This document shows positions 1 to 64,000 of a stretch of 64,000 nt of DNA, piece after piece. Origin of the DNA: Verrucomicrobiia bacterium (GTDB lineage Bacteria > Verrucomicrobiota > Verrucomicrobiia > Limisphaerales > JADLHS01); NCBI GenBank assembly GCA_036274115.1, contig DASUGI010000100.1, positions 41,953 through 105,952 of the forward strand, given 5' to 3'. The position numbers were made by a program, and so were the translations under genes. Numbering within the stretch: position 1 is the first letter of the stretch; every line of letters begins with the position of its first letter. The notes beneath the pieces are model-generated. The model had not been told where the DNA came from. It was given only the letters and a program-made list of their open reading frames with translations, and searched no databases.

Positions 1-2
1 CA

Positions 3-746
3 CAAAACGCTGCTAAAACGGGTGATGCCCTGCAAATCGTGCTCCGTGATACTTCCGGAATCCGTGGACAAACCAACTTAACGCTGGTCGAAAGAGGCTA
101 CGTGCAACGCATGGACTTTGGACTGGCCGTCCCGGACAGCGACGGCGACGGAATCCCGGACGCGTGGGAGTTGCATCGCTTTGGTCAATTGGGAATGTCG
201 GCCACGAATCTTACCAGCAACGGTCAGACGGTATTCCAGCATTTCATTGCGGGCACGGATCCCAATGCCACGAACGGCGGCTTTCGGATTTTCATAGCGG
301 CGACGAACTCCCAGAAGCGGGTGTGGTTCGTGGCGCAGCGCGCCGAAGGGTCGGGCTACGAGGGGCTGGCTCGGAAATACACGCTGGAATTTCGTCCCAG
401 TCTGGCGGCCGGTTCGTGGAGCGACGTGCCAAGCTATGTTGACATTCTCGGCACGAATCAGACGGTGAACTTCTTTCCTGCTGGTGCGAATGCGTCCGGC
501 TTTTACCGTGCGCGCGTTTCGCTGATCCCCGCATCGGTTTTGAACGAGCGGCCCACGCTCAAAATTGAAAGCACTGCACCCGGTCTGGCGACGCTTTCAT
601 GGACGTCGGCTGGCCCCGGCTGGTTGTTACAGGAAACCACCAATGTCACGAGTCCGAACTGGATCAACTCACCCAGTGGGGCCACAAATCCCATTACTGT
701 TCCGGCCGGAGGGCCAGCGAAGTACTACCGACTGTTTAAGCCCTGA
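3..746 (+). CDS. Secreted protein, C-terminal fragment (gene continues off the left edge)
   Basis: Frame 3 is open from base 3, so the GTG at 39 is probably internal. Contains the Asp-rich motif DSDGDGIPDAWE, then GTDP, then two beta-sandwich-like modules ending FYRARV and YYRLFKP. The same tail architecture closes the 14012-16729 and 23611-27099 proteins. Confidence 0.6.
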   Translation, partial: QNAAKTGDALQIVLRDTSGIRGQTNLTLVERGYVQRMDFGLAVPDSDGDGIPDAWELHRFGQLGMSATNLTSNGQTVFQHFIAGTDPNATNGGFRIFIAATNSQKRVWFVAQRAEGSGYEGLARKYTLEFRPSLAAGSWSDVPSYVDILGTNQTVNFFPAGANASGFYRARVSLIPASVLNERPTLKIESTAPGLATLSWTSAGPGWLLQETTNVTSPNWINSPSGATNPITVPAGGPAKYYRLFKP

Positions 747-900
747 CGCAGCGTCGCGGCTTTGAGCATGGCTTTGTTGTTGTTCGCCGTTCCTGAAAAT
801 TCTGCTCGGGTCGTCGGGCGGGTCGATGAGGCCTGTCCGGTGTTCCAGTGAACGTCCCGCTCCAGTGGTGATGAGGCATAGTTCCGAGGGGAACAGACGA

Positions 901-1560
901 TTACGCTTTGCGCTCAATAATCTTCCGCGCCTCATCGATCTTCGTTGCGAACTCGGCGCGACCTTCCGCCTCCAGTCGCTCGAAGCGGGCATCGTTGAAA
1001 ATCTCCGCCTCCACACCTTTCGAACCTTTGCCAATTGAATCTTTGAGTGCGCCCGCCATCGCGGCCACCAGGCGGTCGTGCGTGCCGAGTCGCTCGCGCA
1101 GGCGTTCCACCGACCGCGTCTCCCAAAACTCACCTTCGTCAATCACCTTCACATCCACGCCAAAGTCGCGCCACAGATCCAGCAGGCTGATGACACGCCG
1201 GTGGCACAACAAAAAATGTTCCCAACCGTGTTGCGCCGCATACTGGGTTTTGCACTCACCGGCCAGTTTCCAGTGCGTATTGCCGGGATAGCGACACAAT
1301 CCAAACTCCGCCGGTTCTGAACCCGCACCGGGCAACACCATCACGCTCCAGCCCGATTCCGCCGGGATGAAATCGCCCGTCGTGTCGCCGTTGGGCAGCT
1401 TGCGCAGTTTGACTTCATCCGGTCCGCCGCGTTTTGGCCCGATCACTTTCTCGCAACCGATCTTCTCGGCAAACGCCTTCGTGCGCGCCGCGAGTTCCTT
1501 TACCACGGAGTCGGCAAGTTCCTGTCGTGTGGAAAGCGTCCAGTGAATGGTCAGGCCCAT
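901..1560 (-). CDS. Hypothetical protein (219 aa)
   Basis: ORF 901..1770. I chose the internal ATG at 1560 (MGLTIHW...) because the upstream 70 codons are low-complexity and run through a REP hairpin. No family recognised. Confidence 0.45.
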   Translation of the reverse strand: MGLTIHWTLSTRQELADSVVKELAARTKAFAEKIGCEKVIGPKRGGPDEVKLRKLPNGDTTGDFIPAESGWSVMVLPGAGSEPAEFGLCRYPGNTHWKLAGECKTQYAAQHGWEHFLLCHRRVISLLDLWRDFGVDVKVIDEGEFWETRSVERLRERLGTHDRLVAAMAGALKDSIGKGSKGVEAEIFNDARFERLEAEGRAEFATKIDEARKIIERKA

Positions 1561-1649
1561 GCGCCGTTTGTAGCAACGGAACGCAGTGTGCTCAAGCCTG
1601 CCGTTACGGGAGCGCAGCGTAATGGTATTGACGCTCGCCCTCATTCCGG

Positions 1650-1669
1650 CCTTCTCCCCCGGGAGAAGG
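1650..1669. repeat. REP-like GC-rich hairpin CCTTCTCC-N4-GGAGAAGG
   Basis: Perfect 8-bp stem read directly. The same CCTTCTCC/GGAGAAGG hairpin recurs at 54048-54072. Confidence 0.6.
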
Positions 1670-1840
1670 AGAACCGCTCGCCGGTTTCTTTGGAATGTCT
1701 TGTGACGGTGCTGGCAGAGCAAGAAAGAGGTCCAACGGCGAGCCTGCAGAGCTAATCGCAACTGATGCACCCTGCAGAAGATTTCGTGACTTTACTTGTC
1801 CGCTTTCTGCGCGCGGCGGCTGTAGGTAAGGTGAGACGCG

Positions 1841-3400
1841 ATGGACGACGACCGACAACTCCTGCGCCGCTATGCCGCCGACGGCTCGGAAGCCGCCTTC
1901 GGCGAACTCGTCGCGCGCCATGTGAACCTCGTTTATTCCGCCGCACTCCGGCGCACGGGCGGCGACGCGCACCTTGCGCAGGACGTGGCCCAACTCGTCT
2001 TCACCGATCTCGCCCGCAAGGCTCGCACGTTGCCGGAGAACGTCGTGCTGGCTGGCTGGCTGCACCGCGCCACGCGCTACGCCGCCGCGCAATTGCTCCG
2101 CACCGAACGCCGTCGCGCCGCCCGCGAACAGGAGGCCGTCACGATGAATTCCATCCTATCCCAAACCGATTCCGACCCGTCGCGCCGAAGTCCCACGGAC
2201 GCGGACTGGGCGCAAATTCGTCCCATGCTCGATCAGGCCCTAGACGAACTGGGCGACGCAGACCGCGACGCGCTGGTTCTCCGCTTCTTCGAGCAACGCA
2301 GCCTTGCGGAAATCGGCCAGGCTCTCGACGCGAACGAAGACGCCGCTCGCAAACGCGTTACCCGCGCGCTGGAAAAGCTCCGTGCCGACCTCGTCCGCCG
2401 CGGCATCACGACGACTGCCGCGACGCTCACCGCCGTCATTTCTGCCAACGCGATTCAAGCAGCGCCAGTTGGAATGGCTGCCGCGCTTTCCACCAGTGCC
2501 ATTGCCGGAACAACCCTCACCGCCGCTACTGCCACCGCCACCAAAACCATTACCATGACCACGCTGCAAAAAATCACCATCGGAGCGTCGCTCGCCGCCT
2601 CCGTGGGCGCGGGAATCTATGAAGCGCGTCAAGCTTCAAACTCGCGAGCTGAAACCGAAGCGCTGAGGCAACAGCAAGCGCCTTTGATCGAACAAATCGG
2701 AACGCTTACTCGCGAGCGCAATGAGGCGAAACGCCAGCTCACTGTCCAACGCGACGAGATTGGGCGATTGCAGCGGAACACCGCCGAACTGCTCAAGCTG
2801 CGTGGTGAAGTCGCCCAGTTGCGGACTGATGCGCGAGAGTTGGCCCGATTGAAAACCGCGCAAGCGGCCGATGCTACCGGGGTTGTGGCCACTGAGTGGA
2901 CGGGCAAAGTAAATGTGCTGAAGGATTACGTGCAGAGAAACCCAGGCGCGGCCATTCCGGAATTTCAATTCCTTACCGAGCGCGACTGGCTTAATTCAAT
3001 CGACCCGAGCGCTTCGTATTGGCCGCTCCAGACGGACAAGGATTATCGCGCCGCTATGGATATCCTACGAGACCAAGCGCAAATGCGATTTCACGGAATG
3101 CTCAACGATGCTTTGATTCGGTTTTCTCAAGAGAATGGGAAGCCTTTCCCAGCCAGCCTCGCGGAGCTACGCACCTATCTCGAACCCGAGGTCGCGGACG
3201 TCCTGGCCCGAAATTATGAGATGGCTGCGACATCGAATCTTGCGGAAAGCTGGATTCCAAATGATCGAAATCTGGGAGGTGACTGGATGATTGCGCGAAA
3301 GTCCAGTGCGAGAGAACGTGGTCAAAGAATCGTTATCTTTCCGGTAAGGACGAAGTCCCCGGACCGGCCATCATATTCCTATTGGATGGGTTACTACTGA
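1841..3400 (+). CDS. ECF-type sigma-70 family factor fused to a transmembrane segment, coiled coil and ~190-aa C-terminal domain
   Basis: N-terminus has a region-2-like segment (HVNLVYSAALRRTGG..AQDVAQLVF) and a region-4-like segment (DRDALVLRFFEQRSLAEIGQALD..ARKRVTRALEKLR). These are followed by Ala/Thr-rich hydrophobic stretches, a heptad-like segment (EALRQQQAPLIEQIGTLTRERNEAKRQL...) and a globular tail. Confidence 0.8.
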   Translation: MDDDRQLLRRYAADGSEAAFGELVARHVNLVYSAALRRTGGDAHLAQDVAQLVFTDLARKARTLPENVVLAGWLHRATRYAAAQLLRTERRRAAREQEAVTMNSILSQTDSDPSRRSPTDADWAQIRPMLDQALDELGDADRDALVLRFFEQRSLAEIGQALDANEDAARKRVTRALEKLRADLVRRGITTTAATLTAVISANAIQAAPVGMAAALSTSAIAGTTLTAATATATKTITMTTLQKITIGASLAASVGAGIYEARQASNSRAETEALRQQQAPLIEQIGTLTRERNEAKRQLTVQRDEIGRLQRNTAELLKLRGEVAQLRTDARELARLKTAQAADATGVVATEWTGKVNVLKDYVQRNPGAAIPEFQFLTERDWLNSIDPSASYWPLQTDKDYRAAMDILRDQAQMRFHGMLNDALIRFSQENGKPFPASLAELRTYLEPEVADVLARNYEMAATSNLAESWIPNDRNLGGDWMIARKSSARERGQRIVIFPVRTKSPDRPSYSYWMGYY

Positions 3401-3415
3401 AGCACCGCGTGGCTT

Positions 3416-3479
3416 GCCCGTTGACGATTCTTGAGAAATTTGAATCCTTGTTGGCGCAGGAAGTTTAACACTTTCAACC
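3416..3479 (-). pseudogene. Displaced fragment of a rhodanese-domain 3' end (diverged copy of moeB 4507-4570)
   Basis: The minus-strand translation LKVLNFLRQQGFKFLKN matches moeB LKALNFLRQQGFKYLKS. 41 of 49 core nucleotides (3430-3478 vs 4522-4570) are identical by hand alignment. No intact gene surrounds the fragment. Confidence 0.5.
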
Positions 3480-3519
3480 GTGGCTTGCTTGATTCCCAAG
3501 CCCGAACTAAAGTGCAGGC

Positions 3520-3777
3520 ATGAGTGTGACTCTGAATGTCTCGGACGACTTCGCCCGGCGCTTGGAAAGTCAGCCGGAAGCGGCGGAAGCCGAATTGCAT
3601 TTGGAATTGGCCGTCGCGCTTTATCGTTCTGGCAGTTTGCCCGTCGGCAAGGCAGCCCGGGTTGCTGGCATGACCGAGGAACACTTCTCGGAAATCCTGC
3701 AACAACGTCACGTGCCAATGCCCTATTCCCTGACCGATCTGGAACACGACATCGCTTATGCCAGCGGTCGTCGTTGA
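3520..3777 (+). CDS. UPF0175-family antitoxin-like protein
   Basis: 85 aa. The pattern ELHLELAVALYRSGSLPVGKAARVAGMTEEHFSEIL is typical of UPF0175. It overlaps the downstream PIN-like gene by 20 nt. Confidence 0.75.
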   Translation: MSVTLNVSDDFARRLESQPEAAEAELHLELAVALYRSGSLPVGKAARVAGMTEEHFSEILQQRHVPMPYSLTDLEHDIAYASGRR

Positions 3778-4255
3778 TTCCTCGGTGTTAATCACACTCG
3801 CGGCTGGCGAGCAATTCTATCTGCTGCGGGAGTTTTATTCCACCATCCATATCCCGCCCGAGGTTTGGAAAGAAACCACGGCATCGCCAAAAACTTACGG
3901 CGTCCAAGAAGTTCAACGTGCCAAGTCGGATGGCTGGCTGATCGTGCAGTCGCCGCAAGACCTGGCGAAAGTCTCATCACTGCCGTTCAACCTGCAACCT
4001 GGCGAGACCGAGGCTTTGGCGCTCGCTTTGGAGTTGCCCGGCTCGTTGCTTTTGGTGGACGACGCCCAAGGCCGGAGAGCGGCGGCGGCTTTGGGTATCG
4101 CCTATACTGGAACATTGGGCGTGCTGTTGCGCGCAAAAGCTGAAGGAAAAATCCCCGCTTTGAAACCAGTGCTCGGACTACTGGCCGCCAGAACGACGTT
4201 CTGGTTGAGTCCAATCGTCGAAGCCGCTGCTTTGAAACAGGTTGGCGAGAACTGA
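3758..4255 (+). CDS. DUF3368-family PIN-like toxin-like protein
   Basis: 165 aa with N-terminal VVDSSVLITL and later GETEALALA..LLLVDDAQGRRAA..GTLGVLLRAK, the pattern I associate with DUF3368. Paired with a UPF0175 gene. Confidence 0.75.
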   Translation: MPAVVVDSSVLITLAAGEQFYLLREFYSTIHIPPEVWKETTASPKTYGVQEVQRAKSDGWLIVQSPQDLAKVSSLPFNLQPGETEALALALELPGSLLLVDDAQGRRAAAALGIAYTGTLGVLLRAKAEGKIPALKPVLGLLAARTTFWLSPIVEAAALKQVGEN

Positions 4256-4287
4256 ATTCTGCAATATGCGGGACGCTGCGCCTCAAC

Positions 4288-4457
4288 TGTAGCGTCGGCC
4301 ATCCTTGGCTGACGTAGAGCCGAGGCTTCCAGCCCGGCGGAAGGAAACCCACGCATGAACGAACTCCCCGACTTTTCGTTGGTCACGATCAACTCGGGCG
4401 TTTGTTCCGGGTGGCAGGATGCCACCCTGTACGGCAACACGGAAGGTTGCCGCTACG
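4288..4457. repeat. Cluster of REP-like hairpins
   Basis: Three hairpins read directly: CGTCGGCCA-N4-TGGCTGACG (4293-4314), GGGTGGCA-GGA-TGCCACCC (4409-4427) and GGCAAC-N7-GTTGCC (4433-4451). They are bracketed by GTAGCG...CGCTAC. Confidence 0.6.
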
Positions 4458-4458
4458 T

Positions 4459-5607
4459 TCAATACCGCGGCACTTTGGAATCGATCTCCTCGCTCCAGGC
4501 GGTGATGCCGCCTTTGACGCTCTTGAGGTATTTGAATCCCTGTTGCCGCAGGAAGTTCAGCGCCTTCAACGAACGCACGCCGGCTTTGCAGTGGATGTAG
4601 TAGGTCTGGTTCGGATCAAGTTCGGTGAAGCGTGATTCGATCTGGCTCAACGGCAGCAATGGCACGCCGTCCACTTTCGCGATTTCGTATTCGTCCGGCT
4701 CGCGCACGTCGATGACTTTGATGCCGAGGCTTGGATTATCCAGCGCCTTCTTCATGTCCTGCACGGTGACTTCGTCGGGATTGCCGACGGGTTCGGCAGG
4801 GGCGGGTTGGATGCCGCAGAACTGATCGTAATCAATCAGCTCCTTGATCGTCGGGTTGTCGCCGCAGATCGGGCATTGCGGGTCGCGACGCAGCTTGAGT
4901 TCGCGGAACTTCATGTCGAGCGCGTTGAACAGGAGCAGGCGGCCGACCATGGATGTGCCTTTGCCCAGCGCGAGTTTCAGGATCTCAGTCGTCTGGATGC
5001 AACCGATGATGCCGGGCAAAACGCCGAGCACGCCGCCTTCCGCGCAACTCGGCACCATGCCGGGCGGCGGCGGTTCGGGATACAGACAGCGATAGCACGG
5101 TCCACCGAGATGCGGCGCGAACACGCTGGCCTGGCCTTCGAAGCGGAAGATCGAACCATAGACGTTTGGCTTCTTGAGCAACACGCAGGCATCGTTGGTG
5201 AGATAGCGGGTTGGGAAATTGTCTGTCCCGTCGACTACGATGTCGTAGGGGCGGATGAGCTCGAAGGCGTTGCTGGAGTTGATCGCGGTGTTGTGGATGA
5301 CCACCTCGGTGTTGGGATTGATGCCCGCAATGGTTTCCTTGGCCGATTGCGCCTTGGGGCGACCGACGTCGGCGTCCGTGTGGAGAATCTGGCGTTGCAG
5401 GTTGGAGTAATCCACCACATCGAAATCCACGATGCCAATCTTGCCGATGCCCGCGGCGGCGAGATACAGGGCGATGGGCGAGCCGAGTCCGCCCGCGCCG
5501 ATGCACAGGACGCTGGTGGCTTTGATTTTCTTTTGCCCGGCCAGCCCGACTTCCGGCAGGATCAGATGCCGCGAATAACGGCGGATTTCTTCATTGCTCA
5601 GGTTCAT
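4459..5607 (-). CDS. moeB: ThiF/MoeB-type adenylyltransferase with C-terminal rhodanese domain (MoeB/MoeZ-like)
   Basis: RYSRHLILPEVGLAGQKK, GAGGLGSP nucleotide loop, CxxC pairs and a C-terminal rhodanese with the HCKAGVRS active-site loop. Start placed at the ATG at 5607 (MNLSNEE). Confidence 0.85.
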   Translation of the reverse strand: MNLSNEEIRRYSRHLILPEVGLAGQKKIKATSVLCIGAGGLGSPIALYLAAAGIGKIGIVDFDVVDYSNLQRQILHTDADVGRPKAQSAKETIAGINPNTEVVIHNTAINSSNAFELIRPYDIVVDGTDNFPTRYLTNDACVLLKKPNVYGSIFRFEGQASVFAPHLGGPCYRCLYPEPPPPGMVPSCAEGGVLGVLPGIIGCIQTTEILKLALGKGTSMVGRLLLFNALDMKFRELKLRRDPQCPICGDNPTIKELIDYDQFCGIQPAPAEPVGNPDEVTVQDMKKALDNPSLGIKVIDVREPDEYEIAKVDGVPLLPLSQIESRFTELDPNQTYYIHCKAGVRSLKALNFLRQQGFKYLKSVKGGITAWSEEIDSKVPRY

Positions 5608-5772
5608 ATTCAACACGGTCGAATCGAGTTGGATTCGAGCATCGCAGAGTAGGGGAGACTGGGGAGAAATCAAGCCGGGTGTCGGGTTCAATTCATTGAA
5701 GCCAAGCTTGACGGGAGTCGAAATCGGAGGATACTCGCCACCAAAGCTGCATCCTCTCTCCAGAAACGCATT

Positions 5773-6492
5773 ATGAAGACGATCCACCTCGGCTCAAACG
5801 CAGGCATTCGTTTCATCGCCTGTTTGCTGATGACAATCGGCGCCACCGCGCTACTCCTGTCAACCATCGAGGCCCGCGGACAAGGTGTGCTTTACACCGA
5901 CCGTTCGATCTTTAATACCGTGCTGCAATCGAGCACGACGGTTGATTTTGAGGGCTTGCCACCGTACGACGGGATGGGAATCGGGGAATCGCCGATCACC
6001 GTATTGAATCCGGTGTTCCCTTTTAATCCGATTTTGACCGTTACCAATTTCGAGCACCGGTTGTTTGTGGCCGGAGGTTCCAGCCCGATGAATCCAGCGC
6101 CCGGCACGGGTCAGTATATTTGGAATTTCGATTCGAGTTATCCCATGGGGATTTTCTTTCCGGCTGGGAGAAACGCGTTCGGTGCGGATTTCTCAGGCGG
6201 GATCGCTCTGAGTGGTCCGTTCAATGCGACGCTGACCTTCACGCTGCTTAGCGGACAAACCTACACGCACAACTTCACGGGCCAGATAGGAAGCTGGACA
6301 TTCCGCGGCTTTGTCTTTTCAGAATCCATTACGAGCGTCGTCTACAATGATGGCGGGCCGTTCCTGCCGGGCGGGCATGAGGAAATGATCGACAACGTCA
6401 CTTACGGGGTGGCCGTGCCCGAGCCGCAGGTGTTTTCATTACTCGTCGCTGGTTTGCTGGTTCGGTTTTGCCGCAAACGGCCGGGAGTTTAG
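5773..6492 (+). CDS. PEP-CTERM sorting-domain secreted protein
   Basis: N-terminal signal/TM segment and a C-terminal VPEP motif, followed by a hydrophobic helix and RKR (AVPEPQVFSLLVAGLLVRFCRKR). Confidence 0.75.
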   Translation: MKTIHLGSNAGIRFIACLLMTIGATALLLSTIEARGQGVLYTDRSIFNTVLQSSTTVDFEGLPPYDGMGIGESPITVLNPVFPFNPILTVTNFEHRLFVAGGSSPMNPAPGTGQYIWNFDSSYPMGIFFPAGRNAFGADFSGGIALSGPFNATLTFTLLSGQTYTHNFTGQIGSWTFRGFVFSESITSVVYNDGGPFLPGGHEEMIDNVTYGVAVPEPQVFSLLVAGLLVRFCRKRPGV

Positions 6493-6593
6493 TAGGAACC
6501 TCATCACCCGGTTTATGCCGTACCGGTGAGGCTCAGAGATCAGAAGATTCAAGATTCTCTAGCATTGCTGGCAGAAACAGGCAGTCTTTTCCG

Positions 6594-7418
6594 GTGAGTT
6601 GTACTGACCCGAGAATTCCTGCATCGAGAATCAAGAAGCTTTCCCGACTCCGACCGACTCTTGGCATCGTGCTGGGCAGTGGCTTCAAACATCTCCTGAA
6701 TGAGTTGCAGGCAGATGCCCGGATTTCCTATGGGAAGCTGCCCGGCTTTTCAAAACCCGATGTACCCGGGCATGACGGCAACCTGGTCGTGGGGACATTG
6801 GGCGGTACTCCAGTGACCGTGGTGAGTGGACGAGCGCACTTCTACGAAGGGCATTCAATGGAGCGGGTGACGTTCGGGGTACGGACGTTGGCGGCATGCG
6901 GCGTTACGGACTTGCTGCTGACCAATGCGGCGGGAGGCATTAATCCGAAGTTTCGACCGGGCGATTTTATGGTGGTGACGGACCATATCAATTTTATGGG
7001 CGTGAATCCACTTCGTGGTCCGGCGCTTTCTGGTCAGCAGCGCTTTGTTGATTTGACCCAGGCCTATGATCCGGAGCTGAATCAGATGCTTCGGTCCGCA
7101 GCGCGAGTGGCGAAGGTCCGCCTGCGACGCGGGATCTATGTGGCGGTTGGCGGACCGAGTTATGAAACGCCGGCAGAGATTCGGGCGTTTGCCAAACTCG
7201 GCGCGGATGCGGTGGGCATGAGCACGGTGCCGGAAGTTATCGTGGCGCGACAGTGCGGAGTACGGGTGGCGGCGTTGTCGTGCATTACGAATCTGGCAGC
7301 GGGCGTGGGGAAGTCCTTGGTGTCGCACGAGGAAGTTTTGGAAACTGGCGAACGGGTGAAGCAGGCTGGCGCGCGTTTGCTGAAGGCGTTCTTGAAGCGT
7401 TATGGGCGAAATCAATAG
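6594..7418 (+). CDS. punA: Purine nucleoside phosphorylase (trimeric PNP type)
   Basis: LGIVLGSGF...GHDGNLVVGTLGG..V.SGRAHFYEG...LLTNAAGG...GPSYETPAE..GADAVGMSTVPE. The start is uncertain: GTG 6594 gives 274 aa, while the ORF opens at a TTG at 6468. Confidence 0.85.
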   Translation: MSCTDPRIPASRIKKLSRLRPTLGIVLGSGFKHLLNELQADARISYGKLPGFSKPDVPGHDGNLVVGTLGGTPVTVVSGRAHFYEGHSMERVTFGVRTLAACGVTDLLLTNAAGGINPKFRPGDFMVVTDHINFMGVNPLRGPALSGQQRFVDLTQAYDPELNQMLRSAARVAKVRLRRGIYVAVGGPSYETPAEIRAFAKLGADAVGMSTVPEVIVARQCGVRVAALSCITNLAAGVGKSLVSHEEVLETGERVKQAGARLLKAFLKRYGRNQ

Positions 7419-7803
7419 AGCGAAACTCGTTCATGCGGCGGCGAAGGCCAGGAACCAGGCGGTCGCGCCTTATTCCAAATTCCGGGTGGGCGCCGCGTTG
7501 TTGACCAAGCGAGGCGGAATCGTTACAGGCGCGAATGTCGAAAGTGCGAGCTACGGACTTACGTGTTGTGCTGAGCGAGTAGCCTTGTTCAAGGCATTGA
7601 CCGAAGGGAAGAAAGATTTCGTTGCCATTGCCGTGGTTGCCAGGGTTGCCGGTGGAGCGATGCCATGCGGCGCGTGCCGTCAGTTATTGGTGGAGTATGC
7701 GCCGAATGCGCGCGTGTTCGTGGCGGACAGCCGAGCGCTAAAGCGAGTAAGGGAGTTCAATATCTCCGGGTTATTGCCGAGTGCATTTATGAAACTTACC
7801 TGA
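7402..7803 (+). CDS. cdd: Cytidine deaminase
   Basis: 133 aa with the zinc motifs CAERVALFKA and PCGACRQLL. Overlaps punA by 17 nt. Confidence 0.9.
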   Translation: MGEINRAKLVHAAAKARNQAVAPYSKFRVGAALLTKRGGIVTGANVESASYGLTCCAERVALFKALTEGKKDFVAIAVVARVAGGAMPCGACRQLLVEYAPNARVFVADSRALKRVREFNISGLLPSAFMKLT

Positions 7804-7880
7804 TAAGTAGAGCAAGAAATGGTTAGTTTCTGGCAATAACGAAAGTTGACGTAAAAGCGACTTTGGAATTGAATTAACTT

Positions 7881-8768
7881 ATGCAAATAGAAAGTATGAA
7901 AGTATTCTGCGACCTCGCAGAAACTGAGAGTTTCACCAAAGCCGCCCAGATCAACGGAGTCACGCAATCTGCCGTCAGCCAGCAGATCAGCTCATTGGAG
8001 CGCCAGTTCAAATCGTTGCTGATCGAACGCAGCAAGAAAAAATTCCGCCTCACTCGCGAGGGTCAGGTGCTTTACGACTACAGCAAGCAGATCATTCAGA
8101 CTTACGATGGCTTGCACAGCAAACTGCAGGAGATCAAAGACATCATTTCCGGCACGATTCGCGTGGCGACCATTTACAGTATCGGCCTGCACGATCTGCC
8201 ACCTTACATCAAACGCTTTCTCAAGGATTATCCGACCGTGCACGTGCACGTGGAGTACCGCCGGGCCAACCAGGTTTATGAAGACGTCTTCAGCAACGTC
8301 GTGGACCTCGGCCTGGTGGCGTATCCGTCCAAGGATGGGAAACTGGAGGTCGTGTCGTTGCGCAAAGATCCGCTGGTGCTGATTTGCCATCCGCAACATC
8401 CGTTCGCCAGGCAGAAGTCAATCAAACTTAAGGCGGTGACGGATCAGAAGTTTGTTGGTTTCGAGCCGGATATCCCCACGCGCAAGGCCCTGGACAAGGT
8501 GCTCAAGGAAAACAACGTCGAAGTGAAGAACGTGATGGAGTTCGACAACATCGAGACGGTGAAGCGTGCCGTGGAAATCGATGCGGGAGTCTCCATCGTG
8601 CCTCAGGGGACGGTCGCCCAGGAAATTACCAAGCAGACGTTGGCCGCGGTTACGATTGAAGATGCGGAGTTGTATCGTCCACTGGCCGCCATCTATAAGA
8701 AGAATAAAGTGCTCTCGCCAGCGATGCGCCAGTTCATTAACATCATCCGGGATGGTAGCAAGCCATGA
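7881..8768 (+). CDS. LysR-family transcriptional regulator
   Basis: N-terminal wHTH (FTKAAQINGVTQSAVSQQISSLE) and a LysR substrate-binding-type C-terminus. 295 aa. Confidence 0.9.
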   Translation: MQIESMKVFCDLAETESFTKAAQINGVTQSAVSQQISSLERQFKSLLIERSKKKFRLTREGQVLYDYSKQIIQTYDGLHSKLQEIKDIISGTIRVATIYSIGLHDLPPYIKRFLKDYPTVHVHVEYRRANQVYEDVFSNVVDLGLVAYPSKDGKLEVVSLRKDPLVLICHPQHPFARQKSIKLKAVTDQKFVGFEPDIPTRKALDKVLKENNVEVKNVMEFDNIETVKRAVEIDAGVSIVPQGTVAQEITKQTLAAVTIEDAELYRPLAAIYKKNKVLSPAMRQFINIIRDGSKP

Positions 8769-8772
8769 AGAC

Positions 8773-9774
8773 ATGAGCGCGCGCCCCGGAGGTCAGTTTC
8801 CGGTGGTGCGTCCGCGTCGCCTGCGACAATCCGCTGCCTTGCGCAGACTGGTGTGTGAAACGCGATTGAGCGTCGAACAGTTGGTCCTTCCGTTGTTCGT
8901 TCGGGAAGGTCGCAAGTTGCGTCAGCTGATTGGCGCCATGCCTGGTGTTTTTCAGCTTTCGCCCGATGAACTCGTGCAGGAAGCAACTCGGGCGCACGCG
9001 TTGGGTGTTCCGGCGGTGCTGCTCTTCGGTATTCCCAATCGCAAGGATGAGCGTGCCTCCGGCGCGTACGCGCGCAATGGGATTGTTCAGCAAACGGTGC
9101 GGTTGCTGAAAAGGGAGCTGCCAGATTTGCTGATCATCACGGACGTCTGCCTGTGCGAGTATATGAGCCACGGGCACTGTGGCATTGTTCACACCGACCC
9201 GGGCGGCGCGAAAATCCTCAACGACCCGAGCCTGAAGCTGCTCGCGCGCACTGCGGTCAGCCACGCCGAAGCCGGGGCCGACATAGTCGCTCCCAGTGAT
9301 ATGATGGATGGACGCGTGCGTGCAATTCGGGAACAATTGGATCGCTCGGGTTTCAGTGAAACCCCAATCATGTCTTACGCGGCCAAGTTCGCCTCGGCGT
9401 TTTACGGTCCGTTTCGCGAAGCGGCCGAATCCACGCCAAAATTTGGCGATCGGCGAAGTTACCAGATGGACGCGGCCAATGCGAAGGAAGCGTTGCGCGA
9501 AGTGGCGCTGGATATTGCGGAGGGCGCGGACATTGTCATGGTAAAACCCGCACTCGCGTACCTCGACATTTTGCATCGAGTGAAAACCCGGTTCGGTTAT
9601 CCTACTGCAGCCTATGCCGTGAGTGCGGAGTATTCGATGGTGAAGGCTGCGGCCGCCAAAGGCTGGATTGACGAGCAGGCCGTAACGATGGAGAGCCTCC
9701 TGGCGATGCGCCGGGCGGGAGCGGATATTCTCATCACGTACGCAGCGTGCGACGTTGCGAAGTGGCTGAAGTAA
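8773..9774 (+). CDS. hemB: Porphobilinogen synthase (delta-aminolevulinate dehydratase)
   Basis: RPRRLR, active-site region DVCLCEYMSHGHCG, and VKPALAYLD. Start placed at the ATG at 8773. Confidence 0.92.
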   Translation: MSARPGGQFPVVRPRRLRQSAALRRLVCETRLSVEQLVLPLFVREGRKLRQLIGAMPGVFQLSPDELVQEATRAHALGVPAVLLFGIPNRKDERASGAYARNGIVQQTVRLLKRELPDLLIITDVCLCEYMSHGHCGIVHTDPGGAKILNDPSLKLLARTAVSHAEAGADIVAPSDMMDGRVRAIREQLDRSGFSETPIMSYAAKFASAFYGPFREAAESTPKFGDRRSYQMDAANAKEALREVALDIAEGADIVMVKPALAYLDILHRVKTRFGYPTAAYAVSAEYSMVKAAAAKGWIDEQAVTMESLLAMRRAGADILITYAACDVAKWLK

Positions 9775-9813
9775 GGGAGTGCCGAAATCCCTCGGTCGGC
9801 GTTCCGAAGAGAT

Positions 9814-10380
9814 TTATTGGCCGCTGGATCCGCCGGCTTTCATCAAGGCGACGAGCACCAGCGCGACAATAATCACCCCCACGACAATCGCCGCGATGAG
9901 GAAAATCTTGTTGGCCTTGTTATCTTTCTTGCTGAAGCCCTTGCCTGCCGTTCCAAACCCGCGCTGAGTGCCCGTTTCCAATTCAGTGAGTTTGACTCCC
10001 TGTTGCATCACAATCGTACTCTCGGCTTTCTTGCCGGGAGCAGGGGGCGATCCGGGTTTGGACGCCGGCGGCGGTGCGGATGAAGCCGGAGCCCCTTCCG
10101 CTTCAAGGCGCAATTCCACCTGACCGAGCCGCAACGTCTGCCCGGGCTTCAAAACCGACTCGGTGATTTTTTCGCCGTTGATGAAAGTACCGTTCGTGGA
10201 ATTGAGATCGTGGATGATAACATCGTTGCCGCGAAGGAGGACTTCGCAATGATGGCTGGAAACCGAAGCCTCAGCGATCGGGAACGTATTGTCCTCGACC
10301 CGGCCGATGGTGGTTTTGTCCACCTTCAACTCGTGCGAACGGCCGGTCATGCCCTGGCTGAGGATTACAAGTTTGGCCAT
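9814..10380 (-). CDS. FHA-domain protein with C-terminal membrane anchor
   Basis: TIGRVEDN...SSHHCEV...DLNSTNGTFING is an FHA signature. A Pro/Ala-rich linker is followed by a C-terminal hydrophobic helix (IFLIAAIVVGVIIVALVLVAL). Confidence 0.8.
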   Translation of the reverse strand: MAKLVILSQGMTGRSHELKVDKTTIGRVEDNTFPIAEASVSSHHCEVLLRGNDVIIHDLNSTNGTFINGEKITESVLKPGQTLRLGQVELRLEAEGAPASSAPPPASKPGSPPAPGKKAESTIVMQQGVKLTELETGTQRGFGTAGKGFSKKDNKANKIFLIAAIVVGVIIVALVLVALMKAGGSSGQ

Positions 10381-10494
10381 ATTGGTTACCCGGCAAAAAG
10401 TAGCTGCCCGGGCAAATTCAAGTCAAACGTAAAGGTTTCGGTTCGGCCACAATTATTTCAGACACCTGCCGGGCGGAATTCTCACGGACCGAAT

Positions 10495-11652
10495 TTATTT
10501 GCGCGCAATCAGCTCGCGAAACTCGGCAAACAGCGGCGTCGAGTCGTGCGGGCCAGGCGATGCTTCGGGATGATATTGCACGCAGAAAATGGGTTTGGTC
10601 TTGTGACGCAAACCTTCGACGGTCTGGTCGTTGAGGTTGATGCGGTCGACGGAAACGTCGGAGGGCAACGATTTGCCATCCACCGCGAAGCCGTGATTTT
10701 GAGAAGTGATTTCGATTTTGCCGGATTCCAAATCCTTGACCGGCTGATTACCGCCGCGGTGACCGAATTTGAGTTTGAACGTCTTGCCTCCAAACGCCTG
10801 CCCCAGAATCTGGTGACCCAGGCAGATGCCGAAAATCGGAACGCCGGTCTTGATCAAATCGCTCACTGCCGTCACCGCGTATCCCAGCGCGGAGGGATCG
10901 CCGGGACCGTTCGATAGAAAAATGCCTGCGGGCTGGTGCTTCATTGCTTCCGCAGCGGACGTTGTCGCGGGAACCACGTGCGTCTTGAAACCTTGCTGCC
11001 GCAGCCGCCGCAGGATGTTGTATTTCATCCCGAAGTCATAAGCCACAATGGGAATGTCCGCCGGCGGGAGCGGCTTGCGATGATTGCGTGCGTCCGTCTT
11101 GACGTTGCCGCGCACCAAATCAAAGGCAGCGCTGACTTCATCCTTTTCATCCCAGCCGAATGCCTGCTGGTGCGTGACTTCCTTCACGTAGTCGACGCCT
11201 TCCAGCCCCGGCCATTCCCTGGCGCGCCGGACGGCTTCTTCCGGTGAAATGTCTTCCGTGGTGATAAAGCCGTTCAACGCACCACGCACCCGCAGCTTCT
11301 TGGTCAAGGCACGGGTGTCGATACCCTGAATTCCGGGAATGCCATTGCGTTCGAGATACTCGGGCAACGAGTAATCCGCGCGCCAGTTGCTTACCAGGGG
11401 CGACACTTCACGCACGACGAATCCTGCGACATGCGGCCGCCACGATTCCACATCCACGGTATTGACCCCGTAGTTGCCAATGAGCGGATAGGTCATCGCC
11501 ACGATTTGGCCTTTGTAGGATGGGTCCGTGAGAATTTCCTGGTAGCCGGTCATCGAGGTATTGAAACACACCTCGCCGCAGGATGAGGCGCGCGCGCCAA
11601 AACCTTTGCCGATGAAAACCGAACCGTCTTCGAGTGCGAGAATTGCTTTCAT
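10495..11652 (-). CDS. carA: Carbamoyl-phosphate synthase small (glutamine amidotransferase) subunit
   Basis: [15 protein letters not shown]..., GICLGHQ catalytic Cys motif, and HGFAV...QYHPE. ATG at 11652 preferred over the GTG at 11661. Confidence 0.92.
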
Positions 11653-11710
11653 GCCGTCCACAACTGCGCGGGGATGCTAGGTTTCAGCGGCGTAGAATCA
11701 AGATTTAACC

Positions 11711-11743
11711 AAGAAAAAGCGCGGTCCGGAGCGACCGCGCGCG
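11711..11743 (-). terminator. Rho-independent terminator candidate downstream of the thioredoxin-like gene
   Basis: The minus strand reads GCGCGGTC-GCTCC-GGACCGCGC followed by TTTTTCTTGG. Confidence 0.6.
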
Positions 11744-11770
11744 TTTACGAAAACATCATGCTCTGAATCG

Positions 11771-12211
11771 CTATTTCTTCTTCAGCGCTTCGATCTTTGC
11801 AATAAACTCTTTTGGCTTCTCACCTGCATAACCTGAATCCCTGCTTAATTCCTTTCCGTTACTGTCGAGGACAATAATGGTCGGATATCCGTCCACATTA
11901 AACTTCGTCTGCAACGCCTCATTGGCCTTCTTCAGCTCTTCGCTCTGCTTCTTGGAGGTTGGAAAGTCCACCTCCACCAGAATGAGGTTACTTTTCGCAT
12001 ACTCCACAAATTCTGCGGAACTAAGCACGTTCTTATACAGGGCTTTGCAGGGCGGACACCAGTCCGAACCCGTAAAGTCCATCAGGACCAATTTGTTCTC
12101 GGCTTTGGCTTTCTGCGTTGCTTTCGTGAAATCCGTCAACCACTCTCCTTCCGCGGCAGCCGCTTGATACAAAGCCGCGGATGCCAGCAGTGCGATGAAA
12201 AGCTTCTTCAT
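11771..12211 (-). CDS. Secreted thioredoxin-fold protein
   Basis: Signal peptide (MKKLFIALLASAALYQAAA) and a WCPPC redox motif. 146 aa. Confidence 0.8.
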   Translation of the reverse strand: MKKLFIALLASAALYQAAAAEGEWLTDFTKATQKAKAENKLVLMDFTGSDWCPPCKALYKNVLSSAEFVEYAKSNLILVEVDFPTSKKQSEELKKANEALQTKFNVDGYPTIIVLDSNGKELSRDSGYAGEKPKEFIAKIEALKKK

Positions 12212-12437
12212 AGTTCAATGATTCAATTTTGTTCGACTAAGTTTCGACGAGGTCGCCGTCCACTTGTTCAATGCAAATAATACTCCTTTTTCGCGGGCGG
12301 ACTAGCACTGGACAATCAACTACATCGGCTGCCTGCAAATGGGTCGCCGGGGTGGAGTTCAGTCTCCCGGGCTATTGCGCTTTTTGCTTTTTCCCGCGTC
12401 CGCCCTCGTCCATGCTCCCGGGGTTTGAATTGATACG

Positions 12438-12992
12438 ATGAAACTCTCGTTGCTTTCCATCGTGCTGGGCCTGGGCCTGGCCGTGCCGCAGGTTTATGGC
12501 CTGGCCCGACCGAACGCGTTTGCCGACGCCGCGCGCAAATTCCCGCGGCACATCCCGACGGGCGTTTTCCTGATGCTCCTGGGCACGATTTGGTTCTTGT
12601 GGAACGTGCATCAGGAGCCGATTGCCGACTTCGCTGCCATCAAGCCTTACATGCTGATTGTCTTTGGCGCGATTGGCCTGGGGGCATGCATTTTTGTGCA
12701 GGATTATTTGGCGGTGCGCGGGCTCGCCGTCGTGTTTCTCCTGCTTGCCAAGCTCATGGTAGATACCGGGCGACCGCATTTGGGGGAAACACCTTGGGTG
12801 CTGCTGATTCAATTGTGGGCTTATGTTCTCGTTGTGGCAGGAATCTGGTTCACCATCTCACCGTGGCGGCTGCGCGATCTCCTGAATTGGGCGACCGCGA
12901 ACGAAAAACGCATCAAGGTGGGAAGTGGCATCCGCCTGGCGTTTGCGCTGCTCGTAATGGTGTTGGGTCTGACCGCCTTTCGAGCAATGTGA
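12438..12992 (+). CDS. Integral membrane protein, unknown function
   Basis: 184 aa with about five hydrophobic helices. Its stop overlaps the next gene's start (ATGTGA / GTG). Confidence 0.6.
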   Translation: MKLSLLSIVLGLGLAVPQVYGLARPNAFADAARKFPRHIPTGVFLMLLGTIWFLWNVHQEPIADFAAIKPYMLIVFGAIGLGACIFVQDYLAVRGLAVVFLLLAKLMVDTGRPHLGETPWVLLIQLWAYVLVVAGIWFTISPWRLRDLLNWATANEKRIKVGSGIRLAFALLVMVLGLTAFRAM

Positions 12993-13996
12993 GTTCACCG
13001 CGCGGCAAAATCCTCGTTATTCGCGGCGGCGCGATAGGGGATTTCATTCTCACCTTGCCGGCGATCGCTGCGCTGCGACAACAGTTCCCCGAAGTGCACC
13101 TTGAGGTGCTGGGCTATCCGCACATCGTTCAACTCGCCGAGGCCGGCGGCCTGGTGAATCGCGTGCAAGCAATCGAAGCGCGAGGCCTGGCGGGATTCTT
13201 TGCGCGCAACGGAGAATTGTCCGAGGATTTGTGTGACTACTTTTCGGATTTCAACATCATCGTTTCCTACCTCTACGACCCGGACGAGATCTTTAAAATG
13301 AACATTGCCCGCTGCAGCCCGGCGCAATTCATCGTGGGACCGCACCGACCGGACGAGGCCGCTGATGTCCACGCGACGGAAGCTTTTTTGAAGCCGCTGG
13401 AACGCCTGGCCATTTTCGGGGCCGACCAGGTTCCGCACCTCAGTCTGGTTGTAGACGAATCGATTGCGCGTCACGCGCCAACGATTGCCCTTCATCCGGG
13501 CAGTGGCAGCGAGCGGAAGAACTGGTCGGAAACGAACTGGACCCGGCTCTTCCGGGAGTTAATCGACCAATCCACTTTCAATTTGCTATTGGTGGGAGGT
13601 GAGGCCGAAGGTGATCGACTCGCGAACTATGCCAGGGTTCTTCCGGCAGAACGCGTCCGGGTTGCACGCAGTCTTCCCCTGAAAGAACTCGCGCGGCAGC
13701 TCAAGGACTGCGCCGGCTTTATTGGACACGATTCCGGCATCACGCATCTCGCGGCGGCAGTCGGATTGCCAACGCTGGCTTTGTGGGCGGAGACAAACAT
13801 GGACATCTGGCGCCCGTTGGGAAACAACGTGGTGCTGCTGCAAGGCGAAACGGGCATTGAGTCACTGCCAATCAGCCGCGTCCTGGAGCAGGTGCTTAAT
13901 TTGCGGAACGGAAAACGATTCGAGCCGGATCGTTCCCGTCCGTTTCGGTGGCGGGCTTCAGAGCCTCCGGCGGAATTTGAAACCAGTGACCAATGA
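12989..13996 (+). CDS. Glycosyltransferase family 9 (heptosyltransferase-like)
   Basis: ILVIRGGAIGDFILTLPAIAALR, and C-terminal GHDSGITHLAAAVGLPTLALW. The start is a GTG at 12989, coupled to the upstream stop. The longer ORF from 12590 overlaps the membrane gene and was not used. Confidence 0.8.
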   Translation: MSSPRGKILVIRGGAIGDFILTLPAIAALRQQFPEVHLEVLGYPHIVQLAEAGGLVNRVQAIEARGLAGFFARNGELSEDLCDYFSDFNIIVSYLYDPDEIFKMNIARCSPAQFIVGPHRPDEAADVHATEAFLKPLERLAIFGADQVPHLSLVVDESIARHAPTIALHPGSGSERKNWSETNWTRLFRELIDQSTFNLLLVGGEAEGDRLANYARVLPAERVRVARSLPLKELARQLKDCAGFIGHDSGITHLAAAVGLPTLALWAETNMDIWRPLGNNVVLLQGETGIESLPISRVLEQVLNLRNGKRFEPDRSRPFRWRASEPPAEFETSDQ

Positions 13997-14011
13997 TTGC
14001 GTAATCAGGAT

Positions 14012-16729
14012 TCACAGGGCACTGACACGGTAGAACCGGTTGCTCACGCCGACAGGAAACGGGTCGGAGCAGACGATGGTGCGATTTGAGTTCACCGGCG
14101 CAATGTTGGTGAGTTCCAGCCAGGTCCCCAAGCCAGGGTGGTCTCGATACTGCAAGGTGAATGCGCGGTTGGATCCGGCAGTGAACTGAATAATGGCGGT
14201 GTTGGTTTGGGTGTTGATTCTCACGCGCAGGACACTCGCCGAATCCCGTGGGTCAGTGCCGCTGAGAAACTCGTGCCGGTTTGTGGCGCCGTCGGAATCC
14301 GGGTCGGCATCGGGCCCGCTGATGTTCAAGTCGGCAAGTTCGCTGGCGGTGAAATGCTTGAAGCGCCACGCATCAAAAGGCAGGTCCAGAATGTGAACGG
14401 TGGCTTTGCTTAATGGGCCAACTCCGTAGTTTGTTCCGGCTTGCAATGAAACGATCAGAGTTTTGTCTCCTTCGGCGTTTGCATCTGAAGGTGCGGTGAT
14501 CACCAGATTCGTTGAAGCGACTCCGGCCGGCAGCGCCAGGCTGCCGGGAAGCGTGGCGAAATCGACTCCGTTGCTGGCATTACCGGAAAGTTGATAAAAG
14601 ATTGTGAGCGCAGTGTTCGTGTCATTGATCGACCGGGCGAAAAGCAATCGCGCCGTTTTGCCGGTCTCGCTGGCAATCGGGTCGCTGGCGATGAGTTGAA
14701 CCACCGGCAGGTTGCTGGCGGTTGCGGAAACCCAGCGTGCTGCATCGGCAATGACGAAGCCGGTCGTTCCCGAGTTGCGAATGCGTAGAGCGCTGTTGGT
14801 CCCTGCGTTGAAGTTGGTGGTCAGGAGATGAACCCAAGTGCCGTTGTCCAGCATTTGGTTTGCGAGGACGGTGTTGGTGCCGGCAGGATGGATGATGTCC
14901 ACGGGAACGTTGGTGGCGCGGTTTGGATTGGTGGTCCAGCGCAGGTAAACGTGATAGGTGTCGTTGGTCGGCAGGTTGGGTTGGAACGTTGCCGATTTGT
15001 TGCCTTTGTCCTCATTGCCATCGTGCTGATAGTTTGCGCCCCAATATCCGGTCACGGAAGTGCTGTTGCTCCAAACGCCGGTGTAGGTGACCGCGCTGTT
15101 CGAATTATCCACGATCACTCCCGCGGTGTCGCCGCTGGAGCCCCAGGTGAGCACCTGCCCATCGGCGGCAAGTTGCAGGGCCAGCTTGGCGTAATTGACC
15201 TGTTGGACTGGCAGTTGGTCATCGATTGCAAAGGACGCCGCGGTAGCCGCTGACTGGCTCGCCATCATGAAGACGGGTTCCATGCGGGTGGAACCGAAAG
15301 CAATGTGAGTGGCGCTGATGGCAAAGGTGACAAACAGATTCTCGCACTCGCCCACGCGCGGCACGATGGAGCGATACGAGATGGGATAAGGCTGAGCCGG
15401 GCTGACCTGCACATCGCCCTCGTTGCGCGCGAATCCGTTTTTGACGATCCGCTGGCAATTGTGTGAGTCCATGTTGTAGGAGCCGAGGCAGACTGAATCC
15501 GGAGCGACGCGAGTGTTCTGGCAATCGCCTTGAGTCATCACGTAATCGCTCACCATGCGGCGGGCTTCGCGCACGTAAATCTGCGGAGAGTAACCACCGG
15601 TTTCCTGCCATTCGTCCTTGCACGGTCCCCAACTCAGCACTTGCGCCCGCAGGTTGGCCGGAGAACGCGGGCTGGTGGCGAGATACTGGATCAATCCCTG
15701 AATGTACTCGCGATGCTCGATATCCATTTGCTCGCGGGCCGCATAGGTGTTCGTCGGGTAGGTCCAGTTCATGCCAATGTAATCGGTGGAAAACGCGCCG
15801 TTGTTGTTCATGTCGGTTTTGCCATTGGGCATGGCCGAAACACTGAAGAAATTGTTGATGGTGAGCGTGTCCCCGTTGGCGACGCGGGCATCGAGCAGGC
15901 GTCCCAGCAATTCATAGCGGGCCGGGTCGTAGTTCGGCGGCACGACGTGCGGCAGACGGTTGGTGGCATTTTGTGTGAAACACAGCCGATAATTGTAGGC
16001 CTGGATGCGATGGTCGCCATCGCCGGGCGTGCCACCGTCGCCGGGTTGAACAAACGGCAACAAGCCGCTCGCCGGATTTCCGGGAATGACATACGGATCT
16101 ACGTTGACGGTGAATTGGTGTGCCGGCGTATTGGCGCGAATGCCGTTGAGCGTCTCGCCATACACGTTTGTGCCTTCCCGTCCAAAGGTGAAACTAACCC
16201 CGGCCATGGCCATCAAGTCGCCTTCGTAGGTGGCATCAATGAACATCTTCGCGCGATAGATTGTTCCGTCCTCCATGGTGATTTGCGTGATGCGCTGGCC
16301 GGTTTTGGCGACGGAGGCCAGACGTTGATTGAAACGTGGCGTCACACCAACCTCGGCCAGCCAGGCTTCGAAAACTTCACGGGCGACGTGCGGCTCAAAA
16401 TTGAAGCGTTCGGTCTGGTTATAACGTTGTCCGATCCGGCGGTAAAATTCCCGCGACACGCCGCCGATGGTCGCCTGATTGCCAACATCTGTTGCCCCGA
16501 GGCCGCCGGAGGTCAATCCACCCAGATGCGTGCTGAACACGGCCAGTGAAGCCGTTTTACCCATGCGTTTCGCCTGGACTACCGCAGCCACGCCGCCAGA
16601 AGTTCCGCCATAAACACAGATGTCACTTTCCACAACTGTGGCCGCGCTGCTGACACCGTCGGAAAGGAGGACGACGCAGGACAAGGCCAACAATTCAAAG
16701 AGGCGGAGTTTGTGACGCATAAAACTCAT
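14012..16729 (-). CDS. Secreted FAD-dependent oxidoreductase-family protein with C-terminal carbohydrate-binding-like modules and an FYRV tail
   Basis: Signal peptide and the dinucleotide motif VYGGTSGGVAAV. A paralog lies upstream. The C-terminal half has a golvesin-C-like module (YTGVWSNS...YHVYLRW...GFVIADAARW), a Calx-beta-like segment, DADPDSDG and ...NRFYRVSAL. The ATG at 16729 overlaps the upstream stop (ATGA). Confidence 0.8.
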   Translation of the reverse strand: MSFMRHKLRLFELLALSCVVLLSDGVSSAATVVESDICVYGGTSGGVAAVVQAKRMGKTASLAVFSTHLGGLTSGGLGATDVGNQATIGGVSREFYRRIGQRYNQTERFNFEPHVAREVFEAWLAEVGVTPRFNQRLASVAKTGQRITQITMEDGTIYRAKMFIDATYEGDLMAMAGVSFTFGREGTNVYGETLNGIRANTPAHQFTVNVDPYVIPGNPASGLLPFVQPGDGGTPGDGDHRIQAYNYRLCFTQNATNRLPHVVPPNYDPARYELLGRLLDARVANGDTLTINNFFSVSAMPNGKTDMNNNGAFSTDYIGMNWTYPTNTYAAREQMDIEHREYIQGLIQYLATSPRSPANLRAQVLSWGPCKDEWQETGGYSPQIYVREARRMVSDYVMTQGDCQNTRVAPDSVCLGSYNMDSHNCQRIVKNGFARNEGDVQVSPAQPYPISYRSIVPRVGECENLFVTFAISATHIAFGSTRMEPVFMMASQSAATAASFAIDDQLPVQQVNYAKLALQLAADGQVLTWGSSGDTAGVIVDNSNSAVTYTGVWSNSTSVTGYWGANYQHDGNEDKGNKSATFQPNLPTNDTYHVYLRWTTNPNRATNVPVDIIHPAGTNTVLANQMLDNGTWVHLLTTNFNAGTNSALRIRNSGTTGFVIADAARWVSATASNLPVVQLIASDPIASETGKTARLLFARSINDTNTALTIFYQLSGNASNGVDFATLPGSLALPAGVASTNLVITAPSDANAEGDKTLIVSLQAGTNYGVGPLSKATVHILDLPFDAWRFKHFTASELADLNISGPDADPDSDGATNRHEFLSGTDPRDSASVLRVRINTQTNTAIIQFTAGSNRAFTLQYRDHPGLGTWLELTNIAPVNSNRTIVCSDPFPVGVSNRFYRVSAL

Positions 16730-18849
16730 TTGGGCAGCCATTGAATGGCGTCGATGACGACATGGCCATCAGCGTTTTGATTGGAGACTTCCACGACCGC
16801 AGGTTTCTCCGTGTCGAAAGCAAACGTCCCCAGCGAGGCGAAAATGTTGTCAATTGGCGGGCGCAATTTTTCGTTCAACAGAATGACTTTCTCTCCGCGC
16901 TCATGATGAATAGTGATTGCGACGTTGGAGGCCCGGTTGTCATTGGGAGAGTACGCAAGTCGGACCTCGTAACGGCCCGCGCGCGGCAGGCGGGTTTCAA
17001 ATCGAGCGATTGACTTGCCCTTGGCGGTATTTCCGTCATGCCGATAGCTCGCGCCGACCCAGGGTTGGAGGGCGGTGCTTTCGACCCAGTTGCCGATGAG
17101 CCTGGCTTCCGCGTCATCCACGACGATGCCGTCGAGCTTGCGTGGATCGAGAATTGTCACTTCCGGCGGGGCGGGGTGCGTGGATTCGAGCACCTGTCCA
17201 TCCTGCAACAGACGTTCGCGCAGCTTTGAGTAGGGTACGTCCTGAACAGCAACGCGAGCATCAATGGCCATCGCCGCGGCGGTTGCGGCGGATTGACCCA
17301 GGATCATGAAGACCGGCTCCATGCGAATGGAGCCAAACGCAATGTGCGAGCTGGAAACGCACACTGGAACCAGCAGATTGTCCACCTGACCCCGCTTGGG
17401 CAGGAGCGCGCCGTAGGCGATTTGATAGGGGCCGCGAGTTGAGACCCCAATGTCCCCTTCGTTCTGGACATAACCTTCCGGAGTGATGTAGCGCTGGATG
17501 TTGTGGGAATCGATGGTGTAACTGCCCATGCCGACCGGTTCCGGGGTGGGACGTTTTTTGAGGAGTTCGTTTTCGGTCATCACGTACTGGCCAATCATCC
17601 GACGCGCTTCACGAATATAGAGTTGATGCGGCCAGTTCCCGTTGTCGCGAAACTCATCCCGGGCCAGTCCCCATTTCTGCATTTTCTCCCGAACCTCGGA
17701 CGGGACGCGCGGGTCATTGGCGATGAAATAAAGCCAGCCTTTCTGGTACTGCTCGTGTTCCTTGATGATCTCGCGGCGTCGTTCGTAGGAAGCTTCCGGG
17801 TAATCGTAGTTGTAACCGATGTTGTCGAAGCTCATCGGGCCGTGATTGTTGACGTCGGTCTTGCGATTCGGAACGGGATCAAACTTGGCAAAAGTTTCGC
17901 GCCAGCCGGCTTGGAAGATGCGCAGTAATAACTCGTATTGCGCGGGATCGTAGCCGTCGGGTTTGGGAAAGGGCACGCGATTCTCAGGATGGTCGGTCAA
18001 ACAGAGGCGGAAACAATACGCCTGAACCTTCCGATCACCCTGGCCATATTCGCCCGGATGATTGGTGCTGATTCGCGGCAGCACGCCGCTGCTCGGGTCG
18101 CCCGGAACGACGTACGGGCTGATCTTCTGTTTTACCGCGCCGAAGTGATGGCGATGATGCAAAACACCCGTCTGCACTCCGTTCCATTGCTCGCCATAGA
18201 CACTGTTCGCTTCGCGACCGACGTGGTAATCCACTTCTGCTGCCGCCATCAAGTCGCCTTCGTAGGTCGCGTCCAAATACATTTTCGCGCGATACGTTTT
18301 ACCGCTCAGCGTTGAGATGGAAACGATGCGCTGATTTTCCTTCTTCACGCCACTCGTACGGTCGAGCCATTCGTTTCGATAAACCGGAATCTTGTATTCG
18401 CGAATCCAATCCTCGAAGACGCGCTCGGCGACATGTGGTTCGAAGATCCACATCGTGCGGAGGTCCTTGTGGATGGCAGGTGTTCCCTGGCCTTGATTGC
18501 CGTAGTCCTCGCGCTGCTCCCATTTCCACGCCTCGGGTTGATCGTATTGTTTCCACACGCGATGATAGAACTCCCGGGCCAGCCCGCCGATGACCGCCTT
18601 GTTGCCGGTGTCAGTAAATCCCAGTCCGCCACTCGACAGGCCACCCAGATGCTGCTCCGGACAGACGATCACCACGGACTTGCCCATCCGCGCCGCCTGA
18701 ACGGCGGCAACGACGCCGCCCGACGTGCCGCCGTAGATGCAAATATCGCTTTCGGCTGTCGGCGCACCGGAGAGCGAGTTCGCCGCCAGGCATAGAAACA
18801 GCGAGAGGCAGCGGATCGATTTGAGAGTCATGTTTGAGAATTCTGTCAT
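16726..18849 (-). CDS. Secreted FAD-dependent oxidoreductase-family protein (paralog) with golvesin-C-like module
   Basis: IYGGTSGGVVAAVQAAR, shared blocks with the downstream paralog (SHIAFGS.RMEPVFM..GQSAATAA), and a C-terminal module (YRHDGN...YEVRLAY...GHVVIDAIQW). An alternative start at ATG 18831 gives a cleaner signal peptide. Confidence 0.8.
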   Translation of the reverse strand: MTEFSNMTLKSIRCLSLFLCLAANSLSGAPTAESDICIYGGTSGGVVAAVQAARMGKSVVIVCPEQHLGGLSSGGLGFTDTGNKAVIGGLAREFYHRVWKQYDQPEAWKWEQREDYGNQGQGTPAIHKDLRTMWIFEPHVAERVFEDWIREYKIPVYRNEWLDRTSGVKKENQRIVSISTLSGKTYRAKMYLDATYEGDLMAAAEVDYHVGREANSVYGEQWNGVQTGVLHHRHHFGAVKQKISPYVVPGDPSSGVLPRISTNHPGEYGQGDRKVQAYCFRLCLTDHPENRVPFPKPDGYDPAQYELLLRIFQAGWRETFAKFDPVPNRKTDVNNHGPMSFDNIGYNYDYPEASYERRREIIKEHEQYQKGWLYFIANDPRVPSEVREKMQKWGLARDEFRDNGNWPHQLYIREARRMIGQYVMTENELLKKRPTPEPVGMGSYTIDSHNIQRYITPEGYVQNEGDIGVSTRGPYQIAYGALLPKRGQVDNLLVPVCVSSSHIAFGSIRMEPVFMILGQSAATAAAMAIDARVAVQDVPYSKLRERLLQDGQVLESTHPAPPEVTILDPRKLDGIVVDDAEARLIGNWVESTALQPWVGASYRHDGNTAKGKSIARFETRLPRAGRYEVRLAYSPNDNRASNVAITIHHERGEKVILLNEKLRPPIDNIFASLGTFAFDTEKPAVVEVSNQNADGHVVIDAIQWLPK

Positions 18850-18869
18850 GTTCCCGGCTTGGGGCGGTA

Positions 18870-18885
18870 TTACACGAAGGTGTAA
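18870..18885. promoter_or_regulatory. 7-2-7 inverted repeat TTACACG-AA-GGTGTAA, candidate NarL/LuxR-type operator
   Basis: Read directly, 21-36 nt upstream of the 18849 start. A near-identical site lies at 27257-27272. Confidence 0.4.
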
Positions 18886-18916
18886 CGATGCAAGGGTCTG
18901 TAGCGGGATGTGAACC

Positions 18917-19597
18917 TTACCTTCCGAGAAATTTCACCACGGCTTCGGTGCGCGAGCTGACCTGAAGTTTCTCGTAGATGTTGTGACAGTGTTTTCGAAC
19001 CGTCTCGATGTTCACACCGAGCAGGTCGGCGATTTCCTTGTAGGGCAGCCCTTTGGACAACAACTCCAGCACTTCACGTTCACGGGTGGAGAGTGGTTGT
19101 TCGGTGCCGGCGCGGGAGGGTTGGTGGTGAAAATACTGCACGATTTTTCGCGCGATCAGACTGTTCAAAGGTGATCCGCCCCGGGCCGCATCGCGAACGG
19201 CCTCGAGCACCTGGTTGCCCGAACCCGTCCGCCCCTTGAGCAGGTAGCCGACCGCACCAGCCAGGAGAGACTTAAAAATCACATCGGCATCCTCGTAAAC
19301 TGTCAACATCACGTACTGCGTGTTGGGAAGCTGGCCTTTGAGGACCCGGACGCAATCAATGCCACTCATGCGAGGCAGGTTGATGTCCATGAGCACGACG
19401 TCCGGTTGATGGCGGGGAATTTCCTCCAGCGCCGCCTCGGCAGAGCGATGGCTGCTGACGCAGGTGAACCCCGGCGCGCGCGACAATTGATGCACGAGTT
19501 GCTCGCGCACCACATGGTCGTCCTCGACCACGCACACCCGTATGTTGCGACTGGTGGCTTCTGGATTCGTTTCAGGTTTGGCGCTGGCCATCTTCAT
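18917..19597 (-). CDS. NarL/LuxR-family response regulator
   Basis: REC domain (VCVVEDDHVV...VVLMDINLPRMSG) and a C-terminal LuxR HTH (LSTREREVLELLSKGLPYKEIADLLGVNIETVRKH). Start placed at the ATG at 19597, 4 nt after the kinase stop. Confidence 0.88.
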   Translation of the reverse strand: MKMASAKPETNPEATSRNIRVCVVEDDHVVREQLVHQLSRAPGFTCVSSHRSAEAALEEIPRHQPDVVLMDINLPRMSGIDCVRVLKGQLPNTQYVMLTVYEDADVIFKSLLAGAVGYLLKGRTGSGNQVLEAVRDAARGGSPLNSLIARKIVQYFHHQPSRAGTEQPLSTREREVLELLSKGLPYKEIADLLGVNIETVRKHCHNIYEKLQVSSRTEAVVKFLGR

Positions 19598-19601
19598 AAA
19601 C

Positions 19602-22600
19602 TCATGACCGACTCTTTTCTCGCGTACGATCAATCAGGCGACGGGATACTGACAACCGGATCGTCGTACCTTGTTCTGGTTGGCTCTCGATTTCGGTCTT
19701 TCCACCGATTTCTTCCATCCGTTGGCGCATGTTGTGCAGCCCGTTTCCCTCTGGGGAGACACTCAGGATGTCAAAGCCGCGGCCATTGTCAGCAATGATG
19801 ATGCGCAACTGTTCGTTGTCCAGTTGCAATGACACGCGCGCTTCTGTCGCCGCGGCATGCGCTACGACGTTTTGGATGGCTTCGCGCGCCGCCAGCACGA
19901 TGTGATGGCGCAACTCGGCCGACAACTGGAGCGCCGGCAGTACCATGGGGACATCGAGCACGCAACGAATGCCCGCAAGATTGAAATGTTCGGAAGCGAA
20001 TTGGCTGAGGTAGTTCGCCAGACTTTCGAGCGAATCATGTTTGGGATTGATCGCCCAGACAATTTCATCGAGCGATTGGATCGTGCGACGCGCGGTGGCG
20101 GGAATCAATCGCAGCCAATGCGCCGCTTCCTTCAGGTCGCCGTGCGAGGCTTCGGCGCGCTGGCTGAGGAAAACGATTTGAGTGAGGTTGGCGCCCAGGT
20201 CGTCGTGAATGTCCTTGGCGATGCGGCTGCGTTCGTGTTCGATGGCATGTTGCTGTTCGAGGCGTTCGAGTCGCAACTGTGCCTTCCAGCGTTCCACCCG
20301 GCGGACGGTAAGCGCGACTCCAGCAATCAGCAGCAGCCCCATACCGCCTTGAAACCAGCGCGTCTGCCAGAAGAAGGGCTGGATCTCCACGCGCAGCGAA
20401 TGGCCATCGGGATTCCACACGCCGTCGTTGTTGCAGGCGGTCACCCGAAACGTGTAATCGCCCGGAGGAATGTGACTGTACGTGACGATGTGTTCTGCGT
20501 CGGCTGCCGACCACTCTTCCTCAAGTCCTTCGAGCTTGTGCCGAAAGCGTATTTTTTCGGGCGCCGATACACTCAATGCGGTGAAGCGAAAATCCAGTCG
20601 CCGCTTTCCGGGCCCAATGACCAGCGTGGGCGCGGAGTGTTGAATCCGTTGCGAGTCGCCGTCGGCGATCACCTCCTCAATCCACACCGGCGGCGCCATG
20701 GTATTCTCGCGTATCGCGTCGGGTGCGATGCTGACGAATCCATTGACGGTCGGAAACCACAGCCGCCCGTCAGGTGTCCTGGCTCCGGCGGGTTGAAAAC
20801 CGCCGGGGCTTTCCAGAGCCGGCAGGCCGTCGTTTCGGCCGTAACCGATGCATTGAATGGAATCACGACGGCCTTCGGCGAAGTCGTGCAATTGCTGTCG
20901 GGCGACGCGGAACACGCCGCCAAAGGAACTGAACCACAAGTTGCCCCGGCCATCGTCGGTGATATGGGAAAGCGAGTTGTGCCACAATCCTTGAGCGGTG
21001 GTGATGGCGGATATTTTTCCTTCGCGCCAACGGCAGAGGCCATTGATGGTCGCCAGCCACACAGTTCCATCGGCATCGGCCAGCAGGCTGCGAACATAGT
21101 CAGAGGGCAAACCGTCGCGACCGGTGTAACGCGTCCATTTTTCATTGTGCCAGCGAAACGCACCGCCGTAGTGGGTGCCGAACCACATCGCGCCGTCAGC
21201 CGCTTCGGCAATGCACCGCACGTCCGGGAACGAAAGGCCTTCGACCACGCGCCATTGTTTAGGATCACTTTGAGGCATGAACCCGACGCCCGCGCCACCG
21301 GTGAAACCAATCCAGAGATTCGATTTGGAGTCCTTGAAAAAGGCGCTCGCGTAGTCCGATGACGGTAATTGGAGTTCCAAACTGAACCGCCCGCCGCGCA
21401 TGCGATAGATCAGCCCGCTCCCCGTGCCCAGCCACAGGGAATGGGCTCGGTCGTGGAAGAGCGTGCGAAAACTCAGCGGCAGTTCCGGCGGTTTCCAAAA
21501 TCGCATCGCGCCGGTATCCGCAGCGATGCGACCCAGGGTTTGCCCGTTAAAGAGTGCCCAAATGTTTCCGTCGGCATCCGCGGAGACTGCCATCGCGTAC
21601 CGATCCTGATCCGTCGCCGGCAATTCATGGGTGGTGAACATTCGGGGACGAAGGCGTGTTAAACCCGTTCCAAACCCGCCGCGCCATAAGTTTCCTTCGC
21701 GATCTTCGCAAAGCGTGCGATGGCTGCCTTGCAATCCGGGTTCGCGTGCGACGGCTTGCCACTCGCCGGAGGATTTCCGATAGAACAAGCCGCCGTCTCC
21801 GGCCGCCAACCACAACCGACCATCAAGAGTTTCCAACAATTGTTCGGCAGGATTGGTGAGGCCTGTGGGAACGGCCTCATCGAGGATCATTTGGCCATCG
21901 CGAATTTTTTTCAACCGGCTCGATTGGACTGTCCACAAGCCTCCGTCGCGCGCGGCAGCAAAAGCGTCGTGGGGCTGATTCGGCAACCCGGTCATTCCCG
22001 GTGGAATCACCAAGCGGTCCTTTTCCCGGATTCTCAAGCCGTCCTTGGTTCCCACCCACAGCGCACCTGCTTTATCCACTACCAGGTCAAGACTCGCTCG
22101 ATGGTAAAATGGGCCGGTCGTGGCAACAAATTCAACGCTGTCAGAAGTCAGCTTTCCCAGGTTGCCGGAGGAGGTTTGGATCCAGATTGTGCCCATTTGG
22201 TCCTGGGCCATGGCAATGATGGCCTGATTGGCGGGTTCGCTGTTGGGCAGATGGATGCGCGTTTCACCATCGCGGAACGCCAGCAGACGCCCGGACTCCA
22301 AACCGATCCAGAGCACGCCATCGCGATCTTCAAAGAGCCGGGACACGCGACCCGGGCCGAGTTGAGGCAGGCTGGCCGTCGAGAAATGCACGAAGCGTGT
22401 CCCGTCAAATCGCGCCACCCCCACGTAAGTCCCGATCCACAAGTAGCCGTCTTTGGCTTGCACCAGCGAATTCACGCTGCTGTGGGGCAAGCCGTCTTCG
22501 GTGCGCCAGTTGGTCACCAGAAACTCGGAGGAGTCGCCGGCGACTGTCAGCGGAACGATCAACGCCACGAGAATGGCGAGGGCCTTCAGATAGCGCGGGT

Positions 22601-22706
22601 GACTCACGATGCGGTCACCGTAAAACTTTTTGGCCCACGAGAAAAGCGGGGAGACAATCAGTTGCGGGTTAACACGGGAAACCGCCTGGAGAGCGGCGCA
22701 ATCCAT
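19602..22706 (-). CDS. Sensor histidine kinase with periplasmic two-component-regulator propeller repeats and a Y_Y_Y domain
   Basis: Repeated D...G.LW.GT propeller-like units; a Y_Y_Y-like block (IRFRHKLEGLEEEWS...YSHIPPGDYTFRV.ACNNDGVW); a TM helix; HisKA_3 (ERSRIAKDIHDDLGANL); and an HATPase (GNGLHNMRQRMEEIGG). Start ATG at 22706 chosen to avoid overlap with the upstream gene. Confidence 0.88.
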   Translation of the reverse strand: MDCAALQAVSRVNPQLIVSPLFSWAKKFYGDRIVSHPRYLKALAILVALIVPLTVAGDSSEFLVTNWRTEDGLPHSSVNSLVQAKDGYLWIGTYVGVARFDGTRFVHFSTASLPQLGPGRVSRLFEDRDGVLWIGLESGRLLAFRDGETRIHLPNSEPANQAIIAMAQDQMGTIWIQTSSGNLGKLTSDSVEFVATTGPFYHRASLDLVVDKAGALWVGTKDGLRIREKDRLVIPPGMTGLPNQPHDAFAAARDGGLWTVQSSRLKKIRDGQMILDEAVPTGLTNPAEQLLETLDGRLWLAAGDGGLFYRKSSGEWQAVAREPGLQGSHRTLCEDREGNLWRGGFGTGLTRLRPRMFTTHELPATDQDRYAMAVSADADGNIWALFNGQTLGRIAADTGAMRFWKPPELPLSFRTLFHDRAHSLWLGTGSGLIYRMRGGRFSLELQLPSSDYASAFFKDSKSNLWIGFTGGAGVGFMPQSDPKQWRVVEGLSFPDVRCIAEAADGAMWFGTHYGGAFRWHNEKWTRYTGRDGLPSDYVRSLLADADGTVWLATINGLCRWREGKISAITTAQGLWHNSLSHITDDGRGNLWFSSFGGVFRVARQQLHDFAEGRRDSIQCIGYGRNDGLPALESPGGFQPAGARTPDGRLWFPTVNGFVSIAPDAIRENTMAPPVWIEEVIADGDSQRIQHSAPTLVIGPGKRRLDFRFTALSVSAPEKIRFRHKLEGLEEEWSAADAEHIVTYSHIPPGDYTFRVTACNNDGVWNPDGHSLRVEIQPFFWQTRWFQGGMGLLLIAGVALTVRRVERWKAQLRLERLEQQHAIEHERSRIAKDIHDDLGANLTQIVFLSQRAEASHGDLKEAAHWLRLIPATARRTIQSLDEIVWAINPKHDSLESLANYLSQFASEHFNLAGIRCVLDVPMVLPALQLSAELRHHIVLAAREAIQNVVAHAAATEARVSLQLDNEQLRIIIADNGRGFDILSVSPEGNGLHNMRQRMEEIGGKTEIESQPEQGTTIRLSVSRRLIDRTREKSRS

Positions 22707-22723
22707 CTCAGCCGGTTTATCGG

Positions 22724-23581
22724 TTACGGATCGGGCAATGCTTCGGCGAGTCTGATGTAATCGGGATCGTTTGGCGTCGTGGGCGACGGATTCAACGGGT
22801 TGCTGGTGGAAGAGGGGCGTTGGTTTGCGGCGCGCGTATCGTCGTTGTTGTACTGCCGGTTCAGGGCGATCAGGACCGTTCCGCGCCAACGCCAAATCTC
22901 AGAGTGGCCATCCAGGAACGAGAACGTGGCGCCGTTGTTATGACGCGCGCTGGGAGGATTCCAGAACTGAGCCGGGCCGGCGAGTGATTCCACGCCGATG
23001 GCTCCATTGTCGATGCTGATTTGATTCTCCTCGGCAAAACTGAACACGCTGGCCGGCCGTCGCACGTTGCTGGTTTTTTGCGCCACCTTCGTGTGAGTGT
23101 TGTTCTTGCCGGAATTGCAATTCAACTGCACGGAGATTGCATAGCTGCGGTTGTGAGGGTCCGTTTTTCCTCCCAGACCGCGGACGAAGGCGCGACTGCC
23201 AGGGCAGCGGTAGATCTCCGTGGACTTGTTGTAAGGGTAGAGCACGCCCGTCTGGATGGTGCCGAGGTAATTGGCCGTCCACTCCTGAACATTGCCCTGG
23301 ATCCAGGCGTTGGCTCCCGCGGCGGTGCTGGCAATGCCGCTGGCGCCGCCGGTATCGTTGTTGAGCAACTGGTCGTTGTTATCATCGGCATACATGTGAG
23401 CGGCCAGTTGCAGTTGCTTGGTGTTGTTCAGGCAATTCGTCGCGTGCGCTTTGGCTTTGGCCCTGGACAGGGCCGGCAACAGCATGGCGGCCAGGATCGC
23501 AATGATCGCAATCACGACCAGCAATTCAATCAACGTGAAACCTTGTTGGTAGAGCAACCGGTTACTGTTCGCTCGTTTCAT
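22724..23581 (-). CDS. Prepilin-type N-terminal methylation-domain protein with H-X9-DG motif (DUF1559-like pseudopilin)
   Basis: [29 protein letters not shown], and near the C-terminus [12 protein letters not shown] (H-X9-DG). Confidence 0.85.
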
Positions 23582-23610
23582 GATGTCTCGTTGAATCAAC
23601 CTTGAATCTG

Positions 23611-26600
23611 TTACTGCCCTCCGACGCGGTAGAATCGCGTGTCAGAGCCGGAGATGCTGTTGGTAAAGGAACTGGTAGTGCTCGTCGCGGTTATCACTCC
23701 ACCCAGGTTGGACCAGTCTCCGGTGGAAATCGAATCCCGTGACTGTACCTGATAATTGTGGCCCACGACACTTGGCCAGGTCAAAATTACCGCTCCGTCG
23801 CTTTGAGTAATACTGGTGATGGCAAACGGCGAATGCGGCGGCACGTAGTTGGTGTTGATGAGGAAGGCTTTGATGCCGTTATTCGAGTCCAGCGCAAACA
23901 CGTAATTGCCACCGAACGCCGTGGTGCCGGTCCCGCCGACGGTGACGTTGGCATTGGCGGTTGCAAATGCTTCCTGGTCTCGCAGGATCGGGCCGCCGGC
24001 GAGATCCGAAATATCGAAGAGCTGGAAGTTGACCGACGTGTCGAGGGCGATGCCGGCGAGGAATTTTTGATTGGGATGCACCGAGATGGCTCGCAGATTT
24101 CCGGGAATTGCGTTGGAGTACGCGCCAATCACGGTGCCCGTGCCGGTGTTAATGTCGAATTGAACGAGGTAAAGAGCGTTGTTGATGGTCTTGGCCCAGA
24201 ACGTATTCGTGCCCGGACCGAAAGCGATGCCCAGTTGCGCAAAGGCATTGGGAACGTTGTTCACTGAAATGACGGCTGGAGGAATCTCGGTCTGGAAATC
24301 CATCGTAGAACTGGTGCGCAGGATGACGACATTGGTGCCGGACCGAGGAGCGAGGATGATCTGCGTGTCAGCGCCCGCGCCGCGCACGGCCATCGTGTCT
24401 CCGTAACCAAGATTCGGTTCGACACTCGCGGCGGGATCACCGGCGAAGACAATCACTGGCGGGTTGCCGGCGCTATCATCCGACCAGCGATAAACGTAGA
24501 ATGGCGGCGAAGTGGCGCTGACGGTCACACCAGCGCCATAGACCACTCCGTCATCGGAAACTCCGATCGTATTCAATCCCAGGCTGACTCCCGCAGTGGT
24601 TCCGGGGACGCCGGTCATATCCAGAAAGTGTTTTTCCGCTCCGGTGGTGGCATCCAACACGGCTACCGTCGGATCGGGAGACAACCGGCTCACCAACAGA
24701 AGATTGGTCGTCACGCTGTTGTAGGCCAGACCGCGTTCGGTGCTGGTATTGGTGCCGAGGTAGCTGCGTTCACCCGGCTCAAGACTCCAGATATTGCTCG
24801 CCTGCGCCGTATTGAAGGTGGGAATGACCGTCAGAAGAGCATTGGAACTCGCGGCAGTGCCAAAGACATTGCTGACGAGCAGGCTGTAAGTCCCGGCCGA
24901 ATTGGTCGTGACGTTTTTAAGAATCAGTGTGTTGGTCGTGGCGCCGATGACATTCGGTCCATCGCTGAGCGGTGTCCCATTGAAACGCCACCGATAGGTC
25001 AAGGGCTGTGAAGATGCTCCCAACGCGGTGAAGGTGGCGGAAGCACCTTCCATTACCGTCCGGTCCGTCGGATGCGTTACCAGGGAGACAGACGGAGGCA
25101 CGTAGTTCGTATTGATGGCAAAAGCCTTGATGCCGTTATTGCAGTCGAGCGTGAACAGATAATTGGCCCCAAAGACACTCGCGGCGATGCCATTGGCGTT
25201 GGCGTTTTGTGGCACAAATGCTTCCTGGTCGCGAAGCAAGGGTCCGTTGACCAGGTCGGAAACGTCATACAGCCGGACGTTGTCATTCGGCGTTTCCAGC
25301 GCGACTCCCGCCAGAAACTTTTGGTCCGGACTGACGGATATGCCGCGGACCGAACCCGGCACCAGTGCGGTTGAATACGTCCGAATCACCGCGCCGGTGT
25401 TTGAGTTGAGATCGAACTGGATGAGGTAGAGCGAACCGCCCCCGGCCTTTGCCCAGAATGTATTTCCGCCCGGCCCGAAAGCGAGACCAAGGGTGATGCC
25501 TCCAAAATTGGCCGGCACTCCCGTGATGGCGATCATCGCCGGGGGAATTTCTGTCTGAAAATCCAGTCCGCTGGAGGTGCGCAGCAGGGCGACGTTAGTC
25601 CCTGAACCGGGAGCGAGCAGGATTTCCGTGTTCGCCCCGGCACCGCGCACGGCGAAATTGTCGCCCCAGCGCAGGTTCGGTTGAACACTCGCTCCCGGAT
25701 CACCGATGAACACCGGTGTCGAGGGAACGCCGGGATCATCATTGTCCCAGCGGTAAATCTTGTAGGAGGGCGATGTGGCAGTCGTCGTCAGATTCGCGGC
25801 GAAAACCGCTCCGTCTTCAGCCACGCCGACCTGGTTCAGGACGATCGTCCCGTCAACAATGCCGCTGACGTCGAGAAAATGTTTTTCCGCCCCGGACGCC
25901 GGGTTCAGCACGACGACCTGATTGGAAGGAGTCCGGCTGGCGAGCAACAAATTGGTCGTGACGCTGTTGAACGCGATGGTTCGTTCGGTGTTGGCAGTGC
26001 TGATGTAAGGGCGGTCGCCGGGCACCAGGTTCCAGATATTGCTCATTTGTTCGGTGTTCAAGACCGGAGCAACGGTGAGCACGGCATTGGAGCTGAGGTC
26101 GGAGCCAAGAGTGTTGCTTACGAACAGGCTGTATTGGCCTGCCATGCTGGCGGTGATATTTCGCAAGGTCAGTTGGTTGCTGTTGGCCCCGCTGACGTTC
26201 GGGCCGTCCGTCAATACATTGGTACCATTGAAGCGCCACTGCCGGGAAGTGACGGCTGGTGCGCCCCAGCCATCGGCGATTAACGTGGCTGTGGCTGTTT
26301 CCATGATCGTCCGATTCGCGGGATGCGCGGTGATTTTGGCCGGGAGCGTCGGTGTGCCGGAGGTGATGGTGATGGCGTTAAAAAATCCCCGCATCTCCAC
26401 CGGGAATGTTCCTTCAGACGCAATGTAGAGTGATTCTCCGGCGGCAACCGTGACGGTCAGCACACCGAAGTTGTCACCTTCCACGAAGCCCGCAACAATC
26501 GCCGGCGCGGGATTCGATAACACGGCGGTGACATCACCGGGCGAAAACGCATACGAGTCTGCACTCGCGCCACTCGTGCCATAGAACTGCAGCCCCGCCG

Positions 26601-27099
26601 GACCGGCGGTATTGGAATTCCTGCCGTGCACTACCACGCGATACGTTCCGGCTGGCAAGCCATCAACCCGAAGACCCAATGCAATATTGTTGGTCCCGCC
26701 GGCCCCGCCAAAGATCCCGTCCCGGACCGGACTCGTGCCGGCGTACACGCCGGTGTTGATCGCCGTGCCCAGCGCATTTACGGTGAATCCGTTATCGCTG
26801 AAGTTGATTATGTCGTCTCCGACCGGACCCACCGCTGAGCTTCGGCCCAATTCCAAAGTAATACCGGTGGCTGCCGTGCCGTCGCTGTAGTAAAGCGTGT
26901 TGGTGTCTCCAACGATTCGATTCCAGGTGATCTCTGAACCGGGTACCACGCCGGTGGCATGCCCCGGATCCCTCAAGGCGTCGGCAGGAGCAGCTGCCGT
27001 TGGGCCGAAATCCAAAAGAAGTGAACTTGCCTGGCTGTTTCCGGCGGTGAGGCTGACCAGAGCCACGATGGCAAGGGTAGTTTGGAAAAAGTGTTTCAT
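23611..27099 (-). CDS. 1162-aa secreted protein: N-terminal domain, two ~415-aa [Ig-like + propeller-like] modules, FYRV tail
   Basis: Signal peptide. Ig-like blocks ([10 protein letters not shown]...[10 protein letters not shown] / [10 protein letters not shown]...[10 protein letters not shown]), each followed by a long homologous region. Ends ...[10 protein letters not shown]. Confidence 0.75.
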
Positions 27100-27256
27100 A
27101 GGAGTGGGGCGGATGTTCTCAGTTTGGCTTCCATCGATATTTCATCGAACGCCTCGAGCCAGTCGGCTGCGCACGCGAATGGACTAATGGCAACGCCTGA
27201 CTACGGTGCAGTGATGAATCGCTTGAAGTTTGTGACTTCGCGCGCTCCCAGGTCCA

Positions 27257-27272
27257 TTACACGTTCGTGTAA
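27257..27272. promoter_or_regulatory. Perfect 7-2-7 inverted repeat TTACACG-TT-CGTGTAA, candidate NarL/LuxR-type operator
   Basis: Read directly, 158-173 nt upstream of the 27099 start. Both sites share the extended context ATTACACG..GTGTAACG. Confidence 0.4.
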
Positions 27273-27365
27273 CGTGGGAGAATCTAACTCCTGGGGCGCA
27301 TGCAGGCGGCAACAAGCCTGTTCACAGCGCAACAGGTCAGTCGGAAGGATTGGCCGTGCCCGTGA

Positions 27366-28733
27366 CTAGCTGAGTTTGTATTGTCCGGGGATTGCCACCT
27401 CGGGAAAAGGTAGCGGACCAAACTCGTATTTCTCCGGGCCCAGACGCTTATTCGAGTTCAGCATCTGATCCCATTCGACGATTTGGCCGCTGTAAGCGGA
27501 TTCACGGCCCATGATTGCCATCAGCGTTGATTCAGCGGTCTGTTGCGCTTCGTTCAAAGGCTTTCCAGCGCGAATGCTGTTGATGAAGTCCAAATGCTCC
27601 TGCTGATACGGATTGGGGTCTTGATCGCGGAAACGCCAGCCCTGGCCGCCGGTGACGCGAATGTAATCCTTGCAGTTGCTCGTGCCCTTCGTGCCCGCGA
27701 CAAACTCAGCCACGCGACTGTCGGTCTTGTCCATCTGGCGACATTGACTGAACATCTTCATGCCGTTTTCATATTCGAACTCAACGGCGAAATGATCGTA
27801 GATGTGGCCGTAGTTCGGATGATTCGGTCGCGCCTGTCGTCCACCCAGCGCCATCGCTCGCGTCGGCGTCTTTCCAATCACCCAACGCATGATGTCGAGG
27901 TTGTGCAGATGCTGCTCCACGATGTGATCGCCGCTCAGCCAGGTGAAATAACCCCAATCGCGCATTTGCCATTCCATGTCGGACATCTCGGGCTTGCGAT
28001 CAATCGTCCAGATCACGCCGCCATTCCAGTAGCATGCGCCGTAGACGAGGTCGCCAATTTCGCCGTCCTGAATGCGCTTGATGCACTCGTTGTAGCTCTT
28101 GAAGTGACGCCGTTGCGTCCCCGAAACAATGCCGAGATTCTTTTCCTTGGCAAGTTTTCCGGATTCCATTATCGAGCGAACCCCAGGCGCGTCCACGGCG
28201 CAGGGTTTCTCGATAAAGGCGTTCTTACCCGCCTCAATTGCTGCTCTCAAATGTGCCGGGCGAAAATGCGGTGGCGTCGCCAGGATGACGTAATTGATTT
28301 CCGGAATCGCCAGTAGTTTTTTGTGGGCCTCAAAACCGGTAAAGCAATTCTCGTTGGGAATGTTGATGCCCAGCTTCGCCAGATTGATGCGACAGCTCTC
28401 AATGCGATCCTGGAACACATCCGCCAGGGCGACCACTTGCACGTTCTTATTCTTGAGCGTGGCACCCTCTTGAATGTTCTCGGTGTGATAACCGGATTGC
28501 GGATAGATGACTTTCGTTTCCGCGCCGAGCGCGTCCAGGACCGCACCACTGCCACGCCCGCCACAACCAATCACACCAATCCTGATCGGATCATCCGGTG
28601 CCGCATGGCTGGTGACAACGAATGGGAACTGGCTGACGGCTGCCGCACCCGCTGCGGCGAGCGAGGAGTTCTTGATGAATGAACGACGCGAAAGGGCAGG
28701 GGACTCGTTGGTCTCCGAAAGGGGCTTATTCAT
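27366..28733 (-). CDS. TAT-exported Gfo/Idh/MocA-family oxidoreductase
   Basis: Twin-arginine signal SRRSFIKNSSLAAAGAAA, then a Rossmann motif IRIGVIGCGGRGSG. Start ATG at 28733. Confidence 0.85.
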   Translation of the reverse strand: MNKPLSETNESPALSRRSFIKNSSLAAAGAAAVSQFPFVVTSHAAPDDPIRIGVIGCGGRGSGAVLDALGAETKVIYPQSGYHTENIQEGATLKNKNVQVVALADVFQDRIESCRINLAKLGINIPNENCFTGFEAHKKLLAIPEINYVILATPPHFRPAHLRAAIEAGKNAFIEKPCAVDAPGVRSIMESGKLAKEKNLGIVSGTQRRHFKSYNECIKRIQDGEIGDLVYGACYWNGGVIWTIDRKPEMSDMEWQMRDWGYFTWLSGDHIVEQHLHNLDIMRWVIGKTPTRAMALGGRQARPNHPNYGHIYDHFAVEFEYENGMKMFSQCRQMDKTDSRVAEFVAGTKGTSNCKDYIRVTGGQGWRFRDQDPNPYQQEHLDFINSIRAGKPLNEAQQTAESTLMAIMGRESAYSGQIVEWDQMLNSNKRLGPEKYEFGPLPFPEVAIPGQYKLS

Positions 28734-28782
28734 GCCGACAGTTTGCGCCTTTGGGCCCAATTTGAAAAACAAAAATCTGTCG

Positions 28783-29556
28783 TCAATTCTGGCTACTCGG
28801 CGGCGCGACAATGACTTCAATCTCTTTCGCCCGTAGCGGGTCAATCAACTCACGTGGCGCCTGGCTGTCGGTAACAATGGTATGGACTTTGGAGAGATCG
28901 CAAAGTTGTGAAACCGAGCGGCGTCCAAACTTGGAAGAGTCCAGGCACATGATGACTTTCGCTGCCGCGCACATCATGGCGAGTTGGATGTCGATCAGCA
29001 ATCCGTGCGAGTTGGTCAATCCATCGAGCGTGATTCCCCCCGCGCTCATTACCGCCACGTCAGCATGGATTTTTGAAAATGCTTCCACCGCGAGCGGACC
29101 TACGAGCACGCCGAGGCGCGGGTAAATCACGCCGCCGCTCACGACGACTTCCACTTTACCGGCAGAGGAATAGAGATTTGCGACGGGCAGGGAATTGGTG
29201 ACGATTTGCGGTGACTTCTCTGCGAGATGTTTCGCGACGTGATAGGGCGTCGTGCCGGCGTCGATGATGACGCTTTGATTCGGACCGATGAGTTCAGCAC
29301 AGGCGCGGCCAATGGCCTCCTTGGCGTCGAGCTGATGGGTGTCGCGTGCGGAGAAAGTGAACTCGTCGGACTTCGGCGCGATAAGGCGCGCGCCGCCATG
29401 GGTGCGTTTCAAATTTCCGGCGGCTTCAAGCACGGTGAGGTCACGGCGGACGGTTGAAACGGACGAGCCGACGTGCTTGGCCAAGTCTTCAAGCGACGCA
29501 AATTCGACCTGCTGAAGGTAAGTTTCCAGCCGATGTTTCCGCTCTTCTGCCGTCAT
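28783..29556 (-). CDS. DeoR/GlpR-family transcriptional regulator
   Basis: N-terminal HTH (ASLEDLAKHVGSSVSTVRRDLTVLE) and a DeoR C-terminal sugar-phosphate sensor domain. Start ATG at 29556; the longer ORF extension runs through a REP element. Confidence 0.88.
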   Translation of the reverse strand: MTAEERKHRLETYLQQVEFASLEDLAKHVGSSVSTVRRDLTVLEAAGNLKRTHGGARLIAPKSDEFTFSARDTHQLDAKEAIGRACAELIGPNQSVIIDAGTTPYHVAKHLAEKSPQIVTNSLPVANLYSSAGKVEVVVSGGVIYPRLGVLVGPLAVEAFSKIHADVAVMSAGGITLDGLTNSHGLLIDIQLAMMCAAAKVIMCLDSSKFGRRSVSQLCDLSKVHTIVTDSQAPRELIDPLRAKEIEVIVAPPSSQN

Positions 29557-29562
29557 TCTGGC

Positions 29563-29587
29563 GATAGATTGATAGATATTGATAGAT
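29563..29587. promoter_or_regulatory. Three direct GATAGAT repeats, candidate DeoR operator
   Basis: GATAGAT at 29563, 29571 and 29581, immediately upstream of deoR and just before a TTGACT hexamer (29603-29608). Confidence 0.35.
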
Positions 29588-29645
29588 TTTGCAAGATATT
29601 TATTGACTTGGCCTGCTAATCGCTCAAAAATGCGCTCGTTATGGC

Positions 29646-29783
29646 TTGTAGCGCAGATTTTCAATCTGCTGTATCGCCGAATTGTATTCGGCGCACGCTT
29701 GGCATTTTCAGCGGCGCTGAAGTGTCTCGGGTCTGGCGGATTGGAAATCCGCGATACAGCAGATTGCAAATCTGCGCTACGCA
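29646..29783. repeat. REP-type composite inverted repeat in the deoR / pduL intergenic region
   Basis: TGTAGCGCAGATTTTCAATCTGCTGTATCGC (29648-29678) is nearly the reverse complement of GCGATACAGCAGATTGCAAATCTGCGCTACG (29751-29781). Inner small hairpins: CGCCGAAT..ATTCGGCG and GCGGATT-GGA-AATCCGC. Confidence 0.7.
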
Positions 29784-29811
29784 CTTTGCTGACAAACCGC
29801 GCTGAGTTTTT

Positions 29812-30489
29812 ATGGCTGTTGCTGCATCAGTTCCGCATCGGGCAGTTGTCGAACATCTCGTTCGGCAGGCGGTGTATTCGCGTCTTGGAAAGCCGCTGCC
29901 GCGCGCGGCGTCAGCGCCCAATCCACTCGTAGTGAACATCAGTGCGCGCCATTGCCATCTCACGCCGGAAGCGGTCGAGATCCTTTTTGGGAAGGGACAT
30001 CAACTCTCCGTTCACAAGTGGCTTTACCAAGAGGGGCAATTCGCAGCGAAGGAAACCGTGACGCTCATCGGCCCGCGCAGTCGCGTGATTTCAAATCTGC
30101 GTATCCTCGGTCCGTGCCGGAATCTGAATCAGGTGGAACTCGCTTACACCGACGCCATCGCGCTCGGCTTCGACATTCCATTGCGTGCCTCTGGCAACAT
30201 TGCCGGCACGCCCGGCGCGATGCTCATGGGCCCGGCGGGATTTTTTGAAATGAAGGACGGCGTGATTCGCGCCTTGCGTCACGTTCACATGCATCCGACC
30301 GACGCGGAGTTTTACGGCGTGAAGCCCGGCGACTGGATGAAGCTCAAGATCGGCGGCGATTGCGGCATCATTTTGGACAAGATGCTTTGCCGTGTGGACA
30401 AGAGTTTCAAACTCGAGGTGCACATTGATACGGACGAGGGGAATGCGTGCAACTTGCGGCCGGATACGCCGGCGGAACTTTTGAAGTGA
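29812..30489 (+). CDS. pduL: Phosphate acyltransferase PduL
   Basis: The two PduL repeats are recognisable (NISARHCHL...LRILGP and ALRHVHMHP...HIDTDEGNA). The N-terminal ~35 aa carry an amphipathic helix (AVVEHLVRQAVYSRL). Confidence 0.9.
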   Translation: MAVAASVPHRAVVEHLVRQAVYSRLGKPLPRAASAPNPLVVNISARHCHLTPEAVEILFGKGHQLSVHKWLYQEGQFAAKETVTLIGPRSRVISNLRILGPCRNLNQVELAYTDAIALGFDIPLRASGNIAGTPGAMLMGPAGFFEMKDGVIRALRHVHMHPTDAEFYGVKPGDWMKLKIGGDCGIILDKMLCRVDKSFKLEVHIDTDEGNACNLRPDTPAELLK

Positions 30490-30492
30490 TAT

Positions 30493-30600
30493 GAGTGACT
30501 GGTTACATGAGTTAAAAAGGTTAAATGCGTGGTGCGTTCGTCAATCCCGGTGCGCCCATGGACTCTCATTTAACGGTTTAACTCATTTAACCAATTTAAC
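30493..30600. repeat. Intercistronic hairpin repeat (GGTTAAATG family)
   Basis: GAGTTAAAAAGGTTAAATG faces CATTTAACGGTTTAACTC. Confidence 0.65.
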
Positions 30601-30636
30601 TTTCCGTACAATCAACACCCAAACAGGAGAAAACAA

Positions 30637-30924
30637 ATGAGTGAAGCATTAGGCATGATTGAAACCAAAGGCTACGTCGGCAGTGTGGAAGCCAGCGACG
30701 CCATGGTGAAAGCGGCCAACGTCACGTTGGTCAAAACCGTTCCCATCGGCGGCGGGCTGATCACCGTCCTCGCAAAAGGCGATGTCGGCAGCGTGAAAGC
30801 CGCCGTGGACGCTGGCTCAAAAGCCGCGGCCAAAGTCGGCGAACTCGTCAGCTCGCACATCATCGCGCGACCGCACGAAGATTTGTTGAAAGCCTTCGTG
30901 AACACCGGCGCCGCCGCAAAGTGA
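30637..30924 (+). CDS. BMC-H shell protein (Pfam00936-type hexamer)
   Basis: [26 protein letters not shown]...[13 protein letters not shown]...HIIARPH. AGGAG lies 8 nt upstream of the ATG. Confidence 0.93.
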
Positions 30925-30961
30925 AGCTCTGTCAACTATCAACCATCAACTATCAACTAAC

Positions 30962-31240
30962 ATGGCACAGCAAGCAGTTGGAATGATTGAATGCAAAGGT
31001 CTTTGCGCGCTGATGGAGGCGTGCGATGCCGCGCTCAAAGCCGCGAATGTCACGATGACCGGCTGGGAAAAAATCGGCAGCGGATATGTCACCGGATTTT
31101 TCCGGGGCGACGTTGCCGCCGTCAAAGCCGCGACCGACGCCGGTGCGGCCGCCGCCGCGCAAGTCGGCTCAGTCGTCGCCGTCCAGGTGATCCCGCGTCC
31201 GCATGATGATTTGGGGATTTTGGGCAAATGGCTGCAATGA
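30962..31240 (+). CDS. BMC-H shell protein
   Basis: [26 protein letters not shown]...[13 protein letters not shown]...VIPRPH. Confidence 0.92.
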
Positions 31241-31346
31241 GTTGGTTAAATGTGTGAATCGTTAAACAGGTTAAATGAGTTGAATGCCGCGCTAATCGTG
31301 GTTGGAACTTATTTAACCAATCGCTCGTTTAACTGATTTAACCAGC
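31241..31346. repeat. Intercistronic hairpin repeat (GGTTAAATG family)
   Basis: GTTGGTTAAATG...GTTAAACAGGTTAAATGAG faces CTTATTTAACC...GTTTAACTGATTTAACCAGC. Confidence 0.65.
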
Positions 31347-31349
31347 GCC

Positions 31350-32540
31350 GTGAAAATCCTGATCGCCAACATCGGCAGCACCTCGCTCAAGTGGCGCTTG
31401 TTCGATTTCTCGAACAACGCCGAGCGCCTTTTGCACAAAGGCGGCTTCGAGCGCGTGGCGGATTATCTGAAGGCGATTGAGGATTGTCTTGCGCAACTCA
31501 AAGACGCTGGCGCACTCGCGACCGAAAGCGAACTTGCCGCAGTTGGTTTCAAAACCGTGATTGCGAAAGGTGTCACCGGCTGCGTGCGACTGGATGAACG
31601 CGTGCTCGGCGCGATGGAGGCTTACAACGGCCTCGCGCCTGCGCACAATCCGCCCTACATCACCGGTATCCGCCTGTTTGGGAAACGCATACCGAGTGTG
31701 CCGTTGGTCGGATTGTTCGAGACGGCGTTCTATCAATTCGCGCCGGAAGCGATGATGCGCTACGCCGTGCCGCAAGCCTGGCACGACGTCGGCATCCGCC
31801 GTTGGGGTTTTCACGGTGCGAGCCACAAGTTCATCGCCGAACGCTCGGCGGAATTGCTCGGGCGTAACGATGTCGCCGAACGCGTGCGCAAACTATACGT
31901 GGACAGCGGCAAAGCTCCCGTGAACAAACCTGCGCTCCGAGTTATCTCCTGTCACCTCGGCGGCAGTTCGAGCATCACGGGAATTCGCGATGGCGTCGCG
32001 ATTGGCACGAGCATGGGCATGAGTCCGCAATCCGGTTTGCCGCAGAACAACCGCGTCGGCGATCTCGATGCGGAGGCGCTGCCTTACGCGGTGAAAACAC
32101 TTGGTATCACGATTGAAGAAGCGCAACGCCAGCTCACGAAGGAATCCGGCCTGAAAGGGCTGAGTGGGATTTCAAACGACATTCGCGATGTGACCACCGC
32201 GGCGGAGCAGGGGAATGCGAATGCCAGGCTCGCGCTAGATGTTTATGTCGCCAGCGCGCGGCATTGGATTGGCAGCTACTTTTTCGAAATGGGCGGCGCG
32301 GACGCGATTGTGTTCACAGCGGGAATCGGCGAAAACCGTACTGAAATTCGCGCGGCAGTTTGTGCGAACCTCGAAGGGCTCGGCATCGAATTGGATTGCG
32401 CACTCAATGCCAACACGCGCGCGACCGAAGCCGTCATCAGCAAGCCAGGTTCTCGCGTGAAACTTCTTGTGATTCCGACGAATGAAGAGCTCGTTGTTGC
32501 GCGTGAAACGAAGCGTTTGCTCGAAGCACAAAAGAATTAA
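31350..32540 (+). CDS. ackA: Acetate/propionate-family kinase
   Basis: KILIANIGSTSLKWRLF, RRWGFHGASH, ISCHLGGSSS and FTAGIGEN. GTG start. Confidence 0.92.
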   Translation: MKILIANIGSTSLKWRLFDFSNNAERLLHKGGFERVADYLKAIEDCLAQLKDAGALATESELAAVGFKTVIAKGVTGCVRLDERVLGAMEAYNGLAPAHNPPYITGIRLFGKRIPSVPLVGLFETAFYQFAPEAMMRYAVPQAWHDVGIRRWGFHGASHKFIAERSAELLGRNDVAERVRKLYVDSGKAPVNKPALRVISCHLGGSSSITGIRDGVAIGTSMGMSPQSGLPQNNRVGDLDAEALPYAVKTLGITIEEAQRQLTKESGLKGLSGISNDIRDVTTAAEQGNANARLALDVYVASARHWIGSYFFEMGGADAIVFTAGIGENRTEIRAAVCANLEGLGIELDCALNANTRATEAVISKPGSRVKLLVIPTNEELVVARETKRLLEAQKN

Positions 32541-32689
32541 CCACGGATGAACACTGATAAACACAGATTGGGAAAAAGTCTTACGCGAATTTCGCTAATT
32601 GCCGCGAATTCAGGTTCAATTCGTGTTAATTCGCGCAATTCGCGTCAAACGGTTTTTATCTGTGTTAATTCGTATCCATCCGTGGTTAA
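32537..32689. repeat. Intercistronic nested hairpin repeat (CCACGGATG family)
   Basis: TTAACCACGGATGAACACTGATAAACACAGAT faces ATCTGTGTTAATTCGTATCCATCCGTGGTTAA. Inner arms are ACGCGAATT...AATTCGCGT. Confidence 0.7.
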
Positions 32690-32727
32690 AAATTTCCCTC
32701 AACTCTCAACCATCAACTAACTGAATT

Positions 32728-33009
32728 ATGCCTCAAGCCATAGGAATGATCGAAACGCGCGGACTCGTCGCCCTCGTCGAGGGGACGGACGCGATGCTCA
32801 AGGCCGCCAACGTGGAACTCGTCGGCCCGATGACCCAGGTCGGTAACGCGCTCGTGACCGCGTGCGTGGTCGGCGACGTCGCCGCCGTCAAAGCCGCCAC
32901 CGACGCCGGCGCGCAGGCCATTAAAGCCATCAAAGGCGAAGTGGTCAGCGTGCACGTCATCGCCCGCCCGCACAGCGACGTGGAAGCGGTGTTGCCGAAG
33001 AAGAAGTAA
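32728..33009 (+). CDS. BMC-H shell protein
   Basis: [26 protein letters not shown]...[13 protein letters not shown]...HVIARPH. Confidence 0.92.
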
Positions 33010-33011
33010 CT

Positions 33012-33107
33012 GGTTGAATCGGTGATTGGTTAAACAGGTGACTCGTTAAATGAGTTACCGCTGCGCGGAGGGCCAATCACCATTTAACAAATCACCAATC
33101 ACCAACC
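33012..33107. repeat. Intercistronic hairpin repeat (GGTGATTGG / CCAATCACC family)
   Basis: GGTTGAATCGGTGATTGGTTAAAC faces CCATTTAACAAATCACCAATCACCAACC. Confidence 0.6.
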
Positions 33108-33108
33108 T

Positions 33109-33423
33109 ATGTTCCTCGCCAAAGTCGAAGGTTCAGTGGTCGCGACCAAGAAAGACCCGTCCATGAGTGGGCGCAAGATGCTGTTGCTTCGCCCGCAACT
33201 CGTGGATGAAAAAGATCCCACGAAGTTCCGCCCCGGCGCCAATACCATTGTGGCCGTGGACACGCTCGGCGCGGGCATCGGCGAAATGGTGATGTTCTGC
33301 CAGGGCAGCAGCGCCCGCCTCGCCCCCGGTATGAAAGACGCGCCAGTGGACGCCGTCGTCATCGGCATCGTGGACAGCGTGGACGTGCTCGGAAAACAGA
33401 TCTTTAGCGGGAAAGCAATGTGA
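33109..33423 (+). CDS. BMC-P vertex protein (EutN/CcmL, Pfam03319-type), copy 1
   Basis: MFLAKVEGSVVATKKD...LLLRP...VAVDTLGAGIGEMV...VDAVVIGIVD. Confidence 0.9.
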   Translation: MFLAKVEGSVVATKKDPSMSGRKMLLLRPQLVDEKDPTKFRPGANTIVAVDTLGAGIGEMVMFCQGSSARLAPGMKDAPVDAVVIGIVDSVDVLGKQIFSGKAM

Positions 33424-33431
33424 ACTGGTCG

Positions 33432-33842
33432 TCAGTCAATTCCGAGCCGCCCACGCTCTCGTTCTTCGAAACGAATATCGAGGACGCGCGGACGATTCAT
33501 CAGCAGTGCTTCGGCACTTGCCCGGCCAGTTGGTGTTATCCCGACGATCTTAATGCCGTCCCATCGGAAATGATCGCGCCAGTTGTTCCGCCGAGGATTG
33601 AAAAGAGGCGCGTTCGTCCCGGTTTCGGGATCCAATGCGGTTTGGCGCGCGCCCTTGGACAGCGAACCGGTGACGCAGGCCAGGGCAAGATTTTCCAACT
33701 CCGTCGGACCCCCCGCCGATTGCGGAACAATGTGATCAATGTGGAAGGTTGCTTCCTGGGCGAATTGGGAAAGCAGGCAATACTCGCAACGATTGTGGGC
33801 GCGTTGGATGACGCCCTGTCGCAGATGGTCGGGAACGGTCAT
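33432..33842 (-). CDS. HNH endonuclease-family protein
   Basis: 136 aa: CEYC...HIDHIVPQSAGGPTELENLALAC. It lies antisense to the BMC operon. Confidence 0.85.
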   Translation of the reverse strand: MTVPDHLRQGVIQRAHNRCEYCLLSQFAQEATFHIDHIVPQSAGGPTELENLALACVTGSLSKGARQTALDPETGTNAPLFNPRRNNWRDHFRWDGIKIVGITPTGRASAEALLMNRPRVLDIRFEERERGRLGID

Positions 33843-33846
33843 CCGT

Positions 33847-34071
33847 TCACGCAGCTTGCTTGCGGAGGCGCTCGGAACGCAGACGGAGAAGCGAAAGCAG
33901 ATCGTTCAAGTCTGCCAAACCCTGGGCTTCCCGGCGCTCCTCATCGGTTAGCGGATGGCCGGCATCCTGTTTGTCCAACAATAGATGCAGCCGGCGTTCG
34001 ACCGCTTTTGGCAAGCGCAGCCGATCCTGATCATCGGGCCACTCGATTTCAAACTGAACTTTCTGCGACAT
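33847..34071 (-). CDS. Small hypothetical protein upstream of the HNH gene (74 aa)
   Basis: The ATG at 34071 (MSQKVQFEIEW...) ends 4 nt before the HNH start. Helical, charged C-terminus. The long 228-aa ORF extension is antisense to the aldehyde dehydrogenase gene and was rejected. Confidence 0.5.
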   Translation of the reverse strand: MSQKVQFEIEWPDDQDRLRLPKAVERRLHLLLDKQDAGHPLTDEERREAQGLADLNDLLSLLRLRSERLRKQAA

Positions 34072-34144
34072 ACGCGTCGTCTGTTTCTGGCTCGACCATA
34101 GCAGAATCCGCCGGCGGTGTCCAAGTGCAGAATCCCAAAGAAAT

Positions 34145-35650
34145 ATGAGCGCAGTGAACGAAACTTTGATCCGGGACGTGGTGTCCGAGGTGCTCGGGCG
34201 TCTTGGGGGCAATTCGACCACGACCGTCACGCAATCCGCACCCGCACCTGCCGCGGCGAAGAGCGATTCTTGCGGTTGTAGCACCAAAAAAGCTACGTCT
34301 GCTCCGGCCTTGCGCGGCAAGTTTGGTGTGTTCGCCACAGCAGATGAGGCGTGTGCGGCGGCGCAGGAAGCGTTCTTGCAGTTGCAGCAAAAGGGCATGG
34401 CGGCGCGGCGCAAGATTGAAGAAATCGTCAAGACCATGGCGGAGAGGAACGCTGAGCCGTGGGGCAAAATCGAATTTGAAGAGACGAAGATTGGCAGTCT
34501 GCCGCACAAGGTCGCCAAGCTCGGTCTCATCAAGCTCGTTCCCGGCGTGGATTGGCTGCGACCAGACGCGATGAGCGGCGATCACGGCATCACGCTGGAG
34601 GAATACACGCCGTTTGGTGTGGTTGGCGCGATCACGCCAAGCACGCATTCCATTCCCACGTTGAGCGGCAACATCGTCAACATTTGCGCAGCAGGAAATG
34701 CCGTGGTGTTCAATGCGCATCCGAGCGCGGCGAAGTGCGCGGCGGTGGCGGTGCGCGCTTACAACGAGGCGATCTATCGCGAGACCGGTATTGAGAATAT
34801 CGCGTGTATCATTGAAAAGCCGACGCTCGATTCTTTCAACGCACTTTGCAAAAACGAAAACACGAAGCTGCTGCTCGTCACCGGCGGACCGATGGTGGTG
34901 AAGGCGGCGATGCAGACCGGCAAGCGCGCCATCTGCGCCGGCCCAGGCAATCCGCCCGTTTTCGTGGACGATACGTGCTGCACCACACGCGCGGCCAAGG
35001 CGATTATTTCCGGCGCCGCGTTCGACAACAATCTGCTGTGCATCGGTGAAAAACAGGTGTTCGTGCTCGATCATGTGGCGGACAAGCTGATGCAGCGCAT
35101 GTCGGAGAACGGCGCGGTGAAGTTGAATGCGGCGCAACTGGAGAAACTTACGAAGGCAGCATTTACGTTCAAGGAAGGGCAGGGCGGTGGTTGCGCTCAT
35201 GCCAGCGTGAACAAGGAACTGATTGGCAAGGACGCGAGCGTGCTGGCCCAGGCGGCGGGAATCAACGTGCCGGCAGATGCGCAGCTTTTGTTTGCCGAGA
35301 CGGATGTGAATCACGCCTTCGTGCAGGAAGAGCAGATGATGCCGATGTTACCGATTGTGCGCGTGAAGAGCGTCGAGGAAGGCATCGCGTTGTCGTTGCA
35401 GTCCGAGCATAACTACAAGCACACGGCGGTCATTCACTCGCACGATGTCGAGAACATCACCGCGATGGCGCGCTCTCTCGATACCACGCTGTTTGTAAAA
35501 AATGGGCCGTCACCGGCTGGCCTTGGTCTGGGCGGTGAAGGTTATCTGAGTTTTTCCATCGCTACGCCGACAGGTGAAGGCATTACGAATCCGCGCACGT
35601 TTACCCGCGTGCGGCGCTGTGTGATGGTGGATAATCTCCGCATCTATTAA
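34145..35650 (+). CDS. CoA-acylating aldehyde dehydrogenase (PduP/EutE-like)
   Basis: N-terminal amphipathic helix (ETLIRDVVSEVLGRL) and a low-complexity linker, then an ALDH fold with the catalytic-Cys context NNLLCIGEKQ. Confidence 0.9.
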   Translation: MSAVNETLIRDVVSEVLGRLGGNSTTTVTQSAPAPAAAKSDSCGCSTKKATSAPALRGKFGVFATADEACAAAQEAFLQLQQKGMAARRKIEEIVKTMAERNAEPWGKIEFEETKIGSLPHKVAKLGLIKLVPGVDWLRPDAMSGDHGITLEEYTPFGVVGAITPSTHSIPTLSGNIVNICAAGNAVVFNAHPSAAKCAAVAVRAYNEAIYRETGIENIACIIEKPTLDSFNALCKNENTKLLLVTGGPMVVKAAMQTGKRAICAGPGNPPVFVDDTCCTTRAAKAIISGAAFDNNLLCIGEKQVFVLDHVADKLMQRMSENGAVKLNAAQLEKLTKAAFTFKEGQGGGCAHASVNKELIGKDASVLAQAAGINVPADAQLLFAETDVNHAFVQEEQMMPMLPIVRVKSVEEGIALSLQSEHNYKHTAVIHSHDVENITAMARSLDTTLFVKNGPSPAGLGLGGEGYLSFSIATPTGEGITNPRTFTRVRRCVMVDNLRIY

Positions 35651-35759
35651 GTTCGAAACCCGAAATCCGAATGCCGAAAGAAATCCGAAATCCGAAATCC
35701 GATGGACGACAAGCCTCCGAGGGAGCGGAGCGTTTGGGTTCGGAATTTTGGGTTTGGGA
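35651..35759. repeat. CCGAAAT heptamer array followed by a complementary TTCGG/TTTGGG segment
   Basis: CGAAACC CGAAATC CGAATGC CGAAAGA AATCCGA AATCCGA AATCCGA (35654-35702), then GTTTGGGTTCGGAATTTTGGGTTTGGG. Confidence 0.7.
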
Positions 35760-35826
35760 AGACGGGCGTGGGGAGAATGATGGTGTACTGCGAGATGAAC
35801 CACCCGGCAAGACGCCGCCGAATCTC

Positions 35827-36156
35827 ATGGAACGAGTTGCGGTGTTTGGAGAGCGGATTGTCAGATTCGCGAAGAAGATTCCAAGAGGTGTGAATCACCC
35901 TGAGAATAATCGGCTGATAGATCAATTGGTCGGCGCGGGCACAAGTATCGGAGCAAACTATTGCGAAGCCGACGACGCGGTTTCTGGGAAGGATTTCAAA
36001 TGTAAGATCGGGATCAGTCGCAAAGAGTCCAAGGAAACCATGTTTTTTCTCAGAATGATTGCAGCGTCTGAAGAATCTTTGGCGGACGAAGCGCGCGAAC
36101 TTTGGCGGGAAGCCAAAGAGCTAAACCTGATCTTTGGTTCTATGTGGAGAAAGTAA
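35827..36156 (+). CDS. Four-helix-bundle protein (23S rRNA intervening-sequence / Avd-like family)
   Basis: LIDQLVGAGTSIGANYCEA...KIGISRKESKETMFFLRMI is the family signature. The start is uncertain: ATG 35827, while the ORF opens at 35671 inside the repeat. Confidence 0.8.
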   Translation: MERVAVFGERIVRFAKKIPRGVNHPENNRLIDQLVGAGTSIGANYCEADDAVSGKDFKCKIGISRKESKETMFFLRMIAASEESLADEARELWREAKELNLIFGSMWRK

Positions 36157-36166
36157 AAGCCTATGA

Positions 36167-36309
36167 CCGAAATCCGAAGTCCGAAAGATGGCCGAAAACC
36201 GGAATTCGAATCAAATGCGCGGTTTGCTTGCGCGGATTTTGATTCAGCTTCGGGCTTCGGGTTTCGGATTTCTTTCGGATCTCGGCCATCGGATTTCGGA
36301 TTTTGATTC
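36167..36309. repeat. Long hairpin built from CCGAAAT / ATTTCGG heptamers
   Basis: CCGAAATCCGAAGTCCGAAAG...GAATTCGAATCAAA faces TTTGATTCAGCTTCGGGCTTCGGGTTTCGGATTTCTTTCGG...GGATTTCGG. Confidence 0.7.
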
Positions 36310-36310
36310 T

Positions 36311-36589
36311 ATGCTCCTCGCACGTGTCGAAGGCAACATCGTGGCGACTCGGAAACATCCGAGCCTCGATGGCTGGCGGCTCGTGATTTGTCAGCCCATC
36401 GGCGTGGATGGCCAGGCTGAAGGCGCGCCGCAGATTGCCATTGATGCGCATGGCGCGGGCATGCATCAGCAGGTGGTGATTTCGTCGGACGGTGCCGCGG
36501 CGCGCAAAGCGGTGGGTGACGAGAAGAGTCCGGTGCGCTGGCTGGTGATTGGTGTGGTGGATGAACATGAACCGGGAGTGAGAGTATGA
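36311..36589 (+). CDS. BMC-P vertex protein (EutN/CcmL), copy 2
   Basis: MLLARVEGNIVATRKHPSLDGWRLVICQP...IAIDAHGAGMHQQVV...WLVIGVVD. Start ATG at 36311. Confidence 0.88.
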   Translation: MLLARVEGNIVATRKHPSLDGWRLVICQPIGVDGQAEGAPQIAIDAHGAGMHQQVVISSDGAAARKAVGDEKSPVRWLVIGVVDEHEPGVRV

Positions 36590-36709
36590 AAAATCCGAAA
36601 TCCGAAATCCGAAATCCGAAGACCGAAAAATCCAGTGACGCTCGAATCCAACTTTCGGATGTCGGGCTTCGGACTTCTTTCGGATTTCGGGTTTCGATCT
36701 TCGGATTTC
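36590..36709. repeat. Long hairpin built from CCGAAAT / ATTTCGG heptamers
   Basis: AAAATCCGAAATCCGAAATCCGAAATCCGAAGACCG faces CGGGCTTCGGACTTCTTTCGGATTTCGGGTTTCGATCTTCGGATTT. Confidence 0.7.
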
Positions 36710-36716
36710 AAATCAA

Positions 36717-37022
36717 ATGAAACTCGGCACAGTCATTGGTCGGGTGACGTTGAGCAAGACGGTGAAGTCGCTCGAAGGCGGGCGGTTTCTCGTGGTGAGT
36801 CCGTTCAGCCGCGAGCAGTTTGCGGCTGGCCTTGATGCGCCGACTGCGATGGGCAAAGACCCGAGCCTGGTGGTTTACGACGCGATTGGTGGCGGAATTG
36901 GACACGTCATCGGTTACGTGGAAGGTCGCGAGGCCGCACAGCCGTTTGCCGAGCCGACGCCGGTTGACGCGATTAACACCGCGCTCGTGGACGAAATGTT
37001 TTACAGCCCATGGAAGGGCTGA
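36717..37022 (+). CDS. BMC-P vertex protein (EutN/CcmL), copy 3
   Basis: MKLGTVIGRVTLSKTVKSLEGGRFLVVSP...VVYDAIGGGIGHVIGYVEG. Confidence 0.85.
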   Translation: MKLGTVIGRVTLSKTVKSLEGGRFLVVSPFSREQFAAGLDAPTAMGKDPSLVVYDAIGGGIGHVIGYVEGREAAQPFAEPTPVDAINTALVDEMFYSPWKG

Positions 37023-37034
37023 CGATTTTAAGTC

Positions 37035-38078
37035 ATGAAGAATGTCATCAGTTTAAAAGATTTGGAGCAGATGGTCCGCAACGGGCAGAGCTTGAACAAC
37101 CTGCCTGCAGACGCGATTCTCACGCCGTCGGCGCGGGAGTTCTTACAAGACCGCGAGATGAGTTCCGCGCTGAGAAACGGCGCGTCGGAAGCAAGGACAG
37201 TTGCGGGGCCACCGGAAAGGCCGCTCTCGTCGAAAAGTTCGCGCGCCGAGTTGGAAGCGTTTTTCAATTCGGCTTACGCGCACAGTTTGAAGGAGCAGCT
37301 TTGTGATGTGGGCCGGCGGTTGTGGCAGCGCGCTTACGTGGATGGCAACGGAGGGAACATTGCGATTCGCGTTGGTGAAGACATTGCCATTTGCACGCCC
37401 ACGTTGGTGAGCAAGGGTTTCATGAAGCCCGAGGACATGTGCCTCGTGGACTTTGAGGGCAATCAACTCGCTGGCACGAAGAAGCGCACCAGTGAAATCC
37501 TCATGCATTTGCAGATCATGAAGAAGCAGCCGAAGGCGGTGGCGACGTGCCATTGTCATCCGCCATACAGCACGGGCTTTGCAGTGGCTGGGCTGGTGCC
37601 ACCGACGTGCATGATTCCGGAGTATGAGGTGTTCGCGAGCGTGGCGATTGCGCCGTATCGCACGCCGGGGACGCCGGAGATGGGCAAGCTCGTTTCCGAC
37701 CTGGTGGACAGGCACAACACGATTTTAATGGCGAACCACGGCGTCGTTTCGTGGAGTCACAACAGCGTTGAAGATGCCTACTTCAAGATGGAAATCCTGG
37801 AGGCGTATTGCCGCACCGTGCTCGTGACGGCGCAGCTCGGCGTCGCGCCAAAGACGATGTCGCCGAACCAACTTCAGGATTTGCTGAAGATCAAGCAAAG
37901 CCTTGGCATCCCCGATCCGCGCCACGGTTTGAAGGAATGCGAGCTTTGCGACAATGACGAGTGGCGTCCCGGGGTGACTTGCGCTGTGCCGGCAAGAGAG
38001 ACATCCGTGGGATATGATGCGGAAGCTGAAAAGGCGGTGCAGGCGATTACGGAACAGATCCTGGCACGAATGAAATGA
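37035..38078 (+). CDS. Class II aldolase/adducin-family protein (fuculose-/rhamnulose-phosphate aldolase-like) with N- and C-terminal extensions
   Basis: Core motifs GNGGNIAIR, SEILMHLQI, HCHPPY and MANHGVVSW. A ~75-aa N-terminal and a ~50-aa C-terminal extension flank the core. Ends with the amphipathic helix AEKAVQAITEQILARMK. Confidence 0.85.
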   Translation: MKNVISLKDLEQMVRNGQSLNNLPADAILTPSAREFLQDREMSSALRNGASEARTVAGPPERPLSSKSSRAELEAFFNSAYAHSLKEQLCDVGRRLWQRAYVDGNGGNIAIRVGEDIAICTPTLVSKGFMKPEDMCLVDFEGNQLAGTKKRTSEILMHLQIMKKQPKAVATCHCHPPYSTGFAVAGLVPPTCMIPEYEVFASVAIAPYRTPGTPEMGKLVSDLVDRHNTILMANHGVVSWSHNSVEDAYFKMEILEAYCRTVLVTAQLGVAPKTMSPNQLQDLLKIKQSLGIPDPRHGLKECELCDNDEWRPGVTCAVPARETSVGYDAEAEKAVQAITEQILARMK

Positions 38079-38214
38079 AAAATCCGAAGATCGAAATCCG
38101 AAATCCGGAGGAAGTCCGAAGCCCGAAATCCGTAGTTGGTTCTCGTGGGCTGGCGGTACATTCGGGCTTCGGAATTCGGGATTCTTTCGAATTTCGAAAT
38201 TCGGATTTCGAATT
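38079..38214. repeat. Long hairpin built from CCGAAAT / ATTTCGG heptamers
   Basis: AAAATCCGAAGATCGAAATCCGAAATCCGG...GCCCGAAATCCG faces CATTCGGGCTTCGGAATTCGGGATTCTTTCGAATTTCGAAATTCGGATTTCG. Confidence 0.7.
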
Positions 38215-38217
38215 TTA

Positions 38218-39498
38218 ATGAAATCCCTCGACCAAAAACTCGCGGAGATCAAAGCCAATCGCTCCTCGCGTGCATTCATCATCGCGGACGCGAAGGATGC
38301 GGACATGGCGTTTGGCGTGCGCGCGCCAGGACCTCGTGGCTATTTGGCGAAGCGTGGTTCCAGACCGGCGCAGTTTTCACCGGAGGTTTGGTCGCGTGGG
38401 GAGTATGGCTATCGCAATCTGCCGGAGTTTCTCGACATCATTCGCGAGGTCACGCACCAGGGGCTGGTGGACATCATGCTGATGTCCGCTTACGTGAACG
38501 AACAACTCACGATCAAAGAAGGTTTGTTCAAGAACTCGCGCGTCACGCCGGCGGCACGGGCAAATGACACGACCGACGTCTGGGCGGTGCGACACGGCTG
38601 TTACATGGGCGATGCGTCGCAGCCGTTTCGTAGCGCGAGCATTGATCATATTCAGTGCGGTGAAGTGGCGTGCGACCGTGATAGTAGTGGCAATTTCCCG
38701 GGAGCAAACCTCGGGCTCTACTCGATCACCTACGTCAACGATCTGGAGCAGGATCGTGAGGCGCTCTTGTGGTACAAGCAATTTCGTGAGGAAGCGGAGC
38801 AGAAGCAGTTTCGTCATTTCCTCGAAGTGTTCGACCCGAATGTGGACAGCGGAATTCCGCCGGAAAATTTGGGCGAGTTTATCAACGACAACATCGTTCG
38901 CACCCTCGCCGGCGTGCCGGAATCGGGTCGGCCGATTTTTCTGAAAATTGTCTATCATGGGCCGAAGGCGATGGAGGAGTTGGCGCAGTACGACCCGAAT
39001 CTGGTGGTGGGCATTCTCGGTGGCAGCGCGGGGACGACGTACGATGCGTTCAGGCTGATTCACGATGCGCAGAAGTACGGGGCGCGGGTGGCGTTGTTTG
39101 GTCGCAAGATCAATCATGCCGAGCATCAGTTGGCGTTTATCGAGATGCTGCGGTTGATTACTGACGGGAGGATCAATCCCGAGGAAGCGGTGCACGCCTA
39201 CCATGGCGTGTTGCAGGGGAAAGGCATTAAACCGCATCGCGCCCTGGAAGAGGACTTGAAGCTGACGGACCAGGCAATGAGTTACGATAGCAGTCAGTCG
39301 CGACGGGCGGCGGTGGAGGTGCGGAATAATCCGCTGGCGACAGTGCCGGCGGGTGCGCCGATCGTTAGCCGCGATCTCACGAGCGCAGCCACGGGTGATT
39401 GGCCGAAGCTGCCGGACGGCGCGCCGAATTTTGCAGGAATGACTTCAGATCAGCGGTTGGCGTACGACCAATGGCGATTCAAGCGCCGGTTTGGTTGA
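38218..39498 (+). CDS. Conserved-looking protein of unknown function; possibly a class-I-aldolase-like TIM barrel (unverified)
   Basis: 426 aa with alternating beta/alpha-like pattern. FLKIVY and [13 protein letters not shown] are reminiscent of LacD/DeoC-type aldolases. The ~100-aa C-terminal tail is low-complexity. This is hand recognition only. Confidence 0.4.
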
Positions 39499-39596
39499 GT
39501 TTTGCCCGGGATTTTTCCCAGGTTCAGCTTTCCCGCCTTGCCAAAGTTTTTTGTTCCTCGCAGACTGCGAGCAACTTCGAACAAAAAAGACATGGC

Positions 39597-40883
39597 ATGA
39601 GTAATGAGGCAAAGTTAGAACTGGACGGCAAAAGTTACGTGCTTCCGGTGGTGGTCGGAACGGAGGGGGAAAAGGCGGTGGACATTTCAGCGCTGCGGGC
39701 GCAATCCGGCTGCATCACCCTGGACGAAGGCTATGGCAACACCGGTTCTTGCCAGAGCAAGATCACTTTTATCGACGGCGAGAAGGGAATTCTGCGCTAT
39801 CGCGGAATCCCGATCGAGCAACTGGCAGAGAAATCCTCGTTTATCGAAACTGCTTTTCTGATCATTTACGGACACCTGCCTTCACAGGTGGAGTTGCGCC
39901 GCTTTTCTGATTTGCTGACGGCGAATCAGAATTTGCACGAGGATATGAAGTATCATTTCGAAGGATTCCCGTCAGGCTCGCATCCGATGGCCATTCTCTC
40001 GGCAATGATCAATGCGGCGAGTTGTTTCTATCCGGAATTGATGCAGGGCGGGAGCGGTGATTTCGACGTGCATGCGGCGCGATTGATTTCGCAGGTGCGG
40101 ACGATTGCGGCTTTTTCGTATCGCAAGACGGTGGGCCGCCCCATCATTTATCCCAAGGGCGCTTACAAATACACGGCGAACTTCCTGCACATGTTGTTTT
40201 CGGATCCGTATGACGATTATCCCGTCAAACCGGAAGTCGTGCGCGCGCTGGATTTGATTTTTTTGCTGCATGCGGATCATGAGCAGAATTGCTCCACTTC
40301 CACCGTGCGGATGGTGGCATCCAGCCGGGCGAATCTGTATGCGAGTTGCTCGGCGGGAGTCTGTGCCTTGTGGGGACCGTTGCATGGCGGCGCGAACCAG
40401 GCGGTGGTGGAAATGCTCGAGCAGATTCACAAGGAAGGTGATGATGGCTCGAAGTTCATCGACGCCGCCAAGGACAAAACGAGCGGCCGGAAGCTCATGG
40501 GCTTCGGCCACCGGGTTTACAAGAACTACGATCCGCGCGCCAAAATCATCAAGAAGGCGTGCGACGAAGTGCTGGGTTCGCTGGCAATCAACGATCCACT
40601 GTTGGCGATTGCCAAGAAACTGGAGGAAGCCGCATTGCGCGATTCCTATTTCGTGGAGCGCAAGCTGTATCCCAACGTGGACTTTTACAGCGGCATCATC
40701 ATGCGGGCCCTGGGCATTCCCGTGGAAATGTTCACGGTGATTTTTGCGATTGGCCGAATGCCCGGATGGATTGCCAATTACAAGGAGATTGCGGACGACA
40801 GCAAGAGTCGGATCTCCCGCCCGCGCCAGGTATATATGGGCCAACCGCTGAATGAGTATGTGCCGCTGGCAAAACGCAAGTAG
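39597..40883 (+). CDS. gltA: Citrate synthase
   Basis: [32 protein letters not shown] and [13 protein letters not shown]. Start ATG at 39597. Confidence 0.93.
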
Positions 40884-40900
40884 CCTCTCGTGGCGCTGCG

Positions 40901-41995
40901 ATGAAAAAAATTCTGGTCATCGACGATGAAGCGTGGTTGCGCGAGATGGTGCGAATGGCCCTGTCTCAGCGCGGTTATGAGATCGTCGAAGCGCCCAACG
41001 GCGCGGCCGGCGTGGAGGTGGCGCGCAAGCAATTGCCCGATCTGATCCTGTGCGACGTGAATATGGAGAAGATGGATGGCTACGCCACGCTTTCCTCGCT
41101 GCGCAATGATAACTCCACTTCGGCCATTCCGTTTATTTTGATGACCGGCCTTGCGGACAATGCAGGGATGCGGCATGGCATGGAACTCGGCGCGGACGAC
41201 TACCTTCCCAAGCCCTTTACGCTGGACGCGCTGTACGGGGCCGTTGAAGCGCGGTTAAGAAAGGCGCAAGCCCTCAAAGAGCAGGCCGAGGGAGCGCTGG
41301 AGGATTTGCGCGCGAACATCAGTATGATGTTGCCGCACGAGTTGCGCACGCCTTTGAATGGCATTCTCGCGTACGGAGAAATTCTGGCGTCAGACCCTTC
41401 GGGGTTGACGCCGGAGGAGATCGCCGACATGGGGCAGACGATTTGCCAGAGTGGCCGGGCTCTGGAGCGATTGATCGAGACGTTCCTGGTCTACTCCCAG
41501 TTGGAAATGGTGGTCGCGGACAAACAGAAGGTGATCGCCTTGCGCGGAAAGCATACCAAGTCGCCGGGGCCGTTGATTGAAACGGAAACGCGGCGCAAAG
41601 CGGAAGAAGTCAAGCGCGCGGCGGATTCGCGATTCCACCTTGCGGCGGTCACCGTACCGATGTCGGAAGAATACTTTGCGCGACTCGTTGGCGAGTTGAC
41701 GCACAATGCATTCAAGTTTTCGCCGCCGGGCACGCCGGTGACGGTTGAGCTGGCGGAAACGCCAGACGCGGTCACCTTTTCCGTAAGAGATCAGGGGCGC
41801 GGCTTTGATTCGGATCAGGTGGGTAAGGTGGGAGCGTTCATGCAATTTGACCGCAAGACGCATGAGCAGCAGGGGCTGGGTTTAGGACTCACGATCGCAC
41901 GGCGAATTGCCGAGTTGCACGGCGGTGTGCTGTCGCTTCAAAGCGAGAAAGGGGCGGGGACCACGGTCACGGTCAAATTGCCCAAAGTCGGCTAG
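40901..41995 (+). CDS. Hybrid response-regulator / histidine kinase (REC-HisKA-HATPase)
   Basis: KILVIDDE...LILCDVNMEKMDG; H-box MLPHELRTPLNGI; DQGRGF...GLGLGLTIARRIAELHGG. Confidence 0.88.
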   Translation: MKKILVIDDEAWLREMVRMALSQRGYEIVEAPNGAAGVEVARKQLPDLILCDVNMEKMDGYATLSSLRNDNSTSAIPFILMTGLADNAGMRHGMELGADDYLPKPFTLDALYGAVEARLRKAQALKEQAEGALEDLRANISMMLPHELRTPLNGILAYGEILASDPSGLTPEEIADMGQTICQSGRALERLIETFLVYSQLEMVVADKQKVIALRGKHTKSPGPLIETETRRKAEEVKRAADSRFHLAAVTVPMSEEYFARLVGELTHNAFKFSPPGTPVTVELAETPDAVTFSVRDQGRGFDSDQVGKVGAFMQFDRKTHEQQGLGLGLTIARRIAELHGGVLSLQSEKGAGTTVTVKLPKVG

Positions 41996-42010
41996 ATCAG
42001 TCCAACTGCT

Positions 42011-42931
42011 TCAGGACGACACTTGCCGATACAGGTCCACCAGGCCTGGAATTTCCACCGATCGCGGCAGTTCTTTTCCTCTTCTGTCGAAGCGTCGCGG
42101 GCTGCTGATTCCGTGCTCGAGGGCGTGAGCGAGGAGAAGGACCAGGGCGATGCCGATCATTGGAGAGAAGTCGAGCCGACTGATGCGGAGAGGAATCCAA
42201 CGGAGTGGCCGCAGGAGTTGTTGGCCGATTTCGTTCAGGTGTTGCCAGAACGGGTGGCGTCCAAAGAAAACGTAATTGCTCACGAAATAGAGCGCCAGCA
42301 ATCCTGTGATGAAGAACTTCCAGCAAAGATAGCTCCCGGCGCCAACCAAGGCGGATTGTGCCAGGCGTCGCCAGACCGTCACCGGGTCGGGCAAGACTCC
42401 TGTGGCGGTGAGTGGCCAACTGGCGAGCCACCATGCCGGTGTAATTACGAGCAGCGGCAACAGAAGCTTTAGCCACCACGGCCACGTTTCCAAACGACCC
42501 AAATGCGCGCGTAACAGTTGGCGAAAGGAATCTCCGTTGGTGTTTGCCGATTTGAGAATCGAGAGCAGCAGCAACCAGAGGTTAAACACAACCAACATCA
42601 CGGCGAAGCTGTAAAAGGAAAAAAGCAACATTCGTCCGAGCCCGGCGACCGAGCTGTCGCACCAGAACGGAAGGGCAATGACGCCGATGTCGATCCTGCC
42701 GGTCCAGCCGAGCGCGCCGCCGATTTGCCAATAGAACAAAGCGCGCAGCAGAAGGAGGAACGGGATGGAAAGCGGGAGCAGCCAACTCTTAAGAGTGGGC
42801 GCACTCGCGCGCCGCAAGGTGCCGGCCAGGGTGGCTGGCGTCGAACCCGCCAGCGGATCAAATCGGGCCGTGCGCCAATTGAACCACAGCAGCAGCGCCA
42901 CCAGGTTCAGGATGAAATCAACGATCCCCAT
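42011..42931 (-). CDS. Polytopic membrane protein (possibly YggT-like)
   Basis: 306 aa with about 7 hydrophobic helices. N-terminus IVDFILNLVALLLWFNW. The family assignment is tentative. Confidence 0.5.
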   Translation of the reverse strand: MGIVDFILNLVALLLWFNWRTARFDPLAGSTPATLAGTLRRASAPTLKSWLLPLSIPFLLLLRALFYWQIGGALGWTGRIDIGVIALPFWCDSSVAGLGRMLLFSFYSFAVMLVVFNLWLLLLSILKSANTNGDSFRQLLRAHLGRLETWPWWLKLLLPLLVITPAWWLASWPLTATGVLPDPVTVWRRLAQSALVGAGSYLCWKFFITGLLALYFVSNYVFFGRHPFWQHLNEIGQQLLRPLRWIPLRISRLDFSPMIGIALVLLLAHALEHGISSPRRFDRRGKELPRSVEIPGLVDLYRQVSS

Positions 42932-42999
42932 GCGAATGACGAATTGCGAACGGCGAATAACCAGGATTCGTCATAGGAATTCGTCATTCGGATTTCACC

Positions 43000-43899
43000 T
43001 CACATCATCTTCAACAGCGTGTCCGCCATCTCGCTGGGCGTGATAGCGACGCCGATGCCTGCGGCTTTGAACGCTGCAATCTTGGCTTCGGCGGTACCTT
43101 TGCCGCCGCTGACAATGGCGCCGGCGTGGCCCATGCGACGTCCGGGTGGGGCCGTCGTTCCCGCAATGAATCCCGCGACGGGCTTCTTGCAATTCTTCGC
43201 GATCCACTCGGCGGCTTCTTCCTCGGCGCTACCGCCGATTTCGCCAATCATGATGATACCAGTGGTCTCGGGATCATCATTGAAGAGTTTGATGACGTCG
43301 AGGTGTGACGTGCCGTTGACCGGATCGCCGCCGATGCCCACACAAGTGGATTGGCCCACGCCGCGCGAGGTGAGCTGCCAAACGGCTTCATAGGTCAACG
43401 TGCCACTGCGGGACACGACTCCGATGTTGCCTTTCTTGTGAATGTAACCGGGCGAAATACCGATGCGGCAGCCGCCCGTTGAATCCTTGCCTTCACTGGG
43501 CGTTACGATGCCCGGACAGTTCGGGCCGATGAGTCGGGTCTTGCTGCCTTGCATGGCGCGTTTCACCTTCACCATGTCATTGACCGGAATGCCTTCGGTG
43601 ATGGCAACGACGAGGTCGAGTCCCGCGTCAACGCCTTCAAGGATGGCGTCAGCGGCAAAGGGCGGGGGAACAAACACAGCACTGGCGGTTGCCCCGCTTT
43701 GCTTCACGGCATCAGCTACGGTATCAAAGATGGGAACCTTCTTTCCGGCGTGCTCGAAGAATTGTCCGCCTTTCCCCGGCGTGACTCCGGCGACGATTTG
43801 CGAGCCGTAATCGATGGAGAGTTGGGCATGTCGCGCGCCGAAGCTGCCAGTGATGCCTTGAACAAGAACTTTGGTGTTGGGTTTGACGAGAATGGACAT
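43000..43899 (-). CDS. sucD: Succinyl-CoA synthetase alpha subunit
   Basis: [20 protein letters not shown], and [14 protein letters not shown] with the phosphohistidine loop. Confidence 0.94.
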
Positions 43900-43975
43900 G
43901 AAGGGTTTTCCGATTTCAGATTTGCGGTTGCGGATTCTAAATCAAAACAATTCTTTTTGCTGGTCGTTTTTCTCT

Positions 43976-44194
43976 TTAATCGCCAGGAGTTGAGCCGCTG
44001 CCGCATTCCAAGGCCCGGACCAGTGCCAACGCGCGGTCATTTGCCAGCAGCCGTTCCCAGGGACTTCGCCGCAGATTCTCCTCAATCAGCGACATGTCAA
44101 TACCCGCCGCATGGGCGGCACGCCAAGCCGGGCCGGCGTCGGGCGGCATTACATACTCGCCGTTGATTTGTGCCAATGTCGCTGCGTCAATCAT
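43976..44194 (-). CDS. Small hypothetical protein (72 aa)
   Basis: ORF lying between the VOC gene and sucD on the same strand. No family recognised. Confidence 0.35.
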   Translation of the reverse strand: MIDAATLAQINGEYVMPPDAGPAWRAAHAAGIDMSLIEENLRRSPWERLLANDRALALVRALECGSGSTPGD

Positions 44195-44228
44195 TGAGTC
44201 AATTTAGATAACCGGATCGAGTTTTCAA

Positions 44229-44609
44229 TCAGTGATGTCCTGCGTTGCGCTTGTGAATGCAAATCGTATTGCCATCCGGATCGGAAATCATTGCCATGCG
44301 GCACACCGGCGTGGGGAAAGGTTCCATTTTAAACTTCACACCGTTTGATTTGAGATGAGCAATCGCGCCGTCAAAATCTTCGACTTCGAGACCAACGGAG
44401 CAGCCGTCGCTGCGGGGGAGCCAATCCGGTGCGCCGGCGCCAAGGGATAGCGTTCCATTGGCGATGTCATATTCGGTCCACTGCATGCCGCCGGGTTCGC
44501 CGACGGTCATGGTGGGCTTCAAGCCAAGCACGCCTTCGTAGAACTTTCGGGCGCGCGCCATGTCGATGACCGGGTAACAACTGAATGCGATTTCGTTGAT
44601 CTTTAGCAT
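44229..44609 (-). CDS. VOC/glyoxalase-family protein
   Basis: 126 aa. FSCYPVIDMARARKFYEGVLGL and ...DPDGNTICI are typical of the glyoxalase/bleomycin-resistance fold. Confidence 0.8.
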   Translation of the reverse strand: MLKINEIAFSCYPVIDMARARKFYEGVLGLKPTMTVGEPGGMQWTEYDIANGTLSLGAGAPDWLPRSDGCSVGLEVEDFDGAIAHLKSNGVKFKMEPFPTPVCRMAMISDPDGNTICIHKRNAGHH

Positions 44610-44941
44610 GATGACACCTGTTTGTTGTTAAACATGCCGAACTTTGTTTCGAGCGATCCCCAGCCGGGCACACGCTTCAACAGTTTGCCGGCGGATTGCT
44701 GAAGGCGCTGCGGCAACTTCTTGCGCTCGCGTGATCGTTTTGTCATTTCTCTCGCCACCTGCTCTCGCAATGCGGCGCATTCGCGTTTCGTTTCTTCGTG
44801 TTCGCGCGAGAGTTCAATCATCTGCTTCTGCAATTCAATCAGACGGCGATAGGATTCCAGGCTGCTGGCCTTCGGTTTTGCCCGCAATGAATCTCCCTCG
44901 TCCGGTGGCTTCACGTCCAGGTTGCTTAAAACTTCGTTCAC
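44603..44941 (-). CDS. Small coiled-coil hypothetical protein (113 aa)
   Basis: Its GTG overlaps the sucC stop (AAGTGAAC) and its stop overlaps the VOC start. Heptad-like segment [33 protein letters not shown]. It may be non-coding. Confidence 0.35.
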
Positions 44942-46143
44942 TTCCCGACTGCCTGAACCACTTTCTGTGCGGCGTCGGCCATGGAATCGCCGGTAATGAG
45001 AGTCAGACCCGATTCCGCCAAAGTCTTCTTCCCGGCCACAACGTTGTTGCCTTCGAGTCGAACCACCAGCGGCAGCTTCAGGCCGGTTTCTTTCACCGCG
45101 GCAACAATGCCAGTGGCGATGACGTTGCAATCCATGATGCCACCAAAAATGTTGACCAATATTCCTTTCACGTTCGGATCCTGGAGGATGATCTTAAACG
45201 CTGCCGTGACTTGTTCCTTGCTCGCACCGCCACCGACGTCGAGGAAGTTGGCCGGGCTGCCGCCGTAGTGCTGAATGATATCCATCGTCGCCATCGCCAG
45301 ACCCGCTCCGTTGACGAGGCAGGCGATGCTGCCATCGAGCTTGATGTAGTTGAGCGAGAATTTGCTGGCCTCAATCTCGAGCGGCGCTTCTTCACCGAGG
45401 TCACGCATCTCCATGATGTTTTTGTGGCGATAGAGCGCGTTATCATCGAGACCGATCTTGGCATCCACCGCACAGAGCGATTCCTTGCCATTGGCGCCGA
45501 CGACGATGCAGAGGGGATTGATTTCAACCATGCTGGCGTCGCATTCCCACCAGGTCTTGTAAACACCCAGGAGCAGCTTTACCGCGCTGTTAAACGCGTC
45601 ACCTTTCAGGCCGAGTGCAGAAGCAATTTTACGCGCCTGATACGGCATGATGCCGACGGCGGGATCAATGTGCTCCTTGATGATTTTCTCGGGATGTTTC
45701 TCGGCGACTTCCTCGATGTCCATGCCGCCTTCGGTGCTGGCCATGATGAGCGGACGGGAATTGGTGCGGTCCAAAAGCACGGCGAGGTAAAATTCCTTTT
45801 TGATCTCCTCGGCGGCGGCCACCAGGAGCTTTTGCACGAGCCGACCGTCCGGCCCGGTCTGTTTGGTGACGAGCACCTGACCGAGCATGGCTTTGGCTTT
45901 CTCGTAAACGTCCTCAACGGTCTTGCACAATTTCACTCCGCCTTGAAAGCCGCTCTTGAAAGTTCCTTTGCCGCGCCCGCCGGCGTGAATCTGCGATTTC
46001 ACCACGACCACCTTGTTGCCGGCGGAGAAAAGTTTTTCGGCGATTGCCTTTGCTTGTTCTGGAGTGGAGCAGACGTCCCCGGGAGGAACCGTGACGCCGT
46101 ATTGCGCGAGAAGTTGTTTGGCTTGGTACTCGTGAATGTTCAT
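44938..46143 (-). CDS. sucC: Succinyl-CoA synthetase beta subunit
   Basis: [15 protein letters not shown]-grasp motifs and GGIMDCN...A.GI. Confidence 0.94.
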
Positions 46144-46247
46144 GTCGAAAAGCGGGAGGTATTGAACGAAGCTTCCGTGGCGAAATCAATCTTTTACCGG
46201 GCGAGAAAACTTGCCCGGGTGCGCCGAGCCCGGCAAATTCGCAGCTC

Positions 46248-47231
46248 GTGAGGTATCGCTGCCTGATCCTTGTGCTGACCGTTCTCCTGCTGGAGATGCC
46301 GGCGACGTTCACAAGTGCCGCCGCTTACACGGCGCGAATTCGAGACTCTCGCTATGTGCGACTGTCCGAATGGGCCAAGTGGCAGGGGCTGGCGGTGCAG
46401 TGGCTCAAACGCGGCGAATCGCTTCAATTGTCCAGGAGTGGCCTGCGCTTGCAGTTTACGGTGGATTCGCGTGAAGCCAGCATTAATGGTCTGCAACTCT
46501 GGCTCTTGCTGCCGCTGGCGGCTCGCGGCGGAGACGTTTATCTTTCCCAACTCGACATTGACGCCACGTTTAATCCGTTGCTATCGCCGCCTCGAAATGA
46601 GAAAGGCAAAAAGGTGCGCGTCATTTGCCTGGACGCAGGTCACGGCGGGAAAGACCCCGGCAACCACGCCAGCGGACATCACGAAAAGGATTACACACTG
46701 AAGCTTGCTCAGGAGCTGCGAGCCCAATTGGGCAAAGCCGGTTTTAAAGTGGTGATGACGCGCTCGGGTGATTCGTACCCGGAGTTGTCCGACCGTCCGG
46801 CGCGGGCGCGGCGAGGCGGAGCGGATGTGTTCTTGAGTTTGCATTTTAATGCCACGGAAAGCAGCCGTGCGACGGCGCGTGGCTCGGAGGTTTATGCCAT
46901 GACCCCGGTGGGCGCGGCTTCCACTAATGCGCGAGGAGAAGGGGCAAACGCCGGCGCGTTTCCGGGCAATCGCTGGGACGAGCAGAACATGCTGCTGGCA
47001 TATCAAATTCAAAAGGCGCTGCTGCGCCAACTCGGGAGCGAAGACCGTGGAGTGCGCCGGGCGCGCTTTGAGGTTTTGCGTGAAGCAACGATGCCGGCAG
47101 CTCTGATCGAAGCCGGATTTCTGTCGCACCCGACTGAAGGTAAGAAGATCTTTACGGCGGAGTATCGCCGGCAGATGGCTAAAGCTATTGTGGAAGGCGT
47201 GCAGGCCTACAAGAAGATTGTCGAGCGTTGA
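46248..47231 (+). CDS. N-acetylmuramoyl-L-alanine amidase (Amidase_3 / AmiC-like)
   Basis: Signal peptide, then VICLDAGHGGKDPG...KDYTL...ADVFLSLHFNA...EAGFLSHP. Confidence 0.88.
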   Translation: MRYRCLILVLTVLLLEMPATFTSAAAYTARIRDSRYVRLSEWAKWQGLAVQWLKRGESLQLSRSGLRLQFTVDSREASINGLQLWLLLPLAARGGDVYLSQLDIDATFNPLLSPPRNEKGKKVRVICLDAGHGGKDPGNHASGHHEKDYTLKLAQELRAQLGKAGFKVVMTRSGDSYPELSDRPARARRGGADVFLSLHFNATESSRATARGSEVYAMTPVGAASTNARGEGANAGAFPGNRWDEQNMLLAYQIQKALLRQLGSEDRGVRRARFEVLREATMPAALIEAGFLSHPTEGKKIFTAEYRRQMAKAIVEGVQAYKKIVER

Positions 47232-47251
47232 ATTGCAGTCGGACTGCTGAC

Positions 47252-47824
47252 ATGAGCATCGTAACGAAGCACGGCGACAAAGGCACGACGGCCTTGATGT
47301 ATGGCCGGCGCGTTAGCAAGTGTCATCCGCGTGTCGAAGCCTACGGTTGCGTGGATGAGCTGAACACGGCGCTTGGCTTGGCGCGGGCTGCAACGGACCA
47401 GGAATTCGTCCGAGCCAATCTGCTCGCGATCCAACAGGATCTGGTGACGCTCATGGGCGAACTCGCGACGGCGGTTGAAGATTTGCCGCGCTATGTGAAG
47501 GACGGCTATACGCTGGTGACATCGCACATGACGCACCAGCTGGATGCGCTGGTGAAGGAGATCGAGGCACAGAGCATCTCCTTCAAAGGCTGGGCAACAC
47601 CGGGCTCGTGTTTGAATTCGGCTGCTCTGGATATGGCGCGCACCGTGTGTCGCCGGGCTGAGCGCCGGGTTTGCGCGTTGCAAGAAGCGGATCAGCTTCA
47701 GAACTCCGAGATCATCATCTACCTGAACCGGCTCGCGGATTTGTTGTGGCTGATGGCGCGTTGGGTGGAGACGCATGGGAAAAGCGCCGGCTCGAAATCC
47801 GAACAGGAGAAACCAGCCTCTTGA
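47252..47824 (+). CDS. PduO-type ATP:cob(I)alamin adenosyltransferase
   Basis: TKHGDKGTTALMYGRRVSK...RVEAYGCVDELN...YLNRLADLLW. Confidence 0.88.
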   Translation: MSIVTKHGDKGTTALMYGRRVSKCHPRVEAYGCVDELNTALGLARAATDQEFVRANLLAIQQDLVTLMGELATAVEDLPRYVKDGYTLVTSHMTHQLDALVKEIEAQSISFKGWATPGSCLNSAALDMARTVCRRAERRVCALQEADQLQNSEIIIYLNRLADLLWLMARWVETHGKSAGSKSEQEKPAS

Positions 47825-47843
47825 ACAGCACTCGCTGCGTGAG

Positions 47844-47982
47844 CAATGGCCAATGGCCAATGGCCAATGGCTGATGGCAAATGGCAAATGGCCAATGGCT
47901 GATGGCAAATCAGTTTCCGTTGCGGAGGTTCTGGTCTTTCATGGCATGGTCGTTTGCCATCTGGCATTTGCCATTTGCCATC
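47844..47982. repeat. AATGGCN heptamer array (9.5 units) folding onto a reverse-oriented TTTGCCA segment
   Basis: CAATGGC x4, TGATGGC, AAATGGC x2, CAATGGC, TGATGGC (47844-47910), a loop, then GTTTGCCATCTGGCATTTGCCATTTGCCAT (47952-47981). It sits between two convergent stop codons. Confidence 0.75.
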
Positions 47983-47984
47983 CT

Positions 47985-48518
47985 TCACTCCTCCGGTTCG
48001 CCCCGCGCGGCGCGGGCTTCGGCGGAGTTGTATAACGGATGTGTTGGTTTTAGTTGGCGGAGGAAGTTCAACCGAAAATCTTTTGCCTTCTGCGCGACGG
48101 CGCGGGAGGCGCGTTCTTTTTCCGGCAAATGGCGTCGGCCCTCGAATGGCAGCTTCTCAATTGAGCCGGACCAGCCCGTGAGTTGTCGGGCGCAGGACTC
48201 TGCCAAGGCGCGGATTTGTTGCAACTGCCGGACAATCGACTTGAGTTTCGGCCGGTCCTGCACCACGGCCATCATCGAACGCACCTCTCCGGATGAGCCG
48301 CGCGCAATGGCGATGAACGCCTGCAACTCATTCGTGGTGGAACGCTCAAATCCTTCGGCAACGTTGTTCGACACCGACAGCGCGGCACGATCCAGTTGAT
48401 TTCGGAAGCCAGGCGTGAGCGGGACGCCGGGTTCTTCGAGAAGATCGAGCACGGTGTTGTAGAGCCGCTTGGCTTCCTGCCAGAGGGGTAGCTCTTCGAA
48501 GTGTTGGTACTTGGCCAT
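47985..48518 (-). CDS. Four-helix-bundle protein (23S rRNA intervening-sequence / Avd-like family) with extended C-terminus
   Basis: HFEELPLWQEAKRL...QLDRAALSVSNNVAEGFER...FIAIARGSSGEVRS is the family signature. 177 aa. Confidence 0.85.
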   Translation of the reverse strand: MAKYQHFEELPLWQEAKRLYNTVLDLLEEPGVPLTPGFRNQLDRAALSVSNNVAEGFERSTTNELQAFIAIARGSSGEVRSMMAVVQDRPKLKSIVRQLQQIRALAESCARQLTGWSGSIEKLPFEGRRHLPEKERASRAVAQKAKDFRLNFLRQLKPTHPLYNSAEARAARGEPEE

Positions 48519-48563
48519 GATGATTTCCTTTCAGGTTGGAGTTGGCTGCGTTTAGCCATGGCA

Positions 48564-48697
48564 AATATCCGATGGCAAATGGCAAAGGCTTCGCGATGGC
48601 AGATAGCTTGATGGCACATGGCAAATCAATTCACAATTCGCACGATCTGCCATTTGCCATTTGTCATTTGTCATTGGCTATTTCCCATCAGGTTTCC
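48564..48697. repeat. ATGGCAA / TTGCCAT heptamer-based hairpin upstream of the four-helix-bundle gene
   Basis: GCCATGGCAAATATCCGATGGCAAATGGCAAAG...GATGGCACATGGCAAAT faces CTGCCATTTGCCATTTGTCATTTGTCATTGGC. Confidence 0.7.
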
Positions 48698-48850
48698 CCC
48701 AAGTTCCCTTACTCGGTCTACGACCACCGGCTGCGGCGACTGCGAGGGGGCCGTCCGATCCGGAAGGGATGGGATTCAACTTTGTTGATGCCGCCTTGGC
48801 TGGTGCGGTTGACTTGCCGGAAAGGTGGTTCGTGGGGTGATGCCGGCGGG

Positions 48851-50269
48851 TCAATTTCTGCCGCAGCATTTTTTGTATTTCTTGCCACTTCCGCAGGGAC
48901 ACGGTTCGTTGCGGCCAATCTTGGGTGGGGCAATGTAAGGTTCGGGCGGCAGGTCAAACACGTTACCCGGATCGTCGAGCCTCAAGTCGGGCGCATCGTC
49001 CTCACCCCACGGATCGAAGCCCGCGTCTTTGTCGCGGAAGCACAGCCAGGCGGAGCATTCAGCGATGGCGTCGATGGGCGCATTGCGTTCCATGAACAGT
49101 TTGGAGTGCGTTTCACCCGCCGGGAGGGGAAGGTGACCAACGGCAGGCGATTCCAATTCATCAAGCGACTCCGGGCCGATAATGCTCTCATCGGCCAACT
49201 GTTCGCCCAGCACAAGCCGCGCTTCCGGAAGCAATTCGCGGGCTTCAAAGTCGCAGACAACGGAAACCAGCGCGGCCCAGAGATAAGGGTCACCCGGGCG
49301 CGGCAAGGTGTGGAACAGCTGGCGCAGGTCGGCAACGACGGCCTCACGCGGGCGTTCGCCCCAAAGATGTTGGACGAGCAACGCGTCAATGGCCTGGCCG
49401 CGCACAAATTCGTTGACCGCTTCGTCATGGATCAGGCGAAGCAGCGGGGCGGGATCGCCGCCGCAGACCGAGGCGATGACGGCGGCACCGTTTTCGGTGA
49501 CCATGTCGCCTGTGAGATCAAGTGCGGCATCACCCGGCAGGGAGAAGAAGCGCAGGAACGCATCCAAAGCGCGGGTTTCCCGGAATTGCGCAAGGAGGTA
49601 AATGGCGAACAGATGCAGATTATCGTGCTGGCGCCGGAGGTAGTCGTCGGGCGCGTCGGTGGCCCGGTCAATGGCGGCGATCAGTTCAGGCGTGATGGCT
49701 TCGCGTTGCTCAATGGCGGCGTGGAGCGCGTTTCGGTATGGGGCGAAATCGCCGTGGTCAGGAACGTGTTGGAGTTGGCGGAGAATGTCGGCGATGGTCA
49801 TTTTCGGAATGGCTGTGGCAGGCGGCGTGGGTGTTTCCATTGGGCGGCGTTTGAGCAGGTCTTGCTTGAACATCTGATAGTGAAGGGCCAGGCGGGCGAC
49901 GTAGGCTGGGTCGGTGATCATTGCCTTTTGGAAATGGTCCAACAGATAATCGGCGTATTGGGATTGAGGTTGAAACGGGTCGAGGCAGGCGCTGGCAAGG
50001 TCGCGTCCGGCCTGGGCGTCGCCGTGCATCCAGCGGGTGTAGAACTCCGCGCTTTCCCAGCCGTAATTGATCGTGGCTAGAACCGTATGGGGTGCGTTGG
50101 CGCGCGTGACGCAGAGCAGCACCCGACGGCAATCGCAACCCGGTTCGTTACAGTAATGTTCCAAGTAGCCGTATTCACCCACTGGCAGTTTCCCGCCGGG
50201 GTCGAGGACGCGGAGGCAGCGGGTTTCGCTGGCGGCCAATTCGGGAAAGCGCGAGTGGAAGGGGATCAT
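48851..50269 (-). CDS. DUF1186-like protein with C-terminal SEC-C metal-binding motif
   Basis: C-terminus [19 protein letters not shown]. An N-terminal Cys cluster [10 protein letters not shown]. The middle region resembles what I recall as DUF1186. Confidence 0.7.
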
Positions 50270-50473
50270 GTTTGGCTTATTTGCGGGCGGTGGGGGAGGG
50301 AGACGGGTAGAACGGGATGCTGAGCAGTTGCGGCGGCTCCGACCGCTTTGTGGGTGATTGATGCGGTTCGTTTCCGGGCAGGCATGGAATCAGGAATGTT
50401 GTGCCTTCAGGAAGGCGGCCGCCATGCAGGAACGCCTCCGGTTGATAGTGGATGGTTGAGTGTTGGGTGTGGG

Positions 50474-52291
50474 TTAAGAGCGCCATGGAGGTATTCCTAA
50501 TTGTCGGCGGCGGGTCAGGATGGCGTTTTTGGGTCGCCCAAATCGAGTTGCCAGTTCACGGTCGGGCGCGGTTCCAAGGAGCCGCTCTTCGGCAACTGTC
50601 CAAGGGTGCGCACGGCTGCCATCTTCAAAGAGTCCCATGCCCATTCTCCGATGTGTAATGGCCTTGAGTGTGCGTCCGCTGGCGCATGCAGCGTCCGCTG
50701 GCGAGAGCGTACGGACCAACTCGTCTTCTTGCGGTGTCCACGGGCGATTGCGTGGCTTAAAGCAGGCGATGCCCAGGCCGCAACGGGTATTCTTGACCGA
50801 GAGGATCGGATGACCAGTGCGTTTGGCGACTTCGGCGTCGGGCAACTTGCCGAGTAACGCTTTTTCTTCTGCCGTCCAGGGTTTCCAAACCGGATTGCAG
50901 GGCGGGCGACCCAACTCGGTGCGATGGGCTCGGACCGCGGCGACCGTGCGCCCGATCCGGGCCGCGAGTTCTCGATCAGGCATGGTGCCGACCAAGGCAT
51001 TTTCTTCCACCGTCCAGGCGGTTGCCGCCGGCGAGCGCAGTTTTTGTTTAATCCGGCGCCGGTTGCGAACGGATGACACGGAACGCCCAAGAATCACCGC
51101 CAGTTCGGGATCCGGCTTCGTGCCCAGGAGGCAGTCTTCCGCAGGTGACCAGGCTCGTGACGGTTTGCCGCCAAAGCGTGGAATGCGGAGCTTCTCTCGG
51201 CGCACTTTGACAGCGTTCATGGTTCGCCCCATCAGCAATGCGACCTGATCGTCCGGGCGCGTGCCGAGAATCTTGTCGTCTTCGGGGCGCCACGGTTTGA
51301 GCCTGGGATTGCAGGGTGGGATGCCTTGGTTCAACCGGCGCACGGCGACCGCTTCGTAACTTCGCTTGAGCCGCCGGGCAAGTTTCTTGTCGGACAGGGT
51401 GCCAAGCAGGGCATCTTCGTCCGGCGTCCACGGGCGGACTTTTGGTGCGAACATGGGAACGCCGAGTTGGCAGCGGCGGGTGCGCACGGAACTCAACGGG
51501 CGTTGGAGAAGCCCCGCGATTTCCTCATCGGACCGTGAGCCCATAAGTTTGTCTTCGTCGGGGGTGTAGGGCCGGTTTTTCCGCCCGAACTTGGGAATGT
51601 GCAAATCTTTCCGGCGCACTCGCACGGCGAGGACGGTGCGGCTCAACTGCCGCGCGATTTCCTCGTCGGGTGCGGTGCCGAGGAGTTTGTCTTCCGCGTC
51701 GGTCCAACTGTTTGCAGGCCTGGCTCGCGGCGGAGCGGGAATGCCGAGCTTGAGGCGACGCAGGCGAACCGTGGATGCGTTGCGGCCAATGATCCGGGCG
51801 ATGACCGAATCTGACTGCGAGCCGAGCGACTTGTCTTCCTCCGGCAGCCAGGGTTTGTATTTCCGGACGCCGACGGGAATGCCGAGTTTACCGCGATGCA
51901 CTTTCACCGACTCCAACGTGCGCTTGAACCGGCGCGCGAGTTCTTCATCGGGATATTCGCCGAGAGCCCGGTCCTCTCTGGCCGTCCAAGCCCGGAATTT
52001 CGGGCGCGGTTTGAATGGCTGAATGCGCAACGCGACTCGCTGTCTACGCACCTCGTTGCGATCACGACCCAGGCGACGTGCCACTTCCATGTCTGAGAGG
52101 TTTCCCAGCAGATTAATTTCCCGCGCGGTCCAGCGACGCCGCGGTGTGCGTAGCCCGATGCGGCGGCGTTCGCGTTCGGCCACGACTTCTTTGATGGTGC
52201 GTCCGGTGCGGCGGGCAAGGACGGAGTCGGGCGTGCGACCCAGTTGTTTCAGCTCGGCCAATGTCCAAGGCGTTGTCTTTTTGGCTGGCAT
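50474..52291 (-). CDS. Protein made of 13 tandem SANT/Myb-like repeats
   Basis: Units of 45-49 aa with consensus W(T)PEED.LLGT.PD.EIARRLGRT..AV..RR..LGIP. Start set to the ATG at 52291 (MPAKKTTPW), by analogy with the upstream paralog. Confidence 0.7.
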   Translation of the reverse strand: MPAKKTTPWTLAELKQLGRTPDSVLARRTGRTIKEVVAERERRRIGLRTPRRRWTAREINLLGNLSDMEVARRLGRDRNEVRRQRVALRIQPFKPRPKFRAWTAREDRALGEYPDEELARRFKRTLESVKVHRGKLGIPVGVRKYKPWLPEEDKSLGSQSDSVIARIIGRNASTVRLRRLKLGIPAPPRARPANSWTDAEDKLLGTAPDEEIARQLSRTVLAVRVRRKDLHIPKFGRKNRPYTPDEDKLMGSRSDEEIAGLLQRPLSSVRTRRCQLGVPMFAPKVRPWTPDEDALLGTLSDKKLARRLKRSYEAVAVRRLNQGIPPCNPRLKPWRPEDDKILGTRPDDQVALLMGRTMNAVKVRREKLRIPRFGGKPSRAWSPAEDCLLGTKPDPELAVILGRSVSSVRNRRRIKQKLRSPAATAWTVEENALVGTMPDRELAARIGRTVAAVRAHRTELGRPPCNPVWKPWTAEEKALLGKLPDAEVAKRTGHPILSVKNTRCGLGIACFKPRNRPWTPQEDELVRTLSPADAACASGRTLKAITHRRMGMGLFEDGSRAHPWTVAEERLLGTAPDRELATRFGRPKNAILTRRRQLGIPPWRS

Positions 52292-52311
52292 GGATCGGGA
52301 GAGCCGTGCGT

Positions 52312-53739
52312 TCAGGAGTCCGGTCGCCATGCCGGAATGCCCCGTAGCTTGCGCTGACTTTTGACGGACCCGATGGTGCGGTTGAGGCGGCGGGCGATTT
52401 CTGCGTCAGACGCGGTGCCGAGCAGTTGCTCCTGCTCCGGCGTCCAGTATTTGCGGAGGGCGTTGGGTTTGGGCAATCCCAAGGCGGCACGCTTGCCCGA
52501 GATGGTGCCGAGCGGGCGGCCAGTTTTTTGCGCGATGTCTTCGTCGGGGATTTTTCCAAGGAGCGCAAATTCTTCCGGAGTCCAGGGACGGAATTGGTTG
52601 TGCGGATTGGGGATGCCCAACCGCGTGCGATGGAGTTGAACCGCTGTCTCAGTGCGACCGAGACGGCGGGCAATGTCCTGGTCCGACGCCGTTCCGAGCA
52701 GCTTGATTTCTTTGGGCGTCCAGGCGTTGGGCCGCGGGCTGCGGGGATTGACCGAACGGATATGGAGTTTGCGGCGACGCTGTTCCACGCTGGTGAGGCG
52801 GCAACCGATTTTTGCGGCAACGTCACGATCCGGCATCGTGCCGAGAAGTTTGTCGTGTTTGGGACTCCAGCGGTAAATCTTTGCGTCGGGCATGGGCAGA
52901 CCGAGCGCGACACGCCTGGCTTGCACGCCGTGGACCGAGTGGCCTGTGCGCGCGGCGACTGCTTCATCGCGCAGCTTGCCGACCAGCTGGAGTTCGGAGG
53001 GTTTCCAGAATTTGAAATGCGTGACGCGGAAAGGCGAGATGCCCAAGAGCAAACGTTCGCGGCGCACGTCGGATCGCGAACGTCCAAGGCGGCGTGCGAT
53101 TTCGCAGTCCGGGAGGACGCGAAGGAGTTTGCGCTGGGCGTCCGTCCACGGTCCACCGCGGCGCGGGCGCGGCGCGGGAGGGATGCCGAGTTTGAGTCGC
53201 TTCATGAACACGGCTGCGGGAGAGCGATGAAGGCGCCGGGCAACTTCGTGATCGGAGTGGCGGCCGAGGAGTTTGACTTGAGCCTGCGTCCACCGAGGGA
53301 TGCGTGGGCAATTGGGGATGCCGAGATGCCGCCGCTGGCTCGTAACGGATTGGACGGTGCGATTGAGTCGCCGCGCAATCTCCTGATCGGGTGCCGTGCC
53401 AAGCAGGCGAATGTCAGCGAGTTTCCACTTTCGTATTTTGTGTTGAAGGAAGGGTGGGATGCCCAGTTCGACTCGCTGATTGCGAACGGAGTTTTTGGAG
53501 CGCCTGAATCGCCTCGCGAGTTCCAAATCGGAGAAGCGGCCCAGCAGTCTGATTTCGCCCGCCGTCCAGCGACGTGGCGGCATGCGCATTCCGATGCGCC
53601 GGCGTTCACGCTCGGCGACGACTTCTTTGATGGTGCGTCCGGTTCGGCGCGCCAGAATGGAGTCGGGTGTTCTGCCGAGCTGTTTCAGCTCGGCAATCGT
53701 CCACGGGGCATCACGGCGGGCTTTCGTTCGGGCGGGCAT
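52312..53739 (-). CDS. Protein made of 10 tandem SANT/Myb-like repeats (paralog)
   Basis: Same unit consensus. The first ~60 aa are nearly identical to the downstream paralog (PWT.AELKQLGRTPDS.LARRTGRTIKEVVAERERRRIG). Confidence 0.7.
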   Translation of the reverse strand: MPARTKARRDAPWTIAELKQLGRTPDSILARRTGRTIKEVVAERERRRIGMRMPPRRWTAGEIRLLGRFSDLELARRFRRSKNSVRNQRVELGIPPFLQHKIRKWKLADIRLLGTAPDQEIARRLNRTVQSVTSQRRHLGIPNCPRIPRWTQAQVKLLGRHSDHEVARRLHRSPAAVFMKRLKLGIPPAPRPRRGGPWTDAQRKLLRVLPDCEIARRLGRSRSDVRRERLLLGISPFRVTHFKFWKPSELQLVGKLRDEAVAARTGHSVHGVQARRVALGLPMPDAKIYRWSPKHDKLLGTMPDRDVAAKIGCRLTSVEQRRRKLHIRSVNPRSPRPNAWTPKEIKLLGTASDQDIARRLGRTETAVQLHRTRLGIPNPHNQFRPWTPEEFALLGKIPDEDIAQKTGRPLGTISGKRAALGLPKPNALRKYWTPEQEQLLGTASDAEIARRLNRTIGSVKSQRKLRGIPAWRPDS

Positions 53740-53983
53740 GGATCAGATCAATTCAGAAGTCACAGTGGTGGCGAGGAAGTGGGGCGCGAACCAAACGAGA
53801 CGATAATTGACAAAAGTCGGGGAGCAAGTGGTCGTCCATTGCCGATACGGCTTTTGCGAGTCGCGGTCATGGTCCCGGAGGAGTGGCTGACTTGGGACTG
53901 AATAGCGGATAAGTCTCCGGGTTACAACCCATTAAATTACGAATCCGTCCAACCTGAATGTGGAGAACGGGGGCGGACAAATT

Positions 53984-54180
53984 TCTCGACACCTCACTGG
54001 GCGCGGAACGGTGGTTTAGTGCGCCGCACCTCATCCGGCCTGCGGCCACCTTCTCCCCGGCGCGGAGAAGGAACTGCTCCCTTTCGAGGCGGAAAGGGCA
54101 TAAACCAGACGGTGGGGAATAAGCTCTCGACACCTCACCCAACCCTCTCCCCGAGCGAGGCGGAGAGGGTATAAACCAGG
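53984..54180. repeat. Tandem composite REP elements (TCTCGACACCTCAC ... hairpin ... ATAAACCAG)
   Basis: Two units start at 53984 and 54125. Hairpins: CCTTCTCC..GGAGAAGG (54048-54072), CCCTTTC..GAAAGGG (54079-54098) and CCCTCTCC..GGAGAGGG (54143-54169). The second unit overlaps the 3' end of the ribD-C-like CDS. Confidence 0.65.
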
Positions 54181-55007
54181 AACATTTCGTCGCCGATGCG
54201 TTTGGCGGATTTCAATTTGAACTGAGCGGCGTCGGCGAGTTTTGCAAAGCCGGTTCCGTCCGCCAGCGTTGGAGCGTTGCGGCCACCGAAGATTTTGGGA
54301 CTGATGGTGAGGTGAAGTTCATTCAGCAAACCGGCGCGAATGATGGCGTCGTGCAGTTCGCCACCGCCTTCGCAGAGCAGGCGTTTTACCTTCCACTCTT
54401 GGCGCAACCAACGAAATGCCGTGCGGAAGTTGATTTCTTTGCGTCCGCAGATTTTCACGATGGCGCCGAGTTGTTCGAGCCGTTGGCGGGTTTTGGCAGA
54501 AGCGCGGGCAGTGGTGAGAACGATTATTTGGGATGCATTCCCGCTGGCCTGACCCCTCACCCCGGCCCTCTCTTTGAACCGGAGCGCCCCCTCACCCCGG
54601 CCCTCTCCCCCGGTGGGGGAGAGGGTGGCCGGCCGGTATTTGAAAATCCTGGCGTTGGGATCAATTGAACCTGAGCCGCTGACAATGATGCGCAGGTTGA
54701 ATTCGGACAGCCCACGGGCAATCCGCTGACGCCGGTATTTTGCGCCACCCGGTCCAAGCGTGGCGGAACTTAAATCCACGGTTCGCGCGCCGGACATTAC
54801 GGCATCGGCCGTGGCGCGCAGTTCCAGCAGGTGTTCCTGGTCGCGCTTGCCGGCGAACGGAACGAACTGGCGATTGGCGAAAGCGATCTTTCCATCCGCG
54901 GTGATGGCGAAGTTGGAAAAGACGAAGGGCAACTGGTCAAAGCGCGGAGTGCGGAGCGCGGAACGCGGAACGTGTCGGCGAGTGAGCCGCTTTGCTGATC
55001 GCTTCAT
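54135..55007 (-). CDS. RibD C-terminal-domain (DHFR-like) reductase family protein carrying an in-frame repeat insertion
   Basis: FSNFAITADGKIAF...ADAVMSGARTV...LLCEGGGELH..LL..GLLNELHLTI.PKIFGG. The ATG overlaps the queA stop (ATGA). Confidence 0.75.
   Translation of the reverse strand: MKRSAKRLTRRHVPRSALRTPRFDQLPFVFSNFAITADGKIAFANRQFVPFAGKRDQEHLLELRATADAVMSGARTVDLSSATLGPGGAKYRRQRIARGLSEFNLRIIVSGSGSIDPNARIFKYRPATLSPTGGEGRGEGALRFKERAGVRGQASGNASQIIVLTTARASAKTRQRLEQLGAIVKICGRKEINFRTAFRWLRQEWKVKRLLCEGGGELHDAIIRAGLLNELHLTISPKIFGGRNAPTLADGTGFAKLADAAQFKLKSAKRIGDEMFLVYTLSASLGERVG
54553..54633. repeat. REP element (CCTCACCCCGGCCCTCTC x2 plus hairpin CCCTCTCCCCC-GGT-GGGGGAGAGGG) inside the reductase CDS
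   Basis: Read directly. The minus strand translates in-frame as ...RPATLSPTGGEGRGEGALRFKERAGVRGQ.... Confidence 0.7.
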
Positions 55008-56197
55008 ACAATGAGCATAGCGTCGCCATAGCTGAAAAAGCGATAGCGTTCGCGAATGGCTTCGGTGTATGCGTTGAGGATCGTTTCCCGACCACTAAGT
55101 TGCTCCGGCGATGCAAAGGCGCTGACCAGCATCAACAGGGTAGAGCAGGGGAGATGGAAGTTGGTGAGCAAGGCGTCCACAATTTTGAATTCGTATGGTG
55201 GGTGAATAAAGATGCGCGTGCGGCCCGGGCCGGATTGAACTTTCCAACGAGCCGGACCGGAGGCCGGCGCTCCCGCGGACTCAAGAGCGCTTTCCAGGAC
55301 GCGCACGCTGGTGGTGCCGACTGCAATCACGCGACGGTTCGATGCTTTGGCTGCGTTCACTGCGTTTGCGACGGTCTCGCTGACTTCATAGCGTTCTTCA
55401 TGCATCACGTGATCAGCGAGGGTTTGGGCTTTGACCGGTGCGAACGTTCCCAAACCAACGTGAAGAGTTACGAAATGAATCTCGACGCCGCGCGAGCGAA
55501 GTTGCTGCAGCAGTTCGGGAGTGAAATGAAGTCCGGCGGTGGGCGCAGCGACGGAACCCGGAGGTTCGGCAAAGACGGTTTGGTAACGATCCTCATCAGA
55601 TGGAGCGCCGATCTCCCGATCGGCTTGCTGTAGCGGACGATTTTCTGATTCGAGCCGATCGGGAGATCGGCGTTCCGCATCGGAGTTGGTCGTGGCGGCC
55701 GGCGTTCCGGCGTTGCGACGAATGTAGGGCGGGAGCGGAATTTCTCCAAGAGTGCCGAGGTCGGAGAGAATGTTCGCAGTGCCGGAGAATTGCAGGCGGC
55801 GATGGCCCTCCGCGTTGGTGGCGGTGACGGTGGCCTGGATATTTCCGATTTCCGATTTCCGATTTCCGATTTGAATTTGGGTGCCGACGCGGGCGCGCTT
55901 GCCGGGCTTTATCATGGCCCACCAGTCGTTCGGGGCGTTTTCTTCGAGCAACAGAAGCTCAAACGCGCCGCCGGTTTTCACATTTACTCCGCGCAACCTG
56001 GCGCGAATCACGCGTGAGTTGTTGAGCACGAGCACGTCGCCTGGTTGGAAGTAGTCCAGCACATCTCGAAATTGCCGATGCTCCACCCGCTTTTCGAGGC
56101 GATGCAGCACCAGCAGTCGCGCCTGGTCGCGTTTTGCAGCCGGGTGCTGGGCGATCAATTCAGGCGGCAGTTCAAAGTGAAAATCAGCGGTGCGCAT
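55004..56197 (-). CDS. queA: S-adenosylmethionine:tRNA ribosyltransferase-isomerase
   Basis: MRTADFHFELPPELIAQHP, IPLPPYI, YQTVFA..PGSVAAPTAGLHFT and SYGDAMLI. Two repeat-derived in-frame insertions. Start ATG at 56197. Confidence 0.9.
   Translation of the reverse strand: MRTADFHFELPPELIAQHPAAKRDQARLLVLHRLEKRVEHRQFRDVLDYFQPGDVLVLNNSRVIRARLRGVNVKTGGAFELLLLEENAPNDWWAMIKPGKRARVGTQIQIGNRKSEIGNIQATVTATNAEGHRRLQFSGTANILSDLGTLGEIPLPPYIRRNAGTPAATTNSDAERRSPDRLESENRPLQQADREIGAPSDEDRYQTVFAEPPGSVAAPTAGLHFTPELLQQLRSRGVEIHFVTLHVGLGTFAPVKAQTLADHVMHEERYEVSETVANAVNAAKASNRRVIAVGTTSVRVLESALESAGAPASGPARWKVQSGPGRTRIFIHPPYEFKIVDALLTNFHLPCSTLLMLVSAFASPEQLSGRETILNAYTEAIRERYRFFSYGDAMLIV
55602..55677. repeat. Palindromic REP pair inside queA
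   Basis: GGAGCGCCGATCTCCCGATCGGC (55602-55624) faces GCCGATCGGGAGATCGGCGTTCC (55655-55677). Translated in-frame as ...ERRSPDRLESENRPLQQADREIGAP.... Confidence 0.7.
55841..55872. repeat. ATTTCCG heptamer tandem array (4.5 units) inside queA
   Basis: ATTTCCG x4 then ATTT. Translated on the minus strand as IGNRKSEIGNI. Confidence 0.75.
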
Positions 56198-56478
56198 CAA
56201 CTCGAAACAGGTTAGCGACGGCGCTGCACTTGCCCAGCGTGTTTTGACCTCAATCCAGAGTGGTGTCGTTGAGCAAGCCACCACAGGTGGGGCTCTGAAT
56301 TGAAAGCCGCTCTTGCCTCCGCGACAACAATTCACACGCAGCTCATCAACTTGTGAATAACTCGCAAATAAAACTCCGGGAATGCTGTTGACACAAAATG
56401 GAGAACGGTGTTTAACAGTGGCGTGGCGTGGGGCAAAATGTGGCAAGTTGGGGCGCTTGGACGGGCCGTGTGAATAAA

Positions 56479-56940
56479 GTGGCGACCGATGTTCCAATTT
56501 CACCGATTTACAACTCTGTGTACCGGCATGGAGTGGATGAGAAGCGGCGTATTCAGATTCCATCCATGTGGCGGGCGAAGGACGCGAAGGTGCAGTTCAC
56601 TTTGATCGTTTGGCCGCAGCGCTCGGAGGGACCGTGTTTGCGCGTGTTGCCTCCGAAGGAAATGGCGGAGTTGATGGCGTCACTCGATGCGATGCCGAAC
56701 GATGATCGGAACAAGACGATTTTGAAACGCATCATCGGCGCGGAGTCGACGCAGGTGGCTTTGGATGGTGCGGGAAGAATTTGTGTGCCGGAAGAAATGG
56801 CGCGAGCGGCGAACATCGAGAGCGAGGCAGTGCTCGTTGGATTGCTTGATCGTTTTGAGATTTGGGATCCGGCGCGGTACGAGAAGGTGAAAGCCGCGGA
56901 TGCGGTGTTGGCGCAGGAAGCATTCAAACTTATGGAATGA
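56479..56940 (+). CDS. mraZ: Transcriptional regulator MraZ
   Basis: Two SpoVT/AbrB-like halves (VDEKRRIQIPSMWR and LDGAGRICVPEEMAR). The start is uncertain (GTG at 56479, 56470 or 56428). Confidence 0.85.
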   Translation: MATDVPISPIYNSVYRHGVDEKRRIQIPSMWRAKDAKVQFTLIVWPQRSEGPCLRVLPPKEMAELMASLDAMPNDDRNKTILKRIIGAESTQVALDGAGRICVPEEMARAANIESEAVLVGLLDRFEIWDPARYEKVKAADAVLAQEAFKLME

Positions 56941-57437
56941 AAATGAAATTTGCACGACTACTGGCCTCAGGAAAAAGCATGGTGAGTGGAAGCGTCTCTG
57001 GGCGTTACCAGATGCGCGACCATGTCCGGTTGCCGCAATTCATTTCGCCAAAAAATCCCTTTGCGGCGGAAGCAACGGCGGAAGAATCCACGTCTCAGGC
57101 AGCGACGTTGGAGGAGCGGGGCGCCGTTGTTTCCGTCGTTACGCTGAAACAAAGAATCGCCGCGGTTTTGTCCCGGGCGGGAGAGGTCTTAAAGCGAGCG
57201 GCGCTGTGGTGTTTGGATCATAATCCCTTTTCGGCGATCGGCCGGCCGCAGTTGCCGTCGATTCCCCGATTCGGAAAACAGCCGGTGCAAGGTGAGCTTT
57301 CGTTGGACAAGGTCAAAGTAGTGCGCCCCGATCTGACGCATGCGGACCTCGAAGTGGTGCGGAACGAAACGCGTCCGGGTGCCGCGTGGCAAAGTCTGGC
57401 GTCGCGCGTGTTCGGCGGTGGGACTCGGGCAAACTGA
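56937..57437 (+). CDS. Hypothetical protein between mraZ and rsmH (166 aa)
   Basis: The ATG overlaps the mraZ stop (ATGA). No family recognised. Confidence 0.45.
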   Translation: MKMKFARLLASGKSMVSGSVSGRYQMRDHVRLPQFISPKNPFAAEATAEESTSQAATLEERGAVVSVVTLKQRIAAVLSRAGEVLKRAALWCLDHNPFSAIGRPQLPSIPRFGKQPVQGELSLDKVKVVRPDLTHADLEVVRNETRPGAAWQSLASRVFGGGTRAN

Positions 57438-57451
57438 GGAGTGCATGCGCA

Positions 57452-58378
57452 GTGCCCGACTTCGTCCACAAGCCGGTGATGAGGGCGGAGGTGTTGGACG
57501 CGCTGAAGCCGAAGCCGGGCGGGCATTACGTGGACGGGACCATCGGACGAGCGGGTCACGCAGTGGCGGTGTTGGCCGCGAGTTCGCCGACTGGATGGCT
57601 TTATGGTTGCGATCGCGATGGCGACGCGGTGGAGGCGGCGCGAGCTCGGCTCGCTGAGTTCGCGGGGCGGTTTGAAATCCGGCGCGGGAACTTTGACGAG
57701 TTGAGTGAATGGATACCGCCCGCGAGTTGCAATGGGGTGTTGTTGGATTTGGGGGTGAGTTCGCCGCAGTTAGACGTGGCGGAGCGCGGATTCAGTTTTC
57801 AGAACGACGGTCCGCTCGACATGCGAATGGATCAACGGCAGCCGCAAACGGCGGCGGATGTGGTGAACACGGCCAGCGCGGATGAGCTGGCGAGGATTTT
57901 TTGGGAATACGGTGACGAGCGCGAGTCGAGGCGGTTTGCGAAGGCGATGGTGCATGACCGGCTGCAAACGCCGTTCAAGACGACGCGGCAGTTGGCGGAG
58001 TTGATTGAGCGCTTGTCGCCACGGCAGGGACGGAAGACGCATCCGGCGACGCGGGTGTTTCAAGCGTTGCGGATCGCGGTGAACGACGAGATGGGATCGC
58101 TGGAGCGGGGATTGGAAGGGGCGTTAAAGATTTTGAAACCAGGCGGGCGACTGGCGGTGATTACGTTTCATTCGTTGGAAGACCGTTTGGTGAAGCATTT
58201 CGGGCGTGCGCGTGCGCGGGATTACACGTTTGCAGGGACCGACGTGCCCGAGCTCCGAGTTCCGCGCGCGCCCGACCTGCGACTGGTGAATCGCAAGGCG
58301 ATTGTGCCCAGCGAAGCGGAGCTGGCGGCGAACCCGCGAAGTCGCAGCGCGCAGTTGCGAGTGATGGAGAAGCTTTGA
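57452..58378 (+). CDS. rsmH: 16S rRNA (cytosine1402-N4)-methyltransferase
   Basis: HKPVM..EVL, DGT.G.AGH, DLGVSSPQLD and ITFHSLEDR. GTG start at 57452. Confidence 0.92.
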   Translation: MPDFVHKPVMRAEVLDALKPKPGGHYVDGTIGRAGHAVAVLAASSPTGWLYGCDRDGDAVEAARARLAEFAGRFEIRRGNFDELSEWIPPASCNGVLLDLGVSSPQLDVAERGFSFQNDGPLDMRMDQRQPQTAADVVNTASADELARIFWEYGDERESRRFAKAMVHDRLQTPFKTTRQLAELIERLSPRQGRKTHPATRVFQALRIAVNDEMGSLERGLEGALKILKPGGRLAVITFHSLEDRLVKHFGRARARDYTFAGTDVPELRVPRAPDLRLVNRKAIVPSEAELAANPRSRSAQLRVMEKL

Positions 58379-58762
58379 ATGGCAAAGAACCGCAAGAATG
58401 AATCGGTGGCAGTCCGGTTTGGGCCGGCGCTGAAGGCCTTTCTCACGTGTCTGCTGATTGGGGGGGCGGCCGTGGGCTATGTCTGGCAAAAGAGCCAGAT
58501 TGATGAGTTGGGACGCCAGGTCACGAAACGGGAGCAGCAACTGCGTGAGTTGAACATTCAAAACAAGAAGTTACGCGGTCACCTTGCGACCCTGCGGTCC
58601 CCGGCCCAACTGACCGAGCGGTTGCAGAAGTTGAAGCTGGGTCTGGTGATGCCGCAGCCCAACCAGGTGTATCAGCTTCCCGAACCGGTAAACCGGTCGG
58701 TGGCTGAAAGTGTGCCGGCAAACGCCAGCCCGGCAGCGCGGGCGGGATTGGCCATGCATTGA
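58379..58762 (+). CDS. ftsL: FtsL-like cell-division protein
   Basis: 127 aa with one TM helix (LKAFLTCLLIGGAAVGYVW) followed by a coiled coil. The position between rsmH and ftsI fits ftsL. Confidence 0.7.
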   Translation: MAKNRKNESVAVRFGPALKAFLTCLLIGGAAVGYVWQKSQIDELGRQVTKREQQLRELNIQNKKLRGHLATLRSPAQLTERLQKLKLGLVMPQPNQVYQLPEPVNRSVAESVPANASPAARAGLAMH

Positions 58763-58767
58763 TTTTC

Positions 58768-58931
58768 GCCGCCGCCCGTGTCGCGGTCGTGAGGAACCGA
58801 CCAGCGCGGGCGGCAGGCGGAATACCGGAAGAAACCAAACGCGGACTGGGTCCGTGATGGCGAGTGGAATAAAATTTTAGCCACCGCCCGTGACGCTGTC
58901 GGATGAGGAACCGATCGCCATGGGCGGCTGG
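58768..58931. mobile_element. MITE-like 164-bp insertion flanked by the 8-bp direct repeat TGATTTTC
   Basis: TGATTTTC occurs at 58760-58767 and 58932-58939. The element carries two ~45-nt hairpins (58771-58814 and 58883-58928) with a conserved TGAGGAAC loop. Confidence 0.5.
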
Positions 58932-58942
58932 TGATTTTCAAA

Positions 58943-60856
58943 ATGGCAAAGCGACTGCAATTTCGGCGACTGTTGTTTCTAACCGCGCTCTTGAGCGGGG
59001 CCTTTGCTTTGCTGGCCTTCCGGATGGTGGACTTGCAAGTGGTGCGGCATGAGGAGTTTCGAGTCAGGGCGCAGCGGAATACGGAGTGGCGCATTCGCAT
59101 TCCGCCACTTCGCGGGGATATTTTGGACGCGCGCGGGAATCTGCTGGCTTCCAGCCGCGTGGTCAAAACCGTGTGCGCCGACCCTTCGTTGGTTGGCAAT
59201 CGTCAGGCGGAAGTGGCCCGGGCGATTGCACCTCTGCTCGAACTGAAGGAGACGGAGGTTTACGAAAAGCTGTTGCCCCGGACCTTCACCAACGGCGCCG
59301 GGAAAGTCGTGGTCGACCAATATGTGGTGCTCAAGAACAAGGTTCCAATCGAGACCTGGGCGAAAGTGCGGGCGGCGATGACAAATCTCATTTTCGGGGT
59401 GGATGAAAAGAAACTCCCGAGCAAGGAGCGCACGTATTATAACGGGATTCGTAATTCCGTCTTTGCCGACCCGGTAAATGACCAGGTGCGCGTTTATCCA
59501 CAAGGTTCGCTCGCGGCACATGTGCTGGGGTTTGTGGGCCGGGATGGAGACACCAATTCCATCAATTTTGGCCAGCTCGCCGGAATGGATGGAATCGAGC
59601 GGACGTACAACGACGGGCTCTCCGGGGTGCCCGGTTGGCGGGTGACCGAAACGGATAAAAGGAAGGCTGAAGTACTCGCCTTGCGTGATCAGGACGTGCC
59701 CGCCAAAGACGGGTTAAACGTGGTGCTGACCATTGACTCGGTGGTGCAACACATCCTGGAAACGGTGCTGGCCGAAGGGTTGCAAAAGAGTTCGCCGGAA
59801 AATATCTCCGGAATCATCATTCGCCCGCGCACGGGTGAAATCCTGGCAATGGCGTCGTTGCCGAGCTTTGACCCAAACCAGGTGCCCCGCGATCCCGAGC
59901 TGCGCCGCAACCGGATCATCACCGACGTGGATGAACCCGGCTCGACGTTCAAAATTGTCGTTGTTTCCGGAGCACTGAACGATGGCACCGTGAGTCTCAA
60001 GGATGTGTTCTATTGCGAGCGAGGCAAATTCTGGTTTGCGGGTCGTCCGCTCCACGACCATGACGGCGGTTACGAGAATCTTACGGTTGAGGGCATCATC
60101 ACCAAGTCATCCAACATTGGCTCGGCGAAAATCGGCATCAAGATGGGGGAGAAGCGGCTGTACGAGTACCTGTGCGAGTATGGATTTGGAATGCCCACGG
60201 GGATTCAGTTGCCGAGTGAATCACGGGGCATTCTTCATCCGACGCGCAAATGGAGCAAGGTCAGCATCGCGCAGATTCCGATGGGTCAGGGCGTGGCGGT
60301 GACGCGCTTGCAGATGGTGATGGCGATGAGCGCCATTGCGAACAAGGGTTGGTTGATGCGGCCGATGCTGGTCAGCCGGTTGGTGGATCAGGAAGGCCAT
60401 GTGGTGGCCGAGTACCAGCCTCAAAGCGTGCGACAAGTTGTCAGCGAAACGACGGCACGGCAGATGGTGCAAACCCTGAAGACCGTCGTGACTTCCGATG
60501 GTACCGCGACGAAAGCCGCGTTGACCAACTATGTAGTCGCGGGGAAGACCGGGACGGCGCAGAAGGCCGGTCGTGGCGGGTACTTGCCTGGGAAATACGT
60601 CTCCTCATTCATTGGCTTTTTCCCGGCGGACAATCCAGAAGTTTGCATCTCGATAGTTTTGGATGAACCGAAGGGCGGGTACTACGGCGGACAAGTAGCC
60701 GCACCGATATTCCACAAAGTGGCGGAGAGCGTTGCCAACTACCTCAACATCCGTCCGGATGTTGAGAATACTTCGTTGCAACCGGCCAAGCCGACGAATG
60801 AATTGCCTGCAGTGCGCACGGCTAAAACGGTCGTTGCGAAAACCCGAACCCCATAA
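58943..60856 (+). CDS. ftsI: Peptidoglycan D,D-transpeptidase FtsI (class B PBP)
   Basis: TM anchor, PBP dimerisation region and transpeptidase motifs STFK, SSN and KTGTA. ATG at 58943 preferred over the GTG at 58931, which lies in the duplicated target site. Confidence 0.9.
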   Translation: MAKRLQFRRLLFLTALLSGAFALLAFRMVDLQVVRHEEFRVRAQRNTEWRIRIPPLRGDILDARGNLLASSRVVKTVCADPSLVGNRQAEVARAIAPLLELKETEVYEKLLPRTFTNGAGKVVVDQYVVLKNKVPIETWAKVRAAMTNLIFGVDEKKLPSKERTYYNGIRNSVFADPVNDQVRVYPQGSLAAHVLGFVGRDGDTNSINFGQLAGMDGIERTYNDGLSGVPGWRVTETDKRKAEVLALRDQDVPAKDGLNVVLTIDSVVQHILETVLAEGLQKSSPENISGIIIRPRTGEILAMASLPSFDPNQVPRDPELRRNRIITDVDEPGSTFKIVVVSGALNDGTVSLKDVFYCERGKFWFAGRPLHDHDGGYENLTVEGIITKSSNIGSAKIGIKMGEKRLYEYLCEYGFGMPTGIQLPSESRGILHPTRKWSKVSIAQIPMGQGVAVTRLQMVMAMSAIANKGWLMRPMLVSRLVDQEGHVVAEYQPQSVRQVVSETTARQMVQTLKTVVTSDGTATKAALTNYVVAGKTGTAQKAGRGGYLPGKYVSSFIGFFPADNPEVCISIVLDEPKGGYYGGQVAAPIFHKVAESVANYLNIRPDVENTSLQPAKPTNELPAVRTAKTVVAKTRTP

Positions 60857-61066
60857 CCCTATGAACCCACATGGTATCTCCCATCGGTTGTTCGTGGCAG
60901 CATTGACGCAGGAGGGTCCGTCGCGCAAGCGCTCGTCTCCATTGCGAGGCGACGGCGCACGCAGCACGGTGAGAATTCGCTCGAAGCGATCCGCTCGACC
61001 GGTCGACGCGATCGCGGCGCGGCGGTTGCCGGAATGGTCGTGGAGCGGATGGCAGTATACGATGAC

Positions 61067-61807
61067 ATGAACGGAGCGGGCAAACCACATTTGCTGGGGA
61101 TGGTGGCCGGGTTGTTTCTGGCCGCGGGCCTGGTTTTGTCCGCGTGCGTGGCGACGACGGCGTGGTTCAAGGTGAAGACGGCGCAGTCCATCACGGTCAA
61201 GGGTTCGGCCAGGAAGAACGTCCGCGCGGACCTGATGGTGTGGAAAGGATCGTTCACGACGCAGGCCGCACGGTTGTTGGACGCACAACAGCAGTTGAAA
61301 AGTGATGCCGACAAGGTTGGTGAGTTCATTGCCAGCCGCAGCCTGACGAACGTCGCGTTTACGCCGATTAACATCGAAGAGATCAAAGGCAGCCTGACGG
61401 ACAGCAATGGTTTAACGCAGCCGCAGATCCTTGGTTACCGGCTTACCCGGGCCGTGCGAGTCGAATCGCCGGACGTGGATTTAGTGGCTTTGTTGGACCG
61501 CGATGCGGTGGCGCTGGTGCAACGAGGGGTGCTCTTTACCACGCAGACACCGGAGTTCATTTACACCAAAGCGGGCGAGGCAAAAGTTGAGATGCTCGCG
61601 GAGGCAACGAAAGATGCGCGGGCCCGCGCGGAACAAATTGCGACGCAGGGCGGGCGCGGGATTGGCGGACTGCAAACGGCGGATATGGGCGTGATTCAGA
61701 TTGCGCCCATTTACAGCGGGCAAACCAGTTGGGAGGGGATGAACGATACATCCTCGCTGGACAAAACCATCACGGCCGTGGTGACGGCCACCTTTGCGTT
61801 AAAGTGA
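61067..61807 (+). CDS. SIMPL/DUF541-like membrane-anchored protein
   Basis: TM anchor, then I.V.G.A...V.AD......F......A and a C-terminal ...TAVVTATFALK, as I recall for SIMPL-domain proteins. Confidence 0.6.
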   Translation: MNGAGKPHLLGMVAGLFLAAGLVLSACVATTAWFKVKTAQSITVKGSARKNVRADLMVWKGSFTTQAARLLDAQQQLKSDADKVGEFIASRSLTNVAFTPINIEEIKGSLTDSNGLTQPQILGYRLTRAVRVESPDVDLVALLDRDAVALVQRGVLFTTQTPEFIYTKAGEAKVEMLAEATKDARARAEQIATQGGRGIGGLQTADMGVIQIAPIYSGQTSWEGMNDTSSLDKTITAVVTATFALK

Positions 61808-61810
61808 AAA

Positions 61811-63208
61811 GTGGAAACCAGGGATTTGGCATTTGTGGTGTCGGCTTGCGGCGGCGAACTGATCAGGGGCTCGCTGGCGACGCCGTTCCAGCGCGTGAAC
61901 ACCGACTCGCGCTCGGCGCAAAGGGGGGATTTGTTCATCGCGCTGTCGGGCGAGCGATTCGAGGGACATGACTTCCTTGGCGAGGTGACGCAAAAGGGTG
62001 TCGCCGCAGTGGTGGTCGAGCGCGGACGCAAAATTGATCCTTTGCCCGCCTGTGCCGTCGTTCAGGTGGACAATACGCGAAAGGCGTTTGGCCAGCTGGC
62101 GAAGCGCTATCGAGAGGACTTTTCCCTGCCGATGATTGCGGTGGGTGGTTCGAACGGCAAGACGAGCACGAAAGAACTTATCGCGACCGTGTTGAAACAG
62201 AAATTCGCCGCTCTGTGGAGCGAGGCGAGTTTCAACAATGACGTCGGTGTGCCGGCGACTTTGTTGCGACTGGACAACTCGCATCAGGTGGCGGTGCTCG
62301 AGGTGGGAACGAATCATCCCGGCGAGCTGCAGCCGCTGCTGCAGATGATTCAGCCGCAATTGGGCGTGATCACGAACATCGGGCGCGAACATCTGGAATT
62401 TTTTGGCGACCTCAAGGGTGTGGTGGCGGAAGAGGGAATGCTGGCCGAAGTGCTGCCAACGAAGGGAACGTTGTTTCTGAACGGCGATAACGAGTGGACA
62501 AATGACTTGGCCGGCCGGAGTCGCGCGCAGGTGGTGCGCGTCGGGTTCGGGGAAGGCAATGATTGGCGCGCGCTGGATTTCAGATTGGAGCCGCAAGGGA
62601 TGACGTTTCGGGTCAAATCGCCGCGCGCGGAGTTCGATCGTCAGTATCGGATCAATTTGCTCGGTCGCCATCAGGTTGCGAACTCGTTGTTCGCGTTGGC
62701 AATCGGCGCGGAACTTGGATTGAAAGGTGATGAAATGGAACGAGGTCTTGCGGAATGTCAGCCGGCAAAGATGCGGCTGCAGGTTTGGGAATGGAGCGGC
62801 GTGCGCGTGCTGGATGATGCCTATAACGCCAATGCCGACTCCATGATCGCGGCATTGCAGGTGTTGCAGGAGTTGCCCTGCAAAGGCCGCCGGGTGGCGG
62901 TGCTGGGAGACATGGGCGAATTGGGTGAACACAGTGAAAGCGCGCATGCCGAAGTGGGTCGCCGCGCCGCCGAATTGGGCGTGGGCCAATTGATCGCGGT
63001 GGGCAAAATGGCCGGCGTGATGGCGGCGGCGGCGCGTCAGGCGGGATTGACTCGCGTGATTGAACTTGCCGAAGTGGAAGCCGCCGTGCCCGCGTTGAAA
63101 TCCTTCTTGAAAGCGGGTGACACGGTGTTGCTCAAGGCGTCACGCGCGTCGCGGTTGGAACGCATTACCCAGGCGCTGCGGGCGGGAGACCCTGGTAAGA
63201 AGAATTGA
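61811..63208 (+). CDS. murF: UDP-N-acetylmuramoyl-tripeptide--D-alanyl-D-alanine ligase
   Basis: TDSR...GDLFIAL.GERFEGHDF, GGSNGKTSTKE and DDAYNANADS. GTG start. Confidence 0.92.
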   Translation: METRDLAFVVSACGGELIRGSLATPFQRVNTDSRSAQRGDLFIALSGERFEGHDFLGEVTQKGVAAVVVERGRKIDPLPACAVVQVDNTRKAFGQLAKRYREDFSLPMIAVGGSNGKTSTKELIATVLKQKFAALWSEASFNNDVGVPATLLRLDNSHQVAVLEVGTNHPGELQPLLQMIQPQLGVITNIGREHLEFFGDLKGVVAEEGMLAEVLPTKGTLFLNGDNEWTNDLAGRSRAQVVRVGFGEGNDWRALDFRLEPQGMTFRVKSPRAEFDRQYRINLLGRHQVANSLFALAIGAELGLKGDEMERGLAECQPAKMRLQVWEWSGVRVLDDAYNANADSMIAALQVLQELPCKGRRVAVLGDMGELGEHSESAHAEVGRRAAELGVGQLIAVGKMAGVMAAAARQAGLTRVIELAEVEAAVPALKSFLKAGDTVLLKASRASRLERITQALRAGDPGKKN

Positions 63209-63214
63209 AATTGA

Positions 63215-64000
63215 ATGCTGTTCTACCTGAGTCAGGCAATTTTGGATTCGTCCGAAGGCGCGTCGTGGGCGGGATACGTCTCGTGGATGCGGCTGTTCCG
63301 CTACATCACGTTTCGCGCGGCGGGCGCCGCGGTCACGGCATTGTTGCTCAGTTGGTGGCTGGGACCCCGGGTGATCGCCTGGTTGAAGGAGTTGAAATTC
63401 GGGCAGGAATACCAGGATCGCGCGGAAGCGGGTGGCGATTTGAAAGCACGCATTCTGAGCAAGAAAGGGACGCCCACGATGGGGGGCATCATGATTGTTC
63501 TGGTGTTGAACCTCACGATGATTCTTTGGGCGCAATGGAACTCGCTCGTCGAATTGACCTTGCTGACGGTGCTGGTGTTGACCGGCCTGGGTTTTTACGA
63601 CGATTACGCCAAGATTGTAAAGCAGCACGGCGGGGGCGCGCCGCCCCATGTGAAGTTGTGGGTGCAATTCGGGGTTGCGGCGTTCGTAGCGATTTATCTC
63701 TGGAAACTGCCGATGACGAGCGAACTTCGATTCGCCGAAATGACCGAAGTGATTCGCAGCAATCTCGTCAGCACGCTGATGTTGCCCTTCTACAAGTATC
63801 CCGTTCAACTCGGCGCGGTGGGTGTCGTCCTGGGCCTGGCCATTACCGTGTTGACGATTGTGGGCTTTTCGAATGCGGTGAACCTGACCGACGGTCTGGA
63901 CGGTCTGGCCATTGGTTGTACGCTGATTACTGCGACCGTGTTTCTGGTGCTGACGTATCTGGCGAGCAATTTCCGATACGCCACGTATCTCCAAATCCCG
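63215..64000 (+). CDS. mraY: Phospho-N-acetylmuramoyl-pentapeptide transferase, N-terminal part (runs off the right edge)
   Basis: My own translation from the ATG at 63215: MLFYLSQAIL...ITFRAAGAAVTALLLSWWLGP...KKGTPTMGGIMIV...GFYDDYAKI. The frame is open to base 64000. Confidence 0.9.
   Translation, partial: MLFYLSQAILDSSEGASWAGYVSWMRLFRYITFRAAGAAVTALLLSWWLGPRVIAWLKELKFGQEYQDRAEAGGDLKARILSKKGTPTMGGIMIVLVLNLTMILWAQWNSLVELTLLTVLVLTGLGFYDDYAKIVKQHGGGAPPHVKLWVQFGVAAFVAIYLWKLPMTSELRFAEMTEVIRSNLVSTLMLPFYKYPVQLGAVGVVLGLAITVLTIVGFSNAVNLTDGLDGLAIGCTLITATVFLVLTYLASNFRYATYLQIP

Follow-up and report, generated by a model that had tools for sequence, protein, structure and literature searches.

Which organelle does this verrucomicrobial operon encode, and does the gene at its distal end, coding for a protein of 426 aa, belong to it? 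We analysed a 64-kb stretch of DNA (hereafter the window) from a Verrucomicrobiae genome. Judged by its sequence, the operon is an ordinary member of the known PVM (Planctomycetes/Verrucomicrobia) kind of bacterial microcompartment (BMC) operon for fucose and rhamnose breakdown, its last gene being the only less ordinary part. The reading that best explains the locus as a whole, which we hold with a probability of roughly 85%, is that of a PVM operon with its core pathway and with the 426-aa protein as a further cargo enzyme. The regulatory, shell, core and distal genes are as follows (E-values or bit scores in brackets):

28783–29556, minus strand: DeoR-family regulator, PvmA-like, transcribed away from the operon (DeoRC PF00455, 6.7e-43; HTH_DeoR PF08220, 1.1e-14)
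29812–30489, plus strand: PduL-type phosphotransacylase (PTAC), PvmB-like, with a conserved N-terminal helix (PF06130, 1.1e-69; NCBIfam PRK15070)
30637–30924, plus strand: BMC-H shell protein 1 (PF00936, 3.3e-26)
30962–31240, plus strand: BMC-H shell protein 2, with a KIGSGY pore motif (PF00936, 1e-26)
31350–32540, plus strand: acetate/propionate-family kinase, PvmG-like (PF00871, 1.2e-92; TIGR00016, 304 bits)
32728–33009, plus strand: BMC-H shell protein 3 (PF00936, 2.6e-22)
33109–33423, plus strand: BMC-P vertex protein 1, EutN/CcmL (PF03319, 7.9e-29)
34145–35650, plus strand: CoA-acylating aldehyde dehydrogenase (ALDH), PvmJ-like (NCBIfam PRK15398, 588 bits against a cutoff of 403; PF00171)
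36311–36589, plus strand: BMC-P vertex protein 2, EutN/CcmL (PF03319, 1.6e-25, matching from residue 42 of a longer ORF)
36717–37022, plus strand: BMC-P vertex protein 3, EutN/CcmL (PF03319, 5.4e-15)
37035–38078, plus strand: class II aldolase, PvmN-like signature enzyme (PF00596, 2.3e-41)
38218–39498, plus strand: unannotated 426-aa protein (no Pfam family)

All thirteen genes named in an earlier note on this DNA were recovered at or near the places it had given them and matched the expected Pfam or NCBIfam families, including three PF00936 and three PF03319 shell proteins and the PF06130 enzyme. The order from the minus-strand DeoR gene through PduL, BMC-H, BMC-H, AckA, BMC-H, BMC-P, ALDH, BMC-P and BMC-P to the aldolase was found in over 90 verrucomicrobial loci, with matching gene order in about 55 species genomes and 36 metagenome contigs; several related loci belong to Limisphaerales MAGs. 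Since this order is so widely repeated, we read the locus as a PVM-type operon, an assignment that the earlier note had already made and that gene content, taxon and synteny all back; a MAG labelled 'Verrucomicrobiae bacterium' encodes a protein with 100% identity to the 426-aa one. The claim that the locus lacks BMC-T and diol dehydratase was also borne out: a search of the operon and of the whole window for BMC-T, PduS, glycyl-radical, diol-dehydratase, EutBC and Ldh-family genes found none.

The PVM type comprises 285 loci in the 2021 catalogue (PMC8217296), and its defining features are set out in PMC4207490 and the supplements of PMC8217296. One cultured member of the verrucomicrobial genus Limisphaera forms BMCs when grown on rhamnose (PMC13608581). 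The PVM BMC of Planctopirus (Planctomyces) limnophila (pvmABDEGHIJKLMNO; Erbilgin et al. 2014, via PMC4207490, PMC8217296 and PMC11958385) shares with the window the DeoR regulator, the PF06130 phosphotransacylase, BMC-H proteins, acetate kinase, the BMC-P triplet, the PF00171 aldehyde dehydrogenase and the PF00596 class II aldolase, as well as a main locus free of BMC-T and the phylum range Planctomycetes plus Verrucomicrobia. The window differs in lacking PvmO (Ldh-family) and a separate PvmL, of which only an N-terminal module of about 40 aa is present, fused to the aldolase, and in having the distal class I aldolase-like gene and four intergenic insertions judged recent. The shell would be built from three BMC-H hexamers and the BMC-P triplet, whereas the 2021 catalogue gives two BMC-H for PVM (PMC8217296).

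By analogy with the published PVM model, as retold in PMC4207490, PMC6620236 and PMC8857213, the class II aldolase would cleave L-fuculose-1-P or L-rhamnulose-1-P to DHAP and L-lactaldehyde, the acylating aldehyde dehydrogenase would yield lactyl-CoA and NADH, PduL would form lactyl-phosphate and free CoA, and the acetate-kinase homologue would give lactate and ATP; the lactaldehyde/lactyl-CoA chemistry anticipated for the locus agrees with this model. Neither fucose/rhamnose isomerase, kinase or glycosidase genes nor a lactate/malate-dehydrogenase-like PvmO, the NAD+-recycling enzyme, were found within the 64-kb window, and NAD+ recycling would have to come from elsewhere or from another mechanism. 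The missing dehydrogenase had been listed as something that sets this locus apart; its absence holds, but the contrast does not. Of 55 comparable loci, 25 have an Ldh-like (PvmO-type) gene placed between those for the aldolase and the 426-aa protein; because the other 30 do without it, its absence is, on this comparison, a frequent variant and no peculiarity of the window.

The unknown 426-aa protein had likewise been noted as a local difference at the distal end of the operon. It matches no Pfam or NCBIfam model, reaching no PF01791 threshold, and its family is annotated in RefSeq as 'hypothetical protein'. Its position stands, but not its local character: the gene directly follows the PVM aldolase or Ldh gene in 55 of the 63 loci that could be used, at median distances of about 30–90 bp. 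These loci were collected via the 426-aa protein itself; in the unbiased set anchored on the aldehyde dehydrogenase the gene sits beside the operon in only two of 36 close PVM loci, and it is therefore not required for the PVM organelle as such. Its neighbourhoods mark it not as a stray gene but as a conserved distal member of one PVM operon architecture.

The protein consists of a TIM barrel (residues 1–355), a variable linker (358–400) and a conserved C-terminal helix (401–426). Its AF2 model (pLDDT 81.7) has eight beta/alpha units, and the top 50 Foldseek matches (probability 1.00, TM up to 0.77) all fall in the class I aldolase superfamily, as ADH synthase, LsrF, LacD, and FBP or sulfohexulose-phosphate aldolases, with only 9–15% sequence identity to any solved aldolase. 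The family profile matches LsrF with an E-value of 2e-6 and an hhalign probability of 84%; neither the profile search nor hhalign gave a sequence-level match for the N-terminal half. K243 (in FLKIVY) falls, in both alignments, within one residue of the Schiff-base lysine region of LsrF (IIKTYY; IIATYY in 4p2v), the offset being one residue in each. A set of 50 sequences covering three phyla shows no variation at D24, K26, D27, E203, K243, GG268-269 and GR295-296; the lysine is missing in some distant tail-bearing relatives. In comparison with LsrF, ADH synthase MJ0400, LacD, archaeal FBP aldolase IA and sulfo-sugar phosphate aldolases (PDB entries 4p2v, 2qjg, 3mhf, 1ok6 and 8tnf), the modelled protein appears to share the eight-stranded barrel, GG/GR phosphate-binding loops after strands 7 and 8 and an acidic residue ending strand 1, but differs, beyond its low identity, in large inserts at residues 30–65 and 116–160, the C-terminal linker and helix, two conserved cysteines (C147, C152) in the forms from BMC phyla and the want of a curated family model. 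We thus predict a TIM barrel like that of class I aldolases, its strand 6 bearing a conserved lysine. Most likely, the protein is one more cargo enzyme: within the DeoC/LacD/DhnA superfamily it would be a highly diverged sugar-phosphate aldolase or lyase of the Schiff-base (class I) kind, and it might act on a ketose phosphate as a second source of aldehyde.

Like known kinase/aldolase gene pairs (LacC/LacD, YihV/YihT), the family is genomically paired with PfkB-family kinases: in rhizobial sugar-transport operons, tail-less short forms are translationally coupled to PfkB sugar kinases, and one stand-alone verrucomicrobial copy comes after a ketohexokinase-family gene. This company of sugar kinases outside the BMC phyla would also suit an unlikely alternative, a hybrid between a PVM and an SPU (sugar phosphate utilisation) organelle that has the 426-aa protein as a signature enzyme by itself. 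Such a compartment would process, in addition or for the most part, some sugar phosphate that is neither fuculose-1-P nor rhamnulose-1-P, with a different aldehyde entering the same core. SPU BMCs, defined by a PF01791 aldolase and a PF02502 isomerase (Sutter et al. 2021, PMC8217296 supplement), resemble the window in the BMC-P triplet, the aldehyde dehydrogenase core and the presence of a DeoC/LacD-superfamily TIM barrel among the cargo enzymes. In three Phycisphaerae BMC loci that lack any PF00596 aldolase within 10 kb, a member of the 426-aa family is accompanied by a PvmL-like protein that is RpiB-like, two of the three giving a sub-threshold PF02502 match (best 24.4 bits against a cutoff of 24.7). 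The window itself, in contrast, has no RpiB-like gene and retains acetate kinase, the DeoR regulator and the canonical PVM class II aldolase, intact and conserved; the closest folds to the 426-aa protein lie in the DhnA/LacD/LsrF branch, with DHAP-forming aldolases and LsrF as nearest structural neighbours and no deoxyribose-phosphate aldolase in the Foldseek top 50; and 34 of the 36 close PVM loci do without the gene at the locus.

Whether the protein is cargo at all turns on its tail. In the conservation profiles, conserved terminal helices with unconserved linkers are seen in PduL, ALDH, the class II aldolase and the 426-aa protein: ALDH begins with a conserved helix followed by a variable linker (residues 23–57), and the class II aldolase ends in a conserved helix and begins with the module common to PvmL-like proteins (residues 4–41 match the PvmL-like protein of locus L081, BLASTP 5e-05). 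The flexible linker of the 426-aa protein leads to a helix that resembles an encapsulation peptide and may serve organelle targeting. It is improbable, in our judgement, that the gene is a mere neighbour coding for a cytosolic sugar-phosphate enzyme, its tail serving oligomerisation or catalysis and not encapsulation. The tail has a basic character and a sequence conservation above that of typical encapsulation peptides, a hydrophobic-moment (amphipathicity) test did not set it apart from background, and C-terminal tails of some class I aldolases participate in catalysis. Seven verrucomicrobial copies stand alone, with no BMC genes in the 5.4–10 kb upstream (depending on the contig); yet the tail is preserved in them, as would be expected of satellite cargo genes, whereas alphaproteobacterial forms, whose loci show no BMC genes, lack it. 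Cargo status is further favoured by the close succession to PVM aldolase or Ldh genes and by the shared build of domain, unconserved linker of about 40 residues and conserved terminal helix.

Foreign genes and repeats inside the operon were confirmed:

33432–33842, minus strand: inserted gene for an HNH endonuclease, running antisense to the operon (PF01844, 5.9e-10)
33847–34071, minus strand: inserted 74-aa ORF that accompanies the HNH gene (matching no family)
35671–36156, plus strand: inserted four-helix-bundle/23S rRNA IVS-family gene (PF05635, 2.1e-09; TIGR02436, 6.9e-14)
36150–36315, no strand: (GAAATCC)n/(GGATTTC)n heptamer-array hairpin (inverted and tandem repeats; folds at -67.2 kcal/mol)
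36585–36716, no strand: heptamer-array hairpin between P2 and P3 (inverted and tandem repeats; -55.3 kcal/mol)
38075–38220, no strand: heptamer-array hairpin at the aldolase/426-aa junction (inverted and tandem repeats; -62.2 kcal/mol)

The HNH gene is missing from the closest relative (locus L087), where the P1–ALDH gap is about 17 bp; locus L008 has a 65%-identical copy at the same junction, adjoined by a 52%-identical copy of the 74-aa ORF. The four-helix-bundle gene (probable start near 35827) is not present in L087 either, and P2 and P3 overlap there. Because this relative is without them, we judge the HNH gene, the four-helix-bundle gene and the repeat hairpins to be recent intergenic insertions. 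As a local peculiarity they did not hold up, similar insertions recurring in related operons: the ALDH/P2 junction carries an insert of at least 330 bp in 11 of 132 related loci, with a 121-aa ORF in ten of the 11, and all three that were scanned are of the 23S rRNA IVS family. The last hairpin occupies the junction that holds the Ldh-like gene in many relatives.

These insertions might be taken for signs of a decaying operon, its transcription disrupted by the antisense HNH gene, the four-helix-bundle gene and the hairpins, and reduced by Ldh loss to a non-functional remnant; four junctions are 127–721 bp longer than in L087, the leader folds into a hairpin of -84.6 kcal/mol, and the NAD+-recycling gene was not found in the window. 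We consider this highly improbable, since the shell and enzyme ORFs all have their full length, with 60–100% identity to orthologues, many otherwise intact loci carry similar insertions, and Ldh is missing from over half of the comparable operons.

Upstream of PduL, the spacer contains three elements:

29563–29599, no strand: 10-bp phased direct repeats, TGATAGATnT x3 then TGCAAGATAT (tandem repeat; candidate DeoR operator)
29603–29631, plus strand: promoter-like site, TTGACT, 17-nt spacer, AAAAAT (promoter scan)
29640–29785, no strand: palindromic element inserted in the 5' leader, arms 29648–29692 and 29736–29780 (inverted repeat I5)

About 45 related loci have their DeoR gene in this position too, and the layout of phased repeats adjoining a TTGAC box recurs in 33 of 45 related DeoR–PduL spacers; across the 33 aligned spacers the box is at least 90% conserved. 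Sites in the promoter scan overall were no commoner than in shuffled sequence. The repeats beside the operon promoter are probably the DeoR binding site. A 333-aa DeoR ORF ending at 29784 was rejected as over-extended into the repeat, the real start being MTAEERKH at 29556. The DeoR–PduL spacer measures 255 bp here and about 85 bp in related loci.

The operon at 28783-39498 belongs, with high confidence, to the Planctomycetes/Verrucomicrobia (PVM) type of bacterial microcompartment (BMC). ORF listing and profile searches recovered every member of the gene set that the earlier note had named there, together with three inserted genes:

Genes of the operon and its insertions (window coordinates, strand, identity, evidence)
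28783-29556, minus: DeoR regulator (profile search)
29812-30489, plus: PduL phosphotransacylase (PF06130, 1.1e-69)
30637-30924, 30962-31240 and 32728-33009, plus: three BMC-H shell proteins (PF00936)
31350-32540, plus: acetate kinase (profile search)
33109-33423, 36311-36589 and 36717-37022, plus: three EutN/CcmL (BMC-P) shell proteins, P1 to P3 (PF03319)
34145-35650, plus: acylating aldehyde dehydrogenase, ALDH (PRK15398, 588 bits; PF00171)
37035-38078, plus: class II aldolase (PF00596, 2.3e-41)
38218-39498, plus: 426-aa ORF without a Pfam family
33432-33842, minus: HNH endonuclease, inserted
33847-34071, minus: 74-aa ORF, inserted
35671-36156: four-helix-bundle / 23S rRNA IVS-family gene, inserted

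The PVM type was defined in two surveys (Axen et al. 2014, PMC4207490; Sutter et al. 2021, PMC8217296), its hallmarks being a class II aldolase as signature enzyme, a DeoR regulator, acetate kinase, a BMC-P triplet and hosts among the Planctomycetes and Verrucomicrobia (PMC4207490, PMC8217296). All of these are present here. The shell-protein profiles matched three PF00936 genes and a triplet of PF03319 genes, and the metabolosome core is made up of the PF00171 aldehyde dehydrogenase and the PF06130 phosphotransacylase, the latter likewise confirmed by its profile. The DeoR-family regulator and acetate kinase occupy positions that are conserved in related loci, and the aldolase proposed as signature enzyme carries HxH and NHG motifs and a conserved C-terminal helix in addition to its PF00596 match. 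As for the host, a 'Verrucomicrobiae bacterium' MAG encodes a hypothetical protein that matches the 426-aa protein at 100% identity. The absence of BMC-T and diol dehydratase claimed earlier holds for the whole 64-kb window, and since neither the operon nor the window has a glycyl radical enzyme, EutBC, RuBisCO or PduS either, we rejected assignment to other BMC types. The chemistry proposed earlier, i.e. aldolase cleavage to DHAP and lactaldehyde followed by conversion of the latter to lactate via lactyl-CoA and lactyl-phosphate, is the published PVM model (PMC6620236; PMC8857213), and BMCs have been seen on rhamnose in a cultured Limisphaera, a genus of the Verrucomicrobia (PMC13608581). PVM microcompartments serve as markers of fucose and rhamnose turnover (fucoidan, algal and plant polysaccharides) in Verrucomicrobia and Planctomycetes.

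We compared the window with two sets of related loci. Set 1, anchored on the 426-aa protein, comprises 80 loci from species-representative genomes, labelled mostly as Verrucomicrobia, with one Planctomycetales locus and a few MAG records under other names (e.g. Bifidobacterium, Haliangiales); set 2 comprises 80 metagenome contigs anchored on the aldehyde dehydrogenase (79-97% identical), 36 of which yielded usable loci. This synteny check showed that the gene order of the window recurs in both sets: DeoR (minus strand), PduL, BMC-H, BMC-H, acetate kinase, BMC-H, BMC-P, ALDH, BMC-P, BMC-P and aldolase follow one another in an essentially invariant order, separated by gaps whose medians are 0-90 bp. 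Only the closest relatives share the Gfo/Idh/MocA oxidoreductase upstream and the citrate synthase and hybrid kinase downstream, and these genes were not retained as operon members. As a locus, then, this is an ordinary example of the known PVM kind. Its distal gene is of more use than the locus itself because it is very highly conserved, lacks annotation and is linked to the operon across many species.

The earlier note had described this gene as encoding an unknown protein and listed it among the features setting the locus apart. It is indeed distal and unannotated, but it is conserved, has an aldolase-like predicted fold and is not peculiar to the window. In set 1, 55 of the 63 loci with enough upstream sequence have it directly after the PVM aldolase or after Ldh, a gene of the lactate/malate-dehydrogenase family; the remainder are one Phycisphaerae-type BMC locus and seven stand-alone copies, which keep the C-terminal tail described below. 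In set 2 the gene is found in only 2 of 36 PVM loci, with no conserved downstream replacement, which makes it an accessory rather than a universal module of PVM operons. Outside these operons the family is associated with sugar kinases. A ketohexokinase-family (PF25270/PfkB) gene immediately precedes one stand-alone copy, and Alphaproteobacteria carry tail-less forms of 328-343 aa whose genes run into the start of a PfkB sugar kinase gene; the operon that contains this pair in Shinella also encodes a sugar ABC transporter, an FGGY kinase and a ROK regulator. No BMC genes were found near the tail-less forms in either of the two alphaproteobacterial loci examined, and a literature search for a prokaryotic ketohexokinase/aldolase pair returned nothing relevant.

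Annotation of the family is sparse. A word-index search returned at least 8000 matches, the best 120 of which are 79-100% identical and are all unnamed or 'hypothetical', none with a Pfam domain; an exhaustive search yielded 1086 cluster representatives. The 426-aa protein itself matches no Pfam family at E-values up to 0.01, PF01791 included, its sole NCBIfam match is to ADH synthase at 16.5 bits (cutoff 241), and phmmer against PDB sequences found nothing. Rhizobial homologues appear in RefSeq as 'hypothetical protein', and two short homologues carry the JGI label 'DhnA family fructose-bisphosphate aldolase class Ia'. The family goes unmentioned in the PVM literature and supplements that we covered, the paper by Erbilgin et al. 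2014 lying outside that coverage.

Structure prediction was more informative. AlphaFold2 with a 50-sequence alignment gave a model with a pLDDT of 81.7 and a pTM of 0.76 (pLDDT 68 in an earlier model from a shallower alignment), in which eight beta/alpha units are followed by a disordered linker (354-391) and a terminal helix (410-425, pLDDT about 85-90). Conservation divides the protein similarly into a core (residues 1-355), an unconserved linker of low pLDDT (358-400) and a conserved tail (401-426, PNFxxMTxxQRLAYDxxRFxRxFG). The model is a (beta/alpha)8 barrel like those solved for the DeoC/LacD/DhnA class I aldolase superfamily: all of the top 50 Foldseek matches in the PDB come from a few related enzymes of this superfamily (E-values 1e-8 to 2e-6), namely Methanocaldococcus jannaschii ADH synthase, Escherichia coli LsrF, LacD tagatose-bisphosphate aldolases, archaeal class IA FBP aldolase (TM up to 0.77), Slackia FBP aldolase and sulfohexulose-1-phosphate aldolase. 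In agreement with this, the family profile matches LsrF (E-value 2e-6) and ADH synthase (1e-3), and hhalign aligns it with E. coli LsrF over strands 5-8 at 84% probability. In both the profile and hhalign alignments GG268-269 and GR295-296 pair with the GG and GR motifs of LsrF, the phosphate-binding loops of class I aldolases. Across 50 sequences from Verrucomicrobia, Phycisphaerae and Alphaproteobacteria the invariant positions are D24, K26, D27, D29, D85, R114, N116, Y168, E203, K243 and the two glycine loops. K243, in the motif FLKIVY, is the candidate for the Schiff-base lysine that the superfamily has on strand 6. It lies on a predicted strand (242-244), and two alignments to LsrF offset it by one residue, in opposite directions, from the lysine of IIKTYY, so that its register is uncertain by one residue; the mutant LsrF structure 4p2v reads IIATYY at this position.

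From the predicted fold, the conserved residues, the synteny, the kinase association and the linker-plus-helix architecture we infer catalysis, substrate class and encapsulation, and the reading with most support makes the 426-aa protein a very divergent Schiff-base aldolase or lyase of sugar phosphates that is encapsulated in the organelle. Such an enzyme would add a second aldehyde-generating reaction to the organelle. The fuller claim, namely that the protein founds an uncharacterised branch of class I aldolases whose tailed form is an encapsulated second signature enzyme of the PVM type, is tentative, and we put its probability at roughly 0.4. The weak points of the aldolase reading are the lysine register, the existence of distant tailed relatives that lack the lysine, the basic character and strong conservation of the tail and the many close PVM loci that do without the gene. 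An encapsulation peptide would be expected to form an amphipathic terminal helix of about 18 residues behind a weakly conserved linker. As a candidate for this role the tail is atypical in being basic and so well conserved, and the hydrophobic moment of its helix does not rise above background, a measure that does not discriminate among terminal helices. The strand-6 lysine is missing in four distant relatives that are 32-39% identical (P0159, P0172, P0197 and P0227), of which P0172 lacks the conserved tail and the other three retain it; these relatives may be non-catalytic paralogues. If an encapsulated Schiff-base aldolase is indeed present, the substrate range and enzyme inventory of the organelle would be wider: PVM organelles would process a further sugar phosphate, the published model, with the class II aldolase alone, would not be complete for a large proportion of the Verrucomicrobia and Planctomycetes, and a sugar-catabolic gene of rhizobial megaplasmids would gain a name.

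The same reading bears on the Phycisphaerae. Three loci (L080-L082) are arranged as DeoR, phosphotransacylase, BMC-H, BMC-H, acetate kinase, BMC-H, BMC-P, ALDH, BMC-P, PvmL-like gene, BMC-P and 426-aa family gene, followed in L081 and L082 by PduS and BMC-T. We found no PF00596 aldolase within 10 kb of any of the three, so that the 426-aa family, if its members are aldolases, would be the only aldolase candidate in these 'PVM' loci and would explain the absent class II enzyme. The PvmL-like proteins are 211-221 aa long (L080 8969-9604, L081 9055-9720, L082 8991-9632), and two of them match RpiB/LacAB (PF02502) below threshold; beside a member of the 426-aa family, they resemble the isomerase plus aldolase signature pair of sugar phosphate utilisation (SPU) microcompartments. 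In the window nothing but a hairpin separates P2 from P3: a free-standing PvmL (PF02441-related) gene is absent, as it generally is from verrucomicrobial PVM loci. What the window has of PvmL is an N-terminal module fused to its aldolase, the first ~40 residues of which resemble the N-terminus of the Phycisphaerae PvmL-like proteins (BLASTP 5e-05).

The missing alcohol dehydrogenase for NAD+ recycling remarked on earlier is a genuine gap, though again one that the window shares with others. The enzyme proposed for this role in the PVM type is PvmO, the Ldh-family gene. With Ldh of the related locus L009 as query, tblastn gave 29 matches in all among related loci and none anywhere in the window. 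Of the 55 operon-linked loci of set 1, 25 have Ldh between the aldolase and the 426-aa gene; because the other 30 lack it, as do all 36 usable set 2 loci, PvmO is variable within the PVM type. PduS and BMC-T form an NADH dehydrogenase/shell module that in PVM organisms is usually found in satellite loci (PMC11626177), and the window's genome may for that reason carry one elsewhere. This module lies beyond the DeoR gene in 12 of the 15 set 2 loci with enough upstream sequence, at about 3.4-5.8 kb of each locus (L091, L092, L101, L103, L134, L136, L147, L149, L150, L154, L157 and L166), and was found in no set 1 locus and not in the window. When these twelve loci are compared with L001-L079, the PduS/BMC-T and distal Ldh/426-aa modules never occur together in close verrucomicrobial PVM main loci (12/15 versus 0/55); in the Phycisphaerae loci, by contrast, PduS and BMC-T adjoin the 426-aa gene. 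The two modules may be functional alternatives or may differ only in placement, as satellites.

The foreign genes and repeats reported inside the operon are clearly visible against L087, the closest relative (72-89% nucleotide identity over aligned genes), as enlargements of four junctions:

Junctions enlarged in the window relative to L087
P1/ALDH: about 17 bp in L087, 721 bp in the window (HNH gene and 74-aa ORF)
ALDH/P2: about 10 bp in L087, 660 bp in the window (four-helix-bundle gene with heptamer arrays on either side)
P2/P3: overlapping in L087, 127 bp in the window (hairpin)
Aldolase/426-aa gene: about 30 bp in L087, 139 bp in the window (hairpin)

The intergenic hairpins consist of (GAAATCC)n and its complement, with folding energies of -55 to -67 kcal/mol; an Rfam search over 28-42 kb returned only two sub-threshold plant miRNA-precursor matches, both on hairpins. 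Near-matches to a heptamer dimer number 27 in the window, 17 of them within 35.6-38.2 kb, compared with about 3 expected by chance over the whole window. Arrays are located at 35640-38220 and also at 55839-55875, 47840-47879 and 48645-48678, and include other heptamers, e.g. CCAATGG and GCCATTT. They are reminiscent of the STRR heptamer repeats of cyanobacteria. Comparable arrays occur at other junctions of related operons, and this variation in position makes them seem mobile or fast-evolving.

Inserted genes recur in relatives as well, and none of the differences that the earlier note had correctly listed is unique to the window. The ALDH/P2 junction holds an insert of at least 330 bp in 11 of 132 loci, with a 121-aa ORF in ten of the eleven; the three such ORFs scanned all belong to the 23S rRNA IVS / bAvd-like four-helix-bundle family. 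Other junctions of related operons have received PIN/DUF3368, PD-(D/E)XK (PDDEXK_3), Bro-N and cupin genes. Examples of inserts are L006 7780-8145 and 5382-6227, L016 9473-9970, L014 9579-9965 and L079 5536-5958. The antisense HNH/74-aa ORF pair (33432-34071) has a second copy at the same P1/ALDH junction in L008 (5366-6014; HNH 65% and 74-aa ORF 52% identical) and is missing from closer relatives, a distribution suggesting either an old insertion that was repeatedly lost or site-specific re-insertion. Since all ORFs of the operon are intact, we read the insertions as probable tolerated selfish elements and not as signs of decay.

Upstream of the operon, the DeoR-PduL spacer is about 85 bp long in 33 of 45 related loci, and in these 33 it contains three 10-bp phased direct repeats (consensus TGGAAGATTT TGGAAGATTT TGCAAGATAT) adjoining a TTGAC box that is 90% or more conserved in the aligned spacers. 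In the window the repeats span 29563-29599, with TTGACT at 29603 and AAAAAT at 29626. General promoter and terminator scans gave counts no higher than in shuffled sequence. The repeats are a candidate operator of the DeoR regulator, probably overlapping the operon promoter, and their conserved architecture points to a concrete candidate for the operator of the rhamnose-inducible PvmA system, already employed for genetic work in Planctomycetes. The operon leader contains a 150-bp palindrome (29640-29785) whose arms include GCAGATTGCAAATCTGCGCTAC, the leader as a whole (29632-29815) having a folding energy of -84.6 kcal/mol. This palindrome, which over-extends the DeoR ORF, is the sole copy in the window and in all related loci compared.

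The rest of the 64-kb window, in which we found no fucose or rhamnose isomerase or kinase, encodes largely housekeeping functions: a sigma factor, ThiF, ALAD, CarA, two-component systems, citrate synthase, succinyl-CoA ligase, an amidase, a PduO-type adenosyltransferase, QueA and, for cell division and the cell wall, MraW (RsmH), a penicillin-binding protein and a Mur ligase. The PduO-type cobalamin adenosyltransferase gene (PF01923, 47228-47824) lies ~8 kb downstream of the operon beside the amidase gene, and we found no link between it and the microcompartment locus. On the minus strand at 14012-18849, two adjoining genes encode large proteins, each with a Golvesin C-terminal domain in addition to an FAD-dependent oxidoreductase domain (PF12831); a Calx-beta domain is present in one of the two as well.

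Follow-up and report, generated by a model that had tools for sequence, protein, structure and literature searches.

A two-gene cassette encoding a 74 amino acid protein and a 136 amino acid HNH nuclease is located on the antisense strand between the BMC-P and aldehyde dehydrogenase (ALDH) genes of a BMC operon in the window, a term used here for the complete 64,000 nucleotide stretch of DNA that was analysed. This cassette probably represents a self-contained, horizontally mobile, toxin-antitoxin (TA)-like selfish or defence module residing in an insertion hotspot, rather than a component of the BMC. We suggest that the downstream gene of the pair encodes a small DNA nuclease of the HNH (ββα-metal) type, related to the Septu protein PtuB and presumably toxic, and that the upstream, translationally coupled gene encodes a helical-hairpin protein of 74 amino acids which would bind and restrain this nuclease. 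The pair would be transcribed from its own σ70-like promoter, the -35 hexamer of which has short direct repeats on either side that possibly serve in autoregulation, and is proposed to have colonised what is normally a 7-nt spacer between BMC-P and ALDH in BMC operons of the Planctomycetes-Verrucomicrobia type. It may persist at this junction by addiction, through a defence benefit, or by both, and may have been exchanged between related BMC loci when homologous sequences in their conserved flanks recombined, while standing outside the function of the BMC, with operon transcription reading through it. The anatomy of the cassette fits a TA-like module, given the small upstream gene, a promoter of its own, strict co-occurrence of the two genes, independence of genomic context, carriage on plasmids, TA neighbours and the existence of copies with damaged nucleases.

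Every coordinate in the initial annotation could be confirmed to the base from the ORF list and the raw sequence, and its placement of an antisense 74 amino acid ORF and a 136 amino acid HNH protein between BMC-P and ALDH agrees with the Pfam identities of the genes. The left flank is formed by the BMC-P (EutN/CcmL pentamer) gene (33109..33423, plus strand; Pfam EutN_CcmL; e-value: 7.9e-29), whose stop codon converges on that of the HNH gene (33432..33842, minus strand; Pfam HNH PF01844; e-value: 5.9e-10), coding for a PtuB-like mini HNH protein, across a spacer of 8 nt (33424..33431). A spacer of the same length recurs in three of the compared loci (L001, L040 and L084), and in the window it leaves no space for a terminator. 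The small partner gene (33847..34071, minus strand) extends from an ATG at 34071 to a stop codon at 33847-33849, with 4 nt between it and the HNH start. A further 73 nt (34072-34144) separate its start from the ATG of the ALDH gene (34145..35650, plus strand; Pfam Aldedh; e-value: 2.1e-21), which forms the right flank and retains an intact N-terminus. The tight fit described earlier, on both sides of the cassette, is consequently as the sequence has it.

The surrounding genes are arranged in the order PTAC-type phosphotransacylase (so called on the basis of synteny with L001), two BMC-H, acetate kinase, BMC-H, BMC-P, ALDH, BMC-P and a further downstream gene, represented in L163 by a class II aldolase ortholog. 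The BMC shell gene at 32728 matches the Pfam BMC model, and we take the locus to be a Planctomycetes-Verrucomicrobia-type BMC locus involved in fucose/rhamnose degradation. A plus-strand ORF of 242 amino acids (33420-34148) spans the whole cassette and is read as the antisense shadow of the cassette genes. The many homologues and low dN/dS values of the two minus-strand ORFs indicate that these are real genes rather than chance ORFs, and the occurrence of the cassette at the identical junction in fifteen independent assemblies argues against an assembly artefact. Composition provides no signal, the GC content being 58% in both the cassette and the window, and no structured RNA was detected by Rfam between positions 29000 and 40000.

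The window HNH protein holds the sequence CEYC...HIDHIVPQSAGGPTELENLALAC and scores above the curated thresholds for both PF01844 (39.6 bits; cut-off: 21.4) and PF14279 (28.4 bits; cut-off: 27.5), while the catalytic residues of the ββα-metal motif are also present, as is characteristic of the HNH superfamily. The HNH core comprises residues 19-63, and there is a conserved C-terminal domain (FNPR..W..HF.W..GRAT..MNR). Residues H34, D36, H37 and N51 are invariant across 120 HNH homologues and are present in the window protein. More than 2,200 homologues of approximately 136 amino acids occur in the Verrucomicrobia, Planctomycetes and Cyanobacteria, and the annotation of a Verrucomicrobiae MAG includes an identical protein. 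By sequence, the window protein comes closest to the models of the Septu PtuB and retron-type HNH proteins and to the IscB and Cas9 HNH domains, each of them scoring far below its cut-off. PADLOC PtuB matches residues 7-125 (e-value: 8.4e-8), while the NCBIfam PtuB model scores 11.4 bits against a cut-off of 150. With the PtuB score below the family cut-off and the ATPase absent from the cassette, membership of the Septu (PtuAB) systems was rejected. The IscB and Cas9 models match in their HNH domain only (34.7 bits against 175 and 23.7 against 375, respectively), and a sequence search of the PDB likewise returned only Cas9/IscB-type HNH domains as solved relatives. An RNA-guided nuclease of the IscB/Cas9 type was also rejected, as the protein has only 136 amino acids and consists of the HNH domain only, while Rfam is silent between 29000 and 40000. 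The AF2 model of the HNH protein (pLDDT 62) is too poor for a fold search. One longer protein, P0081 (225 amino acids), was considered as a fusion and discarded, its N-terminus being an unrelated extension.

Both cassette genes are under purifying selection. When the window cassette is compared with the orthologous cassette of L001, whose ALDH is 93% identical, dN/dS amounts to 0.11 for the HNH gene and 0.02 for the small ORF, with values of 0.04-0.08 for the flanking genes. The window nuclease does, however, carry a substitution (C59G) at codon 59 (33666..33668, minus strand), where GGT (Gly) is found in place of the zinc-ligand Cys of the second CxxC of the HNH family. This position is Cys in 117 of the 120 homologues, with Gly in the window only, and the L001 codon is TGT. 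Three of the four zinc ligands (C19, C22 and C56) are retained, such that the window protein lacks the four-Cys CxxC...CxxC zinc feature which the family as a whole displays. From what is generally known of zinc-stabilised HNH folds, C59G should destabilise the enzyme, and the window nuclease is probably attenuated by it. Disrupted HNH ORFs are also found in L090 and L151.

Homologues of the small ORF are likewise widespread, with at least 123 recovered by word search and 708 representative small-protein clusters by an exhaustive profile search. The Pfam, NCBIfam and PADLOC models yielded no matches to the small ORF, and a relaxed Pfam scan of 41 members of the small-protein family gave scattered, chance-level hits (best e-value: 0.03). 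The AF2 model of the small protein (pLDDT 89.5) predicts an extended N-terminal segment followed by two helices (22-36 and 43-73) arranged as a hairpin, for which Foldseek found no significant structural neighbour (best e-value: 0.42). A recognizable DNA-binding domain of the RHH, HTH, AbrB or Phd type was absent from the Pfam and NCBIfam scans and the fold search. Lacking both a DNA-binding domain and a significant structural neighbour, the small protein provides no support for classical antitoxin autoregulation. Its most likely role is that of a putative neutraliser, or antitoxin, which would bind and restrain the nuclease.

The two genes form a conserved, stand-alone and horizontally mobile module. 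Searching metagenomes with the HNH alignment gave 80 loci, to which a locus from a Tautonia genome was added, and a small-ORF homologue is located directly upstream and on the same strand in 75 of the 78 HNH genes of this set with enough upstream sequence (96%). The spacing between the two genes is -4 nt in 28 of these loci and +4 nt in a further 17. They are, as such, adjacent, co-oriented, coupled and co-occurring small genes in the manner of type II TA pairs, and the co-occurrence that the initial annotation had suggested looking for is borne out. The module is also distributed independently of context. In Tautonia, the pair has a DNA-alkylation repair gene on one side and a VWA gene on the other, in a Gemmataceae MAG it is found between DUF1501 and PSCyt2/PSD1, and in Phormidesmis it adjoins a DUF433/DUF5615 TA pair, while other copies are located next to genes for LpxK, an O-antigen ligase, a NACHT protein and a DNA methylase. 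The neighbours outside of the BMC context are mostly unrelated housekeeping genes. More distant HNH relatives (40-50% identity) are carried by 35 cyanobacterial plasmids, and in all three of the plasmid loci that were inspected a distantly homologous small ORF is located directly upstream of the HNH gene. This mobile distribution, plasmids included, is likewise a trait of type II TA modules, while no relatives were found among 50,697 phage records. The presence of the stand-alone pair in unrelated contexts and on plasmids lends support to the earlier view of a selfish, TA-like or defence-type two-gene module.

A promoter-like site (TGGACA-17 nt-TATGGT, with a TG-extended -10; 34095..34123, minus strand) was called as σ70-like by a consensus scan approximately 52 nt upstream of the small-ORF ATG. 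The pattern TGGACA-N17-TAnnnT is found at a matching distance in 12 of 72 cassettes. Seven of these are at the BMC junction (window, L001, L032, L087, L123, L136 and L163) and five are located elsewhere (L089, L093, L096, L097 and L161), suggesting that the promoter belongs to the mobile unit. A near-match is found in L150, while in the subgroup of L040, L084 and L085 a TTGATT hexamer, read by eye as a -35, abuts the ALDH start codon. The -35 hexamer of the window is bracketed by a direct repeat composed of two GCAGAATCC copies (34101-34109 and 34127-34135, minus strand), which may function as an operator. Immediately ahead of the -10, the sequence TTCTGC is also found in L032, L150 and L163, and L087 has a shifted copy.

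The 73-nt gap preceding ALDH yielded no promoter-like site on the plus strand, and no terminator-like site lies between the HNH gene and BMC-P. ALDH would therefore rely on read-through, and transcripts of the cassette would run antisense into BMC-P. Expression of ALDH through read-through across the antisense cassette is the most likely arrangement on this sequence, and the consequences proposed previously, namely read-through and antisense RNA, appear reasonable.

Comparison with orthologous BMC loci indicates that the cassette is an insertion. A protein scan with ALDH of species-representative genomes yielded 80 orthologous loci (ALDH identity: 58-95%), to which the window and the metagenome cassette loci were added, and the distance between BMC-P and ALDH was measured in each of the resulting 89 loci. 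Four further cassette loci, with too little ALDH sequence or found later, stand outside this tally. The junction measures 60 nt or less in 50/89 loci, with a mode of exactly 7 nt (e.g. TGA-TTGAACT-ATG), and between 60 and 300 nt in 19/89, several of which are filled by hairpin-rich repeat elements. Other inserted genes are found in 8/89 loci, the HNH cassette in 11/89, and one locus could not be scored. The window ALDH is 93-95% identical to orthologs with empty junctions. Among the loci whose ALDH is 95% identical to that of the window, the junction is empty in L005 (15 nt), while L002, L003 and L004 hold other content. The cassette itself is present in only two of the 80 species-representative genomes (L032 and L040). 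With close relatives empty or differently filled, the ancestral state can be taken as a tightly coupled BMC-P/ALDH pair into which the cassette was inserted. This agrees with the initial annotation, which regarded the cassette as inserted rather than as a BMC accessory and proposed a comparison of related loci: the two genes are not conserved at this position in all relatives, and BMC-P is directly followed by ALDH, at 60 nt or less, in the 50 loci noted above. The last codon of BMC-P was also changed by the insertion, the protein ending in ..GKAM* in the window and in ..GKA* in empty-site relatives. Neither a target-site duplication nor terminal inverted repeats were found at the cassette ends. 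ALDH and the downstream genes are still strongly constrained, suggesting that the insertion is tolerated.

These comparisons also bear on whether the cassette has been domesticated as a BMC accessory or regulator, such that it, or its antisense transcription, tunes shell stoichiometry or ALDH expression. Such a role could explain its recurrence at one junction, always antisense and with purifying selection on both genes, and a promoter pointing toward BMC-P with no intervening terminator. However, the majority of related BMC loci, the closest ones among them, lack the cassette, which makes a dedicated BMC role unlikely, and a fixed position across the orthologous loci, as expected of a core component, was not observed. 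The same module is furthermore found in non-BMC contexts and other phyla, and other loci hold unrelated genes or nothing at this junction. We consider a domesticated function highly improbable. Literature searches on HNH genes in BMC loci returned nothing relevant.

The cassette is found at the BMC-P/ALDH junction, always antisense, in at least fifteen assemblies (window, L001, L032, L040, L082, L084-L088, L114, L123, L136, L150 and L163). The cassettes of L086 and L088 are identical, leaving fourteen distinct cassettes. The two cassette genes are spaced at +4 nt in 14/14 of the junction loci measured, and also in L163 by its called gene coordinates. The junction furthermore hosts a variety of unrelated cargo. 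A Bro-N protein is encoded there in L002, L013 and L020, and L150 has a 245-nt Bro-N remnant next to its HNH cassette. L003 carries a GmrSD_N+HNH enzyme, L071 carries PD-(D/E)XK (PDDEXK_3) genes, which are also seen as fragments in L054 and L010, and unknown ORFs are located in L025, L046 and L163. The junction is also occupied by palindromic repeat elements of several kinds. The BMC-P/ALDH junction is a hotspot for small nuclease-type genes and repeats in subdivision-3 (Limisphaerales) Verrucomicrobia. Given this hotspot and the recurrence in at least fifteen loci, the presence of the cassette is not a one-off accident, and since unrelated cargo and repeats collect there too, the hotspot is independent of the cassette nuclease. 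A tight operon junction can receive selfish nuclease genes again and again while the operon survives, which bears on the annotation of BMC loci and on operon robustness.

With a type IV restriction enzyme of the GmrSD type and PD-(D/E)XK nucleases among it, the alternative cargo can also be read in terms of anti-phage or anti-plasmid defence. The cassette would then form a small islet within the operon, with a PtuB-like HNH effector held by a small sensor or inhibitor and released on infection. The similarity of the HNH protein to the Septu PtuB and retron-associated HNH models points in the same direction, as do the non-BMC copies adjoining a NACHT protein and a DNA methylase and the carriage of the module on plasmids. 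However, all PADLOC and NCBIfam scores, that for PtuB among them, are far under the family cut-offs, a PtuA-like ATPase is absent, and the contexts consist mostly of housekeeping genes rather than defence islands. A dedicated defence role may be advanced tentatively, at a fairly low probability, and it overlaps the TA-like reading more than it excludes it.

The history of the cassette differs from that of the genes flanking it. Cassette loci are scattered over the ALDH tree and interleaved with empty loci, and divergence of the cassette genes is poorly correlated with that of ALDH (Spearman: HNH, 0.22; small ORF, 0.04), while the divergences of the HNH gene and the small ORF co-vary (Spearman rho: 0.56). 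Between L040 and L114, the ALDH proteins are 93% identical and the flanking DNA 80-88% identical, with the cassettes near saturation (54% and 65% amino acid identity for the HNH protein and small ORF, respectively; 59-63% nucleotide identity). In a tree of the concatenated pair, a clade A found only in BMC loci (window, L001, L082, L086, L040, L084 and L085) was recovered in 99/100 bootstraps, along with a looser group B (L032, L150, L114, L123, L163, L087 and L136). Nested in the latter are L096 and L089, whose sequenced flanks harbor no BMC genes, and L092, whose flanks are too short to judge. Monophyly of all BMC-context cassettes was obtained in 1/100 bootstrap replicates, but types A and B lie next to each other when the tree is left unrooted. 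L001, L040 and L084 share a homologous left junction despite an ALDH identity of only 78-79%, and flank identity profiles display no clear co-conversion gradient. Simple vertical inheritance was set aside in view of the incongruence between cassette and ALDH. This incongruence and the tree point either to repeated entry of the cassette into the junction or to one ancient colonisation event, after which the resident was shuffled among loci by recombination through the conserved flanks and occasionally escaped.

A TA module inserting at random would not be expected to keep to the antisense orientation or to occupy one junction in two deep lineages. Both features could be explained by a homing-type element, whereby the HNH nuclease would cut cassette-less BMC loci at or near the junction and repair would copy the cassette in from a filled allele, with the small partner helping or regulating the nuclease and the conserved flanks allowing spread among Verrucomicrobia. 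For free-standing HNH homing genes, mobE of phage T4 provides a precedent (PMC2790892). Homing would account for two deeply diverged lineages sharing one orientation and one 7-nt spacer in closely related genomes, and for the occupation of one junction in at least fifteen loci scattered among empty sites. Constant orientation and +4 nt spacing at every BMC-junction locus measured, the incongruent cassette phylogeny, the homologous left junction despite diverged ALDH proteins, and a presence/absence polymorphism between conserved genes among close relatives are also consistent with such an element. However, the family retains 55-65% identity in many phyla and unrelated contexts, which is easier to reconcile with a generic activity than with recognition of one specific junction, and a two-gene architecture in 96% of loci is at odds with the single-gene nature of homing endonuclease genes. 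Furthermore, the flanks lack a clear co-conversion gradient, and unrelated cargo and repeat elements use the same junction. Homing is as such treated as a minority hypothesis, and an unlikely one, with the TA-like selfish or defence module being retained as the probable explanation.

Among known systems, the free-standing HNH homing genes of T4-like phages (PMC2790892, PMC2988022) resemble the cassette in that a small HNH gene is wedged between otherwise adjacent conserved genes, with a presence/absence polymorphism among relatives and a phylogeny incongruent with that of the flanks. The cassette differs from them in its location in a chromosomal bacterial operon, in its obligatory second gene, and in belonging to an HNH family that is found in many other contexts and has no phage relatives. 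Should homing prove true, free-standing homing would not be limited to phage and organelle genomes and would have as its vehicle a family of hundreds of clusters. The recurrence of the site in any case provides a tractable system in which to examine whether chromosomal HNH genes are able to home. The best-scoring relatives of the nuclease, the Septu PtuB and retron HNH proteins (TIGR02646; PADLOC PtuB), share with it the core and part of the C-terminal region. Unlike the Septu and retron systems, however, the cassette encodes no PtuA ATPase, reverse transcriptase or ncRNA, and its HNH protein is about two-thirds of the length of the PtuB models (136 amino acids against about 210-260 positions) and paired with a 74 amino acid protein.

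In colicins E7 and E9, an HNH DNase is kept inactive by a small helical protein, Im7 or Im9, which is encoded adjacently. The cassette likewise places an HNH DNase gene beside that of a small helical protein, by which the nuclease would be restrained. The colicins are, however, secreted multidomain toxins with the immunity gene downstream, and Im7 and Im9 fold into four-helix bundles, to which the small protein showed no similarity in sequence or fold (Foldseek).

The type II TA systems share a larger number of traits with the cassette. In both, two small co-oriented genes are joined by a 4-nt overlap or spacing, with the gene for the small protein upstream and that for an enzyme (here of approximately 136 amino acids) downstream, and the pair possesses its own promoter and a patchy distribution over chromosomes and plasmids, where other TA pairs may be adjacent and occasional copies have a damaged (putative) toxin. 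The cassette departs from type II TA systems in its putative toxin, an HNH DNA nuclease, which is a class of type II toxin not found in the literature searched, and in its partner, which has no RHH, HTH, AbrB or Phd-type domain and falls in no described family. Our literature searches, in a limited library, returned no published TA family combining a small helical protein with an HNH nuclease. The small helical-hairpin protein and the PtuB-like mini HNH together represent a candidate new module family, present in at least three phyla. If these do form a TA or defence pair, an HNH DNase would be added to the repertoire of type II toxins, along with a new fold for its neutraliser.

The junction between the BMC-P and ALDH genes, at which the HNH cassette is located in the window, is a hotspot in related BMC loci (comparison loci L002, L013, L020, L003, L071, L054, L010, L046, L025 and L163). 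The genes found at this site in relatives encode Bro-N proteins, a type IV restriction-like enzyme combining GmrSD_N and HNH domains, PDDEXK_3 (GxxExxY) nucleases or fragments thereof, and products of unknown function, all of which are co-directional with the operon, whereas the HNH cassette is not. In locus L150, a 245 nt remnant of a Bro-N gene (3732-3976) is situated between BMC-P and the HNH stop codon, which indicates that successive insertion or replacement events have taken place at the BMC-P/ALDH junction.

Palindromic and hairpin-rich elements also occupy the junction. In the closest relatives of the window, a hairpin-rich element of approximately 220 nt is present (L004, 5774-6000; L006, 908-1134; L007, 5731-6000), with several stems that pair perfectly (AGCCGTGGGCTTCAGCCCACGG and GACCCCGCAGGGGTC among them), and its last 34 nt recur upstream of the BMC-H gene in the window (32662-32695). 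This element may represent either a MITE or a structured RNA. The junction of two further relatives (L027, 2167-2262; L031, 5905-5999) is filled by a perfect palindrome of approximately 93 nt (ACGGAGCGCGGACAGCTTGTCCGCG ... CGCGGACAAGCTGTCCGCGCTCC), which is another small mobile or structured element. In L042, the BMC-P/ALDH gap is taken up by the same CCGAAATCCGAAA-rich palindromic repeat that fills several intergenic spacers of the window's BMC operon (35661-35702, 36168-36304, 36589-36708 and 38073-38216), and whose spurious translations read PKSEIRNPKSE and SDFGFRISDFG.

Copies of this repeat flank a forward-strand gene (35671-36156) that separates the ALDH gene from the BMC-P gene following it, is co-directional with the operon and codes for a four-helix bundle '23S rRNA intervening sequence protein' (PF05635; e-value: 2e-9). 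Aside from the window, this gene is found at the identical position only in L007, L042 and L150, and it therefore represents a second patchy insertion within the BMC operon.

In the promoter of the cassette, two copies of a direct repeat, GCAGAATCC, lie on either side of the -35 hexamer (34101-34109 and 34127-34135) and constitute a candidate operator; a TTCTGC motif immediately 5′ of the -10 hexamer is kept in other cassettes. The residue at position 59 of the HNH protein is a zinc-ligand cysteine in 117/120 homologues, as well as in the orthologous cassette of the relative L001, but is a glycine in the window (reverse strand, 33666-33668), and the nuclease of the window may consequently be attenuated. 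The metagenome loci L090 and L151 carry a truncated or split HNH reading frame downstream of an intact small ORF. This pattern, in which the nuclease decays and its partner is retained, is the one to be expected of a toxin-antitoxin pair.
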